This document shows positions 1-64,000 of a stretch of 64,000 nucleotides of DNA, piece after piece. The notes under the pieces were generated by a model. That model was not told the origin of the DNA, did not search any database, and saw only the letters and a program-made list of their open reading frames with translations. The position numbers were made by a program, and so were the translations under genes. Location: NCBI GenBank assembly GCA_016187035.1, contig JACPKL010000005.1, positions 71,150 to 135,149 on the forward strand, given 5' to 3'. The first letter of the stretch is position 1, and each line of letters starts with the position of its first letter. Source of the DNA: Candidatus Daviesbacteria bacterium (GTDB lineage: Bacteria > Patescibacteriota > Microgenomatia > Daviesbacterales > UBA10151).

Positions 1-990
1 GCTACCATTTTGGCTTTTGGTTTGTCAGCATTTTTTTTGTTACCTGCAAATTTTGAGAGAAACTTTATCCAGACAAAATATTTAACAGTTGGCTATTTTA
101 ATTTTAGGGCTCATTTTGTAGCCTTTAGACAATTTTTTTCTTTATTTTGGGGATATGGTTCTTCGCTCTGGGGACCAGTTGATGGTTTATCTTTCCAAGT
201 AGGGTTAGTTAACTGGATAGTTATATTACTATCTGCTATTTCAGGGTTTACTTTCAGAAGAAACAAAAAAATGCTTACTTTTTTTGTCTTTTTAATATTA
301 AACTTCTTTTTATCCTTATTTTTACAGCATAATAAATCAGCTTTTATTTGGGAAGCAATACCCCTAATGGCTTTTATACAATTTCCTTGGAGGTTTTTAA
401 CTATCTCCATTTTCATTGTTTCTTTGATAGGTGGCGCCATTACATCAAAACTTAATGGAAAGCTTTCGCTAATTTACTTTATTTTAATTATTGCATCTCT
501 GTTTTTCTCTTTAATGTATTTCAAACCTAAGGAGTATGCAGATGATGCTTTTTTTGATAAGTTCCTAAATAAAGAAAAAATGCATCAAGGAATAGATTTA
601 ACAAAAGATTATTTACCAATTTGGGTTAAGAGCGTTGACAAACCTTTATTAAACTATCCTGAGGCTGATGAAGGTATAATACAGGTAGAAAATTTTAATA
701 AAAAAGCTGCGAGGGCTAATTCTATAATTACTGTATATAAAGATTCGATTATAGATGTACCTATAACTTATTTTCCTGGATGGACTATAACTGCCAATAA
801 CAAGAATATATCTTTAGAAAAACCTGATCAACGTGGTCTAATTAAATTTAAACTGCCAAAAGGAGATTATAGTGTTGGTTTTGAATTCAGGGATACTCCT
901 GTTAGAATATTAGGAAATACAATTTCATTATTTTCTTTATTAATTTTATTCTTACTAATTGTCTTCAAGAAAGGATATAAAAATGTTTGA
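1..990 (+). CDS. Polytopic membrane protein, C-terminal ~329 aa (5' end outside the window). Paralog of 983..2689; putative GT-C-type glycosyltransferase (PTPS-related/COG5617-like membrane protein family).
   Basis: The frame is open to the window edge; the track start at 10 is a TTG. It aligns by eye with 983..2689 (FWGYGSS and QFPWRFL motifs, several TM helices, beta-rich C-terminal domain plus a terminal TM). Confidence 0.5.
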   Translation, partial: ATILAFGLSAFFLLPANFERNFIQTKYLTVGYFNFRAHFVAFRQFFSLFWGYGSSLWGPVDGLSFQVGLVNWIVILLSAISGFTFRRNKKMLTFFVFLILNFFLSLFLQHNKSAFIWEAIPLMAFIQFPWRFLTISIFIVSLIGGAITSKLNGKLSLIYFILIIASLFFSLMYFKPKEYADDAFFDKFLNKEKMHQGIDLTKDYLPIWVKSVDKPLLNYPEADEGIIQVENFNKKAARANSIITVYKDSIIDVPITYFPGWTITANNKNISLEKPDQRGLIKFKLPKGDYSVGFEFRDTPVRILGNTISLFSLLILFLLIVFKKGYKNV

Positions 991-2689
991 ATTCATTCTA
1001 AAGAGAAAGGAATTTCTTGTTGGTTTAGTATTATCTCTATCTCTGTTATGGCCTCTTTTTGCCGCACCCTTTTTTACTCATCATGATGATGTACAAGTGA
1101 TCCGTCTTTTCGAGATGGATAAATGTTTTAAGGATCGTCAGATACCTTGTAGATGGGTACCAGATTTAGGCGGATTATATGGATATCCTATTTTTAACTA
1201 TTATGCCCCTTTACCTTATTATTTTGGAGAAGTGATTTATTCTTTAACTCATAACTTTATATTGACAGTTAAGATTATGTTTGCTTTTTCTTTTATAACT
1301 TCCTATATCTTCATGTATCTTTTAGCTAAGAAGTTCTGGGGAAAGACAGGAGGCAGTATATCAGCTATTTTTTATGCTTTTGCACCCTATCATGCGGTAG
1401 ATTTTTATATCAGAGGAGCAATGGGGGAAATGTGGGGATTAATGTCGTTTCCAGCAATCTTTTGGGCTTTTGCAAATCTGGCTGAAAAAAAGAGTATTAA
1501 GAATTTACTGATAGCTGCAATATTTATTGGAGTAATAATTAGTTCTCATAATTTGTCCGCCATGATATTTTTACCCTTTAGTTTAGTTTGGATAGGTTTG
1601 TATTATTTAAAAACTAAGAGCAATCTTTTTCTATTCTATAGCTTTTTATCAATTTTTTTAGGAAGTTTATTAGTATCTTTTTATCTATTACCGGCTATTT
1701 TTGAAAAAAACTTAGTACATCTGGAAACAACCGTTGGAGGTTATTTTTCTTATACGGAACATTTTAAAGGTTTTAGAAAGTTATTTTTAGATAGATTTTG
1801 GGGTTATGGTTCATCAGTTAGGGAAGTACCCGGGGGAGAAAGAGACAGTTTACCATATCAAATAGGCTGGGTACATTTATTAGGATGGGTTCTAGCCCTT
1901 TTCACAGCCTACAAACTTTGGCATAAAAACAAATGGACGAGTATAGTAATAATTTTTTCTTCAGTATCTATATTGATAGCTGCTTTTATGATTAATCCAC
2001 GTTCTCTAATCATCTGGAGAATGATTGACTCATTAAAATACTTACAATTTCCATGGCGTTTTTTACTTATTATCACCTTTTTTATTTCGTTTATTTCTGG
2101 CAGTTTATTATTGAGTTTGCAAAATAGGAAAAATCTTTGGTTGACTTTTCTTATTTTGGTAGTTGTATTAAACTTTCTATATTTCAAGCCTGGGAAATTC
2201 ATTAACACTAACGATAAGGATTACTTAAGCGGGCAAAATTGGGATAGGATAATAAAAAGATCTATTTTTGACTATCTTCCCATTTTCGCTAAAGAACCTC
2301 CTGCAGAATTAGCGACAGAAAGATACCAGATATTAACTGGAGATAGTAAAATTTATGATTTTACTGAAGGAACAAACTGGCTTAAGTTTAAAACTGAAAC
2401 TAAAAGTCATACTATCATACGCCTTTCTCAATATTATTTTCCTAATTGGAAAATTTTTGTTGATGGTAAGGAAATCAATTTTGAATATAAAGATAATAGC
2501 TTAGGATTAATGACAATAATTTTAGGAGAAGGAAATCATAATGTGGAAGCAAGGCTGTTTGATACTCCAATCAGATTATTATCAAATTATATAACTCTAG
2601 TTACTATTCTTTTAATTACCTCTCTTTTTATATCTCAAATCAGGAGTATTAGAAAATGGTATTTTTATTATAAAAAAGGAATAAATTAG
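983..2689 (+). CDS. Polytopic membrane protein, putative GT-C-type glycosyltransferase (PTPS-related/COG5617-like family).
   Basis: ATG 983 lies just before the upstream stop (988-990); the in-frame start at 959 is also possible. First loop reads HHDDVQVIRLFEMDK..IPCRWVPDLGGLYGYPIFNYYAPLPYY. Many hydrophobic helices, an FPWRFL motif, and a C-terminal soluble domain plus terminal TM. Confidence 0.5.
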   Translation: MFEFILKRKEFLVGLVLSLSLLWPLFAAPFFTHHDDVQVIRLFEMDKCFKDRQIPCRWVPDLGGLYGYPIFNYYAPLPYYFGEVIYSLTHNFILTVKIMFAFSFITSYIFMYLLAKKFWGKTGGSISAIFYAFAPYHAVDFYIRGAMGEMWGLMSFPAIFWAFANLAEKKSIKNLLIAAIFIGVIISSHNLSAMIFLPFSLVWIGLYYLKTKSNLFLFYSFLSIFLGSLLVSFYLLPAIFEKNLVHLETTVGGYFSYTEHFKGFRKLFLDRFWGYGSSVREVPGGERDSLPYQIGWVHLLGWVLALFTAYKLWHKNKWTSIVIIFSSVSILIAAFMINPRSLIIWRMIDSLKYLQFPWRFLLIITFFISFISGSLLLSLQNRKNLWLTFLILVVVLNFLYFKPGKFINTNDKDYLSGQNWDRIIKRSIFDYLPIFAKEPPAELATERYQILTGDSKIYDFTEGTNWLKFKTETKSHTIIRLSQYYFPNWKIFVDGKEINFEYKDNSLGLMTIILGEGNHNVEARLFDTPIRLLSNYITLVTILLITSLFISQIRSIRKWYFYYKKGIN

Positions 2690-2691
2690 AT

Positions 2692-4161
2692 ATGGAAAGT
2701 GTTGAACTAATTGATCCAACAGAAAAGATTACACCTGAAATTATTAAAAAACGCGCAGTAAAAGGAGCTGCAATATTAACTATCAGAACTATTCTAATGC
2801 AGACAGTAGCCTTCTTCGCAAATGTTTTATTAACCGTGTTTTTGGAGCCTTCTCAATATGGTGTATTTTTCTTAGTCTCAGCGGTCATAAATTTTCTAAC
2901 ATATTTTTCTGATATAGGATTTGCAGCGGCTCTAATACAAAAAAAGGAGAACTTAACAGCAACTGAATTAAAGACTATTTTTACTACCCAACAAGCTTTA
3001 GTATTGATTTTAATTATTATTATTTATATAACTACCCCCCTTATTAAAAATATTTATCACCTAAACATTGAAGCCATGTATCTTCTTTGGGCATTAGCTC
3101 TATCCTTATTTTTATCATCATTAAAAATAATTCCTTCTGTGTTAATGGAAAGAAGGTTGGAGTTTAATAAATTAATTATCCCACAACTAATCGAGACAGT
3201 ACTATTTAATGTGGTGGTAGTGTTTCTGGCATGGAAGAATTTTGGAATCAATAGTTTTACTATTGCGGTTTTGGTAAGAGGATTTGCCGGTCTTTTAGCA
3301 ACATATTTTATTCAACCTTGGATTCCTGCTTTATCGTTCTCGAAAGAAGCTTTAAAATCTATTCTTAAATTTGGAATCCCTTATCAGATAAATACAATGC
3401 TGGCTATGATTAAAGATGACGGTATGACTTTATATTTAGGTTCGATACTTGGGCCAAGTGGAATAGGATTATTAGCTTGGGCTCAAAAATGGGCATTTGC
3501 ACCTTTAAGGTTTTTTATGGATCAGGTAATAAAAGTATCTTTTCCAGCTTTTTCAAGACTTCAAGATAACGAGAAAGAGTTATCTGGTGCAGTATCAAAA
3601 TCCATTCTATATATTTGTCTTTTAGTCTTTCCATCCCTTGTTATGCTGTTAATTCTTGCTCCGTCTTTTGTAAAGGTAATCCCTAAATATTATAAATGGA
3701 GCCCAGCCTTAATAGCGCTTGCTCTCTTAGCAATTAACTCGGCCCTAGCTGCTATAACAACACCTATTACTAATACTTTAAATGCCATTGGTAAGATTTC
3801 TGTCACTTTTAAGTTTATGATAATGTGGACTGTACTAACCTGGGTTTTTGTTCCATTTCTTGCGCTAAAATTTGGAGTAAACGGCGCTGCTTTTGGTTTT
3901 ACACTAGTTGGATTGAGTTCAATTATTGCTTTGATTTTGGCATTAAAGTTTGTTCATTTAAATTATCTACAAATAATCGGTAAACCTTTAATAGTTTCAA
4001 CGATACTTGGGATAAGTGTATTTATTATTAAAAGTTTGATCCCTATTTCTCCAGTTCAAATTATCTCAATGATAATTGGTGGATCTTTTGTCTATGTAAT
4101 CTCCATTGCTTTAATAGAACCTAAGATTTTTGATATTCTAAGATTAAAGAAGAATGTTTAA
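2692..4161 (+). CDS. Wzx-like oligosaccharide/polysaccharide flippase (MOP superfamily, polysaccharide biosynthesis protein family).
   Basis: 489 aa with about 12-14 TM helices. N-terminal signature LMQTVAFFANVLLTVFLEPSQYGVFFLVSAVINFLTYFSDIGFAAALIQKKE is typical of Wzx/RfbX-type proteins. Confidence 0.7.
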   Translation: MESVELIDPTEKITPEIIKKRAVKGAAILTIRTILMQTVAFFANVLLTVFLEPSQYGVFFLVSAVINFLTYFSDIGFAAALIQKKENLTATELKTIFTTQQALVLILIIIIYITTPLIKNIYHLNIEAMYLLWALALSLFLSSLKIIPSVLMERRLEFNKLIIPQLIETVLFNVVVVFLAWKNFGINSFTIAVLVRGFAGLLATYFIQPWIPALSFSKEALKSILKFGIPYQINTMLAMIKDDGMTLYLGSILGPSGIGLLAWAQKWAFAPLRFFMDQVIKVSFPAFSRLQDNEKELSGAVSKSILYICLLVFPSLVMLLILAPSFVKVIPKYYKWSPALIALALLAINSALAAITTPITNTLNAIGKISVTFKFMIMWTVLTWVFVPFLALKFGVNGAAFGFTLVGLSSIIALILALKFVHLNYLQIIGKPLIVSTILGISVFIIKSLIPISPVQIISMIIGGSFVYVISIALIEPKIFDILRLKKNV

Positions 4162-7100
4162 GTTTTTAACGCTATTTTTTTTGTTAACTTTATTCTTTCT
4201 CACCCCTAAAGTTTCAGCTCAAAGTAATAATTTCATTGCTGAAGGAAAGAACTCATTTATTTCGGTGGTTAATCCTGTTAGAGGATATGATTTTTGGGAG
4301 CAAAAAGATCAAAATCCTCTAGATGCAGTAAAAGGTGAAGCTCAAATACTAAGTCAATTCAATATTAATGCTACCTGGTTGATTAGATTTGATGTCTTGG
4401 GTAACCAAAGTATTATAAGCGAAATATCCAATAGAAACAGCGACGAAAAGGGACTGTTTTTAGAAGTAACTCCTACTTGGAGTGAAGAAGCAGGTGTAAC
4501 ATACCATAAATCTGAAAGCTGGCACAAAGCAGGAAGTGCTTTTTTAACCGGGTATGAAAGGGATGAGAGAGAAAAACTTATAGATAGTGCATTTAGTAAA
4601 TTCAAAGAGATTTTTGGTGCTTACCCAAAATCTGTTGGTGCTTGGTGGATTGATAGTTACTCCTTAAATTACATGCAAAAAAAGTATGGAATAACTACTG
4701 CCTTAATAGTGGCTGATCAATATACTACAGATAATTATCAAATTTGGGGTCAATATTTCTCAACCCCGTATTATCCTTCTAAGAATAATGCCTTACATCC
4801 AGCATCAACTTTGGAGAATAAAATTCCTATTGTAATAACTCAGTGGGCAGCTAGGGATCCTGTGAATTCTTACGGTAATGGAGTTTTTGAAAGTACTTTT
4901 TCTATTCAAGCTAATGATTATCTAGATTTTCATAACCTAGATACGAGCTATTTTTCTAGACTCTTGGATATCTATACTAATCAGCCTCTTAATAAATTTT
5001 CTCATCTAGTGGTTGGTTTGGAGAATTCTTATCCTTTTAAAAAGTATCAAAGCGAATATCAAAATCAGATAAAGACCTTAGCAGAAAAAAAAGCAACTAA
5101 TCAAATTTCGATAGTTCCTTTAAACAATTTTTCCAGTTGGTATACATCTAACTTTCCTGGTCTTTCTCCGGAACAAATTATCATAGCAAATGATCCTTTA
5201 GGCAGTAATAAAAAGGTTGTCTGGTTTATGAATTCTTTTTATCGGGCAGGTTGGTTTTACAATAGCGATAGAAGTGTATTCAGAGATATTAGACAATATG
5301 TTGATGGTGAAGAAGAGTTGTGTTTTAAAAATAGATGCGACGAAGTTAACTTTGCAACTTCTGCTACTAGGGTTTTGGATGAAGTTAGCTTTGGACATAA
5401 ATGGGTTATTGATGAAGGGAAGATTTCTAATTTTAAAGTAAATAGAGAAGGGAACGATTTTATTATCAGCTATAAAAATGAAGCAGGAGGAGATAGAAAG
5501 ATAGAATTTTTACCCAGAGATATTGGTATTGACGGAAAGATTTTATCGATAGATACAACTATCTTAGAAGCTACTAAAAAGGATTTGAACCAAACTATAA
5601 TAAGTAAACAATTAGATAAAGGACTATTTAAATACTCTTTTGTTGATATTTTTTTAAAATTGGTTAAATTTATTTTGTTCTTAATTTTAGCTTGTCTAAT
5701 TCCAGGTTTAGTTTTAATAAGAAAGACGAATTTTTATATCCCTCTATTACTGGGTTTAGTATGTTTAGTATTAGTTTTTTATATTACATCACTTTTAAAC
5801 CTTAAAATACTGATTTTTTTGTATATTTTTATTAACTTAATATTATTTTTTAAATTAGGGATATTTAAAGAAATAGGAATAAAGCTTAATTTAGATGGAT
5901 CTACATGGTCTAAAAATTCTGGCCTCTTCTTGCTACGCAATAAATTTAATTTTTTGAGCTTAGGATTAATAATAATTGGGACGATTTTTCAATCAATACC
6001 TACGTTTAAGAGTAGTCTAGTATATCCTTACGGAATGGGTTTTTGGGGACCTAATGCTCACGATGGAATTTGGCATATTGCTTTAATAAATCAACTGGTA
6101 AAAGAAGTTCCAGCGCAAAACCCGATTTTGGCAGGGACTGTTTTAAGAAATTATCATTTTTTCTATGATCTTTTGATTGCTGCATCCAATTACCTGACAA
6201 ATATTTCAGTTTTTGATTTAGTGTTTAGATTTTATCCCATACTCTTTTCATTGATGTTGGGGATTGGAAGTTTTTATTTATTAGTTAATATTTTTAAAAA
6301 AACATCAAAAGTGTTTTTTAGTCTATATCTCGTATATTTTGCAGGTAGTTTTGGTTGGATAGTGGAGTATTTAAAAGTTAAGCATCTAGGAGGGGAATCA
6401 GCTTTTTGGGCTAACCAATCAATTTCTTTTAATCTTAATCCACCTTTCGCAATTTCACTTTTAATTGTGATTGCCATTTTACAAATTCTATTTACTCTTA
6501 AATTTAGCAAAAAACTTATTTTAATATTAACAATTCTTTGCGGTTCAACAGTTGCATTCAAAACATACGCCGGAGTATTGATTATAGCCACGCTACTAAT
6601 GATCGCGTTGATTAAAAGGTCTCTTACTTATTTTATAGTCTTTTTAGCTACCTCAATTCTTTCTATTCTCCTGATTATTTCAAATTTCAGTTTGGGTAGT
6701 AATCTAATCATTTTTTCTCCATTTTGGTTTATACATTCTATGGTGGATTCACCTGATAGAGTTGGATGGGTAAGATTATCTTTGGCTAGAACAATTGGGT
6801 TTTCGCAAAATAACTGGTTTAAGTTTATAACCTCAGAAATTATTAGTTTCTTTCTATTTATTATTGGTAACTTAGGAATAAGAATATTCGCTTTATTTAG
6901 CTTAATAAAAATTAAAACAATTTTTCAGCAAACAGAATATTTATTTTTATTCATATTCTCATTATTGGCGTTTTTCATTCCAATATTTTTTATCCAATCA
7001 GGTAATCCTTGGAATACTATACAGTTTATTTATTATTTCTTATATATCTCATCGTTAATAGGAGGCATGGTAATATCGAAAATTATCAATAAGATTAACA

Positions 7101-7594
7101 AATTTGCAGCAATACTTTTTGCGTTGATAATTATTATTCTCACGCCTATTAATTCCTGGACGACAGCTAGCGGGTATCTAAGCTATAAACCCCATGCATT
7201 TATTAGCCAGACAGAGCTTCAGGCATTACAGTATTTAGAAAAGATAGATGATGGAGTTATCTTAACATACCCTTATGATGAAACAATGAAAAGAAAATTA
7301 ATTGAACCTTGGCCAATATTTGTTTATGATAGTACTGCCTATGTATCAGCATTGACTAAAAAAGCAACTTTTTTGGAAGATGAACCTCAAAACAAAATTC
7401 TTCTAACAGACTATAAGAGAAGATTGGTAGCTTCAAAAGATTTTTTCTTGAGACCAACTAAAGAATTTTTGAAAACAGAAAATATTAAATATGTCTATTT
7501 GCCAAAAGCTTACGATATTACCTTAAGCGAAAACATTATTCCAGTTAGAAATATTTTTGAGAATGATGAAGTAATAATATATAAGGTAATGTAA
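4154..7594 (+). CDS. Large fusion protein: signal peptide, ~490-aa extracytoplasmic domain of unknown function, polytopic GT-C-like membrane domain, and a C-terminal extracytoplasmic domain.
   Basis: N-terminus MFKFLTLFFLLTLFFLTPKVSAQ looks like a signal peptide. A long hydrophilic region follows, then more than 12 TM helices. The membrane part aligns with 7594..9579 (HDGIWH, NP.LAG..L.NYHFF.DLL, GGES.FW motifs). Confidence 0.45.
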   Translation: MFKFLTLFFLLTLFFLTPKVSAQSNNFIAEGKNSFISVVNPVRGYDFWEQKDQNPLDAVKGEAQILSQFNINATWLIRFDVLGNQSIISEISNRNSDEKGLFLEVTPTWSEEAGVTYHKSESWHKAGSAFLTGYERDEREKLIDSAFSKFKEIFGAYPKSVGAWWIDSYSLNYMQKKYGITTALIVADQYTTDNYQIWGQYFSTPYYPSKNNALHPASTLENKIPIVITQWAARDPVNSYGNGVFESTFSIQANDYLDFHNLDTSYFSRLLDIYTNQPLNKFSHLVVGLENSYPFKKYQSEYQNQIKTLAEKKATNQISIVPLNNFSSWYTSNFPGLSPEQIIIANDPLGSNKKVVWFMNSFYRAGWFYNSDRSVFRDIRQYVDGEEELCFKNRCDEVNFATSATRVLDEVSFGHKWVIDEGKISNFKVNREGNDFIISYKNEAGGDRKIEFLPRDIGIDGKILSIDTTILEATKKDLNQTIISKQLDKGLFKYSFVDIFLKLVKFILFLILACLIPGLVLIRKTNFYIPLLLGLVCLVLVFYITSLLNLKILIFLYIFINLILFFKLGIFKEIGIKLNLDGSTWSKNSGLFLLRNKFNFLSLGLIIIGTIFQSIPTFKSSLVYPYGMGFWGPNAHDGIWHIALINQLVKEVPAQNPILAGTVLRNYHFFYDLLIAASNYLTNISVFDLVFRFYPILFSLMLGIGSFYLLVNIFKKTSKVFFSLYLVYFAGSFGWIVEYLKVKHLGGESAFWANQSISFNLNPPFAISLLIVIAILQILFTLKFSKKLILILTILCGSTVAFKTYAGVLIIATLLMIALIKRSLTYFIVFLATSILSILLIISNFSLGSNLIIFSPFWFIHSMVDSPDRVGWVRLSLARTIGFSQNNWFKFITSEIISFFLFIIGNLGIRIFALFSLIKIKTIFQQTEYLFLFIFSLLAFFIPIFFIQSGNPWNTIQFIYYFLYISSLIGGMVISKIINKINKFAAILFALIIIILTPINSWTTASGYLSYKPHAFISQTELQALQYLEKIDDGVILTYPYDETMKRKLIEPWPIFVYDSTAYVSALTKKATFLEDEPQNKILLTDYKRRLVASKDFFLRPTKEFLKTENIKYVYLPKAYDITLSENIIPVRNIFENDEVIIYKVM

Positions 7595-9579
7595 TGATCA
7601 TTATTCAACAAACTTTTCTAGGGTTATTATTTCTGATGACTTCCTTTTTAAGTTTTACTTTACCTTCAATATATTTTCTCAAAAAATTTAATTTTGACTT
7701 AAATGATGATTTAGATAAATTTGTAGTATTCTCTGTATTTGGATTATCTGTTTTTACTCTTACTGCTTATATTTTAGCTGCTCTTCATTTAAGGTTTTTT
7801 ATGTATCTATTTCCTCTTTTTGGAATGTGGTCTATTTTAAAATATAAAAAATCCTTTTTTGAAAGAAAATTCAAAATAACACAGAAGAAATTCTTTCTAT
7901 CAGTTTTAATAATTGGAATTATTAGTCAGGTAGCTGTTAATGCTCCATCAGGTCTTTTGTATAAAGATGGTATCTATTTCTGGAGTTCACATGGTCATGA
8001 CGGTGTATGGCATCTTAGCTTAATGGAACAAATGCAAAAAGAATTTTTTCCTTTTCAAAATCCTGAACTAGCAGGTGCAAAATTACAAAACTATCATTTC
8101 TTTGTAGATCTTTTAATGTCTGAATTTAGCAGGTTATTTTATTTTTCTAATCTTGATATCTATTTTAGATTTATGCCAATTGTGTTTTCTCTTCTTTTAG
8201 GATTATCGGCATTTATCCTTGTTAGAGCTTGGAGCAAGAGCGAATTAGCAGGAATTTGGTCGATGATTTTTGTCTATTTTGCAGGAAGTTTTGGTTATCT
8301 TATTTATATACCTACGCATAAAAGTCTAGGAGGAGAATCTATATTTTGGGTGTCTCAAACTCAGTCAGTATTAGGTAATCCCCCACATGCTGCTGCTTTT
8401 ATAATTACTACCGCCTTTCTTTTTGCATTCTTAAAATTTTTAAGGAGCAGAAAAATCAATTTCTTTTTTCTCAGCTCGTTCCTTGGTGGGGTAGCAATAG
8501 GGTTTAAAGTTTATGCGGGAGTTTTAATATTAGGAGGTTTATTAATCATAGGTATTTTTGAATTATTAGCTAAAAGAAGTTACAAAACATTTCTATTGTT
8601 TTTAACCACACTTCTTATTGCATTAGCTATTTATCTCCCAAATAGCAAGAATTCTCAAGACTTTTTAATTTGGCATCCTTGGTGGTTTATTAGGACTATG
8701 GTAGTAGCTTCAGATAGATTAAATTGGCTCGATTTAGAATTAAGAAGACAAACCTATCTTGCTGAAGGAAACTTTAAAAGAGTAGTTCAAGTTGAATTAA
8801 CTGCTTTTTTAATTTTCCTATTTGGGAATTTAGGTATGAGATTTTTAGGATTCCTGACAATCTTTAAACAATTAAAAGAGGATATTTTAGATAATTTATT
8901 CAACCTATTCTTTTTGCTAATTACAATGGCATCATTTTTTATCCCAGTGCTCTTTCTGCAAAAGGGAGTTGCTTGGAATGCTATCCAATTTAATCAATAC
9001 TTCTTATTATTTTTTGGTTTCTTAGCAGCCATTACTACTGCTTGGATTTTATCCATTAACAGAAGTAAATTATGGAGTGTAGTAATTTCAACGATCATAA
9101 TATTTTTATCTATTCCCACACAATTGGGATTACTTTGGCAGTTCTATTCTAATCCTCCTCTTTCTAAAATTTCTAATGAGGAATTAGAAGGATTAAATTT
9201 TCTAAGACAACAAAAAGGGAATATAGTTTTAGTATTGCCATTTAATAAATATGAAAGAGATAAATATAAAGATCCACCGATTCCTATCTATGCTTGGTAT
9301 GATACAGGATATGTAACAGCATTTAGTGGAAAACAAACTCTAATTTCTGATGAAGAGCAAGTTAATATAATGGGGTATGATGTAACTAGACTTATAGAGG
9401 AGAGAGAAGAAGCTTTCCAAAGCAGAGATTACCATAAAATGAATAACTTTTTGCAGAAATACAAAATTGATTATGTATATTTAGGATGGGATCAAAAAAC
9501 AGCTACAGATTCAGCTTTCTTAAATATGGAACCAATATTTATAAATAAAGATGCTAGAGTATTTAAAGTGAAAAAGTGA
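7594..9579 (+). CDS. Polytopic GT-C-like membrane protein. Paralog of the membrane and C-terminal domains of 4154..7594, without the N-terminal soluble domain.
   Basis: TAATG start-stop overlap with the upstream gene. Shared motifs: WSSHGHDGVWHLSLMEQM..FQNPELAGAKLQNYHFFVDLL, GGESIFWVSQ, FKVYAGV, DYVYLGW. Confidence 0.45.
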   Translation: MIIIQQTFLGLLFLMTSFLSFTLPSIYFLKKFNFDLNDDLDKFVVFSVFGLSVFTLTAYILAALHLRFFMYLFPLFGMWSILKYKKSFFERKFKITQKKFFLSVLIIGIISQVAVNAPSGLLYKDGIYFWSSHGHDGVWHLSLMEQMQKEFFPFQNPELAGAKLQNYHFFVDLLMSEFSRLFYFSNLDIYFRFMPIVFSLLLGLSAFILVRAWSKSELAGIWSMIFVYFAGSFGYLIYIPTHKSLGGESIFWVSQTQSVLGNPPHAAAFIITTAFLFAFLKFLRSRKINFFFLSSFLGGVAIGFKVYAGVLILGGLLIIGIFELLAKRSYKTFLLFLTTLLIALAIYLPNSKNSQDFLIWHPWWFIRTMVVASDRLNWLDLELRRQTYLAEGNFKRVVQVELTAFLIFLFGNLGMRFLGFLTIFKQLKEDILDNLFNLFFLLITMASFFIPVLFLQKGVAWNAIQFNQYFLLFFGFLAAITTAWILSINRSKLWSVVISTIIIFLSIPTQLGLLWQFYSNPPLSKISNEELEGLNFLRQQKGNIVLVLPFNKYERDKYKDPPIPIYAWYDTGYVTAFSGKQTLISDEEQVNIMGYDVTRLIEEREEAFQSRDYHKMNNFLQKYKIDYVYLGWDQKTATDSAFLNMEPIFINKDARVFKVKK

Positions 9580-11192
9580 AAAAAAAATTAATCCTTATTT
9601 TAATATTAGCTTTAGGAATACTATTAAGGACTATATTTGTAAATAGCAGTCCACCTTCTTTATATGGTGATGAGTTAACTATCACATTGGACGCTTATTC
9701 AATCTTTAAAACAGGACATGATCAATTAGGGAATTTCCTACCCCTGACTTTTCCTATGGGAGCAGGCAGGCCAGCTGGATATGTTTATTTCACCATACCC
9801 TTTGTGGCTATATTTGGACCTGCTGCTTTAGGAGCTAGAGGATTATCAATACTATCAGGTATTGGATTAATTTTGCTAATTTATTTGGCCTTAAAAAAAA
9901 CTTTTTCAGAAAGAGTAGGAATAATAGCTGCAGCGTTGTATGCTGTTTCGCTGTGGGATATATCATTAAGCAGAGGTGGTTTTGAGGCGCATTTCGCTTT
10001 ATTTCTAGTCATATTAGGATTATATCTATTTTTAGAGGCTAAAGAAAAACCAATATTTTACCTATTCTCAGCAATTAGCTTTGGATTAACTTTTCATACT
10101 TATCCAACCTATAAACTCAATCTTCTTTGGTTTTTACCATTATTATTTATTTTTGGAGGAGCAAAAACAACACTAGATTATGGGAAAAACTATCTTTTTG
10201 GAGGTTTAATCATTTTACTGATTCTTGGCATTCTTTCTTTAAGTCAAACATTTGTTGGAGGTTCGGAAACAAGATTTTTAAACATTAATGTTTTTTCTCA
10301 GGTAAAATTAAAAAGTAACATAGAGGAAAAAATAAATTTTGAAAGAACTATTAATAAATTGCCTAATAATATAACAAGATTTTTTCATAACAAACCTGTT
10401 GAGTATATCAAAGTGATAGGTGAGAATTATTTACAAAATTTCTCAATGGATTTTCTTTTTATACACGGAGATAGGAATCCTAGGCATAATATGGCAACAA
10501 TGGGAGAGCTTTATTTTATGGAAATCATCTTAATTCCATTAGGAATGTTATATCTTTGGAATAAATATAGGAAGATATTAATGTTTCTCATAATATGGTT
10601 AATTTTAGCACCGATTTCGACAGCTATCGTTGGTTTACCCCATGCCTTAAGGAGTAGTTTTATGTTGCCTCCATTAATAACTTTATCTGCATTAGGATTA
10701 TCAATTATAATTCGTCAAAAAACCCTAATCCCCCTTTTTATAACTAGTATATTTTTTGTAATTCAAGTGACCTTCTTTCTACAAAAGTTATTATTTCTCG
10801 CTCCTTATGAATATAATAGTTTTTGGTCCTATCCAGCTAAATTAGGTTCAGAATTAGCAATACAGAACAAAGATAAATATGACTATATCTTTTTATCAGA
10901 TAGACTAGATAGTGTTGAGTTTGCTTATCCGGTTTATGCAAGAGTTGATCCTAAAGATATTATAGATCGCAACAATAACAAAATTAATTTAGGCAAATAT
11001 ACATTTAAAAAGTTTGGAAATGTTTATATAGGAAATATACCTAACCAGGAGATAGATAATTTTTTAGATAATCTACGCGCAAGGGTATTATACTTAGGGG
11101 ATTTAACTGATCTAAAATATTTGAAGAGCTATGAAACAATTAATGGAGTTGACAATACAGATTCTTTATTATTAACAAAACGGAATCTATAA
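9576..11192 (+). CDS. GT39/ArnT/PMT_2-like polyprenyl-phosphate-sugar-dependent membrane glycosyltransferase (paralog 1 of 8).
   Basis: GTG start in a GTGA overlap. First-loop motif LYGDELTITLDAYSIFKTGHDQLGNFLPLTF. Mid-protein motif NFSMDFLFIHGDRNPRHN..GELY. C-terminal soluble domain. Confidence 0.65.
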   Translation: MKKKLILILILALGILLRTIFVNSSPPSLYGDELTITLDAYSIFKTGHDQLGNFLPLTFPMGAGRPAGYVYFTIPFVAIFGPAALGARGLSILSGIGLILLIYLALKKTFSERVGIIAAALYAVSLWDISLSRGGFEAHFALFLVILGLYLFLEAKEKPIFYLFSAISFGLTFHTYPTYKLNLLWFLPLLFIFGGAKTTLDYGKNYLFGGLIILLILGILSLSQTFVGGSETRFLNINVFSQVKLKSNIEEKINFERTINKLPNNITRFFHNKPVEYIKVIGENYLQNFSMDFLFIHGDRNPRHNMATMGELYFMEIILIPLGMLYLWNKYRKILMFLIIWLILAPISTAIVGLPHALRSSFMLPPLITLSALGLSIIIRQKTLIPLFITSIFFVIQVTFFLQKLLFLAPYEYNSFWSYPAKLGSELAIQNKDKYDYIFLSDRLDSVEFAYPVYARVDPKDIIDRNNNKINLGKYTFKKFGNVYIGNIPNQEIDNFLDNLRARVLYLGDLTDLKYLKSYETINGVDNTDSLLLTKRNL

Positions 11193-11227
11193 TCTTTTAT
11201 CCTATTATGATTATAATTACAAGAAAA

Positions 11228-11248
11228 CCGCGGACTCTTAGTCCGCGG
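11228..11248 (+). terminator. Perfect GC-rich hairpin CCGCGGACT-CTT-AGTCCGCGG. Possibly an intrinsic terminator or RNA structure; no U-tract follows.
   Basis: 9-bp perfect stem with a 3-nt loop, read directly from the sequence. It lies in the only sizeable intergenic gap (11193..11265) of the 1..14087 gene run. The following sequence is AAGTTTATAAT, not a T-run. Confidence 0.35.
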
Positions 11249-11253
11249 AAGTT

Positions 11254-11259
11254 TATAAT
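11254..11259 (+). promoter_or_regulatory. Consensus -10 box TATAAT, 6 nt upstream of ATG 11266. This geometry suggests a leaderless transcript.
   Basis: TATAAT at 11254-11259, then ATCATT, then ATG. No Shine-Dalgarno sequence and no clear -35 (that position falls inside the hairpin). Confidence 0.3.
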
Positions 11260-11265
11260 ATCATT

Positions 11266-12477
11266 ATGATATTTTTTAGGATATCATCTTCAGTAACTTC
11301 TCTTTTACGAGCTTTGCGACAAATTCTTTTGAGCAGCAAACTTCGTTTACTTATTCTTATAATTGGATTGAATCAAATATTCATAGCTTTTATAGTTAAA
11401 GAACTTTATCCAATACATTTACCTTTACAAAAATTATTTTTCTTTGATCTCATTGAACTGAATGTTTATATTCCTGAAATAGGTATTTATTTAGTTAATA
11501 TCTTTAATTTAATTTTAATTTGGCTCATAAGTAAACAATTATTCTCCTCAAACAAAAGTTTAATTCCGGTAGCACTTTTTGCCTTTTCTCCTTGGTCTAG
11601 CTATTTAATTGTTACTCAATCTATGAATATTTACTTGCTGTGTTTGATTTTGATGAGTGCTTTAGGCTTTTTACTTATCAAATCTAGAAAAAGGCTGTTA
11701 GGTGTTATTTTATTTGCTTTGGGGGTTATATTAAGTTTTTATAGTTCTTTTCTGTCTTTTGTTTTCCTTCCTATTATACTAGGACTAATCTTATTTAAAT
11801 TTAACTACATAAAAGAAATAAAAACATCTTTTATATTGATTTTAATTTTTTGCATGCCTTTAATATTTTATTTTTTTAGAAATTTGATAGGTGTTAAGAA
11901 TATTTACGAACGCCAGATAACATTTTTTTCTGACTCAAGTTTAATTGCTGTAGTTAATAACTTTCAAGGTAATACCAAGAAAGCCGGATTCGGTCTCCTC
12001 TCAAAAGCGATTGAAAATAAATATCTTTATATCTCAGAATATTCCTTACTTAAAATTCTAAAAAATCTTACACCAACAACTTACTTCACTTCTCAGGAAA
12101 AATTAGTTGGATTTTCATTTTCTCCGCCTATTCTATTGGGATTTTTAATACCTTTTTTATATGGAATAACCATAATAATATTTTCTCCAACTTTAAGAAA
12201 ATACCTATCGTTATCTGCTGTTTTAATTATCCCGTCGTTTTTGTCAAAGTCTTTAGTTGATATGGAAAATTTAATCTTTCTCGAACCAATTATTATATTG
12301 ATTATATCTTTTGGATTAATTAATTTAAAAAGTAACAAAAGATATAAAGGATTTCTATATTTAACTTTTGTCCTAATTTTAATTCAACTTATTGTAATTA
12401 TTTTTGATATAAATCAAAGAGAATACTTAAGATTTGTCCGTTTCTATGGAGCAAATTTAGTAATTGGAAGACCATGA
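11266..12477 (+). CDS. Degenerate/truncated GT39-like membrane protein. It lacks the catalytic DE first-loop motif and the C-terminal soluble domain.
   Basis: Retains the family landmarks FSPWSSYLIV (compare ISPWHIYYSR) and a degenerate mid-loop (LTPTTYFTSQEKLVGFSFSPP). No DE....Y.A.S....G.DE.G loop. Only 403 aa against 515-557 aa for the full paralogs. Confidence 0.45.
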   Translation: MIFFRISSSVTSLLRALRQILLSSKLRLLILIIGLNQIFIAFIVKELYPIHLPLQKLFFFDLIELNVYIPEIGIYLVNIFNLILIWLISKQLFSSNKSLIPVALFAFSPWSSYLIVTQSMNIYLLCLILMSALGFLLIKSRKRLLGVILFALGVILSFYSSFLSFVFLPIILGLILFKFNYIKEIKTSFILILIFCMPLIFYFFRNLIGVKNIYERQITFFSDSSLIAVVNNFQGNTKKAGFGLLSKAIENKYLYISEYSLLKILKNLTPTTYFTSQEKLVGFSFSPPILLGFLIPFLYGITIIIFSPTLRKYLSLSAVLIIPSFLSKSLVDMENLIFLEPIIILIISFGLINLKSNKRYKGFLYLTFVLILIQLIVIIFDINQREYLRFVRFYGANLVIGRP

Positions 12478-14087
12478 ATAAAAAAATAGTTATCATTTTG
12501 GCTGTCCTGACTTTATTTGGAGGTTTCTTAAGGTTTTATAATAATTATAAAAACCCAATTAGTCTAAACATAGATGAAGTCTCATATGGGTATAGCGCTT
12601 ACTCCATTCTAAAAACTGCTCATGATGAAAATGGAGAATTCTTGCCATTGTTCTTTAGATCAACGGGTGATTATAAAAACCCTTTTTTAATTTATTCTTT
12701 AGTACCTGCAATTGCCCTTTTTGGACTTAACGAATTTAGCGTAAGGTTTACTACAGCTCTTTTTGGGACACTGAGTATACCTATTTTCTTTTTTCTTTTA
12801 AAATCCCTGACAAAAGATAGGAGAGTTATTCTGATCGGCAGCATTTTATTTACTATTTCGCCATGGCATATTTATTATTCTAGATTTGCTTCGGAGGCGT
12901 TAATAGGATTATTTTCTTTAATGCTAGGAATGATATTTTTCATAAAAATTTCTAAGGAGAAAAAAATCTATGCTTTTCTTAGCGCCGTCTTTCTTGCTTT
13001 GTCTATGTATATTTATCATTCTGAAAGGTTATTTGTATTTTTATTTCTAATTATTTTTTTCATATTAAATTTTCGGAAAATTAAAAGATTAGAAACTATC
13101 CTTTTTATACTAACATTATCGATAGTGTTAGTACCCCTAATTTTTTATTCAATTTTTGGAACTGCAAATGCCAGAGCAGGTATGGTATTTCTATCGCAAG
13201 ATATAGAATATACTAGATATGTAATTTTAGATCATTTACAAAGAAGGGGTGAATCATTATTACTCCTGCTCTTTTGGATTAAAAGATATTTAAACTACTT
13301 TCAGCCAGATTTTCTATTTTTTAATGGATTAAATATGACGAGAAGTGGCACTTTAGGTGTTGGTGTATTCTATCTATTTGAGTTTTTGTGGTTGCTTTTA
13401 GGGATTGCAGAAATTATTAGAAAGCAATTAGTAAATAGAATCTTTATTATTCTTTGGATTTTAATAGGAATTATTCCTGCTTCTTTAACAAATAATGATC
13501 AAAGTACAAACAGGACCTTATTAATATTACCGCCCATTATCTTTATTGTTTCCTTGGGAGCAGTGAAATTTCTTGAAATAGTAAAAAATGTTAAAAATAG
13601 TTCTTTTAAATATGGAATAGTTGTCCTTTATTCAGTTTTTATAGTAGTTGTTTTACTTAGGGCTTTTTTGATCTTTGCTATACATTTTCCTTCCCAACGA
13701 GGAGAGGCTTTTATGGAAGGAACCAAAGAAACGGTTTTATACGCTAATAATAATAAAGATTATTACAATGAGATTGTTTACGATCCATATAGAGGAATTG
13801 AGGCTCCTTATATAGTTAACATACCTTATATGTATATTTTATTTTATTCGAAATATGATCCATTAACTTATCAACGTGATGATAAAAAGTATGGTCAGGA
13901 GCGCTTTAGCTTTAATAAGTACACTATCAGGCGTATCAATTGGAGAGAAGATAGATCTAAAAAAGGGGTACTTTTTATTGGAAGTCCTTGGAGTTTACCA
14001 CTTAACGATTTACAGCCTGACGAAATACTGAAAAAAATTTACTTATCCAATGGTGACTTAGCTTTACTAATTGTATCTCCAAAATGA
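12474..14087 (+). CDS. GT39/ArnT/PMT_2-like membrane glycosyltransferase (paralog 2 of 8).
   Basis: ATGA overlap. Motifs LNIDEVSYGYSAYSILKTAHDENGEFLPLFF, ISPWHIYYSRFA and YFQPDFLFFNG. C-terminal domain YNEIVYDPYRG..YILFYSKYDPLTYQ. Confidence 0.65.
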   Translation: MNKKIVIILAVLTLFGGFLRFYNNYKNPISLNIDEVSYGYSAYSILKTAHDENGEFLPLFFRSTGDYKNPFLIYSLVPAIALFGLNEFSVRFTTALFGTLSIPIFFFLLKSLTKDRRVILIGSILFTISPWHIYYSRFASEALIGLFSLMLGMIFFIKISKEKKIYAFLSAVFLALSMYIYHSERLFVFLFLIIFFILNFRKIKRLETILFILTLSIVLVPLIFYSIFGTANARAGMVFLSQDIEYTRYVILDHLQRRGESLLLLLFWIKRYLNYFQPDFLFFNGLNMTRSGTLGVGVFYLFEFLWLLLGIAEIIRKQLVNRIFIILWILIGIIPASLTNNDQSTNRTLLILPPIIFIVSLGAVKFLEIVKNVKNSSFKYGIVVLYSVFIVVVLLRAFLIFAIHFPSQRGEAFMEGTKETVLYANNNKDYYNEIVYDPYRGIEAPYIVNIPYMYILFYSKYDPLTYQRDDKKYGQERFSFNKYTIRRINWREDRSKKGVLFIGSPWSLPLNDLQPDEILKKIYLSNGDLALLIVSPK

Positions 14088-14110
14088 ATCCCCAGAAAAA
14101 TAGTTTAAAT

Positions 14111-16564
14111 TCAAAATTTTTTCAATTTAATTAGAAGTAAACTAAACAAAAGTATTAAAGTTGTAGTCACAAGAGATACTTTCAATCCAATATCAAATGA
14201 TTTTGGCCAATAGTAAAAAATCACTTCATGATTCCCAGCGGGTACTTTTATAGCTCGAAAAATTAAATTAGCCGGACTAATTAATATTTCTTTGCTATCG
14301 AGTTTGGCTTTCCATCCATCTTCATATTGATCTGCAACAATTAAAACTTCATTAGTAGAAGTTTCAGTATTGAACTTAATAAAATTATCTGAATGAATAA
14401 TGTTTTTTATAGATCCTTTACCGGTGACTGAGCTGATACCTAAATTTTTCGATAAGGCTATTTCTTTTCTAGGATCAAAGATTTTATCAGTCATCATCAA
14501 ATCCATAATTTTTGATTCCGTCAAATTTAATATAGAAGGGGCAAAATATATCCTTTCTAATGATTGGGGATTTTCTAGGATAGCGGCTGATTTATCTTTG
14601 AAAATTAAATTATAATGGGTATTTTTGACTTGAAAATTTAATAAGTCTCCAGGGACACGACCGTTATTATCTCGTAATATGGCTATAAAAAATTTGGTAT
14701 TGGCAGCATCTAAGTATGGGGAGCTGTAATTTGAAGAAACTTCTGCATATCTTGAAGAATTACCAGTTCTCACGTCACCTCCATTTAAGAAGTGCATGAA
14801 TTTCCCGTATTGACTGAGATAAATTGGATCATAGCCTTCATAAGAGTCAAGATTGTAAGCAATCCAGGTATTAGGCGGTAGAGTTTCCGCATGCTCTCTG
14901 CCTACCCTGAATGAGCCAGGTTGCTTTTGTAAAAAATCCAGAGCTGGTGTTTTAGGAAATATTAGATTAGCAGAGACAAAAGGATTAAATTTTAGAAAAT
15001 ATCTGCCTAAATCTAAACTGGTAAGCATAAGAATGGTAATACACAGAAGCAGTGACTGTTTACCTGCTTTAGTTCTAAATTTGTTAATGATAATAAGGAA
15101 AAAGAGAAAAGATGATTCTAAAGCTAAGGGTAAAAATGAGTTTTTAATTGCAACGTTAAAATTATTTAATAAATAATCACGATCACTCATCAAATACTGG
15201 AGTTGTTTTGCATTAGATTCTAAATTTATAATATTCCAGATTGTAAATTTTGAGATTAATGTACCTACGATTACTCCTAAAATGATAGCCAAACTCCAAA
15301 TATTTGTTTTAATCAAGTTATTAATCTCTTTACGATCTTTTATTATTTGATTTAAAGAAAAAGCGCTTAATATACTAATTGCCAGGGTTGAAACAAACAG
15401 TATCCGGCTGGCATAAGAAGACGTTAATAAAGGTATTCTGGATTGATAAATAAGATGAGAAAGTGGATTATCGAATGCTAAAATTAATGAAAAGATTAGT
15501 AATAATAAAAAGCTCAAATGTAGCCTGGTCTTTTTTAGGAATAAAAAAGAATAAATAATAAAAGGAAAGGTTAAGGTTCCAATAAAACCGCTAGTTTCTG
15601 AATAATTAAAATTCCCCCAAAAATTTCTAGTGACAGGATTCCCTAGAAAATCTGCTATAAAAAATCTTATTGCATCTTTCAAGTTTAGCAAACCAAAATT
15701 AAGTTCAGCAGTATAAGATTCAGTGAGTCTAATTGATTTTTGTAAAAGAGAAAAACTTGGAAATAACTGAACTGCGCTCCATAAAATTGCTACACTATAC
15801 GTTAAAAAAAGATAAAATATTTTTAGAAGGAATTTTTTAAGATTACTATTCCAGCTTTGAATAACATAATATAGACTAACAATAATAAAAGAATAAGTTG
15901 TTACTTGAGCATTTCCAGCAAGAATAATAAGTACTAGTTCAAATGTTAATAGAATAAGGTACCTGAATTGATATTTTGACAAGAATAGTTCTACTGCGTA
16001 AATGCATAAAGGCAGCCAGGCCACAGCATGAACTGCGGTACCAAGTTCCAGCCATGTTGTCATTAAACCTCCAAATCCGAAAATAACTGCGCCTAACATC
16101 GCTGGTATTTTTGATTTGGTCCAATAAAAAAGCAGAATATACATATTGACTAGAGCAATTAAGGTTTGAGAAAAGATAAATATTCCCCAACCAGCATATT
16201 TAGGTAGAAGTAAAAAAAGGTTCAAAGGATATAGTGTAGCCGAATGATAAGTGGCTAAAAGAGGAGTCCCCATTAATGAATGCGTATTCCATAAAGGCCA
16301 TTGTAGTTTTAAAAAAGAATCAATAGCTAGATACTTCCAGAGAAAGAATTGCGAAAAAACATCCGAAATTAATGGATTTTGTACAGGGATTTTATAGTAA
16401 TCGAACCAAGGGGAATAACTTCCCACCAGTAGATCTCCCGGGAAAGGTATTTTACCTAAAAATATGAACTTATAATACATAGTAAGCGCTATAGTTATTA
16501 GAATAAAAATAGGAAAAATAGGATGATTGACTAAAGTTTTCATTCTTTTAGAAATGTCTTTCAT
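14111..16564 (-). CDS. yfhO: YfhO-family membrane glycosyltransferase (GT-C type).
   Basis: 817 aa and polytopic. N-terminal YfhO signature FPGDLLVGSYSPWFDYY...DVFSQFFLWKY...LQWPLWNTHSLMGTPLLA. Large C-terminal extracytoplasmic domain with a terminal TM. Confidence 0.65.
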   Translation of the reverse strand: MKDISKRMKTLVNHPIFPIFILITIALTMYYKFIFLGKIPFPGDLLVGSYSPWFDYYKIPVQNPLISDVFSQFFLWKYLAIDSFLKLQWPLWNTHSLMGTPLLATYHSATLYPLNLFLLLPKYAGWGIFIFSQTLIALVNMYILLFYWTKSKIPAMLGAVIFGFGGLMTTWLELGTAVHAVAWLPLCIYAVELFLSKYQFRYLILLTFELVLIILAGNAQVTTYSFIIVSLYYVIQSWNSNLKKFLLKIFYLFLTYSVAILWSAVQLFPSFSLLQKSIRLTESYTAELNFGLLNLKDAIRFFIADFLGNPVTRNFWGNFNYSETSGFIGTLTFPFIIYSFLFLKKTRLHLSFLLLLIFSLILAFDNPLSHLIYQSRIPLLTSSYASRILFVSTLAISILSAFSLNQIIKDRKEINNLIKTNIWSLAIILGVIVGTLISKFTIWNIINLESNAKQLQYLMSDRDYLLNNFNVAIKNSFLPLALESSFLFFLIIINKFRTKAGKQSLLLCITILMLTSLDLGRYFLKFNPFVSANLIFPKTPALDFLQKQPGSFRVGREHAETLPPNTWIAYNLDSYEGYDPIYLSQYGKFMHFLNGGDVRTGNSSRYAEVSSNYSSPYLDAANTKFFIAILRDNNGRVPGDLLNFQVKNTHYNLIFKDKSAAILENPQSLERIYFAPSILNLTESKIMDLMMTDKIFDPRKEIALSKNLGISSVTGKGSIKNIIHSDNFIKFNTETSTNEVLIVADQYEDGWKAKLDSKEILISPANLIFRAIKVPAGNHEVIFYYWPKSFDIGLKVSLVTTTLILLFSLLLIKLKKF

Positions 16565-16572
16565 AAAGTTAC

Positions 16573-16603
16573 ATTTTACTTAACCGATGTAAATTGATAA
16601 CAT
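16573..16603. promoter_or_regulatory. Putative overlapping divergent promoters in a 45-bp intergenic region, both with leaderless-type geometry.
   Basis: Plus strand: TTTACT (16575-80), 17 nt, TAACAT (16598-603), 6 nt, ATG 16610. Minus strand: TTATCA, 16 nt, TAAAAT (complement of 16573-78), 8 nt, ATG (16564). No SD on either side. Confidence 0.3.
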
Positions 16604-16609
16604 TTATCT

Positions 16610-17503
16610 ATGACTAAAAGTATATCAGTTGTAATAAACACTTTGAATGAGGAGAAGAATATTGCTAATGCTATAAGGAGTGTAGCTTGGGCAGATGAAA
16701 TTTTAATTTGCGACATGTTCTCAGATGATAAAACAGTTGAAGTGGCAAAGAAGTTTGGAGCAAAGGTAATTTTTCATAAAAGAGTAAATTTCGTAGAACC
16801 TGCTAGAAACTTTGCGATATCAAAAGCTTCAAATAAATGGATTCTGGTACTAGATTCTGACGAACAAATACCAAATAGTTTAAAGAATAGATTAATTGAA
16901 ATAGCAGATAAGTTTAAGGAAATAGATTTTGTGAGAATTCCTAGAAAGAATTTAATCTTTAATAAATGGATGAGAGCTTCCCAATGGTGGCCGGATTACA
17001 ATATTAGATTTTTTAAGAAAGGAAAAGTTAAGTGGAGTGATAAAATCCACAGACCACCGGGAACTTCGGGAGAAGGAATAGATCTTGAAGCAGATGAACA
17101 ATGGGCGATAATTCATCATAATTATCAAACTATCAGTCAGTTTATAGTAAGGATGAACCGTTATACCCAAATTGAAGCTGAAGAGTTAAGAAGACAAGGT
17201 TATGAATTCATCTGGCAAGATCTATTAGAAAAGCCTCTAAATGAATTCTTATCAAGGTTTTTTGTAAGTAAAGGTTATAAAGATGGTATACATGGTTTAA
17301 GCGCATGTTTACTGCAAGCCTTCTCTTTTTTAGTAGTGTATCTGAAACTTTGGGAATTAAATAGTTTTAAAGAACAACCAATTGATTTATCAATGTTAGA
17401 GAAAGAGAAAGTAAAGATGGGATTTGCTATAAATTACTGGATAAAACAATCAAAACTCTCAAAAAATCCGTTAAAAAGGTTTTTTCAAAAAATTAAAAGC
17501 TGA
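16610..17503 (+). CDS. GT2 glycosyltransferase (KdtX/WaaE-like subfamily).
   Basis: ISVVINTLNEEKNI..WADEILICDMFSDDKTVEVAKKFGAKV, DxD motif LDSDEQ, and C-terminal GYKDGIHGL...YLKLWE shared with 17505 and 33382. Confidence 0.7.
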   Translation: MTKSISVVINTLNEEKNIANAIRSVAWADEILICDMFSDDKTVEVAKKFGAKVIFHKRVNFVEPARNFAISKASNKWILVLDSDEQIPNSLKNRLIEIADKFKEIDFVRIPRKNLIFNKWMRASQWWPDYNIRFFKKGKVKWSDKIHRPPGTSGEGIDLEADEQWAIIHHNYQTISQFIVRMNRYTQIEAEELRRQGYEFIWQDLLEKPLNEFLSRFFVSKGYKDGIHGLSACLLQAFSFLVVYLKLWELNSFKEQPIDLSMLEKEKVKMGFAINYWIKQSKLSKNPLKRFFQKIKS

Positions 17504-17504
17504 T

Positions 17505-18308
17505 ATGCTGAGTGTAATTGTTATAACTAAAAATGAGCAGGATAGAATTAAAGTTTGTTTGGAATCTGTAAAATGGGCTGATGAAATAATCATTTTGGAT
17601 AATGGTTCTACTGACAAAACTTTGGAGATTGCTAAAAATTATACTGATAAGATATTTCGATTTGAAAATCAGGACTATGCCGCATTTAGAAATAAGGCCT
17701 TTGGAAAGTCTTCCGGGGATTGGGTTTTATATGTAGATCCAGATGAAAGAGTATCATCCTTTTTAAAAAATGAAATAGAAGAGTTAATAAATGATTCTTC
17801 ATACTCGGCTTATGCTATTTCAAGAAAAAATATAATTTTTGGTCGTGAGGTTACTTATGGACCATTTTGGCCTGATTGGGTAATCAGACTGATAAAAAGA
17901 TCAGATTTTATTAATTGGGTAGGAGAGGTTCATGAATATGTTCAGTTTAAGGGTAAGTTAGGTTACACTAAAAATTCTCTAATCCACTTAACTCATCGTG
18001 ATTTAGATCAAATTGTTTCAAAGAGCTTAGAATGGTCAAAGATTGAAGCAAAACAAAGAATTGACATTAATCACCCTAAAATGTCTGCTTTAAGATTTAT
18101 TAGAATTCTTTTTTCATCAATTTTTTTCCAAGGAATTATAAAAAGAGGTTTTTTCGGAGGGACTATTGGTGTAATGGATTCAATTTTACAAACCTTTAGT
18201 ACGTTCATGACTTATGTAAGGCTTTGGCAATTTCAGCAACCTAAGACTCTTAAAGAAATTTACGATGATATTGATGAACAATTACTAAAGAATGGGTTTC
18301 GTTACTAG
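17505..18308 (+). CDS. GT2 glycosyltransferase (KdtX/WaaE-like subfamily).
   Basis: LSVIVITKNEQDRI..WADEIIILDNGSTDKTLEIAK, DxD motif VDPDER, and a C-terminal YVRLWQ motif. Confidence 0.7.
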   Translation: MLSVIVITKNEQDRIKVCLESVKWADEIIILDNGSTDKTLEIAKNYTDKIFRFENQDYAAFRNKAFGKSSGDWVLYVDPDERVSSFLKNEIEELINDSSYSAYAISRKNIIFGREVTYGPFWPDWVIRLIKRSDFINWVGEVHEYVQFKGKLGYTKNSLIHLTHRDLDQIVSKSLEWSKIEAKQRIDINHPKMSALRFIRILFSSIFFQGIIKRGFFGGTIGVMDSILQTFSTFMTYVRLWQFQQPKTLKEIYDDIDEQLLKNGFRY

Positions 18309-18316
18309 TTAATAAA

Positions 18317-19393
18317 ATGAGAGTAGGCCTTTATTCCCCCTATCTGGATACTTTTGGTGGTGGTGAGAGATATGTACTTACAGTGGCTGAAATTTTATCT
18401 AAACTTATTAAAGTTGATCTACTATTTGATAATCATTTATTCAAAATCGGAGCAGAAGGATTAAAAAATGATTTAGCAAGAAGATTTAATTTAGAATTAT
18501 CTTTTGTTAAATGTGTTAAGGCTCCTTTGGGTAAAGGTTCAAATATCTTAGAGAGATTATTCTTCTTAAGAAAATATGATTTACTTTTTTATTTAACGGA
18601 TGGGAGTATTTTTTATTCAACAGCGAGAAAAAATATTGTACATATCCAATCTCCCTTAGCGGGAGAGCCAACAAAAAGTTTATGGGGTAAGTTTAAACTT
18701 CACAATTGGGATTTAATAATTTATAATTCCGAGTTTACGAAAATCAATTCACAAAAGAATTGGCCAATTAATTCTATAGTAATTTATCCGCCTGTAGATA
18801 CAGAAAAGATTAAACCTCTAGAGAAGAAAAAGTATATTCTATCGGTAGGACGTTTCTTCGGTTACCTTAAGGATAAAAAGCAAGGATTATTAATTGAGAC
18901 ATTCAAAAATCTATATAAAAAAAATAATCTTAAGGATTGGAGCTTGCATTTAGCAGGATCAGCAAACCAAGGAGATCTAGATTATTTAAACCAATTAAGA
19001 AATGAAGCAGGAAAATTCCCTGTGAAATTTTATCCAAACTTAGATTATAGTGAATTAATAAAGCTTTATGGGGAATCTAGCATTTACTGGCATGCGGCAG
19101 GTTTTGGAGAAGAAGATCCTACTAAGATGGAGCATTTTGGTATCTCTACCGTAGAAGCGATGTCTGGAGGAGTAGTTCCTGTTGTGATAGGTAAAGGCGG
19201 ACAGACAGAAATAGTTGATCAAGGGAAATCAGGTTTTCTATGGAATAATTTAAACGAATTAGAAGATTTTACTTATGAATTAATAAATGATTATCATCTT
19301 TGGAAGAGAATATCCGAGGCTGCAAAAGAGAAATCGAAGATCTTTGGTAAACAAAAATTTGCTGGAAAAATTAATGAATTAATAAACAAATGA
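18317..19393 (+). CDS. GT4 (group 1) glycosyltransferase.
   Basis: C-terminal EX7E region EHFGISTVEAMSGGVVPVVIGKGGQTEIV. Length is typical of a GT-B enzyme. Confidence 0.7.
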   Translation: MRVGLYSPYLDTFGGGERYVLTVAEILSKLIKVDLLFDNHLFKIGAEGLKNDLARRFNLELSFVKCVKAPLGKGSNILERLFFLRKYDLLFYLTDGSIFYSTARKNIVHIQSPLAGEPTKSLWGKFKLHNWDLIIYNSEFTKINSQKNWPINSIVIYPPVDTEKIKPLEKKKYILSVGRFFGYLKDKKQGLLIETFKNLYKKNNLKDWSLHLAGSANQGDLDYLNQLRNEAGKFPVKFYPNLDYSELIKLYGESSIYWHAAGFGEEDPTKMEHFGISTVEAMSGGVVPVVIGKGGQTEIVDQGKSGFLWNNLNELEDFTYELINDYHLWKRISEAAKEKSKIFGKQKFAGKINELINK

Positions 19394-20544
19394 AAAAGTT
19401 ATGGTTGGTTTTAATAATAGGGATTAGCTTAAGGGTATTCTTATCATTGTCTACATTTCATTCTGATATCTTAGCTTTTAAACTGGGAGGAGAATTGATA
19501 GCATCAGGTAAAATTTTAAATTTATATGATTACTCAAATCCTAGGCTTGCAGTATTAAATTATCCTCCATTAATTTACTGGTTTCATGGTTTATTTAATT
19601 TCCTTTTTGGTTGGTTATTAAATACAAATTTACTGGTGAAACTTCCTTACCTCATGTTTGACTTACCTATAGGCTTTCTTCTTATGAAATTGTTTAATAA
19701 TGAAAAACAAGCTAAGTTGGCATTTGTTCTCTGGATGTTTAATCCTATCAGCTTATATGCTACATACATGATGGGACAGTTTGATATTATTCCGACTTTC
19801 TTTGTAATTTTATCCGTTTACTTTGCTTTAAAAGACAAATTGAACTGGTCAGCTGTATCTTTAGGTTTTGGAATTGCTTTTAAAATCTTTCCGGTATTTC
19901 TAATTATTCCACTGATTATTGTTGCCAAAAACTATAGAGAGAGATTTAAATTACTAGTTCTATCTTTTGTGCCATATCTGTTGTCTGTGTTACCTTACCT
20001 TTCTTCACAATCCTTTAGAACAACTGCCCTGTTTGCCAATCAAAACTCAAAAAGTTTCTACGCTAATATTCCTGTTTCTGGTGGAGAATCTATAATTTTA
20101 TTTCCGATGTTTTTATTATTTTTTTACCTTCTTATTCTAAACATTAGGATAAAGACAAACATATGGAAGTTATATACAATACCTCTTTTGTTATTTTTTA
20201 TCTTTACCCATTATCATCCCCAATGGTTAATTTGGCTTACTCCTTTATTGATTGTAGATTTGGTAGTATCCGGATTAAAACATATTCTTGTTAATATAAT
20301 TATTTTTCTAACTTGGTTTTTCTCGCTTTTCTTTTTTGACCCGTCACTTACAGTAGGTATGTTCCCAGCTATTGCTGGATCGCTACAAAACATGCCAAGC
20401 ATATGGACTTTTTTAAAGATCAATATAGATTACAATCTGGCGCGCAGTTTTCTTCAAACTGCTTTTTCAGCTTCAGCATTATTTTTAATTTATCAATATT
20501 TTCCGAATGAGCAAAGCTCTTCTTCGAATAAAAAGGATGGATAA
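19390..20544 (+). CDS. Polytopic membrane protein, putative GT-C glycosyltransferase (DUF2029/GT87-like).
   Basis: ATGA overlap. About 10 TM helices. First loop FHSDILAFKLGGELIASGKILNLYDY..NYPPLIYWF resembles the D..(Y/F)......G...Y loop of DUF2029-type mannosyltransferases. Confidence 0.35.
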   Translation: MKKLWLVLIIGISLRVFLSLSTFHSDILAFKLGGELIASGKILNLYDYSNPRLAVLNYPPLIYWFHGLFNFLFGWLLNTNLLVKLPYLMFDLPIGFLLMKLFNNEKQAKLAFVLWMFNPISLYATYMMGQFDIIPTFFVILSVYFALKDKLNWSAVSLGFGIAFKIFPVFLIIPLIIVAKNYRERFKLLVLSFVPYLLSVLPYLSSQSFRTTALFANQNSKSFYANIPVSGGESIILFPMFLLFFYLLILNIRIKTNIWKLYTIPLLLFFIFTHYHPQWLIWLTPLLIVDLVVSGLKHILVNIIIFLTWFFSLFFFDPSLTVGMFPAIAGSLQNMPSIWTFLKINIDYNLARSFLQTAFSASALFLIYQYFPNEQSSSSNKKDG

Positions 20545-20547
20545 GCG

Positions 20548-21228
20548 ATGATCTTATTTAAAAGTCCATGGCTTTTAATTCAATTAATAGTAATTTTTCT
20601 AAACCCCTGGTGGTGGATTATTTTTCAAAGAAATATCTGGGTTGGCTTATTAGTTATTATTTTAAGCTTAGTTGTATTTAAGTATTTTTGGTATAGCAAT
20701 ATTGAGAAGTTACTTTTACCATTATTAATATTTACAGCAATATCATTTTTCATAAGTGTAAAAGATGCTTTTGATATAAGTATTTTTAGATATTCAACTT
20801 TGGAAATACAACAATTGAACAAAAGACATGAATTCTACGCCAATGGTTTAGGTAAAATTTATACCAACAGAATCTCATTATCATATTTCAAAGACTTTAA
20901 TTTACCCATTTCTAAATTACAGCGCAATTTTTTCGGTAATTTAGATCCTAACCAATATTTCTTTGCATCTCATCCAAGAGAAAGAGCAGGAGTTGAAGAA
21001 TTTCAAAAGTATATACCACTATTTTTGCCCTTTTTTGTAATAGGATTACTATATTCTATACACGTTCCTTTATTAGCACTCCTTATCTACTTAGTAATTG
21101 TTTCATTGATAAGTTCTGTTATTTCTGCATCATACAATTTAGGACCTATACTATTTTTCCCATTGATTAATTTTATGATTACAATTGGTATTATTTTAAG
21201 TTTAAAGTTTCTAAAAACGATTAAATGA
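20548..21228 (+). CDS. Small membrane protein carrying only the mid-protein loop motif of the GT39-like family (fragment-like paralog).
   Basis: FFGNLDPNQYFFASHPRERAGVEEFQKYIPLFLPFFVIGL aligns with YF.P.FLF..GD.N.R....G..Y.......G(L/V) in the eight full paralogs. SD AAGGATGG lies upstream. 226 aa, 5-6 TM helices. Confidence 0.4.
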   Translation: MILFKSPWLLIQLIVIFLNPWWWIIFQRNIWVGLLVIILSLVVFKYFWYSNIEKLLLPLLIFTAISFFISVKDAFDISIFRYSTLEIQQLNKRHEFYANGLGKIYTNRISLSYFKDFNLPISKLQRNFFGNLDPNQYFFASHPRERAGVEEFQKYIPLFLPFFVIGLLYSIHVPLLALLIYLVIVSLISSVISASYNLGPILFFPLINFMITIGIILSLKFLKTIK

Positions 21229-22868
21229 GATTTAACCGAAAATTTATTATCTTTATTGCAATTATTATTGTTAGTGCATTTATAAGATTTTATCAGCTTA
21301 ATAATATCCCTCCTGGTTTAACTATTGATGAATCTTCTCAAGGTTACAACGCTTTTTCACTTCTCCATACCGGAAAAGACCGATATGGTCAACCTTTTCC
21401 AATCCTTTTTCGCTTATTTGATTCAATTCAAGTGCCTTTATATACATATTTAACTATTATCCCGATCTATTTTTTTGGAAATTCCATTTTTTCCGTCCGA
21501 TTCATATCTGCTTTATCAGGAATTTTATTAACAGCTATAACATTCTTGTTATTAACTGATTTTAAAAGTAAGAGAAAAAGTAATTTAGATAATATTGCTG
21601 CTTTAATGGTAGCAATATCACCATGGGCGGTATTTTATTCAAGAATTTGTACTGAGGCGAGTTTAGGGATAACACTTTACGCTTTAGGTTTTTTATGTTT
21701 TTATCGTTCTTTGAAACACCGATGGCTATTCCCTGTCGCAACACTAATTTTAGGTTTATCTACACATGCTTATTATAGTGAGCGAATTATAAGTATTCTT
21801 TTTATAATCGGTTATACATTTCTTTTTAGGAAAGAGTTATTTCTAAACAGAAGATTGTTTATTTTAGGTATTTCTCTTTTTATAACTACTCAAATACCTC
21901 ATCTTTTGATTGCCAATACAGGGGCTTTTACCAGGAGGGTTGTTCAGGTAAATTATTTCAGCGAGCAGTTCTTTCAAAATAATAGCGGCGATCTTTCTCG
22001 TATTCCTTTTGGAAGACTGTTATTTATAGTAAGAGAGTTTGCAAGTCAGTATTTGGCATATTTTTCTCCTAGGAACTTATTTTTTGATCCTGATCCTCAG
22101 GCTGTTCGCTCGATGCCAGATATTTCTGTATTTTATAGCTGGATGATTATTCCTTTTGTTTTTGGATTACGCTGGTTGCTTGTCAACAGATCTTTACCGC
22201 TTATTAGAATGATTATTCTATTAATTCTAATAGCTCCGTTTTCAGCCAGTCTCACTAGAGATCCGTTTTCTACAATCCGCGCTCTGGCTTTTCTTTGGGG
22301 CATTACGATTACGATAGCTTTTGGTTTTAATTACTTATTAAGTATTTTATCATCTTCAAAATTTAGATTTCTAATTTTTATAGCAGTAATTTTATTATCT
22401 ATTAGTCAATTATATATAGCATATTTTGTTCTTTTGAAATATGAGCGTTCTAATAACTATGGTTATTCATACATGGAGTTATTAAAACAAACCGAACAGA
22501 TGAAAGATAAAAAGTTTGTTGTTGATTCCCCAAGACAACCGGCCGCCGGAATCATGTTCGCTTTTTTCAAAAGATATGATCCAAATCTGATACAGAAAGA
22601 TCTTAATCCTTTATTCGCTGGCCGATATTACGACAGTTTCGAGTTGGATGAACCATATGTCGTAGACAATATTGAAGTTAGACCCATCTTTTGGCAAAAA
22701 GACGTTTGTAAAAAACAAGTGTTAGTAGGAGATCTTTTGGCTATCTCTGATGGTCAGGCTAAAGAACATAAATTAAGTTTTATTTTTGATATTAAAGATA
22801 CAGCAGGCGATGTAGTTTTGAAAGCATATGAGACTAACCCTGATGTTGGTTGTAATTTAAGAAGATAA
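21225..22868 (+). CDS. GT39/ArnT/PMT_2-like membrane glycosyltransferase (paralog 3 of 8).
   Basis: ATGA overlap. Motifs LTIDESSQGYNAFSLLHTGKDRYGQPFPILF, ISPWAVFYSRIC and YFSPRNLFFDPDPQAVR. C-terminal soluble domain. Confidence 0.65.
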   Translation: MRFNRKFIIFIAIIIVSAFIRFYQLNNIPPGLTIDESSQGYNAFSLLHTGKDRYGQPFPILFRLFDSIQVPLYTYLTIIPIYFFGNSIFSVRFISALSGILLTAITFLLLTDFKSKRKSNLDNIAALMVAISPWAVFYSRICTEASLGITLYALGFLCFYRSLKHRWLFPVATLILGLSTHAYYSERIISILFIIGYTFLFRKELFLNRRLFILGISLFITTQIPHLLIANTGAFTRRVVQVNYFSEQFFQNNSGDLSRIPFGRLLFIVREFASQYLAYFSPRNLFFDPDPQAVRSMPDISVFYSWMIIPFVFGLRWLLVNRSLPLIRMIILLILIAPFSASLTRDPFSTIRALAFLWGITITIAFGFNYLLSILSSSKFRFLIFIAVILLSISQLYIAYFVLLKYERSNNYGYSYMELLKQTEQMKDKKFVVDSPRQPAAGIMFAFFKRYDPNLIQKDLNPLFAGRYYDSFELDEPYVVDNIEVRPIFWQKDVCKKQVLVGDLLAISDGQAKEHKLSFIFDIKDTAGDVVLKAYETNPDVGCNLRR

Positions 22869-22869
22869 A

Positions 22870-24459
22870 ATGAATAAAAACTTCTATATTCTTCTGTTTG
22901 TTATTATTACCGCATTTACTTTAAGATTTGCAAATTTAACTTTTCCTTCATTTACCTCAGATGAAGCAAGAATTGCTTACAGAGGTTATGTTATTGCCAC
23001 ATCTGGTAAAGATGAATTGGGAAGGGCATTTCCGTTATTGTTTAATTCCTTAGAAGATTATCAATTACCAGCAGTTTCTTATCTGACTGCAGCTGGGCAG
23101 TTACTATTTGGCAAATCAGAGTTTGGAGCCAGGATACCCTTTATTATTATAGGAACGCTTTTAGTTCTTATTGTTTATAAATTGTCTAAATTCTTTAGCC
23201 CGAGACCCTATATATGGTTTATTAGCGCTTTAATGACAGCCTTCTCTCCGAGTTTAATTTTTCTCTCTAAAATACCTAACGAAACAATACTACTAACGTT
23301 CATATTTGCTTTACTTTTTTACTTGTTTTTAAACAATAGTAATAAAATATTTATTATTCTAACGATGATTACCGCTGTCTTTACCTCTAAACAAGCATGG
23401 TTTATTTTATTTCCTTTTGTTGTTTATATTTTATTGTTTTATCAAAAATCCTGGGTTAAAAAAGATAAGTTAATACTGATAGCTTTTACCGCAGTTTTAG
23501 TATTATTGGCGTTTACTTTTTTCTTTTCTATCCCCCAAGCAAGACGGAGTTTATCAGAAAATAATTTTTCTATTTTTTCAAATATTACCATAAAGAATGG
23601 AATAGATAAATTAAGAGGACAAGGTTTATTGTCTGGTTGGCCTCCTGTTATCGATCGTTATCTCTTTAATAAACTACACTTTTTAACAACAGGATTCTTG
23701 CATTGGTTATCAAATATTAGTACGGCTATCTATTTCGGGCAAATGGATAGCAGCGGGAAAATAAATTATTCCAGCTTGGGAGCGTGGGCAAAAATTATCA
23801 TTATACCTTTTGTTGTAGGGTTTGTTTCTATTATAAATAAAGGTGATCAGAAAAAAAAATTACTTGTAATATTTTTTTTACTGCTAACATATCCAGCAAT
23901 ATTTGTTTATCCGAACTTAAGTACAGATTTAGTTGTATTAACGCTGCCTTTTATGGCATTGATTATTGCATTGGGATTTGAAAGGTTAAATAAACAAATT
24001 ACAGTATTGATATTTTTTCTAATGATATTAGAAATTGCCTGGAACATAAGCTTTGTGTCTGCCGAATACAAGAATACAGCTGATTCACGCCCTATTTTAG
24101 AAAAAGATATGATGACCAATATTACGGAAAAACCAATAACTTCTAAAATAGCAGTCTCGGATGATTTGGTGTCTGATATAGTGCCGTATATTGAGTGGTA
24201 CACCTTGATTGATCCTAATGCAGGGTTTGAACAAGTAAACTCACCTTATAAGTTTCGTCAATACAGCTTGGGTAATATTAAGGTTATAGGTTCAGATGAA
24301 AAATTTAGTACCTGCGGAATAGAGCAGCAAATGAAAATATTTGTAAGTAACCGTGATTTAAAAAAAATACAAACGCAATTTAACATCATAATACTTAAAA
24401 TCTATAATAACAATTCTGACGTAAATAAGGTCTTCTTAATAGAAGGAGTTTGTACTTGA
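22870..24459 (+). CDS. GT39/ArnT/PMT_2-like membrane glycosyltransferase (paralog 4 of 8, most divergent).
   Basis: Motifs FTSDEARIAYRGYVIATSGKDELGRAFPLLF and FSPSLIFLSKIP, with a degenerate mid-loop. Confidence 0.55.
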   Translation: MNKNFYILLFVIITAFTLRFANLTFPSFTSDEARIAYRGYVIATSGKDELGRAFPLLFNSLEDYQLPAVSYLTAAGQLLFGKSEFGARIPFIIIGTLLVLIVYKLSKFFSPRPYIWFISALMTAFSPSLIFLSKIPNETILLTFIFALLFYLFLNNSNKIFIILTMITAVFTSKQAWFILFPFVVYILLFYQKSWVKKDKLILIAFTAVLVLLAFTFFFSIPQARRSLSENNFSIFSNITIKNGIDKLRGQGLLSGWPPVIDRYLFNKLHFLTTGFLHWLSNISTAIYFGQMDSSGKINYSSLGAWAKIIIIPFVVGFVSIINKGDQKKKLLVIFFLLLTYPAIFVYPNLSTDLVVLTLPFMALIIALGFERLNKQITVLIFFLMILEIAWNISFVSAEYKNTADSRPILEKDMMTNITEKPITSKIAVSDDLVSDIVPYIEWYTLIDPNAGFEQVNSPYKFRQYSLGNIKVIGSDEKFSTCGIEQQMKIFVSNRDLKKIQTQFNIIILKIYNNNSDVNKVFLIEGVCT

Positions 24460-26081
24460 TGAAAAAGAGATATCTTATTTTACTTGTAATAATTGTATTA
24501 GGAATATTTTTACGTTTTTTCAAACTTCAATACTTCCCTGTGCAGCTGAATCATGATGAAATTTCTCAGCTTTATGATGCAATATCTATTGCCCAAACAG
24601 GTAAAGATATATACGGAAACTTTTTACCAACAATGTTTCAATCAGTAAATGATTTCAAATCACCGTTTTATACTTATGCTACAACACTAACTTATTTTAT
24701 TTTAGGGGATCACGAATGGATAATTAGGATTCCAGGCGCTATTTTTGGAGTGCTCATCATCATTGCCTCCTATTTATTTGTTTTGAGGTTACTTCGTAAT
24801 TACAAGATAGCTTTGCTTTCATCGTTTCTTATTTCTACTTCACCGTCAGAAATATTTTTTTCAAGAAAAAGTTTTGAAAACGGAGCAGGAATATTTTTTA
24901 TGCTTATTGCTTTCTACTTCTTGCTTTCATTTATTGAAAAGCAAAAAATTATACGATTTTTATACTTGGGAATAACTTTTATGGCTGTTGGGATGTATAC
25001 TTATTTTTCCCACGCAATGATAATTCCGCTAATGCTAGGGGTATTTATATTAATCTTTCGTAAAAGTTTGACAGGATCTAAGAAAAAAATAATTTTTGTT
25101 TTGCTTTATTGGATTTTGTTAATTACACCTCTATTTGTTGTTATTTTGACAAATCCTGCAAGCAGGTATAGATCGCAAACAGTTTTCATAACTCAAGATA
25201 TGAATTTGGTTAAAAGAATGGAACATACAAATAAATACAAAGCTATTTTGGATTTTAGTTTTAACAGATACTTGGATCAATTTAATCCAGCTTTTATTTT
25301 CGGTAATGGTTTGGCATTTACTAATCAAGGACCTTTAGATATGGGGCTGTTATTTTTTATTCAGCTTCCATTCCTAATTTTAGGAGTAATTTATCTAATT
25401 AAATTAGAGAATTTTCATAAAGAAAGAAGGTTTATTCTGGCCTGGATTTTAGTAGGGATGTTGCCTAGCGGATTAACTTTTGAAACACACAGCCCCCATA
25501 GAAGTATTATGGTTTTTACAATGTTAAATATTATTACAGCTGTTGGATTATACGCTTCTTTCAGAAAAATTATGCGTACTCAGATCAAGTTTGCTCTCAT
25601 AAAAAAGTTTTCTCTTCTTTTTTTGATTGCTCTGTTTATAACCAATAATATTTATTTTATCCATTTATATTATGTTAATTTTCCTTACGAGAAATCTCAG
25701 GAGATTCATTATCCTTTTAAACAGGTAGCTCAATTCGCCCGATCAAAGCGTGATGAAGTTGATCAGATTATTTTTGATCCGCTTTTTGGCGAAACTGCTC
25801 CAGTAATTGGTACAGCTACTCACTATTATCTGGCATATTATGGTAATTTTCCTCCTGCAAAATTTCAAAAAGAATACAGACTTGGCACCCGAGAGAGAGA
25901 AGTGCTTTTTGATAAATTTTCTATCCGTAAAATTGATTGGAGAAAAGACAAAGATTTAAAGAATGTTCTTATAATAGGTAGCATTTGGAGTTTACCAATT
26001 GATAGTATAAGTAAGGATAAGATTATTAAAACTTTTTATTATTATAATAAACAACCAGCTTTCTATGTTGTAAAATTGTAA
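24459..26081 (+). CDS. GT39/ArnT/PMT_2-like membrane glycosyltransferase (paralog 5 of 8).
   Basis: ATG 24459 overlaps the upstream TGA by 1 nt, and AAGGAG lies 10 nt upstream (the track start at 24450 is a TTG). Motifs LNHDEISQLYDAISIAQTGKDIYGNFLPTMF, TSPSEIFFSRKS and QFNPAFIFGNG. Confidence 0.65.
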   Translation: MKKRYLILLVIIVLGIFLRFFKLQYFPVQLNHDEISQLYDAISIAQTGKDIYGNFLPTMFQSVNDFKSPFYTYATTLTYFILGDHEWIIRIPGAIFGVLIIIASYLFVLRLLRNYKIALLSSFLISTSPSEIFFSRKSFENGAGIFFMLIAFYFLLSFIEKQKIIRFLYLGITFMAVGMYTYFSHAMIIPLMLGVFILIFRKSLTGSKKKIIFVLLYWILLITPLFVVILTNPASRYRSQTVFITQDMNLVKRMEHTNKYKAILDFSFNRYLDQFNPAFIFGNGLAFTNQGPLDMGLLFFIQLPFLILGVIYLIKLENFHKERRFILAWILVGMLPSGLTFETHSPHRSIMVFTMLNIITAVGLYASFRKIMRTQIKFALIKKFSLLFLIALFITNNIYFIHLYYVNFPYEKSQEIHYPFKQVAQFARSKRDEVDQIIFDPLFGETAPVIGTATHYYLAYYGNFPPAKFQKEYRLGTREREVLFDKFSIRKIDWRKDKDLKNVLIIGSIWSLPIDSISKDKIIKTFYYYNKQPAFYVVKL

Positions 26082-26083
26082 TC

Positions 26084-26827
26084 ATGGATAAAGTAAATTC
26101 TAAGATAGTAATAGTAATGCCAGCATATAATGCTGAAAAAACGATTAAGGAGACTTACAGTGAAATCCCCCAAAAATTTAGAAAGGACATTATTTTAGTA
26201 GATGATCAAAGTCAAGATAATACCATTGAGACTGCAAAAAGATTAGGAATTCGAGTCTTTGCTCATACGCGTAACTTAGGTTACGGAGGAAATCAGAAGA
26301 CTTGTTATTGGGAAGCTTTAAAATTAAATCCAGATATTGTAGTAATGCTTCATCCTGATTATCAATATGATGCTTCGTTAATTGAAGAACTGGTTAGACC
26401 GATAGAGCAGCACCGTTTCGATTTTATGTTTGGAAGCAGAGTACAAAATAGAGGTTCTGCCTTATCAGGAGGAATGCCAAAGCTAAAATATTACATAAAC
26501 AGAATAACGTGTGTCTTGGAGAATATTTTACTTGGTGTTAATTTTTCTGAACACTTCTCAGGATTTAGGGCATATTCTAAAAAAGTTTTAGAAACAGTTC
26601 CTTTTCAGCGTTTTTCAGATGATTTTGTTTTTGATCAAGAAATGACAATTTCTGCTTTAAATTATGATTTTAAAATAGGAGAGATCCCTATTCCTACAAG
26701 ATATCATGAAAAGGCATCCTCGATACAACTGATAAAAGGGAGCAAGTTTATCCTAGAAACATTTAGAACAATATTTATATATAAACTTCACAAATGGGGA
26801 TTTATCAAGAGTAAACTTTTTTTGTAG
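26084..26827 (+). CDS. GT2 glycosyltransferase, DPM1/GtrB-like (putative polyprenyl-phosphate sugar synthase).
   Basis: IVIVMPAYNAEKTIKETYSEIP..ILVDDQSQDNTIETAKRLG..NLGYGGNQKTCY..MLHPDYQYD. Begins 2 nt after the stop of the GT39 triplet. Confidence 0.5.
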   Translation: MDKVNSKIVIVMPAYNAEKTIKETYSEIPQKFRKDIILVDDQSQDNTIETAKRLGIRVFAHTRNLGYGGNQKTCYWEALKLNPDIVVMLHPDYQYDASLIEELVRPIEQHRFDFMFGSRVQNRGSALSGGMPKLKYYINRITCVLENILLGVNFSEHFSGFRAYSKKVLETVPFQRFSDDFVFDQEMTISALNYDFKIGEIPIPTRYHEKASSIQLIKGSKFILETFRTIFIYKLHKWGFIKSKLFL

Positions 26828-26848
26828 TTCTTTTAAACAATAAGAGAG

Positions 26849-28501
26849 TTATTTAAATAATAACAGAGTAATTAAGATTCCCAAAATTGTTAAAAACTTA
26901 GAAAACTTTATCAAAAACGTTTCTTGGTATTTAACTATTACGCTATGCCTTCCTTTAGGAGCAATGAAACTAATCAGACCATCCTTGTCTACGTTATATT
27001 GACTGATTTTTTTATCCAAATAAAGGGTTTGTCCTGGAAAGTAGAACTGTCCAATAGACACCCTCTCTGTTTCTTTCAGACTGATATCAAAGGATAGAGA
27101 ATTGGTTGTTTGTTTAGTATTTATAGATGAGATATAATTTCCGAAAACTTCTTTCCAAGGTTTATCCAATAATTTCGTATTTGCTTGGATTGGAAGATAT
27201 TCGTTAAATGTGTTAGTAGTTAAACTTAATTCTGAGTCTAGGTAAGTTGAGAGCGGATAATTAGTGTATAGATTGATATTAATATGATTCCTATTTGTAT
27301 AAATAGCAATTAATATCAAGAAAATAGAAAGTATGATTTTTAATCTTTTCTGACTACTTGCGATTATAACACCCGCACAAGTACTGGTTATAAATGCGGA
27401 AGGCAGTAACAGCCTAAAGGGAAAATCTATAGGTACATATTTGATTAATATTCTCCAAATAAACTCACTATAATCAAGCATTAAGAAAATATTAATAACA
27501 AAGATAATTAACAAAATGAGGCTTAAAGAAAGATAATTTTTAGATATTTTTTTTGTTATTATAGCAATTATAAGAAGGATTATAGATATCCACTGGGCAA
27601 ACCCTAGCTGGAATGATGTTTCGCTATTTTTCGCGTTATTAATTATTGGACCAAAACCCCACTTGGAGTAGAGTATTTGACTGAAATTAACAAAATTTCT
27701 CTTATAGAGTTCGGAAAAACCACTCTCTATATGAGCTTTTGTTGATTTATTATAGTTAAGGGCAGGGATCAAGTAAAAAGCTGATATTAAAATTGTCAAA
27801 AATAATCCGATTGAGATATTCTTGATAATGTTTATTTTTTTATATTCATTTATGAAAGTCCATAAAGTAAATAATAGGATTGTAGGCAGTAAAAAAAGAA
27901 GATGCATTATATGTGAAAGGATCACTCCTGAAAGTCCTAAAGAGAATAGGGTAATTCCTATTTTTTCATTTCTGCCCATTTGGATAATGCCACAAAAAAT
28001 AATGGGAAGAAATGTAAATACAAAAGCAATACCCATTGATGCACCTACAAATATGATTAGGAAATGGTAAGGTAACCATAAATAAAGAATTGAAGAAGTA
28101 AAGGCTGCCAGCCTTTCTTTTAAAAGGTTGAGAACAAAAAAATACATTGCAATACCTGAAGTTAAGTAAGATAAGAAGAATAATATTTTGATAACATTAT
28201 AAACATCAATTCTAAACTTAAGCAGTAGAATACCAATGGTCCAAGGTAAACTGTATGAAAAAAAGAAAAGAGGATATCCAAAGCCTTTGGCAAGTTGAGA
28301 AATCCAATAAGGAGGAAATTGGTTATCATTTACTGCCTGAGAAAAATAATAAAATCTAACTACCTGATTCCAAATATCATGAGCTGTAAACAAACCGGGG
28401 TGGAATAATGCTTTCGTTCCAATAACAGAAAATAGCAGAATTCCTAAAATATAAACCCAGTTCTTAGACTTTCTTAAATTTAACATGAAGCTAGACGTCA
28501 T
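26849..28501 (-). CDS. Polytopic membrane protein, putative GT-C-type glycosyltransferase (PTPS-related/COG5617-like). Third member of the family seen at 1..2689.
   Basis: First loop LFTAHDIWNQVVRFYYF..NQFPPYWISQLAKGFGYPLFFFSYSLPW parallels 983..2689. Also an FPFRLLLP motif and a C-terminal beta-rich domain plus terminal TM. Confidence 0.5.
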   Translation of the reverse strand: MTSSFMLNLRKSKNWVYILGILLFSVIGTKALFHPGLFTAHDIWNQVVRFYYFSQAVNDNQFPPYWISQLAKGFGYPLFFFSYSLPWTIGILLLKFRIDVYNVIKILFFLSYLTSGIAMYFFVLNLLKERLAAFTSSILYLWLPYHFLIIFVGASMGIAFVFTFLPIIFCGIIQMGRNEKIGITLFSLGLSGVILSHIMHLLFLLPTILLFTLWTFINEYKKINIIKNISIGLFLTILISAFYLIPALNYNKSTKAHIESGFSELYKRNFVNFSQILYSKWGFGPIINNAKNSETSFQLGFAQWISIILLIIAIITKKISKNYLSLSLILLIIFVINIFLMLDYSEFIWRILIKYVPIDFPFRLLLPSAFITSTCAGVIIASSQKRLKIILSIFLILIAIYTNRNHININLYTNYPLSTYLDSELSLTTNTFNEYLPIQANTKLLDKPWKEVFGNYISSINTKQTTNSLSFDISLKETERVSIGQFYFPGQTLYLDKKISQYNVDKDGLISFIAPKGRHSVIVKYQETFLIKFSKFLTILGILITLLLFK

Positions 28502-28543
28502 AGCTTTTCTAAAGATAAATTGCTAACATTAAATTGTGACATA

Positions 28544-30193
28544 ATGAGAAAAAAGATATTTCTTTGGCTAGTTTTTATAACCATAATTTCCTTCATTCTT
28601 AGATTCTATAAAGTTACTAATGACCCGCCATCTCTGAATTGGGACGAGGTTTCCATTGGTTATAATGCTTATTCTATTTTAAAAACAGGAAAAGATGAAT
28701 GGGGGAAGTTTTTACCAATACACTTTAAATCATACGGTGAGTATAAGCTACCTCTTCAAATCTACGCTAGTATACCTGGAATATACTTCTTTGGACTGAA
28801 TGAATTAGGTGTGAGAATAACCCCAATTATATATGGAACATTAACTGTTCTAGTATTATTCTTCTTGGGGAGAGAACTTCTTGGAAGTGAATTAGCGGGT
28901 TTAGTTTCTGCTTTCCTTTTAGGAATTTCCCCTTGGCATATCCAACTTACCAGAGCATCTTTTGAATCTTCATTTGCAACATTTTGGGTAGTTTTGGGAG
29001 TATGGTTTCTAATAAAGGGATTCAAGAACAAGAAGTGGTTTATATTTTCTATGATCCCTTTTGCGTTATCGGTTTTTACTTATAATTCTGCTAGGATTTT
29101 TGCGCCAACTTTTTTATTCACAGTTTTTATAATTTACAGAAAAAAATTTATTGCATTAAAAAAAGTAATATTACTCTCTTTTATAGTATTTTTAATATTG
29201 TTATTTCCGCTGGCCCCTTTTTTACTAAGCGGAGAAAGAAGTGCCAGGTATAAATTAGTAAGTATCACTGATGATCCAGGTTTAATTCCCAGAATTAATG
29301 AAAATAGGGGTCATTCGCAACTTCCAAAGCCTCTACCCCGTCTAATCCATAATAAAGTTACATACATAAGTTACTATTTTATCAGAAATTACTTTGCTCA
29401 TTTTACACCTCAGTTCTTATTTATTTCTGGAGCTCCGCATAAGCAACATCACGTACAAAATATGGGTGAGCTTTATTACTTCCAAGCGCCATTCCTTATC
29501 ATGGGATTGTTTGCATTATTTTATTTAAAAAATAAGTACAAAGGGATACTTTTTGCTTGGGTTTTATTAAGTTTTATCCCGGTAGCTGTTACACAAGATA
29601 GTATTCCGCATGCTTTAAGGACTTTAATAGCTGTTCCCTTTTACCAACTAGTGAGCGCATTGGGTTTTGTATTCAGTCTGAGATGGCTTAGAAGGAGTAC
29701 CTTATTAAAGGTGATTTTTTTCGCAATGCTCATAATCATCATACTTATTAGTGTAGTCTATTATTTATATCAATATTATCTGGTTTATCCGGTTAGATAT
29801 TCCAGAGACTGGCAATATGGCTACAAACAAGTTGTAGATTACATTAACAACCATAAAGATAATTATGATGAGATAGTGTTTTCTAGACACTACGGAGAGC
29901 CGCATATGTTCACTCTATTTTATCTTAATTATGACCCTAATAGATATCAGCATAGCCCGAATCTAATACGGTTTGAAACTTATAATTGGGTATGGGTGTT
30001 AAGATTTGATAAATTCTACTTCCCAGATTTAGGTGATAAAGGGACCCGGTTTGCAGATATAGTTAAGGAAAACCCAAATAAGAAATTACTGTTTATCGGT
30101 AGAAAAGGAGATTTTCCTAAAGAAATCCCGCGGTTATTCTCTGTAAATTTCTTTAACAACGAAAATGTCTTTGATGTTATAGAGGTCAAGTGA
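28544..30193 (+). CDS. GT39/ArnT/PMT_2-like membrane glycosyltransferase (paralog 6 of 8).
   Basis: ATG 28544 (MRKKIFLWLVF) is preferred over the track TTG at 28520. Motifs LNWDEVSIGYNAYSILKTGKDEWGKFLPIHF, ISPWHIQLTRAS, HFTPQFLFISGAPHKQ and C-terminal WQYGYKQVVDY. Confidence 0.7.
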   Translation: MRKKIFLWLVFITIISFILRFYKVTNDPPSLNWDEVSIGYNAYSILKTGKDEWGKFLPIHFKSYGEYKLPLQIYASIPGIYFFGLNELGVRITPIIYGTLTVLVLFFLGRELLGSELAGLVSAFLLGISPWHIQLTRASFESSFATFWVVLGVWFLIKGFKNKKWFIFSMIPFALSVFTYNSARIFAPTFLFTVFIIYRKKFIALKKVILLSFIVFLILLFPLAPFLLSGERSARYKLVSITDDPGLIPRINENRGHSQLPKPLPRLIHNKVTYISYYFIRNYFAHFTPQFLFISGAPHKQHHVQNMGELYYFQAPFLIMGLFALFYLKNKYKGILFAWVLLSFIPVAVTQDSIPHALRTLIAVPFYQLVSALGFVFSLRWLRRSTLLKVIFFAMLIIIILISVVYYLYQYYLVYPVRYSRDWQYGYKQVVDYINNHKDNYDEIVFSRHYGEPHMFTLFYLNYDPNRYQHSPNLIRFETYNWVWVLRFDKFYFPDLGDKGTRFADIVKENPNKKLLFIGRKGDFPKEIPRLFSVNFFNNENVFDVIEVK

Positions 30194-30233
30194 TTATTCT
30201 GCTTCAGGTTTGAGATCATGCTATGATTGAAAT

Positions 30234-31781
30234 ATGTCTTATTCAAACTTACTAAGACCTAAGTATTTGTTTATCCTTATTTGCTTACTTTTTCTAATTA
30301 CCAGGCTATATAAAATTAATCAAATTCCAGCTTCCGTATATTGGGATGAAGCATCTATAGGATATAATGCTTACTCGATCACTTTAGACGGGAGAGATGA
30401 ATGGGGGAAGTTTTTACCAATACACTTTAGGGCTTTTGGAGAGTTTAAGTTACCTGTTTATATTTATGTTACTGCAGCTTTTGTTAAGGTATTCGGTTTG
30501 AATGAGTTCTCAGTTAGGATACCTGCTGTCTTGTTTTCTCTAGGAGTAATCATTATGACTTATCTCTTAGCAAAAAAAGTAACAAAAAATACTATCATAG
30601 GGTTGTTAAGCAGCTTTTTTGTAACTATTTCCCCTTATTTTTTTATTTTTAGCAGAACAGGGTACGAAGCTACTGCAGGATTAATGTTTTATCTTTTAGC
30701 TATCTACCTCCTATTAATTAAAGGAAATAACTGGAATATATTATTTTCAATTATTAGTTTCATCATCAGCTTTTATAGTTATAATAGTTTTAGAATTCTA
30801 ACTCCAATTACTATATTAGTAATTTTTATACTTAATATTTCTTATTTTAAATTAGCTCTTAAAAAAGATATTGCTCCACTGATACTTGCTTTTTTGATCT
30901 TGTCGCTTAGCGTAATACCTATATATAGACTGTATACATATGATACTGGCAGCTTAAGATTCCAAACGGTTAGCGTTTTGAAAGCTAAGGATATCTTTGG
31001 TAACTATTTCTCGCACTTTAGTTTGGACTTTTTACTTAACGGAGACAAAAATTCTAGAAGTCAGCAAAAAGGTTTTGGCCAGATCTATCTTCCTGATTTT
31101 ATTTTAATATTTTTAGGTCTATTGTTCTTGCTGATCAAGAAGCAAAAAAATAGCATAATCTTACTTTTATTATTACTCATAAGCCCAATTCCTGCTGCAA
31201 TTACGAAAGAATCGCCTCATGCACTTAGAACGATATCACTAGCTCCTTTTTTAAGTATTTTTTCAGCTTTGGGGGTAATTTCCCTAAGAGAGTTGTTAGA
31301 AAGAATATTTAGTAAAAAGATAGGGTTTATTGAATTTGGTACTGTGATTATTATGTTTTTATTTTTTATAAATTATTTAATTAACTTTATAAAGATATAT
31401 CCCTCCCAATCATCAAAGGATTGGCAATATGGTTATAAAAGGATTTACACAGATTTTCAGGATCAACTTACAAGATATCAACATATTGTTATCTCTGATG
31501 AGTATGCTCAGCCTTATATATTTGCTTTATTTTACTTAAAAATCAATCCTGAGGCATTTAGAAAAACAGTGATGAGGAATCATGTATCAAATTGGGGTTT
31601 TTCCACAGTATCAGATTTCGATAAGTTTAAATTTGGTAAAGTAAATAAATTATCAAATGATGGAAGTTTAAAAAATAGTTTAATTTTTTCCTCTGATCAA
31701 GATAAATTACCAAATAAAGAATACTTAAACCTAATTAAATCTTTAGACGGAGATATTGCTTTTTGGGTTTATCAATTATGA
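30234..31781 (+). CDS. GT39/ArnT/PMT_2-like membrane glycosyltransferase (paralog 7 of 8).
   Basis: Motifs VYWDEASIGYNAYSITLDGRDEWGKFLPIHF, ISPYFFIFSRTG, HFSLDFLLNGDKNSRSQ and C-terminal WQYGYKRIYTDF. Confidence 0.7.
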   Translation: MSYSNLLRPKYLFILICLLFLITRLYKINQIPASVYWDEASIGYNAYSITLDGRDEWGKFLPIHFRAFGEFKLPVYIYVTAAFVKVFGLNEFSVRIPAVLFSLGVIIMTYLLAKKVTKNTIIGLLSSFFVTISPYFFIFSRTGYEATAGLMFYLLAIYLLLIKGNNWNILFSIISFIISFYSYNSFRILTPITILVIFILNISYFKLALKKDIAPLILAFLILSLSVIPIYRLYTYDTGSLRFQTVSVLKAKDIFGNYFSHFSLDFLLNGDKNSRSQQKGFGQIYLPDFILIFLGLLFLLIKKQKNSIILLLLLLISPIPAAITKESPHALRTISLAPFLSIFSALGVISLRELLERIFSKKIGFIEFGTVIIMFLFFINYLINFIKIYPSQSSKDWQYGYKRIYTDFQDQLTRYQHIVISDEYAQPYIFALFYLKINPEAFRKTVMRNHVSNWGFSTVSDFDKFKFGKVNKLSNDGSLKNSLIFSSDQDKLPNKEYLNLIKSLDGDIAFWVYQL

Positions 31782-33382
31782 ACGAAAAAAGACTTTGTAA
31801 AAAATCTTTTTTGCTAATACTGATTGTTATATTTTCTTTAATGATAAGAGTATATAAGATTGATTCCGCGCCTTCGTCTTTAACATGGGATGAAGCGGCT
31901 GTCGGTTATAATGCTTGGACAATTGCTAATTACGGAAGGGATGAGTATGGCAAATTATTCCCAATCTATTTTAGGTCTTTTGGAGAAGATAAACAACCAA
32001 TACACATCTATATAACAGCTCTGTTTGTAAAATTTCTTGATTTATCAGAATTTAGTACCAGAATGCCAGCGGCTGTTTTTGGCACGATTAACGTATTATT
32101 AATCTTCTATCTGGCAAGATCACTATTCAATAACAGCTATATAGGTTTGTTATCATCATTTTTCCTAGCTATTTCTCCTCATAATATTCATTTTTCCAAG
32201 TTTAATCACGAAGCTAATTTCGCGCTTTTTTTCTTCATGTTCGGTCTCTTATTATTCTTCTATTCATTGAAAAAAAATAAAAGCTTTTTGTCATTATCTA
32301 TCTTGTCTTTTATTTTAAGTATGATATCTTATCATGCTGCTGAAATTGCAGTTCCTCCCGTTATTTTATTGTTAGGAGTTTTATATGCAAAAAATCTTAC
32401 TAAAGAAAAAATTAATATATTAATTTCGTTGATTTTGTTGTTGGGTTTTATCTTACTAGCAATATTTCAGCCACGTCTATTAGGAGTTAATAGATTTAAT
32501 CAAACTGTTCAAGGAAAGAATGATATTGAAAAGACCTTATTATTTAATAAAACACAAAATTTATTATTAGGTAGGGTTAACTTAATTTTTAGTCAATATT
32601 TATCGTATTTTAACCCAAAATTTCTATTTATCTCTGGAGACAAAAATTCTAGATTGTCTGCCCAGGGAGCAGGAGAGTTTTATAAAATTGATGCGGTTTT
32701 TTTAATCATAGGAGTAATCTGTTTATTATATAAAAGATCTAAAGAAGGATTACTTATTGTAGGTTGGGCTTTAATTGCTCCATTGCCCGGTAGCGTCGTT
32801 GGAGAAGCTCCTCATGCAGGCAGAGCTATGTTTATGATGGGAAGCTGGCATATTATATCAGCGATAGGATTTTTCTCGCTCGTAGGTTTATTAAAAAAGA
32901 AAATATTTAAATGGTTTTTAGCAACTGTGTTTATAGCTTATTTAATGATTTCTTTATCAGAATATTTAAAATATTATTATGGAGAATTTACAAAAAGATA
33001 TGCCATTGATTGGCAATACGGAATGAAGCAAATTGCTCAATATGCTAACGAGCACAAAGAATATGACCAAGTATACATTACTTCAATACGATCACAGCCT
33101 TATATATTTCTATTATATTATTTAAAGATACCGCTTCCGGTTTATCTAGATACAGTTATTTATAATAATTCAAAAGATAAAAGCTCCAATAATGTATCAT
33201 TATTTGGGAAATATTCTTTTGGAGGATGGAATTCAATTGAAAGTCCAGCTAGCAAGGGGGTATTATATGTGTTAAGTCCAAGCGAATATGATGGGTTAGC
33301 GTATAAGTTTAACTATGATATCAAAAATATTATTTATTATCCAAACAGAACAACAGCATTTTATCTTGTTAGCTTAAAGTAA
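31778..33382 (+). CDS. GT39/ArnT/PMT_2-like membrane glycosyltransferase (paralog 8 of 8).
   Basis: ATG 31778 in an ATGA overlap (the track start at 31763 is a TTG). Motifs LTWDEAAVGYNAWTIANYGRDEYGKLFPIYF, ISPHNIHFSKFN, YFNPKFLFISGDKNSRLS and C-terminal WQYGMKQIAQY. Confidence 0.7.
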   Translation: MNEKRLCKKSFLLILIVIFSLMIRVYKIDSAPSSLTWDEAAVGYNAWTIANYGRDEYGKLFPIYFRSFGEDKQPIHIYITALFVKFLDLSEFSTRMPAAVFGTINVLLIFYLARSLFNNSYIGLLSSFFLAISPHNIHFSKFNHEANFALFFFMFGLLLFFYSLKKNKSFLSLSILSFILSMISYHAAEIAVPPVILLLGVLYAKNLTKEKINILISLILLLGFILLAIFQPRLLGVNRFNQTVQGKNDIEKTLLFNKTQNLLLGRVNLIFSQYLSYFNPKFLFISGDKNSRLSAQGAGEFYKIDAVFLIIGVICLLYKRSKEGLLIVGWALIAPLPGSVVGEAPHAGRAMFMMGSWHIISAIGFFSLVGLLKKKIFKWFLATVFIAYLMISLSEYLKYYYGEFTKRYAIDWQYGMKQIAQYANEHKEYDQVYITSIRSQPYIFLLYYLKIPLPVYLDTVIYNNSKDKSSNNVSLFGKYSFGGWNSIESPASKGVLYVLSPSEYDGLAYKFNYDIKNIIYYPNRTTAFYLVSLK

Positions 33383-34152
33383 TGAAGACATTATCAGTTG
33401 TCCTTGCAGTTTTTAACGAAGAAAAAAATATAGGAGAATGTTTAGCGTCAGTTGGAAACCTCGCCTCAGAGATTGTGATAGTTGACGGAGGATCGACAGA
33501 CAGAACTTTGAGTATTGTCAAAAAGTTTGATGCAAAAGTAATACAGAATAAAAATCTTCCAATATTCCATATTAATAAAAATATTGCAATTGATGCTGCC
33601 GCAGGCTATTGGATATTACAATTAGATGCAGATGAAGTGGTCACAAAAGAATTATCAGACGAAATTAAAAAAATAATTTCTAAAGATTTAGATACAAATG
33701 GCTACTGGATTCCAAGAAGGAATCTTTTTCTTGGTAAGTTTCTTAAGAAAGGCGGTCAGTACCCAGATTATACTTTAAGACTTTATAAAAGAGGGTTAGG
33801 CCGGCTGCCCGGAAAAGATGTGCACGAGCAGGCTGTTGTTCAGGGCAAAGTAGGATATCTTAAAAACGACCTGTTGCATTTAAGAGATAAAAATTTCTCA
33901 ATTTATCTTAGTAGATTCAATAGGTATACTGATCTTTTAGCGCATCAACTTTATGAAGCTGGATATAATATTAACTTATTTTCTTTTGTAAACTATATTT
34001 TGATAAAACCTATCTTTTGGTTTATTAGATCATTTATCAGGCATAGGGGTTATATAGATGGATTTCCAGGATTTGTTTTTTCTTTATTTTCTTCATTTAG
34101 ATTTCCTGTTGCTTTTATTAAATTATGGGAGATAAAAAGGAGAAAGAATTGA
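33382..34152 (+). CDS. GT2 glycosyltransferase (KdtX/WaaE-like subfamily, third paralog).
   Basis: LSVVLAVFNEEKNIGECLASV..ASEIVIVDGGSTDRTLSIVKKFDAKV, DxD motif LDADEV, and C-terminal GYIDGFPGF..FIKLWE. Confidence 0.7.
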   Translation: MKTLSVVLAVFNEEKNIGECLASVGNLASEIVIVDGGSTDRTLSIVKKFDAKVIQNKNLPIFHINKNIAIDAAAGYWILQLDADEVVTKELSDEIKKIISKDLDTNGYWIPRRNLFLGKFLKKGGQYPDYTLRLYKRGLGRLPGKDVHEQAVVQGKVGYLKNDLLHLRDKNFSIYLSRFNRYTDLLAHQLYEAGYNINLFSFVNYILIKPIFWFIRSFIRHRGYIDGFPGFVFSLFSSFRFPVAFIKLWEIKRRKN

Positions 34153-35222
34153 AAATAGCTATTAACATACACCCGCTAAAAACAGGTCATAAAGATAGAG
34201 GAACAGGGTTATACACTATCAATTTACTGGAAAATCTTAAAAAAGATAATAGTTTGATAATTCAGGAATTTGCTAATCTTTCCGAAGTAGAAGATGCCGA
34301 CGTGATACATTTTCCTTGGTTTGACTTTTTCTTTCATACATTACCTATAAAAAGAAAATTTAAAACAATAGTTACCATCCACGACACAATTCCATTAGTA
34401 TTTCCTAATTATTATCCTGTTGGATTAAGAGGACAATTCAATTTTTTCCTCCAAAAGCTTGCATTAAATACCTGTAAAAGCATAATTACAGATTCTCGGG
34501 TTTCAAAAGATGATATTGTCGAGTATTTAAAAATTGAGAAAGAAAAGATTTCCACGGTTTATTTGGCAGCTAATGAGAATTTTAAGCCCCAGAGCGACAC
34601 CAAACTTTTACATATCAAAAGAAAATATCATTTACCTGATAGATTCTTATTATATGTAGGAGATGCCAATTGGGTTAAGAATTTACCTTTTTTAATTGAA
34701 GGATTTAATAATTTAATAAAAACTCCTAATTTTTCTGATGTTAAATTAGCTTTAATCGGAGGGGTATTTTTAAAGAAGGTTGAAAATATTGATCATCCAG
34801 AATTAGAAAGCTTAAAAAAGGTTAATGAACTGATTAAAAAGAATAATTTAGATAAGTATATTTTAAGACCAGGAGGGTTGGATTTAAATGAATTGGTCTG
34901 TTTTTATAATTTGGCAACTTTGTATGTTCAACCCTCTTTATACGAGGGATTTGGATTACCAGTTATTGAGGCGTTATCTTGTGGTACTCCGGTAGCAAGT
35001 TCAAATAAAGGCAGTCTTTTGGAGACAGGAGGAAATGCAGTTATTTATTTTGATCCCTCAAATCTTAATCAATTTATCTCCATATTGAAAGAAGTTTTAC
35101 AGGATAAATCTTTACAAGATAAATTATCAAAATTAGGTTTAAAAAGAGTGAAAGATTTTTCCTGGGAAAAAGCTTTAAAAGAGACAAAAGATATCTATCT
35201 TAAAACTTTAAGAAATGATTAA
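34149..35222 (+). CDS. GT4 (group 1) glycosyltransferase.
   Basis: The probable start is TTG 34149 in a TTGA overlap, with GGAG (34139-42) 6 nt upstream. This gives the typical (M)KIAINIHPL N-terminus. ATG 34125 is an alternative. EX7E region YEGFGLPVIEALSCGTPVASS. Confidence 0.7.
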   Translation: MKIAINIHPLKTGHKDRGTGLYTINLLENLKKDNSLIIQEFANLSEVEDADVIHFPWFDFFFHTLPIKRKFKTIVTIHDTIPLVFPNYYPVGLRGQFNFFLQKLALNTCKSIITDSRVSKDDIVEYLKIEKEKISTVYLAANENFKPQSDTKLLHIKRKYHLPDRFLLYVGDANWVKNLPFLIEGFNNLIKTPNFSDVKLALIGGVFLKKVENIDHPELESLKKVNELIKKNNLDKYILRPGGLDLNELVCFYNLATLYVQPSLYEGFGLPVIEALSCGTPVASSNKGSLLETGGNAVIYFDPSNLNQFISILKEVLQDKSLQDKLSKLGLKRVKDFSWEKALKETKDIYLKTLRND

Positions 35223-36375
35223 TAAAATAAAGCTTTCTAATCATACTATTAAAATTATAACTCTTTTTATCTCATGGAGGATAATACTTATTATTACTAG
35301 TGTTTTTGCAATTAATTTTATACCTTTAAGATCTCCAGATAAATTTTTAGGCGGTGGGTCGATCAATTATCATCTTGAGCCTAAACTTTTTTCCTGGGCT
35401 AATTTTGATGGTGAACATTATCTTTCAATTGCCATTTTTGGATACAAAGATTTGGAGCAAGCTTTTTTTCCTGCTTATCCTTCAATCATTTCCTTTTTTG
35501 CTAGACCGTTTTCTAAAGACTTAGTGTCATCTTTAATAAATTCAACGATTGTTGGATTGATTATTTCAAATGCATCCTTATTAATTGGTTTATTATTTCT
35601 CTATGAATTAATCCTTATAGATTTTTCTAAAAAGATTAGCTTCCTGGTAATTATTTTAATTATGGTATTCCCTACATCATTCTATTTTGGCGCTATGTAT
35701 AACGAATCACTGTTCCTATTATTAATAGTATTAACTTTTTTACAAGCTAGAAAAGGAAACTGGTTCAGGGCCTCGTTTTTTGGGATGATTGCTGCTTCAA
35801 CTAGAGTGTTTGGCATATTCTTATTCCCTGCTTTGATTTTAGAGGCGTATTTACAAAAGAACTATAAAAGACTGTATTGGATATTCTTAATCCCTTTTGG
35901 CTTAGTATTATATATGTATTATCAATATATTACCGTAGGAGATCCACTTGCTTTTTATAATCTCCAAGATTTGGTTGGCGAACAAAGGCAGTCAAAGCTA
36001 ATTTTACTTCCGCAAGTATATTTCAGATATTTAAAAATGTTTATAACAGTGAACCCCAGTCAACCTATTTACCAGACTATCTTTCTTGAATTTATTGTGG
36101 GAATCATTTTTTTGATCCTACCGATATATGGTTACTTTAAAAAGATTAGACTTTCTTATTTACTATTTGCATTTTTTGGCTTTTTAATAACAACAGTTCA
36201 AGGAAGTTTTTCTTCAGTTCCACGCTATGTTTTAGTATTTTTTCCTTCGTTCATTGCGTTGGCTCTATGGTTTAACCGTCAGTCAAAATTATTAAAACTT
36301 TTGCTTATTTTACTATCAACACTTTTGCTTATTTTGGAGAGTGCATTATTTCTAAGGGGTTATTGGGTAGCATGA
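35215..36375 (+). CDS. Polytopic membrane protein, PIG-V/Gpi18-like mannosyltransferase family (GT-C).
   Basis: Signature WANFDGEHYLSIAIFGYKDLEQAFFPAYPSIISF matches the W.(N/W)(F/W)DG..Y..IA..GY....AFFP.YP motif of PIG-V-type proteins. About 9-10 TM helices. Confidence 0.55.
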   Translation: MINKIKLSNHTIKIITLFISWRIILIITSVFAINFIPLRSPDKFLGGGSINYHLEPKLFSWANFDGEHYLSIAIFGYKDLEQAFFPAYPSIISFFARPFSKDLVSSLINSTIVGLIISNASLLIGLLFLYELILIDFSKKISFLVIILIMVFPTSFYFGAMYNESLFLLLIVLTFLQARKGNWFRASFFGMIAASTRVFGIFLFPALILEAYLQKNYKRLYWIFLIPFGLVLYMYYQYITVGDPLAFYNLQDLVGEQRQSKLILLPQVYFRYLKMFITVNPSQPIYQTIFLEFIVGIIFLILPIYGYFKKIRLSYLLFAFFGFLITTVQGSFSSVPRYVLVFFPSFIALALWFNRQSKLLKLLLILLSTLLLILESALFLRGYWVA

Positions 36376-37673
36376 AAAAACATATTAATAAGTTAATTAG
36401 TAATCCGCTATTCTCTGGCAGCGCTATTATGCTTATTGGCTCTACTAGTGCAAGTGTTTTGAATTATCTCTATCACTTAATTGTCGGTAGATTACTAGGG
36501 CCTTCTGCATATGGTGAGTTAGCATCAATAATTTCTGTAGCAGGACTTCTTGGGGTAATACCAGCAGCTGCTAATCTTGTTATTGTGAAGCAAATTTCGT
36601 CAGCAGAAAATCCTACTGAAGTAAACAGTTTAATTAATTGGTTTAAAACAAAAATGTTTTTACTTTCTCTATCGTTTACAATTTTAATACTAATTTTATC
36701 CCCATTTATCTCATCTTTCCTAAAGATTTCTAAATTATCATACTTAATACTTATCAGTGTATCTTTTTTATTTTCTCTTCAATCTGGTTTCAATAGAGCA
36801 ATCTTACAAGGATTATTAAAGTTTAAGGAATTGGTGATCAGTATTTTAGCAGAAAATGCATCTAAGCTTTTAATGAGTGTAATATTTATCATGGCAGGTT
36901 TCGCGGTTAATGGAGCAATGTTTTCATTTGTATTAGCATCGTTTTTTGGATTTGCTCTTGTTAACCACTATTTGAAAATAAAAGATAAACCAGATTCTCA
37001 CGTATACTCGAATCTTAAACCTATGTTTTTATTAGTTTTACCTGTCTTAATTCAATCTATTTCAACCACTTCCATATATTCATCAGATGTAATTTTAGTA
37101 AAACATTTTTTTTCTTCATACGAGGCAGGAATTTATGCTTCTTTGTCTACTCTAGGTAAAATTATTTTTTTTGGCGTTGGTCCAATCAGTTCTGTAATGT
37201 TTCCTTTGGTTTCAATAAGAAACACTAAGGGAGGAAACTACAGAAAGATTTTATTTTCTGCCTTAGCTGCTACAACAGTTTTTGCGCTAGCAGTGTGCCT
37301 TTTCTATTTATTTTTGCCTGAAGTCGCAATTAATTTGCTTTTTGGGTCCCTCTATCTTAAATCTGCAAAATTGTTAATTTGGTTTGGGACCTTTATGACT
37401 TTATTTGCACTATCTTTTTTACTGATTAATTTTGGAATTTCTTTAGGAAGAAATAAAATCGTAATTTTTCCGCTTATTTTTTCAGTTTTGCAAATTATAT
37501 TGATTTATCTTTTTCATCAAACTTTACTCGAAGTAGTATTCGTTTCTAATATAGTTAACGCTTTACTACTAATAGCTCTGCTTATATACTTAAATTTTGA
37601 AAAGGGATTTAAATATGGAAAAAACTTCTACAAAAGAGGTAAAGTCGGTCTCAATAATAGTCCCAGCATATAA
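36372..37673 (+). CDS. Wzx-like oligosaccharide flippase (MOP superfamily).
   Basis: ATG 36372 in an ATGA overlap (the track TTG at 36363 is an alternative). About 12-14 TM helices. N-terminus SGSAIMLIGSTSASVLNYLYHLIVGRLLGPSAYGELASI is typical of the polysaccharide biosynthesis protein family. Confidence 0.6.
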   Translation: MKKHINKLISNPLFSGSAIMLIGSTSASVLNYLYHLIVGRLLGPSAYGELASIISVAGLLGVIPAAANLVIVKQISSAENPTEVNSLINWFKTKMFLLSLSFTILILILSPFISSFLKISKLSYLILISVSFLFSLQSGFNRAILQGLLKFKELVISILAENASKLLMSVIFIMAGFAVNGAMFSFVLASFFGFALVNHYLKIKDKPDSHVYSNLKPMFLLVLPVLIQSISTTSIYSSDVILVKHFFSSYEAGIYASLSTLGKIIFFGVGPISSVMFPLVSIRNTKGGNYRKILFSALAATTVFALAVCLFYLFLPEVAINLLFGSLYLKSAKLLIWFGTFMTLFALSFLLINFGISLGRNKIVIFPLIFSVLQIILIYLFHQTLLEVVFVSNIVNALLLIALLIYLNFEKGFKYGKNFYKRGKVGLNNSPSI

Positions 37674-38439
37674 GCAGGAGGACACAATAGTTAGAGATTT
37701 AAGCAGAATAAAGCAGGTTCTGGATAAATTGCGCTACCCTACAGAATTAATCTGTGTTGCTGATGGGAAAGTAGATAGAACTTTTGAAAAAGCTACTAAA
37801 TTTGCTGAAAGATTTACTAATCTTAAGGTTATTGGGTATGAAACAAATAAAGGTAAAGGGTATGCAGTCCGTTTCGGAATGGCAGCGAGTAGCGGAAATA
37901 TAATTGGTTTTATAGATTCTGGAATGGATATTAATCCGAATGGTTTATCAATGCTTCTTGAGCATTTTGAATGGTATGACTCCGATATTATAATTGGTTC
38001 TAAAAGACACCCAGTTTCTAAGGTGGATTATCCTTGGCAAAGAAGAGTTTTTTCAATAGGTTATCAACTTATAGTATGGATATTATTTGGTTTACGTGTA
38101 AGAGATACCCAGGTGGGAATAAAGTTTTTTAAAAGAGAAGTGTTGGAAAAAGTACTACCACGCCTTTTAGTTAAACGCTATGCTTTTGATGTAGAAATGT
38201 TAGCTGTTGCAAATTACTTAGGGTTTAAAAGGATTTTTGAGGCGCCTATTGATATAACCCTTAGGTTTGGGGGAACCTCAACAATTACTAATCAAAGATT
38301 CGTTAGAACAGTTACAGCGATGCTTATGGATACTTTAGCAGTTTTCTATAGATTAAGAATATTAAGTTATTATTCTGATAAAAACAAAAGAAAATGGGTC
38401 TTTGATCCAGAATTAAACTTTAGGATAAATGTTGTTTGA
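37615..38439 (+). CDS. GT2 glycosyltransferase, DPM1/ALG5-like polyprenyl-phosphate sugar synthase.
   Basis: VSIIVPAYKQEDTIVRDL..ELICVADGKVDRTFEKA..NKGKGYAVRFGMAASSGNIIGFIDSGMD..RDTQVGIKFFKREVL..YAFDVEMLAVA. The start (37615, or 37597) overlaps the flippase 3' end by at least 59 nt. Confidence 0.65.
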   Translation: MEKTSTKEVKSVSIIVPAYKQEDTIVRDLSRIKQVLDKLRYPTELICVADGKVDRTFEKATKFAERFTNLKVIGYETNKGKGYAVRFGMAASSGNIIGFIDSGMDINPNGLSMLLEHFEWYDSDIIIGSKRHPVSKVDYPWQRRVFSIGYQLIVWILFGLRVRDTQVGIKFFKREVLEKVLPRLLVKRYAFDVEMLAVANYLGFKRIFEAPIDITLRFGGTSTITNQRFVRTVTAMLMDTLAVFYRLRILSYYSDKNKRKWVFDPELNFRINVV

Positions 38440-38447
38440 ATTATCTT

Positions 38448-39572
38448 ATGAATATTTTAATTTTTTCTTGGAGAGGTCCTGGGCATCCTCATGCAGGTGG
38501 AGCTGAGAAATCAACTCATGAACATGCTAAGGGTTGGGTGAAGGCGGGGTATAGTGTTACCCTTTTTACATCAGATTATGCCGGCTGCAAGCCTGAAGAA
38601 GTTATTGATGGTGTGAGAATAATAAGAAATGGTACGCAAATACTTGGTGTGCATTTAAAAGCCTTTTTATGGTTTATAAGCAATAATCAAGATAAATTTG
38701 ATTTGGTTGTTGATCAATTCCATGGTATTCCTTTTTTTACTCCTCTTTATGTAAGAGTTAAAAAACTTGCATTCATACATGAGCTAACCAAAGAAGTATG
38801 GCGTTTGAATGCTCTTCCTAAACCGATTAATCTAATTCCAGCTGTATTAGGTACTATTCTTGAGCCTTATGTCTTTAAATTTTTCTATAGAAACATACCT
38901 TTTATGACAGGATCAGATTCGACAAAAGAAGAATTGATTAATTGGGGAATACCAAGAAATAATATTTCAGTTGTTCACCATGGATTAGAACAACCTCCGT
39001 TTAAAAAGATACCTCCTAAAGAAAGAAAGAAAACTTTAATCTTTTTGGGAGCATTGGCAAAAGATAAAGGAATAGAGGAGGCCATAAAAGTATTCTCACT
39101 GGTTAACGCCAGAGGTGGAAAGTTCAAATTTTGGATAGCTGGAAAGGGAGAAAAGAATTATACAAGTTATTTAAAAACAATGGCAGAAAAAAATGGATTA
39201 AAACAAAACATAGTATTCTGGGGATATGTTAGTGAAAATCAAAAATATCAATTACTTGCAAAATCCCATCTTTTAGTTAATACATCATTTAGAGAAGGAT
39301 GGGGACTCGTTGTACTTGAGGCGGCATCGGTAGGTACTCCTACCGTAGGGTTTGACGTGCCTGGTTTGAGAGATTCTATTATTGATGGGAAAACCGGAGT
39401 ACTCTCATCAAGGGATCCAAATGAGGCATCCAGCAAAATACTAGGCATTTTGAAAGACAATCAAAGATATAACTTATTGAGAAAAAATGGGATAGAATGG
39501 GCAAAGAAATTTACCTGGAAAAAGTCGTCTACTTTAAGTCTCAAATTAATAGAAAAAATAGTAAAGATTTGA
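38448..39572 (+). CDS. GT4 (group 1) glycosyltransferase.
   Basis: MNILIFSWRGPGHPHAGGAE N-terminus (the TTG at 38436 in a TTGA overlap is an alternative start). EX7E region REGWGLVVLEAASVGTPTVGF. Confidence 0.7.
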   Translation: MNILIFSWRGPGHPHAGGAEKSTHEHAKGWVKAGYSVTLFTSDYAGCKPEEVIDGVRIIRNGTQILGVHLKAFLWFISNNQDKFDLVVDQFHGIPFFTPLYVRVKKLAFIHELTKEVWRLNALPKPINLIPAVLGTILEPYVFKFFYRNIPFMTGSDSTKEELINWGIPRNNISVVHHGLEQPPFKKIPPKERKKTLIFLGALAKDKGIEEAIKVFSLVNARGGKFKFWIAGKGEKNYTSYLKTMAEKNGLKQNIVFWGYVSENQKYQLLAKSHLLVNTSFREGWGLVVLEAASVGTPTVGFDVPGLRDSIIDGKTGVLSSRDPNEASSKILGILKDNQRYNLLRKNGIEWAKKFTWKKSSTLSLKLIEKIVKI

Positions 39573-39584
39573 TATAGTGCCAAA

Positions 39585-40652
39585 ATGGGTAAATATAAAA
39601 AGACAGCTTTAATTACTGGGTCTGCTGGGTTAATAGGTTCTGCTTCTGTAAGATTTTTCTCTGAAAAGGGTTTTAAAATCCTGGGGATTGATAATGATTC
39701 GAGGAAATATTTTTTTGGACCTTCAGCCTCAACAGCTTGGAATAAAAGAAAGCTTCTGAAGGAGGTTGATAATTATACTCATTTTAACGTTGATGTAAGG
39801 AATCAAAAGAAAATAGATCAAATTTTCAAAGATAATGAAATAGATTTAATTATTCATACCGCTGCGCAACCTTCACATGATTGGGCAGCCAAAGAACCTT
39901 CGACTGATTTTACAATTAATGCTTTTGGCACATTAATTTTACTTGAAGCATATAGACGTTTTGCACCAAATGCTGTTTTTATTTTTACTTCAACAAATAA
40001 AGTGTATGGTGATAATCCTAATAAGCTTCCTGTGAAAGAATTATCAACCAGATATGAATTGCCATTAAATCATAGATTGTATAATGGGATTGATGAAACA
40101 ATGAGCTTAGATAATACTACCCACAGTATTTTTGGAGTATCAAAGACCTCAGCAGATTTGATGGTTCAAGAGTATGGTAGATATTTTAATTTAAGAACGG
40201 GTATTTTTAGAGGAGGGTGTTTGACAGGTCCTGCTCATTCTTCAGCTCAACTTCATGGATTTTTGGCTTATCTTGTATTATCAATTGCTAATGGAGTTGA
40301 GTACACTATTTTTGGTTATAAAGGTAAGCAGGTTAGAGATAATATTCATTCTTATGATGTAGCTAATGCTTTTTATCACTTCTATCAAAAACCAAAAAAA
40401 GGTGAAGTTTATAATCTGGGTGGTTCAAGATATTCGAACACCTCTGTTATAGAAGCAATAGAAAAAATCGAAAAAGTTTTAGGTAAAAAGGCTAAGATTA
40501 AGTTTAATTCGCAAAACAGGATAGGAGATCATATTTGGTATATATCAGATGTTTCTAAATTTAAAAAACATTATCCGGATTGGGAATATACATATAATCT
40601 AGATCAAATTTTGTGGGAACTTTGTAAATTTGTCACACAACACAAAAAATGA
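39585..40652 (+). CDS. Extended SDR, NAD-dependent epimerase/dehydratase family (CDP-paratose/tyvelose 2-epimerase-like), with Phe at the canonical catalytic Tyr position.
   Basis: Rossmann motif [12 protein letters not shown]; STNKVYGD; the expected YxxxK reads HSIFGVSK (F183 = TTT at 40131-40133); [14 protein letters not shown]. Confidence 0.6.
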
Positions 40653-41773
40653 CTCATAAAAAATATAGAAAAATATTAGTAACTGGAGGAGCTGGATTTA
40701 TAGGATCCTTCTTAGTTGATGAATTAGTGAAACTAGGTTATCAGGTTAGGATTTTAGATAATCTGGAAGATCAGGTTCATCAGGGTAAAAAACCTAAATA
40801 TTTAAATAGGAATGCGGAATTTATCAAAGGAGATGTTAGAAAAATTTCAGATTTAAAAAGATCAATTGATAGGGTAGATGCAGTTTTTCATCTTGCTGCA
40901 GCAGTTGGAGTAGGGCAGTCTAATTACCAGATAAAAAAATATGTTGATACAAATATCGGAGGTACAGTTAATCTTTTAGAGTTACTCATAAATACTCAAC
41001 ATCAAATAAAGAAATTGATAACAATCTCAAGTATGACAGGATATGGCGAAGGTAATTATTTTTGTAAAAAAGATAATATAGTAAGACCTCCACTGAGAGA
41101 GGAAAAACGATTACGAGAAAAAGATTGGAATCTTTACTGTCCAAAATGCAACGGGGAAGTTACTCCTTTTCCAACCGATGAAACTGCACTGGATTTTCCT
41201 AATAGCATCTATGGTCTTTCTAAAAAAAACCAGCAAGACATGGTTTTTTTAATAGGCAAACTTTACAATATTCCCACAACAGTCCTTAGGGGATTTAATA
41301 TTTATGGCCCAAGGCAAAGTCTTTCTAATCCATATACAGGAGTGACAGCAATCTTTATTAGCAGGTTGAAAAATGATAAGCCGGCAGTAATTTTTGAAGA
41401 CGGCTTGCAGACTAGAGATTTTGTGTCTGTACACGATGTGATAAACGCATTTATATTGGCATTGGAAGAAGACAAAGCGAACTATCAATTATTTAATATT
41501 GGTTCAGGGAAAGGGACAACCATATTGGAAATAGCGCAAACCATTTCTAGTTTGCTTGAAAAAAAAGATTTAATAGATATTAATCAGGATTTCAGAAAGA
41601 ATGATATCAGACACTGTTTCGCTGATATTTCTAAGGTGGAGAGATTATTGGATTGGAAGCCCAAAATTAGTTTAGAAAAAGGTCTCAAAGAGTTAATTGA
41701 ATGGAGTGGAAACGAAGTTGCAGAAGATAAATTTTCCAAAGCCCAGCAACAATTAAAATCTTATGGATTATAG
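40649..41773 (+). CDS. Extended SDR, NAD-dependent epimerase/dehydratase, with a ~35-aa Cys-containing insertion between the catalytic Ser and YxxxK.
   Basis: ATGA overlap. Motifs [20 protein letters not shown] and [11 protein letters not shown]. The insertion reads [44 protein letters not shown]. Confidence 0.65.
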
Positions 41774-42543
41774 CAGCCGAATGCTGCTTTCAGTTGAGAA
41801 AGTAAGAAATTTAAATTCCCCTTTAGTAAGCTTATTTTAGTATGCACTTTGCCCTTTGCATATTTTCTTGAAACTGGTATCTCTTTAGTTTTTAAACCTA
41901 ACTGATTGGCTCTTACAGTAAGATACATATTAAGTTCATAATTTATGAAAATGTCCCTAAATGGTTGAACTTTTGGATGAGTCAAGTATTTCTTACTGTA
42001 CCCCCTGAATCCATTAGTAACATCAGTGTAATTATATCCTGCTCCTAAACTTAAAATAGGAGAAGCCAGTAATCTCACTGCAAGATAACGCAAAATAGGA
42101 GTATTTACAGCTTCACCGCCTTCTATAAATCTAGAACCTTGAATATAATCAAAACCATCATCCAGAGTCTTGATGAAGTTAGGAACTGCTTCTATGCCAT
42201 CTTTATTATTGCCATCGATTTGAATTATTCCTTTGTACCCCTCTTTTAACGCATAAGAAAAAGCAATTCTCAATTGACTGCCTTGTCTGCCGGAATCTTT
42301 CAAAGTAATAAGGCTTCTAATTTTCATTTTCTGTAAATATTTAGGATCTGTTGATCCATCAGTGCTCCCCCAATCAGCAATAATGATATCTATAAATTTT
42401 GAATAGGGTTTAAGTATTTCCAGTTGTTTTTTTATCTTTTCTCCCTCATTCAAAACAGGAATGCAAATACAGTATTTACTATTTTTTTTTCTGAATTCCT
42501 TGATATTAAATTGGGGTAATTGCCACTTTTTGTCCTTAAGCAT
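41761..42543 (-). CDS. GT2 glycosyltransferase, DPM1/GtrB-like (possible polyprenyl-phosphate sugar synthase).
   Basis: CICIPVLNEGEKIKKQLE..IIIADWGSTDGSTD..IQIDGNNKDG..GSRF..TNGFRGYSKKYL. The 3' end overlaps the convergent SDR gene by 13 nt. Confidence 0.5.
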   Translation of the reverse strand: MLKDKKWQLPQFNIKEFRKKNSKYCICIPVLNEGEKIKKQLEILKPYSKFIDIIIADWGSTDGSTDPKYLQKMKIRSLITLKDSGRQGSQLRIAFSYALKEGYKGIIQIDGNNKDGIEAVPNFIKTLDDGFDYIQGSRFIEGGEAVNTPILRYLAVRLLASPILSLGAGYNYTDVTNGFRGYSKKYLTHPKVQPFRDIFINYELNMYLTVRANQLGLKTKEIPVSRKYAKGKVHTKISLLKGNLNFLLSQLKAAFGCYNP

Positions 42544-42550
42544 AATTAAT

Positions 42551-42560
42551 ATGTTATTAT
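42551..42560. promoter_or_regulatory. Putative divergent promoter elements in the 25-bp gap between 42543(-) and 42569(+).
   Basis: Plus strand: extended -10 TGtTATTAT (42552-60), 8 nt, ATG 42569. Minus strand: TAACAT (complement of 42551-56), 7 nt, ATG 42543. No SD. Confidence 0.25.
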
Positions 42561-42568
42561 TTTAAATC

Positions 42569-43399
42569 ATGAACAGAAAATGCCCAGTATCTATAATCAT
42601 CACCACAAAGAATGAAGCTGGTGCGATTGGCATTTTACTTAGTAGTATAAACAAACAATCATACAAAAATATAGAGGTTATTTTAATAGATAATAGTTCA
42701 TACGATGGCACTCTAGAAATTGCCAGACAATTTCTAAATGTAAAAATTTACTCTTTGGGTCCTGAAAGATCAGCACAGAGAAATTTAGGTGCTAGAAAAA
42801 GTAAAGGTAAGTATCTGCTTTTTTTAGATGCCGATATGGAGCTTACCTCTGATGTTATAAAAGATTGTGTTGAGGTTGCAGAAAAAGAAAACTTGAGTGG
42901 AGTAGTTATTCCCGAGCAGTCAGTAGCGATAAATTTTTGGGGTAAAGTTAAAGCATTTGAACGATCGTTCTACAGCGAAAAAGGAGATCCAGTTACTGAT
43001 GCAGCAAGATTTTTTTTACGACAAGTTTTCTTTAAAGTAGGAGGTTACGATGAAAGTATCACGGGTCCTGAAGATTGGGATTTACCTGATAGGATTAGAG
43101 AAAGAGGTTTTAAAATTGGAAGAAGCTCAGAAAAGATATACCATCACGAACAAGATATTTCATTAATAATTTTATTTAAAAAAAAATTCTATTACGGTCT
43201 TAATGCTCATAAGTATTTAACTAAACATAATATTCCAGTTTTTAGTCCAAAAACTATTTATTTTTTAAGGCCCCTTTTTTATAAAAGTTGGGTTAGGTTA
43301 TTAAAACATCCAATTTTATCATTAGCAATGATATGGATGCTGCTTCTTGAGTTAGTTGGAGGAGGATTGGGTTACATAGCAGGAAGGATCAAAGAGTGA
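42569..43399 (+). CDS. GT2 glycosyltransferase with a C-terminal membrane anchor.
   Basis: VSIIITTKNEAGAIGILLSSINKQSYKNIEVILIDNSSYDGTLEIA, DxD motif LDADME, and C-terminal hydrophobic LSLAMIWMLLLELVGGGLGYIAG. Confidence 0.7.
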   Translation: MNRKCPVSIIITTKNEAGAIGILLSSINKQSYKNIEVILIDNSSYDGTLEIARQFLNVKIYSLGPERSAQRNLGARKSKGKYLLFLDADMELTSDVIKDCVEVAEKENLSGVVIPEQSVAINFWGKVKAFERSFYSEKGDPVTDAARFFLRQVFFKVGGYDESITGPEDWDLPDRIRERGFKIGRSSEKIYHHEQDISLIILFKKKFYYGLNAHKYLTKHNIPVFSPKTIYFLRPLFYKSWVRLLKHPILSLAMIWMLLLELVGGGLGYIAGRIKE

Positions 43400-44514
43400 A
43401 AGTACTGCAACTGACAGTTCATTTATTTCCAAATATTGGTGGCGTAGAAACTCATTTAAATGATTTATTCATCGCATTAATTAAAAGAGGTTGGAAAGTT
43501 GTAGTTTTGACTTATCAGCCACTTTCTACAAATACTGATTGGAAAGTAGTGGAAAAAAACGGAGAGCTCACTATTTTAAGAATGCCATGGTTAAGAGGTT
43601 TTTTTGAAAAACTAGTTCATCACCCGGTGATAGAATTTATATATCTTGTTCCAGGATTATTTTTGATTACCCCATTTTTAATAATTTTTTATCGACCAAA
43701 TGTGATACATGCACACGGAATCTCAGCCGCAGTTTCAGCTGTTTGCTGGGGTAATATTTTTAGAATTAGAACAGTTGTTTCTTTGCATAGTTTATATAGT
43801 TTTCCCAAAAGCGGAATGTATCATGACTTTGTCCAATTTTTACTTAAAAAAAGCGATTTTGTATTAAGTTTATCCAAAAAATCCAATCAGGAAGTACGAC
43901 TTTTGGGTATAGACGATAAAAAAACTGCCGTCTTTACTTATTGGATAAATTTGCAAAGATTTAAGTATACTCCTGATGCCAAGAAAAAATTGGGCTGGGA
44001 AAGAAAATTCATAGTTTTGTTTGTAGGTAGATTAATTGAAGAAAAAGGAATAAAACCTTTAGTAGAAGCTGCTTACCTTTGGAATAACAAAATTAATTTG
44101 GTTGTTATTGGGAGTGGATCTATGGAAGAGTATGTTTTAAAAAAAGCAAAAGAGCGGACAAATATATTCTTTATTGGAAAAGTTAACCAAAATGATCTAC
44201 AAATCTACTATAGTGCGGCAGATTGCGTGATTGTTCCTTCAGTTTCTGAAGAGGGATTTGGTAGGGTAATTATTGAATCTCTCTCTTGTAATACACCTGT
44301 TATTGCTTCGGACAGAGGAGCCACCAGAGAAGCTATGGATGAAACCGTAGGGGAGTTTATTGATGTCAGTCCTGAAAATATAAAACAAGCTGTTGAACAG
44401 CTTTATAAAAATCCTCAAAAGCTTAAAGATTATGCAAAAAGAACCCGTAAATTTGTTGAAAGGAGATATTCTGAAAATAATGTTCAGACTATTACCGAAG
44501 CATACAAAGGATAG
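43396..44514 (+). CDS. GT4 (group 1) glycosyltransferase; paralog of 55577..56719.
   Basis: GTG start in a GTGA overlap. N-terminus FPNIGGVETHLNDLFIALIKRGWKVVVLTYQPL. EX7E region EEGFGRVIIESLSCNTPVIAS. Confidence 0.7.
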   Translation: MKVLQLTVHLFPNIGGVETHLNDLFIALIKRGWKVVVLTYQPLSTNTDWKVVEKNGELTILRMPWLRGFFEKLVHHPVIEFIYLVPGLFLITPFLIIFYRPNVIHAHGISAAVSAVCWGNIFRIRTVVSLHSLYSFPKSGMYHDFVQFLLKKSDFVLSLSKKSNQEVRLLGIDDKKTAVFTYWINLQRFKYTPDAKKKLGWERKFIVLFVGRLIEEKGIKPLVEAAYLWNNKINLVVIGSGSMEEYVLKKAKERTNIFFIGKVNQNDLQIYYSAADCVIVPSVSEEGFGRVIIESLSCNTPVIASDRGATREAMDETVGEFIDVSPENIKQAVEQLYKNPQKLKDYAKRTRKFVERRYSENNVQTITEAYKG

Positions 44515-45328
44515 ATTAGAATCATTGCTTTCAAACGTAGGAGATATGTCTCTGAAAAGAAGAGCTAGGAAAATCATAGAAGGGACCAATCCGCAAAAGG
44601 GAGAAAGAATTGTTGATTTAGGTTGCGGTACTGGATATTATCTTTTTCTGCTTTCAAATCTAGGAATTAAATTTGATTTAACAGGTTTTGACTATGACAA
44701 GAGGGTTATTAAAGAAGCAGAAGATCTTTTAAGTGATAAGGAAATCAGATTCAAAATAGGGGACTTACATAAAATACCCTTCAAAAATTATGAATTTGAT
44801 AAAGCAGTAATGTCGGAAGTTTTGGAGCATGTTGAGAATGATAAAAAAGTATTACAGGAGATTTACAAAATATTAAAACCAAACGGAATTCTAGTAATTT
44901 CAGTCCCGAGTATAAGCTATCCGTTTCTATGGGATCCAATTAATTATATCTTGCAGCATTTTTTTAATACACATATCAAAAGCGGCTTTTTATCAGGTCT
45001 TTGGAGCGGACATTTAAGATTGTATGATAAGTTGGATCTTAAGAATAAGTTTGAGGAAGCTGGTTTTAAAATAGAAAAGATTGAAGAATTGACTTTTTGG
45101 TGTTTACCCTTTAATCATTATTTAGTAAATATAGTGGCTCGTCTGCTTTATGATGTTAAAATTTCCCCTAGGATTGCGGATAATTTATCAAAATTTAAAA
45201 ATACAAAAAAACCGCTTCTTATAAATCTTGCCTTTAAAATAGTAAACAGCATTGATAAACTTAATGAAATTTTTCCACAAAAACATGGTGTTAATATTTT
45301 TATTAAAGCGAGAAAAGTTCAAAAATGA
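44480..45328 (+). CDS. Class I SAM-dependent methyltransferase.
   Basis: Motif I VDLGCGTGYY; SEVLEHVEND; KPNGILVISVP. The start is uncertain (44480, 44546 or 44393). Confidence 0.65.
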   Translation: MFRLLPKHTKDRLESLLSNVGDMSLKRRARKIIEGTNPQKGERIVDLGCGTGYYLFLLSNLGIKFDLTGFDYDKRVIKEAEDLLSDKEIRFKIGDLHKIPFKNYEFDKAVMSEVLEHVENDKKVLQEIYKILKPNGILVISVPSISYPFLWDPINYILQHFFNTHIKSGFLSGLWSGHLRLYDKLDLKNKFEEAGFKIEKIEELTFWCLPFNHYLVNIVARLLYDVKISPRIADNLSKFKNTKKPLLINLAFKIVNSIDKLNEIFPQKHGVNIFIKARKVQK

Positions 45329-45357
45329 TTGACTAATTTTCTAGTTTAAAGTATTCT
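45329..45357 (+). promoter_or_regulatory. Putative sigma70-type promoter with leaderless geometry for 45365.
   Basis: TTGACT (45329-34), 17 nt, TATTCT (45352-57), 7 nt, ATG 45365. No SD. Confidence 0.3.
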
Positions 45358-45364
45358 TTGTCAG

Positions 45365-46393
45365 ATGAAGGAAGTGAAAAAAAATTTGAATTTCGCACTA
45401 ATTGGAGTAGGTTATTGGGGTCCAAACTACGCAAGAATTTTATCTGAGTTAGATGATATATATCTTTCCTGGTGTTGTGATCCAAATAAACAGGCACTTT
45501 CAAGGATGAAAAGACTTTATCCTACTATAAAAATAACTGAAAAACTGCAGGATATATTAAAAGATCAAGATGTTGATTGCGTGATAGTGGTAACTCCTGC
45601 TCAGACACACTACAAAATTGTTAAAAAAGCTCTGGAAAATAATAAACATGTCTTGGTAGAGAAACCTCTGACAGTGACTGTAAAAGATGCCAAGGAACTT
45701 GTTTCCCTTTCAAAAAAGCAAAAGAAGGTTTTGGCAGTTGATCATACTTTTAAACTAAATTCAGGAATCAAAAAATTAAAAGAAATTATAGATTCAGGAG
45801 AATTAGGGAAGATTTATTATATGTATGGGCTTTACAACGCTTTGGGACCAATCCGAAAGGACGTTTCTGCTATGTGGGATTTATCACCGCATTTTATTTA
45901 TACCGCAAACTACCTTTTGAATTCCAAACCGACATCTGTTTTGGCAAGAGGCAGAGATTTGTTAATTAAAGGAATGGATGATGTAGTTTTTATGACCTTT
46001 GAATATGAAAATGGTGTGCTTTTTAACCTGCATTCATCCTGGCTGGATCCGCTTAAAGTGAGAGAGTTAGTAGTCATCGGCTCAAATAAAATGGCTGTAT
46101 TTAATGATGTATCTCAAGATGCTAAACTTCAAATTTTTGACAAATCAGTAGTAGTAGACGGTGATCCAAATTTTGCCAAATTAAATGTAATTTTAAGAAT
46201 AGGAGATATGATTGTTCCAAAACTGGAAAACAAAGAGCCTTTAAAAGAGGTGGTTGTAGATTTTATAAAAAGTGTCAAAGATGGCAGTGAACCATTCTCT
46301 TCTGGAAAAGAAGGTTTGGAAATAGTTATGATTCTTTCTGCAGCCCAACAGTCTCTGAGGAGTAAAAAAGAGGTTTTATGCAAACTAAAATAA
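45365..46393 (+). CDS. Gfo/Idh/MocA-family NAD-dependent sugar oxidoreductase (WbpB/GnnA-like nucleotide-sugar 3-dehydrogenase).
   Basis: N-terminal Rossmann ALIGVGYWGPNYARIL, the VEKPLT motif, and genomic context with an aminotransferase and an acetyltransferase. Confidence 0.65.
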   Translation: MKEVKKNLNFALIGVGYWGPNYARILSELDDIYLSWCCDPNKQALSRMKRLYPTIKITEKLQDILKDQDVDCVIVVTPAQTHYKIVKKALENNKHVLVEKPLTVTVKDAKELVSLSKKQKKVLAVDHTFKLNSGIKKLKEIIDSGELGKIYYMYGLYNALGPIRKDVSAMWDLSPHFIYTANYLLNSKPTSVLARGRDLLIKGMDDVVFMTFEYENGVLFNLHSSWLDPLKVRELVVIGSNKMAVFNDVSQDAKLQIFDKSVVVDGDPNFAKLNVILRIGDMIVPKLENKEPLKEVVVDFIKSVKDGSEPFSSGKEGLEIVMILSAAQQSLRSKKEVLCKLK

Positions 46394-47022
46394 AGATATA
46401 CTCTAATGTTGATTTGGGTGAGGATAGTAGAGTTGATATGGGTGTTGTGATTGGCTTTTCGGAGAATGAAAAAGCAGAGAAAACAACTATCGGTAAAAAA
46501 GCAATATTAAGAGCCAATACATTTATTTATGCAGGAGTGGAAATAGGAGATAATTTCCAAACCGGACCTAATGTATTAGTTAGAGAAGATAATGTCATAG
46601 GAGATAATGTGGCGATTTGGCATGGTGCAACCATCAGCCCTGGTAATGTGATTGGAGATGGGTGTCGGATTCATGCCGGCAGCTTTCTGGAATTAGTCAC
46701 TCTGGGTAAAAGAGTATTTATTGGACCCGGGGTAGTATTTACAGATGATCCTCACCCGGTTAACCCTTCACCTAGAAAGCACTTTGGCGGAGCTACAGTT
46801 GATGATGAGGTTGTTATTGGAGGGCATGTTACCATCTTGCCTCATGTCAGGATAGGAAAGCATGCAATTATCGGTGCAGGTTCGGTTGTAACAAAAGATG
46901 TGCCTGCTGGAGAAGTTTGGGTTGGTAATCCGGCTAAATTTTTAAAGCTTGCACAGGAAATAAGTTGTAATATTGGAAAAGGAAAACACTTTCCTTATCA
47001 GGAATTTTGGAAGATAAAATAG
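46378..47022 (+). CDS. Left-handed beta-helix (hexapeptide-repeat) N-acetyltransferase (WbpD/WbbJ-like).
   Basis: Tandem hexapeptide repeats IGDNVAIWHGATISPGNVIGDGCRIHAGSFL..IGPGVVF..IGGHVTILPHVRIGKHAIIGAGSVV. Confidence 0.7.
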   Translation: MQTKIKIYSNVDLGEDSRVDMGVVIGFSENEKAEKTTIGKKAILRANTFIYAGVEIGDNFQTGPNVLVREDNVIGDNVAIWHGATISPGNVIGDGCRIHAGSFLELVTLGKRVFIGPGVVFTDDPHPVNPSPRKHFGGATVDDEVVIGGHVTILPHVRIGKHAIIGAGSVVTKDVPAGEVWVGNPAKFLKLAQEISCNIGKGKHFPYQEFWKIK

Positions 47023-47025
47023 ACT

Positions 47026-48132
47026 ATGAAAAAAATTAGTTTTGTGGATCTTAAAAGACAATATCGGGAAAACAAAACAGAGATAGATTTGGCAATTAAG
47101 CATGTTCTAGATAGTACACATTTCATTCTAGGAGAAGAAGTCGAACAATTTGAGAAAGAATTTGCAGAATTTATCGGCGTCAAATATGCAGTTAGTGTAG
47201 GTAGTGGCTTGTCTGCTTTGGAACTTGGAGTGAGAAGTTTAGAAATTGGCCAGGGAGATGAAGTTTTGGTACCTGTTAATACTTACATAGCTTCTGCTTC
47301 TGCAGTTTCTTTGGTAGGAGCAACTCCTGTTTTAGTAGATTGTTTGGAGGATACATTTAATATTGATGCAGAAAAAGCAGAAAAGTTAATCACCGAAAAA
47401 ACAAAAGCTATTATGCCAGTGCATTTATATGGACAAGTAGCAGATATGGAAAAAGTCTTAAGACTTGCCAAAAAACATAAATTATATGTAATAGAAGATG
47501 CCTGCCAAGCACATGGAGCCAGTATTAGAAGCAAAATGGCTGGAGGCTTTGGTATTATATCCGCTTTCTCCTTTTATCCTGGTAAGAATTTAGGTGCTTA
47601 TGGAGATGGAGGAATAGTTACAACAAATAACAAGACTATCGTAGATAAAATCAGAATGTTCAGAAACTATGGACAAAAAGAAAAGTATAAACACCTTTTG
47701 CTTGGCGGAAATAGCAGACTTGATAATTTACAAGCCTCAATTTTATTAGTTAAGCTAAAAAAGTTAAGATTATGGAATGCAAAAAGATTAGAAAATGCAA
47801 AATTATACAATAAATCTTTGGATGATTTACCCATTATTACTCCAAAGATTTTTCCAAATTACAACCACACCTTTCATTTATATGTAATCAGAGTAAAAGA
47901 TAGAGAAAAACTAATGAAATATCTTTCATCTGCAGGTATTCCTACCCAGATGCATTACCCGATTCCGATTCACCTGCAACCAGCATATAAGGAGTTAGGT
48001 TATAAAAAAGGAGATTTTCCCGTAGCGGAAAAATTAGCATCGGAGATTTTATCTTTGCCAATGTTTCCTGAACTTAAGTCGAGTGAGATTAAATACATCT
48101 GCCAAAAAATAAGAGATTTTTATCGTGGTTAA
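47026..48132 (+). CDS. DegT/DnrJ/EryC1/StrS-family PLP-dependent sugar aminotransferase (WbpE/GnnB-like).
   Basis: FEKEFAEFIGVKYAVSVGSGLSALEL; IEDACQAHGA; PLP-lysine region SFYPGKNLGAYGDGG. Confidence 0.8.
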   Translation: MKKISFVDLKRQYRENKTEIDLAIKHVLDSTHFILGEEVEQFEKEFAEFIGVKYAVSVGSGLSALELGVRSLEIGQGDEVLVPVNTYIASASAVSLVGATPVLVDCLEDTFNIDAEKAEKLITEKTKAIMPVHLYGQVADMEKVLRLAKKHKLYVIEDACQAHGASIRSKMAGGFGIISAFSFYPGKNLGAYGDGGIVTTNNKTIVDKIRMFRNYGQKEKYKHLLLGGNSRLDNLQASILLVKLKKLRLWNAKRLENAKLYNKSLDDLPIITPKIFPNYNHTFHLYVIRVKDREKLMKYLSSAGIPTQMHYPIPIHLQPAYKELGYKKGDFPVAEKLASEILSLPMFPELKSSEIKYICQKIRDFYRG

Positions 48133-48847
48133 AAACTCCTCCAAAATCAATCTTTCAATAATTATTCCTGTTTTTAATGAGGAAGCAGGCATTACACCAA
48201 CCATAATAAGAGTTTATGAAGATGCCAAGAAAAAAGTTATTACAGAATTGATTAATACTTTCGAGGTTATTGTAGTAGATGATGGCAGTTTTGATGAAAC
48301 TTTCCAAATTTTAATGAAGTTAAAGAAAAAATATAAAAAATTAAGAATTATTAAACACAACTCCAACAATGGATTGGGAGCATCTATTAATACCGGAGTC
48401 AGACACGCCAAAAAGGAATTTATAACCTATTTACCAGCAGATGGTCAGGTATTTTTGAGTGAAATCTCAGAAGGTTTAAAGATAGTTCCTTTTTGTGATT
48501 TAGTTCTAACCTACCGTGGTAAAAGAGGAGGCTATAATTCTTATCGGCATTTTTTATCAAATAGCTTAATGATAACAATGAAATTATTTTTTGGATTAAG
48601 TTTTAGGGATTATAATTGGGTTCATATTTACAAAAAAGATCTATTTAAATCAATTAAAATAAAATCAAAAGGAGTGTTTTATCTTGCTGAAGTAATTGCC
48701 AGAACAAATAAAGCAGGTTTCAAGATTCTAGAGGCTAAGGCTAAATATCATCCCAGAACAACTGGTTATGCTAAAAACGCAAAACCAAAAATTGTCATAA
48801 GGACTTTAATAGATTTACTCAAGCTTTGGATTGAATTAAATTTATGA
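48125..48847 (+). CDS. GT2 glycosyltransferase, DPM1/ArnC/GtrB-like polyprenyl-phosphate sugar synthase.
   Basis: GTG start overlapping the aminotransferase gene by 8 nt. LSIIIPVFNEEAGI..EVIVVDDGSFDETFQIL..NNGLGASINTGVRHAKKEFITYLPADGQ. Confidence 0.6.
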   Translation: MVKNSSKINLSIIIPVFNEEAGITPTIIRVYEDAKKKVITELINTFEVIVVDDGSFDETFQILMKLKKKYKKLRIIKHNSNNGLGASINTGVRHAKKEFITYLPADGQVFLSEISEGLKIVPFCDLVLTYRGKRGGYNSYRHFLSNSLMITMKLFFGLSFRDYNWVHIYKKDLFKSIKIKSKGVFYLAEVIARTNKAGFKILEAKAKYHPRTTGYAKNAKPKIVIRTLIDLLKLWIELNL

Positions 48848-48872
48848 TAATATGTTAATATAAAACTATAAT

Positions 48873-49352
48873 ATGAAAAAGATAATTATCGTATTATTAT
48901 TTCTTGTTTTGGTACCTTCCATTTCTGCTCAAGAATTGGAAAAAATTAATTTACCCGCTCAAGTTGTTAATCCAGGGGATTTTTATTATTCTGCAATAAG
49001 ACTTTGGGAGAAAATAACAGAGAGATTTCAATTTAACAATGATGCAAAGTTTAGATATTCAAGTTCTCTGATTGATAAAAGGGTTTCTGAGCTTATCTTT
49101 GTTATAAAAGATAAAAGATTAGACGAAGTTCAAAGATCATCTGAAAGATTAGCTTATCAAGTAGGTGTGTTAACAGAATTCCTGATTAAACAAAAAAGCA
49201 GCCAAGAAAAAGAACAATTAAGAGCAAAGATTAATGGATTTCTTCCTGCTCTTTCAGAATTAAGGGATGCATATCCGGCTAATTCAAGCTATTGGATGTT
49301 AGTACAACATGATATTAATTCTTTTAAGGAATATTCAGAAAAACTAAAATAG
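48873..49352 (+). CDS. Small secreted helical protein (DUF5667-like).
   Basis: Signal peptide MKKIIIVLLFLVLVPSISAQ. NPGDFYYSAIRLWEKITERF resembles the PG..Y..KR..EK motif of DUF5667 proteins. The remainder is predicted helical. Confidence 0.4.
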   Translation: MKKIIIVLLFLVLVPSISAQELEKINLPAQVVNPGDFYYSAIRLWEKITERFQFNNDAKFRYSSSLIDKRVSELIFVIKDKRLDEVQRSSERLAYQVGVLTEFLIKQKSSQEKEQLRAKINGFLPALSELRDAYPANSSYWMLVQHDINSFKEYSEKLK

Positions 49353-49355
49353 TTT

Positions 49356-51137
49356 TCAATTATTTTTTAGGTCTTCAGTAATCTTTTGGCGGATTTGATC
49401 GGTAATGTTTATCAGTTCACCATTTCTAAAATCAAAAGCAAAAACCCTTGAAATAGGCACTGGATTTGGTTTTCTACCATGCAATTTTGCTAAGGTTTCT
49501 CCGCTGCTTACCATTTTAAGGAGTTCTTCATAATGCTCAGTTGGAATTGGGGTGTTTAGCCAATCAGTGATTCCGTATAATAATCCGCCATGAGGGGGGA
49601 AACCGAAAGAGAAAATCATATAAATTGCGGTTGGGTTATCAGTGCTAAAATAAAATACGCTCGGATTTTCTTTATCAATAGCAGGGACATTTTGTAATAA
49701 CACATCCCACGCTTTGTTAGCCAAATTAATATTTCGATTTTCTTCTAAATTAGTTAAATATATGTTGGCAGCCTCAAGGTTAATTTTCAGCCAAAATACT
49801 AATAAGACCATCGGAACAAAAAAGGTCAGCATTTTTATTCTTTTTCTAGAACTAGATCTTTCAATAATTAGCCATAATAAACTAGCAAATAAAATGGAAA
49901 AGCCAAAAGCACCCATTGTCATGTATCGTCCAGTTGTTTCTATTATCAGATAGGGAGTTCTAACCCAATAAAGGAATGAAAAAGAAATAAGCCAAATAAG
50001 ACCTATGATTATTGAGGCGACTTGCAGTAAATTGGTTTTTCTAAGTTGCCAAAAAAGTATTGTTGGAACTGTTATTAAATGAATGCCCATTAATATTGAA
50101 ATAATATTTGTAGATGAAAGGAGGGGGTTCCAAAATAATAATAATTTTCCCAAGAATATTTCTAAGATATTAAAGACAAAAAAATAGCCTAACATTTTCT
50201 TTCCTCCTCTTAAGGTTAGAACCAAAATAGAATCCGCTAAAATAAAACATAGACCTAGCAGTGATAAGCGTCCAAAGATAACTCCGCCTGTAGCAGTATC
50301 TGGAAAAACAAAATTTCCAATAATTCCAAAAAAATAAAAAAATACATCATATCTTCCCTTTTGGATCATTTCCACTAAATAAGTAAATCCGGTTTTGAGT
50401 GGTAAATTATCCCCAGAGTTTCCAAAACTGCCAAGCTTAATAAGCACAAACAAAATAATTATGGGGGTAAGGATTCTTAAGAAAAAAAACTTATCCGGCC
50501 TGAATTTTCTATCTTTCTGAATAAAAAAAGAAAAAATAAATTCAATCATCCCTAAAAAAATGACTGCACCATGCATTCTAACAGGGACAATACTTAAGGC
50601 TAGTGTAAATAAAACAACAAAAAAAATATATCTCAAAAAAAATTGAACTTTAGGATTATTTAGTTTTAGATAAAAAATTATAGAGAGATTTAAAAAGAAA
50701 ACACCCGCATAAGTATTCATATTAAAAACCCAATCAGTAGTTTGCAGTCCAGCTGCCGAGAAAGTAAATATTATGGTTGAAAGATAAGCTGGTAATGATT
50801 TTTTTGTCATTTTTTTCATTAAAAAAAATAACGAGATTGTTGCCAATATTCTTAAGAATAAGGATGAAGCAAAATAGGCGATTGGTTCATAACCGGAAAA
50901 ATGCCTAATTATTCCAAGAAATAAATATTGTGGCCAGTAGGGACTTAGGTATGAATTAATATTAAAGAAAGATGAGGTTTTATAAACATCAAATGATAGC
51001 CACAAATTATATAATTGTTCCCAGTCATCACCGTAAAGTGCCAAGTTAAGGGTTTTTTTCAAATAAATATAAGTGAGTAAAGGAATAACAATCAATATCC
51101 AAATGATTTGAAACTTAAAATAAAGTCTTTTTCCCAT
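49356..51137 (-). CDS. Polytopic membrane protein of an uncharacterised GT-C-like family; paralog of 51708..53543.
   Basis: First loop LYGDDWEQLYNLW, shared motifs TDWVFNMNTYAG and RMHGA, about 14 TM helices, and C-terminal soluble domain PSVFYFSTDNP..HGRKPNPVPISRVFAFDFRNGELINIT. Confidence 0.4.
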   Translation of the reverse strand: MGKRLYFKFQIIWILIVIPLLTYIYLKKTLNLALYGDDWEQLYNLWLSFDVYKTSSFFNINSYLSPYWPQYLFLGIIRHFSGYEPIAYFASSLFLRILATISLFFLMKKMTKKSLPAYLSTIIFTFSAAGLQTTDWVFNMNTYAGVFFLNLSIIFYLKLNNPKVQFFLRYIFFVVLFTLALSIVPVRMHGAVIFLGMIEFIFSFFIQKDRKFRPDKFFFLRILTPIIILFVLIKLGSFGNSGDNLPLKTGFTYLVEMIQKGRYDVFFYFFGIIGNFVFPDTATGGVIFGRLSLLGLCFILADSILVLTLRGGKKMLGYFFVFNILEIFLGKLLLFWNPLLSSTNIISILMGIHLITVPTILFWQLRKTNLLQVASIIIGLIWLISFSFLYWVRTPYLIIETTGRYMTMGAFGFSILFASLLWLIIERSSSRKRIKMLTFFVPMVLLVFWLKINLEAANIYLTNLEENRNINLANKAWDVLLQNVPAIDKENPSVFYFSTDNPTAIYMIFSFGFPPHGGLLYGITDWLNTPIPTEHYEELLKMVSSGETLAKLHGRKPNPVPISRVFAFDFRNGELINITDQIRQKITEDLKNN

Positions 51138-51141
51138 ATGA

Positions 51142-51708
51142 TTAACTTTTATGATTATCCGTACTTATTATAAATGCCATATGGGAAAAAGGATACCAAA
51201 AAGGTTTTTTAAGTACTATTACTTTGGATTTAAATCCTAAACTTTTAATTAAATCTTGCCATTCGTATTTTGTCCTCATTGAAAGAGGAACATGTAGGTT
51301 TCCATAATGGAATTTATTTAAAATAACATCAGCCAGCTTACCTAAAATTGTTGGTTCAAATTCGAACAGAAGAACTTTTTTTCCAACGCGTGCTGCTTCT
51401 TTTAAAACATTTTTTTGATATTCTTTATCAACATGATGTAAGACATCATTCAGTAGAGAAAAATCAAAACTATTATTTTTGACAGGAATTTTCCCATTCT
51501 CTATTTTTATAAATGGGACCTTATAGATTAAATAATTTTTGATATCAGCGCCTGTAACTTTTGAGGGGTAATAATCTCCCAGGATTTTTGTTACTACGCC
51601 GGTTCCACAACCTATGTCTAGAATGCTGTTTCCTTTTTTAATCCACTTCTTGTATACTGAAATTATTAGTTTAGTTCTGTAAACAGATGTCAGTTGAGAG
51701 GTATTCAT
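51142..51708 (-). CDS. Class I SAM-dependent methyltransferase.
   Basis: Motif I ILDIGCGTGVV; LNDVLHHV. TAATG overlap with the upstream gene. Confidence 0.65.
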   Translation of the reverse strand: MNTSQLTSVYRTKLIISVYKKWIKKGNSILDIGCGTGVVTKILGDYYPSKVTGADIKNYLIYKVPFIKIENGKIPVKNNSFDFSLLNDVLHHVDKEYQKNVLKEAARVGKKVLLFEFEPTILGKLADVILNKFHYGNLHVPLSMRTKYEWQDLIKSLGFKSKVIVLKKPFWYPFSHMAFIISTDNHKS

Positions 51709-53543
51709 TATTTATTTAGTGTTTTCAAATCTTCAGTCAATTTATTTCGTACTGCAGTTGTAATGTTAATTAGTACTCCGTTTCTAAAATCGAATGCATA
51801 AATTCTAGATAATGGTACAGGTAGAGGTTTCCTTCCGTGAACTTTTTGTAATGGTGACCCATCTGTTACATAAGAAAGTAATTCCTGGTAATCGGTTGAA
51901 GGCAGAGGGGTTAAATCTTGATCAGGAATCTTATATGTCATACCCGCACGCATAAAAAATCCAAATACTAATACTCCTTGTAAAGACAAAGGATTGTCAG
52001 TTGTGAAATAAAATACTGAAGGCCCAATTGGATCAAGCTTTGGTACATCTTTTAATAAAGTATTCCAGGTTTTTTCGGTAAGTTCCCTATTTCTTGTTTG
52101 TTCAAGGATTCCTAAATAAGTTTGGCTTCTTTGGAAATTAGTAAAAATCCAAAAAAGGAGGATAAATATAGCTAAAAGTAAATAAAAACTACTTAATATT
52201 CTAGTCTTTTCATTTTTTTGGAGGGAAACAGTTTGAAAAAAAAGGAGGCTTACGAAACTTCCTAAGAATATAGCAATACCAGTAGCCCCCATCAGCATAT
52301 ATCGGCTTGTTGTCTCAATAAGGTAATAGGGAGTAAAAAGCCAATATATTATTGTCATCATTATTATCCAAATTAAAGAAATAATCAAGCTTGAGGAAAG
52401 TTGAGGAGAACTCTTGCCAGATAAGATAGAAAGCCAAATAGACCAAAAAATAAACTGACCACCTAATGCAATTGAAAATAAAACATCAGAGGGAAGATAA
52501 GGGTTTAAAGTATAAAGCGGATTCGGATTTATGGAGACAATCCATCCTAATATTAGTGTCCAGATAAAGTTAAAGATGAGAATCGGGAGATAAAAAAGCA
52601 GGCTTTTCCCTTTTGAAAAAAGCCAAGAGACAATTATGCCTAAAATTATTGAAATACCATTTGTCAGAAAAATTACACTTGTAAAATTATCCAAACTAAT
52701 ACTATCAGGTAATACCAAATGTCCCAGGATTCCTAAGAAATAAAACCAGATTGCATAATAACCTTTGTGATTGATCTTTTGTAAAATTTGAGAACTTTCT
52801 GATAATCGATCTGTGGTGAAAGAACCTTCCCCAAAACTTTTAAGATGTAAAAGTAATACAAAAACTAGAATGGTCATAATAATTCTAATAAGTAGGAAGC
52901 GGTTAATTTTGAACTGACTTTTTTCTGCTACAAAAGTTAAAAATAGATCCACAATAATTAAGAAAGGGACGGCTCCGTGCATTCTTGTTGGTACAATTGC
53001 TAGTGCTAGTATGAATGTCATGATAAATAGAATATAGTTAAAAGAATAAATAGTATTAAGTTTCCGAATTTTTAAATAAAATACTGAAGCAAGGCTTAAT
53101 AAACCTAATCCAGCGTAGGTATTCATGTTAAAAACCCAATCAGTAGTTTGTAAACCGGCAGCTGAAAATAGGAATATAATAGTTGACAATATCGCTGCCA
53201 ACTTACTTCCAGTTAGTTCAAAAGTAAAAAAATAAAGACTAATATTTGCAAATAATCTGCTTAAATATGAAGCAATAAAATATGCAGGGGGGTAATAGCC
53301 CCAGAAATGATTAATAATGCCAAGATAAAAATATTCAGGCCAATAAGGATTAAGATATGATCTGATATCATAAAAAGACTTTGTGTGATAAACAAAAAAA
53401 TCCCGCCACAGATTATAAAGATGCTGCCAGTCATCCCCATAAAGACCAAGATTAAATGATTTGCGGAAAACAAATACAGCTATGAGGGGAAGAAATGCAA
53501 ATAACCAGATAAAAATAAAACGATTAGTGCTTCTCTGAGGCAT
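51708..53543 (-). CDS. Polytopic membrane protein of an uncharacterised GT-C-like family; paralog of 49356..51137.
   Basis: LYGDDWQHLYNLW, TDWVFNMNTYAG, RMHGA, and C-terminal PSVFYFTTDNP..HGRKPLPVPLSRIYAFDFRNGVLINIT. Confidence 0.4.
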   Translation of the reverse strand: MPQRSTNRFIFIWLFAFLPLIAVFVFRKSFNLGLYGDDWQHLYNLWRDFFVYHTKSFYDIRSYLNPYWPEYFYLGIINHFWGYYPPAYFIASYLSRLFANISLYFFTFELTGSKLAAILSTIIFLFSAAGLQTTDWVFNMNTYAGLGLLSLASVFYLKIRKLNTIYSFNYILFIMTFILALAIVPTRMHGAVPFLIIVDLFLTFVAEKSQFKINRFLLIRIIMTILVFVLLLHLKSFGEGSFTTDRLSESSQILQKINHKGYYAIWFYFLGILGHLVLPDSISLDNFTSVIFLTNGISIILGIIVSWLFSKGKSLLFYLPILIFNFIWTLILGWIVSINPNPLYTLNPYLPSDVLFSIALGGQFIFWSIWLSILSGKSSPQLSSSLIISLIWIIMMTIIYWLFTPYYLIETTSRYMLMGATGIAIFLGSFVSLLFFQTVSLQKNEKTRILSSFYLLLAIFILLFWIFTNFQRSQTYLGILEQTRNRELTEKTWNTLLKDVPKLDPIGPSVFYFTTDNPLSLQGVLVFGFFMRAGMTYKIPDQDLTPLPSTDYQELLSYVTDGSPLQKVHGRKPLPVPLSRIYAFDFRNGVLINITTAVRNKLTEDLKTLNK

Positions 53544-53554
53544 GCTAGAGATTA

Positions 53555-53618
53555 TTGCATAAAAAACAGATAATTGACAAGCGCGGCATTTGCATAAAAA
53601 GATTAATCTAGCTAAAAT
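53555..53618. promoter_or_regulatory. Divergent promoter region with an 11-nt direct repeat TTGCATAAAAA (53555-65 and 53590-600).
   Basis: Plus strand: TTGCAT (53590-95), 17 nt, TAAAAT (53613-18), 11 nt, ATG 53630. Minus strand: TTGTCA, 17 nt, a TGcAATAAT-like element, 7 nt, ATG 53543. A TTGACA also sits at 53574-79. Confidence 0.3.
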
Positions 53619-53629
53619 CTTTCTAAGTT

Positions 53630-54673
53630 ATGAATAAAAAAAATAAATGGCCATCGGTTTCGGTAGCTATTGCTACTAGGAATTCAGAAAGAACGTTAGC
53701 GCTTTGTCTATCTTCAGTCAGAAACCAAAATTATCCTTCTGGTTTAGAAATAATTATTGCTGACGGAGGATCTGTTGATCAGACACTGGTTATTGCCAGA
53801 AGATTTAAGAGTAGAATTATTAATGTTCCAGAGTACAAACAAAATGCAGAATACAACAAAGGAGTAGCAGTAAAAAAGTGCAAAAACGAGATTCTCTTAA
53901 TGATTGATCATGATAATATCTTGCCTCATAAGAATTGGCTTAAGAATATGATTAGACCGCTTGTTGAGGATAGTACTATTATTGGTAGCGGTGTTTTAAG
54001 ATTTCATTATGACAAAGATATGTCACTAGTTGATCGGTATTCAGCTCTTTATGGAGGTACAGATCCTGTGACCATCTTTTTTAACAAAAGTGCACACCAA
54101 GGTTATCTTTACCAAAATTTTCATTTAAAAGGAGAACTTGTCGAAGAAAGAAAGTATTATTATAAGGTACAGCTTTATCCAAATGCACTTCCAGCCTTGG
54201 GAGGTAATGGATCAATTTTAAGAAGAAGCTTATTGAAATACGCAAATACCAAGGCACAATATTTTTTTCATATAGATATTCATGTAGATTTGGCAAAGAA
54301 AGGTTACACAACTTACGCCTTTGTTAAAGATACAATCATTCATTTAACAAACAATAATTTCATACCGTTTTTAAGAAGAAGGAGATATTTTATTGAGAAA
54401 TATCATTTTGTAGATCATACAAAAAGAAGATACAGCATATATGATTCAAAAACAGATAAGTCGGCTTTACTTGGATATGTTGTTTATTCTCTGTCTATAA
54501 TATTGCCCACTTTAGATGCAATGCGAGGGTTTATTAAAATACGTGATTATGCCTGGTTTTTACATCCATTGATGTGTTTAGGGATTCTATTGGTTTATGG
54601 TATAACTACTATTAAGGAAGGAGTAAAAAATGTCTTTTTGGCAGGGAACAGTAGTGTTGGTTACCGGGGCTAG
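53630..54673 (+). CDS. GT2 glycosyltransferase with C-terminal TM helices.
   Basis: VSVAIATRNSERTLALCLSSVRNQNYPSGLEIIIADGGSVDQTLVIA, DxD motif IDHDN, and C-terminal hydrophobic segments. Confidence 0.65.
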   Translation: MNKKNKWPSVSVAIATRNSERTLALCLSSVRNQNYPSGLEIIIADGGSVDQTLVIARRFKSRIINVPEYKQNAEYNKGVAVKKCKNEILLMIDHDNILPHKNWLKNMIRPLVEDSTIIGSGVLRFHYDKDMSLVDRYSALYGGTDPVTIFFNKSAHQGYLYQNFHLKGELVEERKYYYKVQLYPNALPALGGNGSILRRSLLKYANTKAQYFFHIDIHVDLAKKGYTTYAFVKDTIIHLTNNNFIPFLRRRRYFIEKYHFVDHTKRRYSIYDSKTDKSALLGYVVYSLSIILPTLDAMRGFIKIRDYAWFLHPLMCLGILLVYGITTIKEGVKNVFLAGNSSVGYRG

Positions 54674-55580
54674 TGGTTTTGTTGGCTCACACCTTGTTAA
54701 TCGGCTGCTGAATGAAAAAGCAAAAGTAATTACTATATCAAACAAAGGGGAAAAATACTCAGCTAAAAAAACAGATTTAAAAGGATCTGTGGAAAACTTT
54801 CAGCTGTTAGGTGAAATATTAAAAAAATACAATGTTAAGATTATTTTCCACCTGGCAGCTCAACCCATTGTAGAAGTTGGTCAGACAAACCCGATCAAAA
54901 CTTTTGAAGTTAATATTAGAGGTACTTGGAACATATTAGAAGCAGCCAGACAAAACAATATTCAAAAGGTAATAGTTGCGTCAACGGTTCATGTATATGG
55001 TGATAATCCAAAAGTTCCTTTTAAAGAACAATATTTTCCCCAGCCATCAAGACCTTATGAAACTTCTAAAGCTTGTGCGGATTTACTGGCTCAATCTTTT
55101 GCAGACACATACAATTTAGAAGTAGAAATTCCCAGGTTCGTAAATATATATGGGCCTGCAGATTTTAATTTTTCCCGTCTTATTCCTAAAGTTATCAAAA
55201 GTATTTTAAATGGTGAAAAGCCTGAGGTTTGGGATATTGGTTCGGTTCGAGACTTTTTATATATTGATGATGCGATTAATGCATATTTGATGTTGGCTGA
55301 AAAACAGCTAGTTAACGGAAAAAGATTAAGAGTATTTAATTTTGGAACAGGCAAACCAATAAAAATTTATGACCTGGTTTTAAAAATAATTAAATTGACT
55401 AATAAAAATATAAAAATTAAAATGGAAAATCCTCCGGAAGAAAGATCCAACGAGATAAAGAAACAATATGTTTCAATTGCCAAAGCCAAAAGGGAATTAG
55501 GTTGGTATCCTAAAGTCAGTTTAGACGAAGGTCTGATGAAAACAATCCATTGGTACCAAGAAAATCCCCAGCTTATATGA
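54630..55580 (+). CDS. Extended SDR, NAD-dependent epimerase/dehydratase.
   Basis: VLVTGASGFVGSHLVNRL, catalytic YETSKACAD, and VRDFLYIDDAINAY. Overlaps the upstream GT2 by 44 nt. Confidence 0.7.
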   Translation: MSFWQGTVVLVTGASGFVGSHLVNRLLNEKAKVITISNKGEKYSAKKTDLKGSVENFQLLGEILKKYNVKIIFHLAAQPIVEVGQTNPIKTFEVNIRGTWNILEAARQNNIQKVIVASTVHVYGDNPKVPFKEQYFPQPSRPYETSKACADLLAQSFADTYNLEVEIPRFVNIYGPADFNFSRLIPKVIKSILNGEKPEVWDIGSVRDFLYIDDAINAYLMLAEKQLVNGKRLRVFNFGTGKPIKIYDLVLKIIKLTNKNIKIKMENPPEERSNEIKKQYVSIAKAKRELGWYPKVSLDEGLMKTIHWYQENPQLI

Positions 55581-56719
55581 GAAAACATCTGCTGATAATA
55601 GCAATTGGTTTTCTGCCTAATATTGGCGGATTAGAAACCCATTTAAAAGACTTAATAGATGAATTAATCAAGCAAAATTGGAAAATTAAAGTGTTGACCT
55701 ACCAGCCTCTTAATACCCCTGTTTTAGGTAAATGGATAGAAAAGGAAAAAAACTTAGTAATTTTCAGACTTCCGGTATTAAGAGGGTTGTTCTATAGATT
55801 ATTAAAAAACCCTATACTTGAATTTATATACTTAGGGCCATTACTTTTTCTTGTTACCCCGATCTTGCTGCTTGTATATCCAGATATTTATACAATTAAC
55901 GCACAAGGTGTAATTGCAGGGTTCTCCACTGCTTTTTGGTCAAAAATATTTAGGAAAAGATATGTTATTTCTGCCCAGTCTGTTTATAATTTCCCAAAAA
56001 AAGGATTATACAAAATAACTAGCCAATGGATTTTTAATTCAGCAGATAAGGTAATTGCTATTTCTAATCAGTCAAAAAAAGATGTAGAAACACTAGGAGT
56101 TAACAAAGATCAAATTCAAGTTTATACCAACTGGGAAGATAGTAGTTTTTTTAAGCCTTATGAAAAAGAACAAGCTAAAAAACAAATTGGTTTTACGGAT
56201 AAGTTTATAGTTTCTTTTTTTGGAAGATTAATTGAAGAGAAAGGAGTTTTGGTATTAATTGATGCTATTAAGTTATGTAACAAAGATATTACTTTTTTAA
56301 TGTATGGAGAAGGTCCTTTGATAGATAGTGTTAAAAAAGCTGCGGAGGAATTTAAGAATATTATATATATGAGTACAATTCCTCCAAATCTTTTACCGCT
56401 TCATTATAGTGCTGCTGATTTAGTGTTGATGCCTACTTTGAATGAGGAAGGTTTTGGTAGAGTTGCTGCGGGAGCTTTGTTCTGCGGGACACCTGTGATT
56501 GCCTCAAATAGAGGGGCACTACCTGAGGTGGTTAATGATTTAGTTGGGAAGATAATTAATCCTACTCCTGAGGAAGTAGTAAAGACAACAAATTTCCTAT
56601 ATACTCACAAAACCCAATTAAGAAAAAGAGCATTGAGATGTAGAGAGTATGCTATAAATAGATTTAGTGAAAAGAACGCAGAAGTTATTATACGATCTTA
56701 TTTAGGAAATACCGTCTAA
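55577..56719 (+). CDS. GT4 (group 1) glycosyltransferase; paralog of 43396..44514.
   Basis: ATG 55577 in an ATGA overlap. LPNIGGLETHLKDLIDELIKQNWKIKVLTYQPL. EEGFGRVAAGALFCGTPVIAS, where the second Glu of EX7E is Gly. Confidence 0.65.
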   Translation: MRKHLLIIAIGFLPNIGGLETHLKDLIDELIKQNWKIKVLTYQPLNTPVLGKWIEKEKNLVIFRLPVLRGLFYRLLKNPILEFIYLGPLLFLVTPILLLVYPDIYTINAQGVIAGFSTAFWSKIFRKRYVISAQSVYNFPKKGLYKITSQWIFNSADKVIAISNQSKKDVETLGVNKDQIQVYTNWEDSSFFKPYEKEQAKKQIGFTDKFIVSFFGRLIEEKGVLVLIDAIKLCNKDITFLMYGEGPLIDSVKKAAEEFKNIIYMSTIPPNLLPLHYSAADLVLMPTLNEEGFGRVAAGALFCGTPVIASNRGALPEVVNDLVGKIINPTPEEVVKTTNFLYTHKTQLRKRALRCREYAINRFSEKNAEVIIRSYLGNTV

Positions 56720-57712
56720 AAAAACTTTTTCAAATCCCTTTTCGAACCACAAATTTAAAAAATTCTTGTTAGAAAGTAAATTTTCGATATTTTCTATATA
56801 TCTATTGTAAGTTTTTTCATCAATTTTATATAGAAAATTGAGGAGTTTCCCATAACTGGAAAATTTTCTAAAATTAATGAAACATTTTTCGTCTATATAG
56901 TCAGTAATATTTGGTGCTCCAAAGTAAATTGGTATGCATCCTGCTTTGAAACAATCAAAAATCTTTTCGATATAACCTGGTGCAGGACAGTTTTCAAAAC
57001 ATATAGTAAATTTGAATTTAGAAAGAAGTTTAAGCTTGTCCTTAATCTCTCCTTTATAAGAATTATGTTTATTAAATCCAAAGATTTTTTCTTTAAGACT
57101 TAACCTCTTTGGTTTATCCCACCCTTTACCATACAAACTGAAATTTTTGCTAATGTGATCTTCAAAAAATTCTATTGCCTTTTCCCTTTCAATATAAAAA
57201 TCTTGTTTGAATGGACTAATTAGTTTAAGCAAGAAAGGTACCATTTTATTGGAATTTATTAAGACCAAAAAATCTTTATTGTTGAAAGGTAAAGGATTTG
57301 TAGTTTTTTTAGAATTTAGCTGGGGGATATGAAACTTGAAGTATTTCTTGTTATCTACAAGATGATCATTCCAGGTATATATACGTTTAAAAAAGATGCT
57401 AAGAAAGCGTAGCTGATTAAAAGGGTTTATTATGGGGGATTCAAAGCAAAACAGTATATTTTTTTCTTTATTTTGTATAATCTTTTTCCAATATCCGATT
57501 TCCCAAGGATAGGGAATATCGCAATATACATATCTATAAATAGATTTTCCTTCTGATAGGTCGATTGTACTGATATCAATATTATATTTTTCTAGACATT
57601 TTTTAAAATTGAGAAAAATATTGGTTCCATTATCAAGTTTAAATATTTTATTTTTCAAAAAGGTCTGACCGCTAAATGGTTTTAGACTAATAAATAGCTT
57701 GTTTTTTTTCAT
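56702..57712 (-). CDS. GT10-like (alpha-1,3/4-fucosyltransferase family) glycosyltransferase.
   Basis: C-terminal motif FTICFENCPAPGYIEKIFDCFKAGCIPIYFGAPNITDYIDEKCFINFRKF resembles the GT10 signature FENS..GY(V)TEK......G.IPIY.G. Confidence 0.6.
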   Translation of the reverse strand: MKKNKLFISLKPFSGQTFLKNKIFKLDNGTNIFLNFKKCLEKYNIDISTIDLSEGKSIYRYVYCDIPYPWEIGYWKKIIQNKEKNILFCFESPIINPFNQLRFLSIFFKRIYTWNDHLVDNKKYFKFHIPQLNSKKTTNPLPFNNKDFLVLINSNKMVPFLLKLISPFKQDFYIEREKAIEFFEDHISKNFSLYGKGWDKPKRLSLKEKIFGFNKHNSYKGEIKDKLKLLSKFKFTICFENCPAPGYIEKIFDCFKAGCIPIYFGAPNITDYIDEKCFINFRKFSSYGKLLNFLYKIDEKTYNRYIENIENLLSNKNFLNLWFEKGFEKVFLDGIS

Positions 57713-58560
57713 ATTAATTTTCTACTTCGTAAAAAATTATATGACCAGATTCTTATTTTGTCGGGAATAAACCAAAGGGAAATAAATTCCAACAGATTGT
57801 ACAAAATATCATAGATAGAGGGTTTATAGTGATATTTGTATATGGCATTAAATTTTATCTTAAAACCCAGTATTTCAACTGTTTTAAGGTTGCTATGAGT
57901 GCCGGATGTTGAAAGTAATCTATATGTAAGTAAGATCTTTGGGATATTAGCAAATTCATATTTACTGCCGATTTTAAACCACAAATCAATATCTTCACAT
58001 ACCTTCATGGTTTCATCATATCCACCAAATTCTTCAAAGATATTTTTCCGGAACATTATTGCTGGATGTGCGAAAGGAGAATAGCGAAACATAATCTTCT
58101 TCAATTCAGCAGATGTAGTCGGATATTCCCGTTTTGAAATAATTTTACCTTCATTGTTTATTATTTGAATATTTGTACCGACAATAGCTACTCTAGGATG
58201 TTCCTTTAAAAATTTGAATTGGGTTATTAATCTCTCTGGGTCTGAGATATCATCCGGATCCATTCTAGCAATTATTTGTGTTTTTGCTTTTTCAATCCCT
58301 TCATTCAAAGAGCCTGCAAGCTTTAAATTTTTTTTATTTATGATCATTTTAATCCTTGCGTCTTTTTTCATATAGGCTTTAATTATGTTTCGTGTTTTAT
58401 CAGATGATGCATCATCGATAATAATAAGCTCGAAGTTGTGAAAAGTTTGATCTAAGATACTTTCTATTGCCTGGTCAATATGGAGCTCCATATTATATGC
58501 CGGCATAAGTACGGTAATGAGCGGTTTTTTATGATCGATATTTGTTCTCCTGTAAGTCAT
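57709..58560 (-). CDS. GT2 glycosyltransferase.
   Basis: ITVLMPAYNMELHIDQAIESILDQTFHNFELIIIDDASSDKTRNI, and DxD motif MDPDD. Confidence 0.75.
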   Translation of the reverse strand: MTYRRTNIDHKKPLITVLMPAYNMELHIDQAIESILDQTFHNFELIIIDDASSDKTRNIIKAYMKKDARIKMIINKKNLKLAGSLNEGIEKAKTQIIARMDPDDISDPERLITQFKFLKEHPRVAIVGTNIQIINNEGKIISKREYPTTSAELKKIMFRYSPFAHPAIMFRKNIFEEFGGYDETMKVCEDIDLWFKIGSKYEFANIPKILLTYRLLSTSGTHSNLKTVEILGFKIKFNAIYKYHYKPSIYDILYNLLEFISLWFIPDKIRIWSYNFLRSRKLI

Positions 58561-59189
58561 TTTTTGGCTAATACATACATAGCGCGAGATACCGGGAAAA
58601 ATCTGCCAAAATAGTCAAATCTAACAACCGAAAATCCAGTGCTTTCTAATTGCGAAACTAAGCTTTTCTTGGAATACTGACGGATGTGGGCGCTTTCCGG
58701 ATCAAAGTACTGTTCAAAGAAGAAAGAGATTAGAATTAAATTTTTTAAAAATCCATGATATGGCGTACTTAGCAATATTTTACCTCCTGGTTTTAATATC
58801 CGGTACAATTCTTTAATTGTACTCTTGGTATTATATATGTGTTCTATGACATCTAACATTAATATAAAGTCAATTGATGAGGTTTTTAAAGGTATTTTAT
58901 CGCCATCTTCAATATGGTAAAACTTAGCTTTTGGGAAACGATCTTTAGCTTTTTTAAGGGCAATAGAGGAAACATCAATGCCTAAATATTGTGAATTAGG
59001 ATTTATTCCTATAACTTGTTGTAGTATATCCCCTGTGCCACAACCAAAATCTAAAATTTTTAACTTGGAAGTTTTGGGGATTAAGCCTTTAATAGCAGGC
59101 CATTTGTAATGGAAATCATCTAATCCTCTATTTTTGAGAGCTTGCCAATAATTCTCATAATACTTTGACATATTGGTAGATAATAGCAT
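58557..59189 (-). CDS. Class I SAM-dependent methyltransferase.
   Basis: Motif I ILDFGCGTGDI; MLDVIEHI; KPGGKILLSTP. The start could instead be M7 (59171). Confidence 0.7.
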   Translation of the reverse strand: MLLSTNMSKYYENYWQALKNRGLDDFHYKWPAIKGLIPKTSKLKILDFGCGTGDILQQVIGINPNSQYLGIDVSSIALKKAKDRFPKAKFYHIEDGDKIPLKTSSIDFILMLDVIEHIYNTKSTIKELYRILKPGGKILLSTPYHGFLKNLILISFFFEQYFDPESAHIRQYSKKSLVSQLESTGFSVVRFDYFGRFFPVSRAMYVLAKK

Positions 59190-59304
59190 GTAGATTTTAA
59201 TCCATCTAGAGGGTGAGTGGGAATAGATAAAGTATGGTGATATGATATGATTTCGTAAAGTTTTTGATTAATCAGTTTCCTTATGGAAAGAAAAAAATAG
59301 TTTT

Positions 59305-59979
59305 ATGATAAGTTTTCGTACAGAAAAGCATCAATTTATTATTGATCACTGTCGTGAAAAGAAAGTGCTAGACATTGGTTGTGTGAACCATACTCTAGAG
59401 GCAACTACTCGGCCTGAATGGTTGCATGGAAAATTGAGAGAAGTAGCCAAAAGCTTAGTTGGTCTTGATTATGAAGAGACAATTGTCAAAAAACTGCAAG
59501 ATAAAGGATGGAATATTATTGTATCCGATGCCCAAAATTTTAATATTACGAAAAAGTACCCGTTAGGGTTTGATGTAATAGTTGTTTCCGATGTTATAGA
59601 GCATTTGGTGAATCCAGGAGCATTTCTTAGTTGTGTACGTAAACACTTAGCACCTGGTGGAATTTTGCTTTTAACTACACCTCACGCATATGGACTTGCT
59701 TTTTTTCTTGAGGTTGTATTGTTAGGTGAAGAAAACATTAATGATGACCATACTATGACATTTTCCAGGAAGAATATATACTGGCTACTGGAAAAGTGTG
59801 GTTTACAGGTAAAAGAATTTTACTGGCTGATTCAAGATAGTAGTAAATCTCAAACAGGTCTATGGGAAAAGTTGCAAAGGAGGATGTTATTTTTTCTGCA
59901 ATATTTGGTGGCAAAGGTGCGGGTAGAATTTTCCAAGGAGATGATAGTAATTGCTATGGACAAACCTACCAAGAAATGA
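59305..59979 (+). CDS. SAM-dependent methyltransferase (class I, divergent motif I).
   Basis: VLDIGCVNHT, VSDVIEHLVNP and APGGILLLTTP. Confidence 0.55.
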   Translation: MISFRTEKHQFIIDHCREKKVLDIGCVNHTLEATTRPEWLHGKLREVAKSLVGLDYEETIVKKLQDKGWNIIVSDAQNFNITKKYPLGFDVIVVSDVIEHLVNPGAFLSCVRKHLAPGGILLLTTPHAYGLAFFLEVVLLGEENINDDHTMTFSRKNIYWLLEKCGLQVKEFYWLIQDSSKSQTGLWEKLQRRMLFFLQYLVAKVRVEFSKEMIVIAMDKPTKK

Positions 59980-60088
59980 ATTAATCTAATTATTTTTTCA
60001 AACCCGCTTAGATGTTACTTTAATCATTATGTTATAGTAGAATCTCGAATTATTGCTTCAGGGAGATAGAAAAACAGGGGTTTAAGTT

Positions 60089-60781
60089 ATGAAAAAAGCA
60101 CTAGTTAACAGGCATGGAGATAGAAATTTTGATAAAGAATATTTCTCTCCTCGCTACAAAAAGTATGATGAAAAAGAGTTTCTTAGAACTTACCGATCTC
60201 TTATAGCCTGGATTAGATTTATTGAAAGATACTTTCCTCTGGGAAGAAGTGAGGGTAGGAAAGTATTGGAGGTAGGGTGTGGTTTAGGTGGTTTTGCTAA
60301 AATTTTGGATGAGAGGGGTTTTGATGTTGTTGCCTCTGACACATCAGCTTTTATTATTGACAATGCAAAAAGACTTAACCCAAATGTTGAATTTTCTGTA
60401 GTTAACATAGAATCAAATGCCAATAAATACAAAGATAATGAGTATGAAATAATATTTGCTTTTGAAGTAATGGAACACTTAGTCAATCCTCAAAAAGCAC
60501 TTCAGAATCTTAAAGGAAAGCTTAAAAAAGGTGGTTTACTTATTTTCACTACACCATATCGTACTAAAAGAACAACTTCAGATCCAACACACATTAGTGT
60601 TAAAGAACCGGAGGTTTGGATAAAGTTAGGAGAAAAACTAGGATTCAAGGATCTGAAATATAAGTATGCCACCTTTATTCCATTTTTTTATAGATATAGC
60701 ACTTTTCTTAGTATAGCCTTGCCAATTAGAACTGATTTTCCTATCGTAGGTTATACTTGTTTCTTTTCATTTAGGAAATGA
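60089..60781 (+). CDS. Class I SAM-dependent methyltransferase.
   Basis: VLEVGCGLGGF, AFEVMEHLVNP and KKGGLLIFTTP. An SD-like GGGG lies 9 nt upstream. Confidence 0.7.
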   Translation: MKKALVNRHGDRNFDKEYFSPRYKKYDEKEFLRTYRSLIAWIRFIERYFPLGRSEGRKVLEVGCGLGGFAKILDERGFDVVASDTSAFIIDNAKRLNPNVEFSVVNIESNANKYKDNEYEIIFAFEVMEHLVNPQKALQNLKGKLKKGGLLIFTTPYRTKRTTSDPTHISVKEPEVWIKLGEKLGFKDLKYKYATFIPFFYRYSTFLSIALPIRTDFPIVGYTCFFSFRK

Positions 60782-60782
60782 T

Positions 60783-61487
60783 CTATTTTAATGATTGTTC
60801 TTGTATAGCTTTTTCATATCTTTCTGGTGTTCCTATATCTTTTGAATATTCATTTGATAGATAACCATATAAACCACCCCCTTTTTCTAAAAGAAGAGGA
60901 AAGAAATCTTCCATAAAATCGGAGAATCTATCAGGAAGATATCGTAAAACACTTGGTTCCAGGATATAAATTGCAGCACTTGACAGTTTATTATTGATGT
61001 TTGGTTTCTGATGGGGATATGTATAAATATTAAGAATACGGTTACTGTTGTTAATAATAACTAAATCACTATCTTCTGGATGATCAGTTTCATGAATTAG
61101 TAGGGAAGCTTGAGATTTTTTATTTTTATGAAACAGCAAAAATTTATTAAAATTTATTCTTGTAAAGATATCTCCATATAAAACTATAAATGTTTCATCT
61201 AGATAATCCTTAAAACTATTGATAGCACCAGATGTCCCTAAGATTTTATCTTCAAAACTATATGTAATTTTTACTCCAAGTTTGCTACCATTTCCTAAGA
61301 AATCCTTTATTTTTTCCGGTAGAAAATGCAGATTTATATAGAAATCTTTAATCCCGAATCTCTTTAAATGTTCTATTTGATCTTGAATTAATGGTTTTCC
61401 TGTAACTGGCAACATTGATTTTGGAATTTGTGGGAAAGTTTTTTGCATTCTGGTTCCCGGGCCTGCTGCGAGTATTACTGCTTTCAT
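60783..61487 (-). CDS. hddC: D-glycero-alpha-D-manno-heptose 1-phosphate guanylyltransferase (sugar-1-P nucleotidyltransferase).
   Basis: MKAVILAAGPGTRM..PKSMLPV.GKPLI nucleotidyltransferase signature. Last gene of the hddA-gmhA-gmhB operon. Confidence 0.7.
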   Translation of the reverse strand: MKAVILAAGPGTRMQKTFPQIPKSMLPVTGKPLIQDQIEHLKRFGIKDFYINLHFLPEKIKDFLGNGSKLGVKITYSFEDKILGTSGAINSFKDYLDETFIVLYGDIFTRINFNKFLLFHKNKKSQASLLIHETDHPEDSDLVIINNSNRILNIYTYPHQKPNINNKLSSAAIYILEPSVLRYLPDRFSDFMEDFFPLLLEKGGGLYGYLSNEYSKDIGTPERYEKAIQEQSLK

Positions 61488-62044
61488 CTTAATTTTTCCT
61501 TTTTTAAAATTAGTTCTACAGCTTGATACAAGTTTTTAACTGAGTAGTCTGAATTTAAGTTTTGAACCCCCTTTTGGTTAGAGGCCACAGAGATAGTGAT
61601 AGTTCCTAATGTTTTGCCTGCATCTATATCTCTAAAGCTGTTTCCAATAACATAGGATTTTTTTAATTCTACCCCGAAGTCTTTAGCGGCTTGTTTGTAC
61701 ATTGCTGTACCAGGTTTTCTACAAATACAAGTTATTCTATACTTTTCTATATTTGCGTGAGGATGGTGGGGACAAAAGTAAAAATCATCTATCTTCGCCC
61801 CCATTTTTTGTAATCTGCAGTTAATCTCCCTATGAATTTTTTTTATTCCTTCTTTTGTTAGTAATCCTCTTGCAATCACCGGCTGATTAGTAATAACAAT
61901 TACAGGTATATGAAACTTATTGAGTAAAGTAATTGCTTTAGATACATTAGGAAGAATAGTTAAATCCTTGATTTTAGATAAATTATCTACATCTAAATTA
62001 ATAGTTCCATCTCGGTCAATGAATACGGCAAACTTTTTTCTCAT
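61484..62044 (-). CDS. gmhB: D-glycero-D-manno-heptose 1,7-bisphosphate phosphatase (HAD superfamily).
   Basis: FIDRDGTIN HAD motif I, and the Zn-binding loop CPHHPHANIEKYRITCICRKP that is characteristic of GmhB. Confidence 0.8.
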   Translation of the reverse strand: MRKKFAVFIDRDGTINLDVDNLSKIKDLTILPNVSKAITLLNKFHIPVIVITNQPVIARGLLTKEGIKKIHREINCRLQKMGAKIDDFYFCPHHPHANIEKYRITCICRKPGTAMYKQAAKDFGVELKKSYVIGNSFRDIDAGKTLGTITISVASNQKGVQNLNSDYSVKNLYQAVELILKKEKLR

Positions 62045-62049
62045 TAAAG

Positions 62050-62661
62050 TTAGATATTTTTTCCATTATCAATTGCATCTTTCATAAATGTAAGACAGGT
62101 AGTGAGTAAATGATTTAGGGTTAAATGAAGATCCTCAATAATCCCATAATTACTACTTTTAATAATTATATTATATTCTGTGTATTTTTTAGCTTTGCCT
62201 CCGTTATTACCTAAGAAACCTATTGTTGTAGCTCCTTTTTCTTTGGCGTATTTTAGTGCTTTTACAATATTTGCTGAATTTCCGGAGCAGGAAATACAGA
62301 TAAGTATATCTTTTGGATTAATTAAATTATGAAGTTGTTGACTAAATATATCGTTATATGAAAGATCATTAGCAAAAGCAGTAAGGGTTGCGATATTGTC
62401 AGTAATAGATATTACCCTAAGTCTTTTTTCGTTATGATTGTAAACATTTTTTAAAGTTCCTTTTCCTAAATCACAAGCCATGTGAGACGCCGTTGAAGCA
62501 GATCCGCCATTTCCCATAATAAAAACAGTATTACTATTATTGTATGCTTCAAGTAGTATAGTGGCAATTTGTTGGATATCTTCCAACTTAATCTGATTTA
62601 CAGCTTGATTAATTCCTTTTAAGTATTTTTTGGCAATGGATGTAATGTCAATATTTTGCAT
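62050..62661 (-). CDS. gmhA: Phosphoheptose isomerase (SIS domain).
   Basis: FIMGNGGSASTASHMACDLGKG and ISCSGNSANIVKAL. Confidence 0.8.
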   Translation of the reverse strand: MQNIDITSIAKKYLKGINQAVNQIKLEDIQQIATILLEAYNNSNTVFIMGNGGSASTASHMACDLGKGTLKNVYNHNEKRLRVISITDNIATLTAFANDLSYNDIFSQQLHNLINPKDILICISCSGNSANIVKALKYAKEKGATTIGFLGNNGGKAKKYTEYNIIIKSSNYGIIEDLHLTLNHLLTTCLTFMKDAIDNGKNI

Positions 62662-62664
62662 ATA

Positions 62665-63642
62665 TTATCTTCGAATATTGAGAATGGATTTACTACCATC
62701 TCGCTCAAGGCTAAATCTTAATTCTTGATAAGAGGTTAGAGCTTTTCTGACGTCATCCTGCTTCCCAAGCGGAACATAGAGCAGTAGAAATCCTCCTCCG
62801 CCTGCCCCGGTGATTTTACCTCCTAAAGCGCCTGCCTCTTTTGCTAAATTGTACATTTTGTCTATATCGGACGTAGAGATTCCTTCTAACAGTTGTTTTT
62901 TAAGTTCCCATCCTTCTTCCAAAGCCTGCCCCAAAAAAGTTAGGTCTCCTTTGTTAAAAGCCTTAAATACTTCAAAACTTTGATCCCGCATTTGTTTTAA
63001 AAGCTGTTCTAAATCTCCTATTTTTCTTTTTTGTTCGGATAAAATTTCTTCAGCTCTCCTGATTTTACCAGTAAAAAAAAGCATCATATGAAGTCCCAAT
63101 TCATAAAGAAAATCACTATCAATGTTTGGTGAATTTGTTGCAACAGTGCCGTCTTTTTTAAATTCAAAATGACGTAGTCCGCCATAGGCAGCTATATACT
63201 GATCCTGTTTTCCGATTGGTTTGCCTAAAATATCTATCTCTATCTCACAAGCTTCCCGGGCCAGCCTTTCTGCGTCGACAATTATTCCCTGGTAAAGATA
63301 TAATACCTGCAAAAGCCCGACGGTTACACTTGAAGATGATCCAAGGCCTGATCCTTCAGAAGGTATATCAGAGATAGTAGTTATCTCAACGCCTTTCTTT
63401 ACTCCGGTTTTTTTCATTGCCTCTCTGATCAGTTTATGCTCTATTTGATCAACGCTTTCAACGGTTTCCTTTTTAGACCAGTTTAAGGCAATTAAATCAT
63501 CAAACCGTTTTTTAACAATGATATAAATATATTTATCAATGGTACTGGAGATAACAGCTCCTCCGTGTTGCCCGTAAAATTCCGGTAAATCACTGCCTCC
63601 GCCTGCAAAACTTATCCTAAGTGGTGTTTGAGTAATAATCAT
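62665..63642 (-). CDS. hddA: D-glycero-alpha-D-manno-heptose 7-phosphate kinase (GHMP kinase).
   Basis: TPLRISFAGGGSDLPEFY N-terminus; GHMP motif PSEGSGLGSSSSVTV; C-terminal GKITGAGGGGFLLL. Confidence 0.75.
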   Translation of the reverse strand: MIITQTPLRISFAGGGSDLPEFYGQHGGAVISSTIDKYIYIIVKKRFDDLIALNWSKKETVESVDQIEHKLIREAMKKTGVKKGVEITTISDIPSEGSGLGSSSSVTVGLLQVLYLYQGIIVDAERLAREACEIEIDILGKPIGKQDQYIAAYGGLRHFEFKKDGTVATNSPNIDSDFLYELGLHMMLFFTGKIRRAEEILSEQKRKIGDLEQLLKQMRDQSFEVFKAFNKGDLTFLGQALEEGWELKKQLLEGISTSDIDKMYNLAKEAGALGGKITGAGGGGFLLLYVPLGKQDDVRKALTSYQELRFSLERDGSKSILNIRR

Positions 63643-63664
63643 TGGTAAATTACACTTTAGTATA

Positions 63665-64000
63665 TCATTTATGAGCTTTGTAATTTCTCTTTTGCCACTT
63701 CCACTGACTTGTGATTATATTCTCCAAAGATAAAAATTTTGGTCTCCATCTAAGTTCTTTTTTTGCCTTAAAATTAGAGGCAATTAGAACAGGTGGATCA
63801 CCGGGGCGGCGGTCGGAAATTTTTGAAGGAATAGGATGTCCGGTAATTCTTTTGGCAGTTTCCACTACTTCTAAAACAGAATAACCTTTTTCATTGCCCA
63901 AATTATAAGTGGTAGCGGGGTTTGCTTTCCAGTTTTCCAAAGATAAAATGTGGGCCTCTATCAAATCCACTACATGAATATAGTCTCTTATGCATGTTCC
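63665..64000 (-). CDS. galE: UDP-glucose 4-epimerase, C-terminal part (5' end outside the window).
   Basis: The frame is open to the window edge: GTCIRDYIHVVDLIEAHILSL..YNLGNEKGYSVLEVV..RRPGDPPVLIAS..KAKKELRWRPKF, a typical GalE C-terminus. Confidence 0.75.
   Translation of the reverse strand, partial: GTCIRDYIHVVDLIEAHILSLENWKANPATTYNLGNEKGYSVLEVVETAKRITGHPIPSKISDRRPGDPPVLIASNFKAKKELRWRPKFLSLENIITSQWKWQKRNYKAHK

Follow-up and report, generated by a model that had tools for sequence, protein, structure and literature searches.

A locus of Candidatus Daviesbacteria (Patescibacteria) carries genes for three enzymes resembling those of 3-amino-sugar synthesis, followed by a gene for a glycosyltransferase of the kind that acts on polyprenyl phosphate, which raises the question of whether the modified sugar is made for a lipid carrier. 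The reading put forward here is that the locus encodes an Arn-like, 'three-component'-type lipid-carrier glycosylation system for a 3-acetamido-3-deoxy sugar, to which a probability of about 0.6 is attached. Taken together, the cassette, its GT2 and an unclassified membrane transferase would then have the appearance of a new form of an established surface-decoration route. The window referred to throughout is the whole 64,000-nucleotide stretch of DNA that was analysed.

Organisation of the locus

The cassette spans positions 45365–48847 on the forward strand and consists of four intact open reading frames, in the order described in the initial annotation and with Pfam families that agree with it. 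The first gene (45365..46393) encodes a 342-residue NAD-dependent oxidoreductase with the N- and C-terminal GFO_IDH_MocA domains, the second (46378..47022) a 214-residue hexapeptide, or left-handed beta-helix, N-acetyltransferase (Hexapep, E 2.7e-26), the third (47026..48132) a 368-residue DegT-family PLP aminotransferase (DegT_DnrJ_EryC1, E 5.5e-123) and the fourth (48125..48847) a 240-residue GT2 of the DPM1/ArnC/GtrB type, belonging to a 'PxD' subfamily (Glycos_transf_2, E 3.8e-22). As had been noted, the GT2 gene begins with GTG, at 48125, and overlaps the end of the aminotransferase gene (...TAT CGT GGT TAA) by 8 nt; the conserved PVFNEE motif already starts at residue 15, so that an in-frame start farther upstream does not fit. 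This tight arrangement had been taken to indicate coupling of the sugar module to a lipid-carrier step. However, overlaps occur at 26 of the window's 42 same-strand junctions, and the 8-nt overlap, whilst real, is therefore not distinctive and counts as weak evidence. Support for the coupling comes instead from comparative evidence, in the form of conserved adjacency, a locus in a second phylum and gene fusions.

Immediately upstream of the cassette are genes for a cytoplasmic GT2 (42569–43399) and a cytoplasmic GT4 (43396–44514), together with a methyltransferase gene, and these genes are co-conserved in loci L001 and L004. The absence of a 6-dehydrogenase from the window had been pointed out before, and indeed none of the 54 window ORFs of at least 120 residues matches UDP-sugar 6-dehydrogenase (UDPG_MGDP_dh) or a 2-epimerase. 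Neither a GtrA- nor an SMR-type flippase was found in the window. The abundance of GT-C enzymes, also remarked upon earlier, is evident from 11 ORFs with significant PMT_2, PMT, YfhO or GT87 matches, one additional ORF with a weak PMT_2 match and further polytopic proteins that have no Pfam match.

The sugar-modification module

In NCBIfam the oxidoreductase is matched best by NF040723, the model for archaeal UDP-GlcNAc 3-dehydrogenase (167 bits, E 5e-49), although this score is far below the equivalog cut-off of 450 bits. A profile of its orthologs matches GnnA (7bvj, E 8e-32) with the longest coverage among the solved relatives, GnnA being the best of those that are characterised, and in the orthologs linked to the cassette the EKP and D172xxxH176 motifs do not vary. 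The enzyme is predicted from its sequence to be a nucleotide-sugar 3-dehydrogenase that gives a 3-keto intermediate.

The top solved relatives of the aminotransferase are 7b0d, QdtB, 7n63, DesV, WlaRG and WbpE. It scores 292–367 bits against the 3-aminotransferases QdtB, DesV, WlaRG and WbpE but less against the 4-aminotransferases perosamine synthase (223 bits) and ArnB (176 bits), and its alignment with QdtB is full length and spans the SFYPGKNLG lysine motif. A sugar 3-aminotransferase is predicted. The 3-amino rather than 4-amino chemistry proposed in the initial annotation thus agrees with the nearest relatives of both the aminotransferase and the oxidoreductase. The hexapeptide enzyme, whose best solved relative is the 3-amino-sugar N-acetyltransferase QdtC (3fs8, E 6e-29) and which also matches WlbB (3mqg), is predicted to acetylate the 3-amino group. 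Both the aminotransferase and the acetyltransferase are nearer to QdtB and QdtC, which belong to dTDP-sugar synthesis, than to WbpE and WlbB, although no RmlA, RmlB or QdtA set accompanies them. The sugar made by the module could therefore differ from GlcNAc3NAc in its C2/C6 substituents, and the nucleotide that carries it could differ from UDP.

A PxD-type glycosyltransferase

A 30-sequence profile of the GT2 matches ArnC, PfDPMS and GtrB over the full length (approximately residues 5–227, E 1e-40 to 6e-36), whereas other GT2s match it over the N-terminal 100–180 residues only. The AlphaFold2 model (pLDDT 92.4) has ArnC, DPMS and GtrB as its top Foldseek matches, with a query TM-score of up to 0.78, and ArnC structures are the best solved relatives. 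By profile and predicted fold the protein is a full-length polyprenyl-phosphate transferase of the ArnC/DPMS/GtrB type, as had been supposed, and does not group with processive or soluble-acceptor GT2s. It is predicted to be a polyprenyl-phosphate 3-acetamido-sugar synthase, which probably loads the sugar onto the membrane lipid carrier.

The conserved residues are D106, Q108, R131, R141, S145, D162 and R211. D106 and Q108 correspond to ArnC D102 and Q104, R131 and R141 to ArnC R128 and R137 and to PfDPMS R117 and R131, S145 to PfDPMS S135, and R211 to ArnC R205 and PfDPMS R202. The metal- and acceptor-phosphate-binding residues of the solved enzymes are kept, and the juxtamembrane helices are also conserved. 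P104, however, stands in place of the first Asp of the DXD motif, a residue that has been proposed as the catalytic base and described as universally conserved (PMC12690121, PMC12698845). The D89A mutant of PfDPMS keeps residual activity. No transmembrane segment is predicted in the 240 residues, a property shared with PpgS and eukaryotic DPM1; residues 12–201 are covered by the NCBIfam model for PpgS.

Neighbouring genes and the GT-C partner

Directly 3' of the GT2 gene, on the same strand (48873..49352), is a gene for a small secreted protein that has signal-like hydrophobic residues 1–23 and matches DUF5667 weakly (E 3e-5). Loci L001, L002/3 and L004/5 have a homolog in the corresponding place, and the protein is a candidate accessory factor or acceptor. 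Three genes on the reverse strand follow. The most distant (51708..53543) encodes a 611-residue protein that matches nothing in Pfam, nor any PDB entry by sequence, but the top 16 Foldseek PDB matches of its AlphaFold2 model (pLDDT 85.9) are all GT-C enzymes (STT3, AglB, ArnT and DPY19), such that it models as a member of a new GT-C-fold family. Within this family G36-D37-D38-W39, after TM1, is invariant, with the DD motif in the first outer loop, and an ortholog adjoins the cassette in L002 and L004/5. Taken with its model, this makes the 611-residue protein the best candidate for an extracytoplasmic transferase that would use the lipid-linked sugar.

The nearest of the three genes (49356..51137; NCBI HYW41_01890) encodes a putative GT-C of 593 residues, a paralogue that is 42% identical to the 611-residue protein, with about 10 transmembrane segments and with the YGDDW motif likewise following TM1; the A2 family profile gives it 812 bits. 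Between the paralogues lies a gene for a SAM-dependent methyltransferase (51142..51708; Methyltransf_11, Methyltransf_25 and Methyltransf_23), whose membership of the system is uncertain. The initial annotation was silent on the conserved GT-C neighbour, as it was on the missing first DXD Asp and the absent transmembrane helices of the GT2.

Conservation of the gene neighbourhood

The order Gfo–acetyltransferase–DegT–GT2–DUF5667-like–GT-C is kept in relatives at 59–71% GT2 identity. At 46% identity (L006 and L007) the GT2 is divergently transcribed from Gfo–acetyltransferase(–DegT), and the sole other annotated glycosyltransferases are GT-C proteins (YfhO, PMT_2 and PTPS_related). At 30–34% identity (L008 and L090) the Gfo gene runs 4 nt past the start of the GT2 gene, with DegT 3–6 kb away. 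In the Elusimicrobiota locus L101, the three module genes are followed, with a 13-nt overlap, by a gene for a 779-residue GT2::PMT_2 (GT-C) protein. When the count is restricted to DPM1-like GT2 ORFs flanked by 3 kb or more, a Gfo gene is no farther than 3 kb away for 10 of the 20 PxD-type GT2s, as against 2 of the 129 DxD-type. The link between the PxD GT2 and the sugar module therefore persists through rearrangements and in a second phylum. The module is absent beside GT2::GT-C fusions at 47–50% identity in other Elusimicrobiota, and it is likewise missing from the surroundings of several PxD GT2s, P0093 and the YPADLQY group among them.

Fusions within the PxD clade join the GT2 to DegT, to the hexapeptide acetyltransferase, to a polysaccharide deacetylase, in a pairing like that of ArnC with ArnD, and to GT-C domains. 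The DegT::GT2 fusion comes from a single contig, and its DegT part shares 49% identity with the window enzyme over the full length.

Proposed route and its alternatives

Sequence and model evidence supports the overall interpretation of the initial annotation, namely loading of the sugar onto polyprenyl phosphate and delivery by a GT-C enzyme. In the cytoplasm, the Gfo/Idh/MocA enzyme would oxidise C3 of a nucleotide sugar, most likely UDP-GlcNAc, with UDP-Glc or another NDP-hexose also possible. The DegT enzyme would then transaminate the 3-keto group and the hexapeptide enzyme N-acetylate the resulting amine, to yield UDP-GlcNAc3NAc or a close analogue. The GT2, as a peripheral membrane protein, would transfer this sugar to polyprenyl phosphate, the Pren-P-sugar would be flipped across the membrane and a GT-C enzyme, for which the neighbouring new family (51708–53543 and 49356–51137) offers the best candidates, would pass it to an envelope acceptor, as the conserved neighbourhood and the fusions elsewhere suggest.

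The order of events might also be reversed, with the GT2 loading a common sugar such as GlcNAc and the three module enzymes remodelling C3 on the lipid at the membrane surface. On-lipid redox and epimerisation by DprE1/E2-type enzymes is known and has been proposed in pentofuranose three-component systems (PMC11127046). The Gfo–GT2 pair is the most persistent association, as the 4-nt overlaps in L008 and L090 illustrate. ArnD works on a lipid-linked sugar in the Arn pathway, and the GT2::deacetylase fusions make tailoring after lipid attachment plausible in this clade. Such a route is nevertheless unlikely, as to our knowledge the characterised relatives (GnnA, WbpB/E/D, QdtB/C and archaeal MMP0350–0352) all act on nucleotide sugars, none of the three module proteins has a predicted membrane segment, and a Pro in place of the sugar-contacting first DXD Asp is easier to explain if the donor sugar is already modified.

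Equally, in so large a glycan island the adjacency may be incidental. The module would then feed the co-conserved upstream cytoplasmic GT2 and GT4 (42569–44514), which could be the real consumers of its nucleotide sugar, for an Und-PP repeat unit with Wzx-type export, whilst the 240-residue GT2 makes an ordinary Pren-P-hexose for an unrelated GT-C. Besides this GT2 the window holds at least two more of the DPM1-like kind, together with two Wzx-like genes and numerous GT-C enzymes, and overlapping genes are its norm. This is improbable given that L006 and L007 keep module and GT2 together with only GT-C enzymes as other annotated glycosyltransferases, that in L101 a GT2::GT-C fusion immediately follows the module, that both DegT and the acetyltransferase occur fused to the GT2, and that Gfo is strongly enriched beside PxD-type GT2s.

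That the GT2 uses another acceptor (a soluble phospho-compound, a glycerolipid or a protein) or is catalytically impaired, as P104 and the lack of predicted transmembrane segments might imply, is very unlikely, since the arginines and the serine for the acceptor phosphate are conserved, as are the juxtamembrane helices, PpgS and DPM1 also lack such segments, PxD domains are fused directly to GT-C domains, PfDPMS D89A keeps a residual activity, and the size and conservation of the PxD clade (91 of the 122 top representative clusters) argue against decay.

Relationship to known systems

The proposed lipid-carrier route shares its logic with the Arn pathway (ArnA/ArnB/ArnC/ArnD/ArnE-F/ArnT), which places L-Ara4N on lipid A. 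In both, a nucleotide amino sugar would be made by oxidation and DegT-type transamination and then N-acylated, before an ArnC-type GT2, flipping and GT-C delivery, and the GT2::deacetylase fusions mirror ArnC plus ArnD. Unlike in Arn, the amino group would be at C3 rather than C4, the oxidase is of the Gfo/Idh/MocA type instead of the ArnA SDR/decarboxylase, the amine would be acetylated by a hexapeptide enzyme and not formylated, the GT2 has PxD for DXD and no transmembrane helices, the GT-C comes from an unclassified family, and no ArnE/F-like flippase was found in the window. Lipid A synthesis is not known from Patescibacteria, and the acceptor must therefore differ from that of Arn.

The WbpB/WbpE/WbpD (UDP-GlcNAc3NAcA), archaeal MMP0352/0351/0350, GnnA/GnnB and QdtB/QdtC pathways employ the same three enzyme classes for what is predicted here, that is C3 oxidation, C3 transamination and N-acetylation. 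However, the 6-dehydrogenase and 2-epimerase were not found in the window, and the products of those pathways go to cytoplasmic glycosyltransferases or LpxA, not to a Pren-P GT2.

The hallmark of three-component systems is a GtrB-type Pren-P-monosaccharide synthase paired with a GT-C-fold transferase (PMC11127046). The GtrA/GtrB/Gtr* and CsbB/GtcA/YfhO systems share this pairing with the cassette, in whose relatives YfhO and PMT_2 GT-C genes adjoin the GT2, but they carry unmodified Glc, Gal or GlcNAc from the general pool, whereas the cassette has a dedicated three-enzyme sugar-modification module; a GtrA/GtcA-type flippase gene was not found in the window.

Amino sugars (GalNAc/GalN or GlcNAc/GlcN) are placed on polyprenyl phosphate for GT-C delivery by PpgS (Rv3631)/Rv3779 in mycobacteria, FlmF2/NaxD/FlmK in Francisella and LgmA/LgmC/LgmB in Bordetella. 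These are 2-amino sugars from general metabolism, and none of these systems is known to employ a sugar with a 3-amino or 3-acetamido group, or any Gfo/DegT module, in contrast to the cassette with its module and predicted 3-acetamido product. PpgS is nonetheless a short DPM1-like GT2 free of transmembrane helices, as is the enzyme of the window.

Gene layout and the proposed pathway

The window has a G+C content of about 31% and its genes are closely packed. Between 45365 and 48847 it carries four intact open reading frames on the same strand, with the coordinates and order described in the initial annotation. The first encodes a Gfo/Idh/MocA oxidoreductase of 342 aa and is followed by a hexapeptide acyltransferase (214 aa) whose start overlaps the preceding gene by 16 nt, a DegT aminotransferase (368 aa) that starts 3 nt beyond the preceding stop, and a GT2 glycosyltransferase (240 aa) that begins with a GTG codon at 48125; all four domain assignments are strongly scored by Pfam. 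The 8-nt overlap between the GT2 start and the aminotransferase stop had been taken as a sign of tight coupling. The overlap is real but is not distinctive, and it weighs little as coupling evidence because overlaps occur at 26 of the window's 42 same-strand junctions. A promoter and terminator scan of 42000–54000 gave counts equal to the shuffled expectation and therefore does not inform the operon boundaries.

The pathway that is favoured here, with a probability of roughly 0.6 for the mechanism as a whole, would begin with a nucleotide sugar that is oxidised at C3, transaminated and N-acetylated by the products of the first three genes (the module, 45365–48132). The GT2, which is probably anchored at the membrane via its two amphipathic helices, would then move this sugar onto polyprenyl phosphate (Pren-P) at the cytoplasmic face, after which the Pren-P-sugar would be flipped across the membrane and a GT-C enzyme would pass the sugar to an envelope acceptor. 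This reading is built on the observed gene content, order and overlap, the family and fold of the GT2 and GT-C-like proteins, the affinity of the aminotransferase to sugar 3-aminotransferases, the gene neighbourhoods and a series of natural fusions.

The sugar module

The aminotransferase scores 411 bits against Pfam DegT. Its alignment with QdtB spans the full length and takes in the SFYPGKNLG lysine motif. The ten solved structures that match it best are 7b0d, QdtB, 7n63, DesV, two WlaRG structures, a Coxiella enzyme and three WbpE structures, and the characterised members of these ten are sugar 3-aminotransferases with scores of 292–367 bits (QdtB 367, DesV 342, WbpE 294), whereas 4-aminotransferases score lower (perosamine synthase 223, ArnB 176 bits). 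The enzyme does not group with 4-amino sugar pathways; by alignment score it is closer to the 3- than to the 4-aminotransferases, and its regiochemistry is predicted on this basis.

The acetyltransferase is a hexapeptide β-helix protein whose nearest solved relative is QdtC (3fs8; E 6e-29 over residues 32–208), an enzyme that N-acetylates a 3-amino sugar, with WlbB (3mqg) at E 2e-13. The oxidoreductase has a two-domain fold by Pfam, and its E99-K100-P101 (EKP) and D172...H176 (DxxxH) motifs are invariant in orthologs. The best curated family is NF040723, the archaeal UDP-GlcNAc 3-dehydrogenase, at 167 bits and thus far below the 450-bit equivalog cut-off; the next NCBIfam family, inositol 2-dehydrogenase, scores 95 bits. 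When a profile of the cassette-linked oxidoreductase orthologs is used, GnnA (7bvj) is the third-ranked solved relative and the one covered over the greatest length.

WbpE and WlbB are less close to the aminotransferase and the acetyltransferase than are QdtB and QdtC, which act on dTDP-6-deoxyhexoses, and we infer that the keto group is supplied by a Gfo-type 3-oxidase rather than by the RmlB/QdtA route. UDP-GlcNAc3NAc is the leading guess for the product, with UDP-Glc3NAc or another 3-acetamido hexose also possible. The reported lack of a UDP-sugar 6-dehydrogenase holds, in that neither this enzyme nor a 2-epimerase is found among the 54 window ORFs of at least 120 aa that were scanned. The neighbouring SDRs (39585–41773 and 54630–55580) do not narrow the identity of the sugar, since all their NCBIfam matches lie far below the cut-offs.

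Association of the module with the glycosyltransferase

In close relatives (loci L001, L002/3 and L004/5, with 59–71% GT2 identity) the order oxidoreductase–acetyltransferase–aminotransferase–GT2 is kept, with the same 8-nt overlap in two, and the GT2 gene is followed by one for a small secreted protein that resembles DUF5667 and one for a membrane protein some 610 aa long. At 46% identity (L006 and L007) the GT2 is divergently transcribed from the oxidoreductase, acetyltransferase and, in part, aminotransferase genes, and the association persists despite this rearrangement. The remaining annotated glycosyltransferases in these two loci are all of GT-C type (YfhO, three PMT_2, PTPS_related and MptA/B-like), which leaves the GT2 as the sole annotated cytoplasmic candidate user of the nucleotide sugar. 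At 30–34% identity (L008 and L090) there is a 4-nt overlap between a Gfo gene and the start of the GT2, and L008 contains two such sets. Besides Gfo, the neighbours of the relative in L089 include a C-methyltransferase and an SDR, suggestive of another C3-modified sugar.

A more distant arrangement is found in the JGI contig L101, where the oxidoreductase (42% identical), acetyltransferase (43%) and aminotransferase (53%) genes are followed, after a 13-nt overlap, by a 779-aa ORF (7992–10331). The first 229 residues of this ORF are a GT2 with proline at the first position of the DXD motif (PxD type), scoring 234 bits against a profile of 30 relatives of the window GT2 (A1), and the remainder is a PMT_2-type GT-C in which a YNPDE loop follows the first transmembrane helix. 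Named relatives of the fusion protein are Elusimicrobiota or Endomicrobiia. L101 came from scans of GTDB genomes and of JGI metagenomes with the generic pattern E-V-I-V-V-D-D-G-S, the listed matches of which are 24–40%-identical GT2s that serve as a background set and not as a census of close relatives. The idea that such a fusion is always tied to the module was rejected, and the L101 arrangement is regarded as a single instance rather than a rule, because no module lies near the Elusimicrobiota GT2::GT-C fusions at 47–50% identity. The module is likewise absent near some other PxD GT2s, such as the YPADLQY group and P0093.

The DPM1-like GT2 ORFs of 174 fetched loci were typed by the DXD motif, with at least 3 kb of flank required. 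Of the 20 PxD-type GT2s, 10 have a Gfo gene no more than 3 kb away, as against 2 of the 129 with aspartate at the first position (DxD type), one of these two being the second GT2 inside L101; the counts are non-independent, as several loci are orthologous, and the contrast is large nonetheless.

Fusions among PxD-clade representatives provide a further link. P0313 joins a DegT domain, 49% identical to the window enzyme over its full length, to a GT2; it occurs on one contig only and may therefore have arisen from a lost stop codon. In P0387 a hexapeptide acetyltransferase, and in P0339 a methyltransferase, is fused to the GT2, and P0352 and P0393 combine the GT2 with polytopic GT-C-like domains. 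Three further proteins (P0272, P0287 and P0299) carry a PxD-type GT2 with a polysaccharide deacetylase (Polysacc_deac_1), with no predicted transmembrane segment in two and a single one in the third. These amount to the ArnC and ArnD pairing of the Arn pathway in one protein, which suggests de-N-acylation of a lipid-linked sugar.

Such fusions bear on the order of events. A reversed order, in which the tailoring occurs on the lipid-linked sugar, would find a parallel in the deacetylase fusions; we consider this order improbable. The same low probability is given to an incidental adjacency, in which the module would supply the upstream cytoplasmic GT2 and GT4. These two enzymes could be the users of the sugar, and the short overlap does little to tie the module to the downstream GT2. 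Taken together, however, the neighbourhoods, counts and fusions make an incidental adjacency unlikely, and point to the PxD clade as Pren-P glycosyltransferases that handle tailored, often C3-modified, sugars.

Family and fold of the GT2

As a single sequence the window GT2 has weak matches to solved GT2s, mostly in the N-terminal half. Among 5.8 billion proteins 1693 relatives were found, and the few with names are Patescibacteria, including Levybacteria. The A1 profile matches three ArnC structures, Pyrococcus furiosus DPMS (PfDPMS) and Synechocystis GtrB over positions 4–227 (E 1e-40 to 6e-36), and its match to chondroitin synthase, heparosan synthase, TarS-like and other GT2s is confined to the first 100–180 positions. 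In Foldseek an AlphaFold2 model (pLDDT 92.4) matches ArnC, DPMS and GtrB best, at query TM-scores of 0.70–0.78, and it contains two amphipathic helices (139–156 and 221–239) that correspond to the juxtamembrane helices of these enzymes. The hallmark of Pren-P GT2s, a GT-A domain with two juxtamembrane helices and similarity across a catalytic unit of about 230 aa, is thus present.

The alignments retain the residues with which the solved enzymes bind metal, nucleotide and acceptor phosphate, as described for ArnC and PfDPMS (PMC12690121, PMC5526996). D106 and Q108 correspond to ArnC D102 and Q104, R131 and R141 to ArnC R128 and R137 and to PfDPMS R117 and R131, S145 to PfDPMS S135, and R211 to ArnC R205 and PfDPMS R202. 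R131, R141, S145 and R211 are invariant in a 19-sequence alignment of the clade. Since profile, modelled fold and conserved residues agree, the window GT2 is placed among the Pren-P glycosyltransferases, with Pren-P transfer itself a prediction. That it is not a Pren-P glycosyltransferase, as the missing first DXD aspartate and the lack of a transmembrane helix might allow, is very improbable, for by profile and Foldseek it falls with ArnC, DPMS and GtrB and not with processive or soluble-acceptor GT2s.

No transmembrane segment is predicted in the window GT2, which ends at residue 240, and its longer relatives of 304–311 aa carry two transmembrane helices. C-terminal transmembrane helices are present in ArnC, GtrB and PfDPMS and are not universal in the Pren-P GT2 family, being absent from PpgS and from human and other eukaryotic DPM1. 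In this respect the enzyme resembles PpgS and eukaryotic DPM1 more than ArnC or GtrB.

A proline variant of the DXD motif

The DXDxQ motif is kept in part. In the window GT2 it reads 104-PADGQV-109, with D106 and Q108 present and the first aspartate replaced by proline, where the corresponding motifs are DADLQN in ArnC, DADLQD in GtrB and DADLQH in DPMS. The second aspartate and the glutamine bind the metal, and the first aspartate is a proposed base or sugar contact (PMC12690121, PMC5526996, PMC12698845). In PfDPMS it forms a hydrogen bond to the C2 hydroxyl of the donor mannose (PMC5526996), and in the 2025 papers on ArnC and GtrB it is put forward as the catalytic base, in a motif described as universally conserved (PMC12690121, PMC12698845).

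When 1.84 billion cluster representatives were searched exhaustively with the profile, 2076 clusters scored E<=1e-30. Among the best 122 clusters below 800 aa, 91 have P-x-D and 13 D-x-D, and the Arg/Arg/Ser/Asp/Arg set is retained; hence, on these sequences, the P-x-D of the window GT2 is not a one-off. The conserved natural change from aspartate to proline bears on whether the base in ArnC, GtrB and DPMS is the first DXD aspartate or another residue. Any base function could, speculatively, pass to the invariant D162, which aligns with ArnC D158 and the KD(P) aspartate of PfDPMS, or to the nearly invariant H167. GtrB D157 was considered as an alternative base; the aligned position is not aspartate and no equivalence is claimed. 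It may further be speculated that the proline, which removes the carboxylate that touches the sugar C2 hydroxyl in DPMS, fits a donor with acetamido groups on its C2/C3 face.

A wider and more tentative idea, which we would sooner doubt than adopt, is that a large unrecognised subfamily of PxD Pren-P glycosyltransferases exists, part of it specialised for C3-modified (3-keto, 3-amino or 3-acetamido) sugars, and that with new GT-C families it forms a widespread amino-sugar pathway for surface decoration in Patescibacteria, Elusimicrobiota and other phyla. Because the first DXD aspartate is naturally missing, its members would provide a natural counter-example to that residue as a universal base.

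A probable GT-C-fold partner and possible flippases

Downstream of the GT2 lie two genes on the minus strand for paralogous proteins of 593 aa (49356–51137) and 611 aa (51708–53543) that are 42% identical to each other, and identical to NCBI HYW41_01890 and HYW41_01900, respectively, of Candidatus Daviesbacteria bacterium (Patescibacteria/CPR). Neither has a Pfam or NCBIfam match even at E 5, and neither belongs to a described GT-C family (PMT, PMT_2, YfhO, GT87 and others). For the 611-aa family 99 relatives were found, with Daviesbacteria or Patescibacteria as the only names at phylum level. Its profile has no match among PDB sequences at E 10, so that a comparison of folds was needed. The AlphaFold2 model of the 611-aa protein (pLDDT 85.9) is polytopic with a C-terminal α/β domain, and its Foldseek matches 1–16 are all GT-C enzymes (STT3, AglB, ArnT and DPY19; probability 0.99–1.00, query TM-score 0.28–0.51), followed by AftB, AftA, Pmt4 and PglB. 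The catalytic acidic residues of GT-C enzymes sit just after the first transmembrane helix, and an invariant G36-D37-D38-W39 lies immediately past this helix in the 611-aa protein, which is thus polytopic and carries acidic residues in its first loop outside the cytoplasm.

An ortholog of the 611-aa protein adjoins the cassette in L002 and L004/5, and L002 has an extra, distant member of the family directly past the DUF5667-like gene. The 611-aa protein is the best candidate for the transferase that would use the lipid-linked sugar. Other lineages have a YfhO or PMT_2 enzyme as the neighbouring GT-C, and the acceptors therefore probably differ between lineages. The DUF5667-like protein (48873–49352), which is small, secreted and helical, is encoded directly 3' of the GT2 in all close relatives and may act as an accessory factor or itself be glycosylated.

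A three-component system would be expected to have a dedicated flippase gene beside the Pren-P glycosyltransferase and the GT-C enzyme. No GtrA_DPMS_TM- or SMR-type gene is found among the window ORFs scanned, and the window has no unassigned intergenic space of more than 115 nt. Two MOP/Wzx-like proteins (2692–4161 and 36363–37673) are possible substitutes; as a precedent, PMC11127046 proposes a flippase of the MATE family in a different three-component system.

Comparison with known systems

The logic of the cassette is common to the Arn pathway and to the three-component systems of GtrA/B/C type. Unlike these, the window has a dedicated module for C3 oxidation, amination and acetylation, a GT2 with the PxD active-site variant, no identifiable flippase and a GT-C family that is unclassified. 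Moreover, the host phylum, Patescibacteria, is not known to make lipid A, and in this it differs from the Arn setting. The nearest analogues of a short amino-sugar Pren-P synthase without transmembrane helices are PpgS/Rv3779, FlmF2/NaxD/FlmK and LgmA-C.

The known lipid-phosphate-linked monosaccharide donors are Glc, Gal, Man, GlcNAc, GalNAc, Ara4FN, GalA and pentofuranoses, to which a 3-acetamido, possibly 2,3-diacetamido, sugar would be added if the pathway is as proposed. In the literature searched there is no description of a Pren-P-linked 3-acetamido sugar or of the cassette, which is no proof of novelty; it likewise added nothing useful on CPR GT-C biology, GnnA or PDB entry 7B0D. CPR bacterial surfaces are, as far as we are aware, essentially uncharacterised, and the proposal offers a concrete function for part of a very GT-C-rich CPR envelope machinery, with a GT-C family defined together with its probable donor.

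Other glycan genes

The many GT-C enzymes first noticed in the window are confirmed as 11 ORFs with significant PMT_2, PMT, YfhO or GT87/PIG-U Pfam matches, with a weak PMT_2 match in one more ORF and other polytopic proteins that Pfam does not match. The regions 959–33382 and 49356–53543 encode at least 18 polytopic membrane proteins, a GT-C density that is extraordinary for a small CPR genome. Large proteins without any Pfam match are found at 4154–7594 (1146 aa), 7594–9579, 26849–28501 and 35215–36375.

Two further DPM1-like GT2s are present. In the first (26084–26827), encoded after a tandem of three PMT_2 genes, HPD replaces DXD; in the second (37597–38439), whose gene overlaps one of Wzx type, the motif is an aberrant DSGMD. 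Both match the Pren-P glycosyltransferase profile over their full length (91 and 149 bits, respectively), and hence the window probably encodes the synthesis of three or more distinct lipid-linked monosaccharide donors. On the minus strand, 60783–63642 groups a GHMP kinase (best match the heptose-7-phosphate kinase HddA), an SIS isomerase, a HAD phosphatase and a sugar-1-phosphate nucleotidyltransferase, and looks like a nucleotide-sugar pathway of GDP-glycero-manno-heptose type. An ORF at 56702–57712, also on the minus strand, has a C-terminal domain of the GT10 fucosyltransferase family (E 5e-11), which is uncommon in bacteria.

Natural GT2::GT-C fusions of 717–804 aa recur (the L101 ORF, P0220–P0231, P0255, P0352 and P0393) and one 1198-aa protein joins a GT2 with YfhO, so that a single polypeptide holds both the cytoplasmic synthase of the donor and the extracytoplasmic transferase. 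Along with its two Gfo-linked PxD GT2 sets, L008 (1–16690) has several 590–600-aa membrane proteins without a Pfam match, as well as genes for B12-binding radical-SAM proteins and for an arylsulfotransferase that carries a Por secretion tail. A DxD-type clade with the motif TDGDxQY (L017, L022, L030, L106, L112, L125 and L126) lies directly beside DegT genes, without Gfo; these aminotransferases are 36–48% identical to that of the window, the genomes with names belong to Acidobacteriota (Vicinamibacterales) and Actinomycetota (Acidimicrobiia), and the loci may represent other pathways from amino sugar to lipid carrier. Asparagine-synthase-like genes (GATase_7 with Asn_synthase) occur in glycan loci of Patescibacteria and Elusimicrobiota (L004 14264–16126 and L173 2135–4048) and may amidate a sugar or peptide component.
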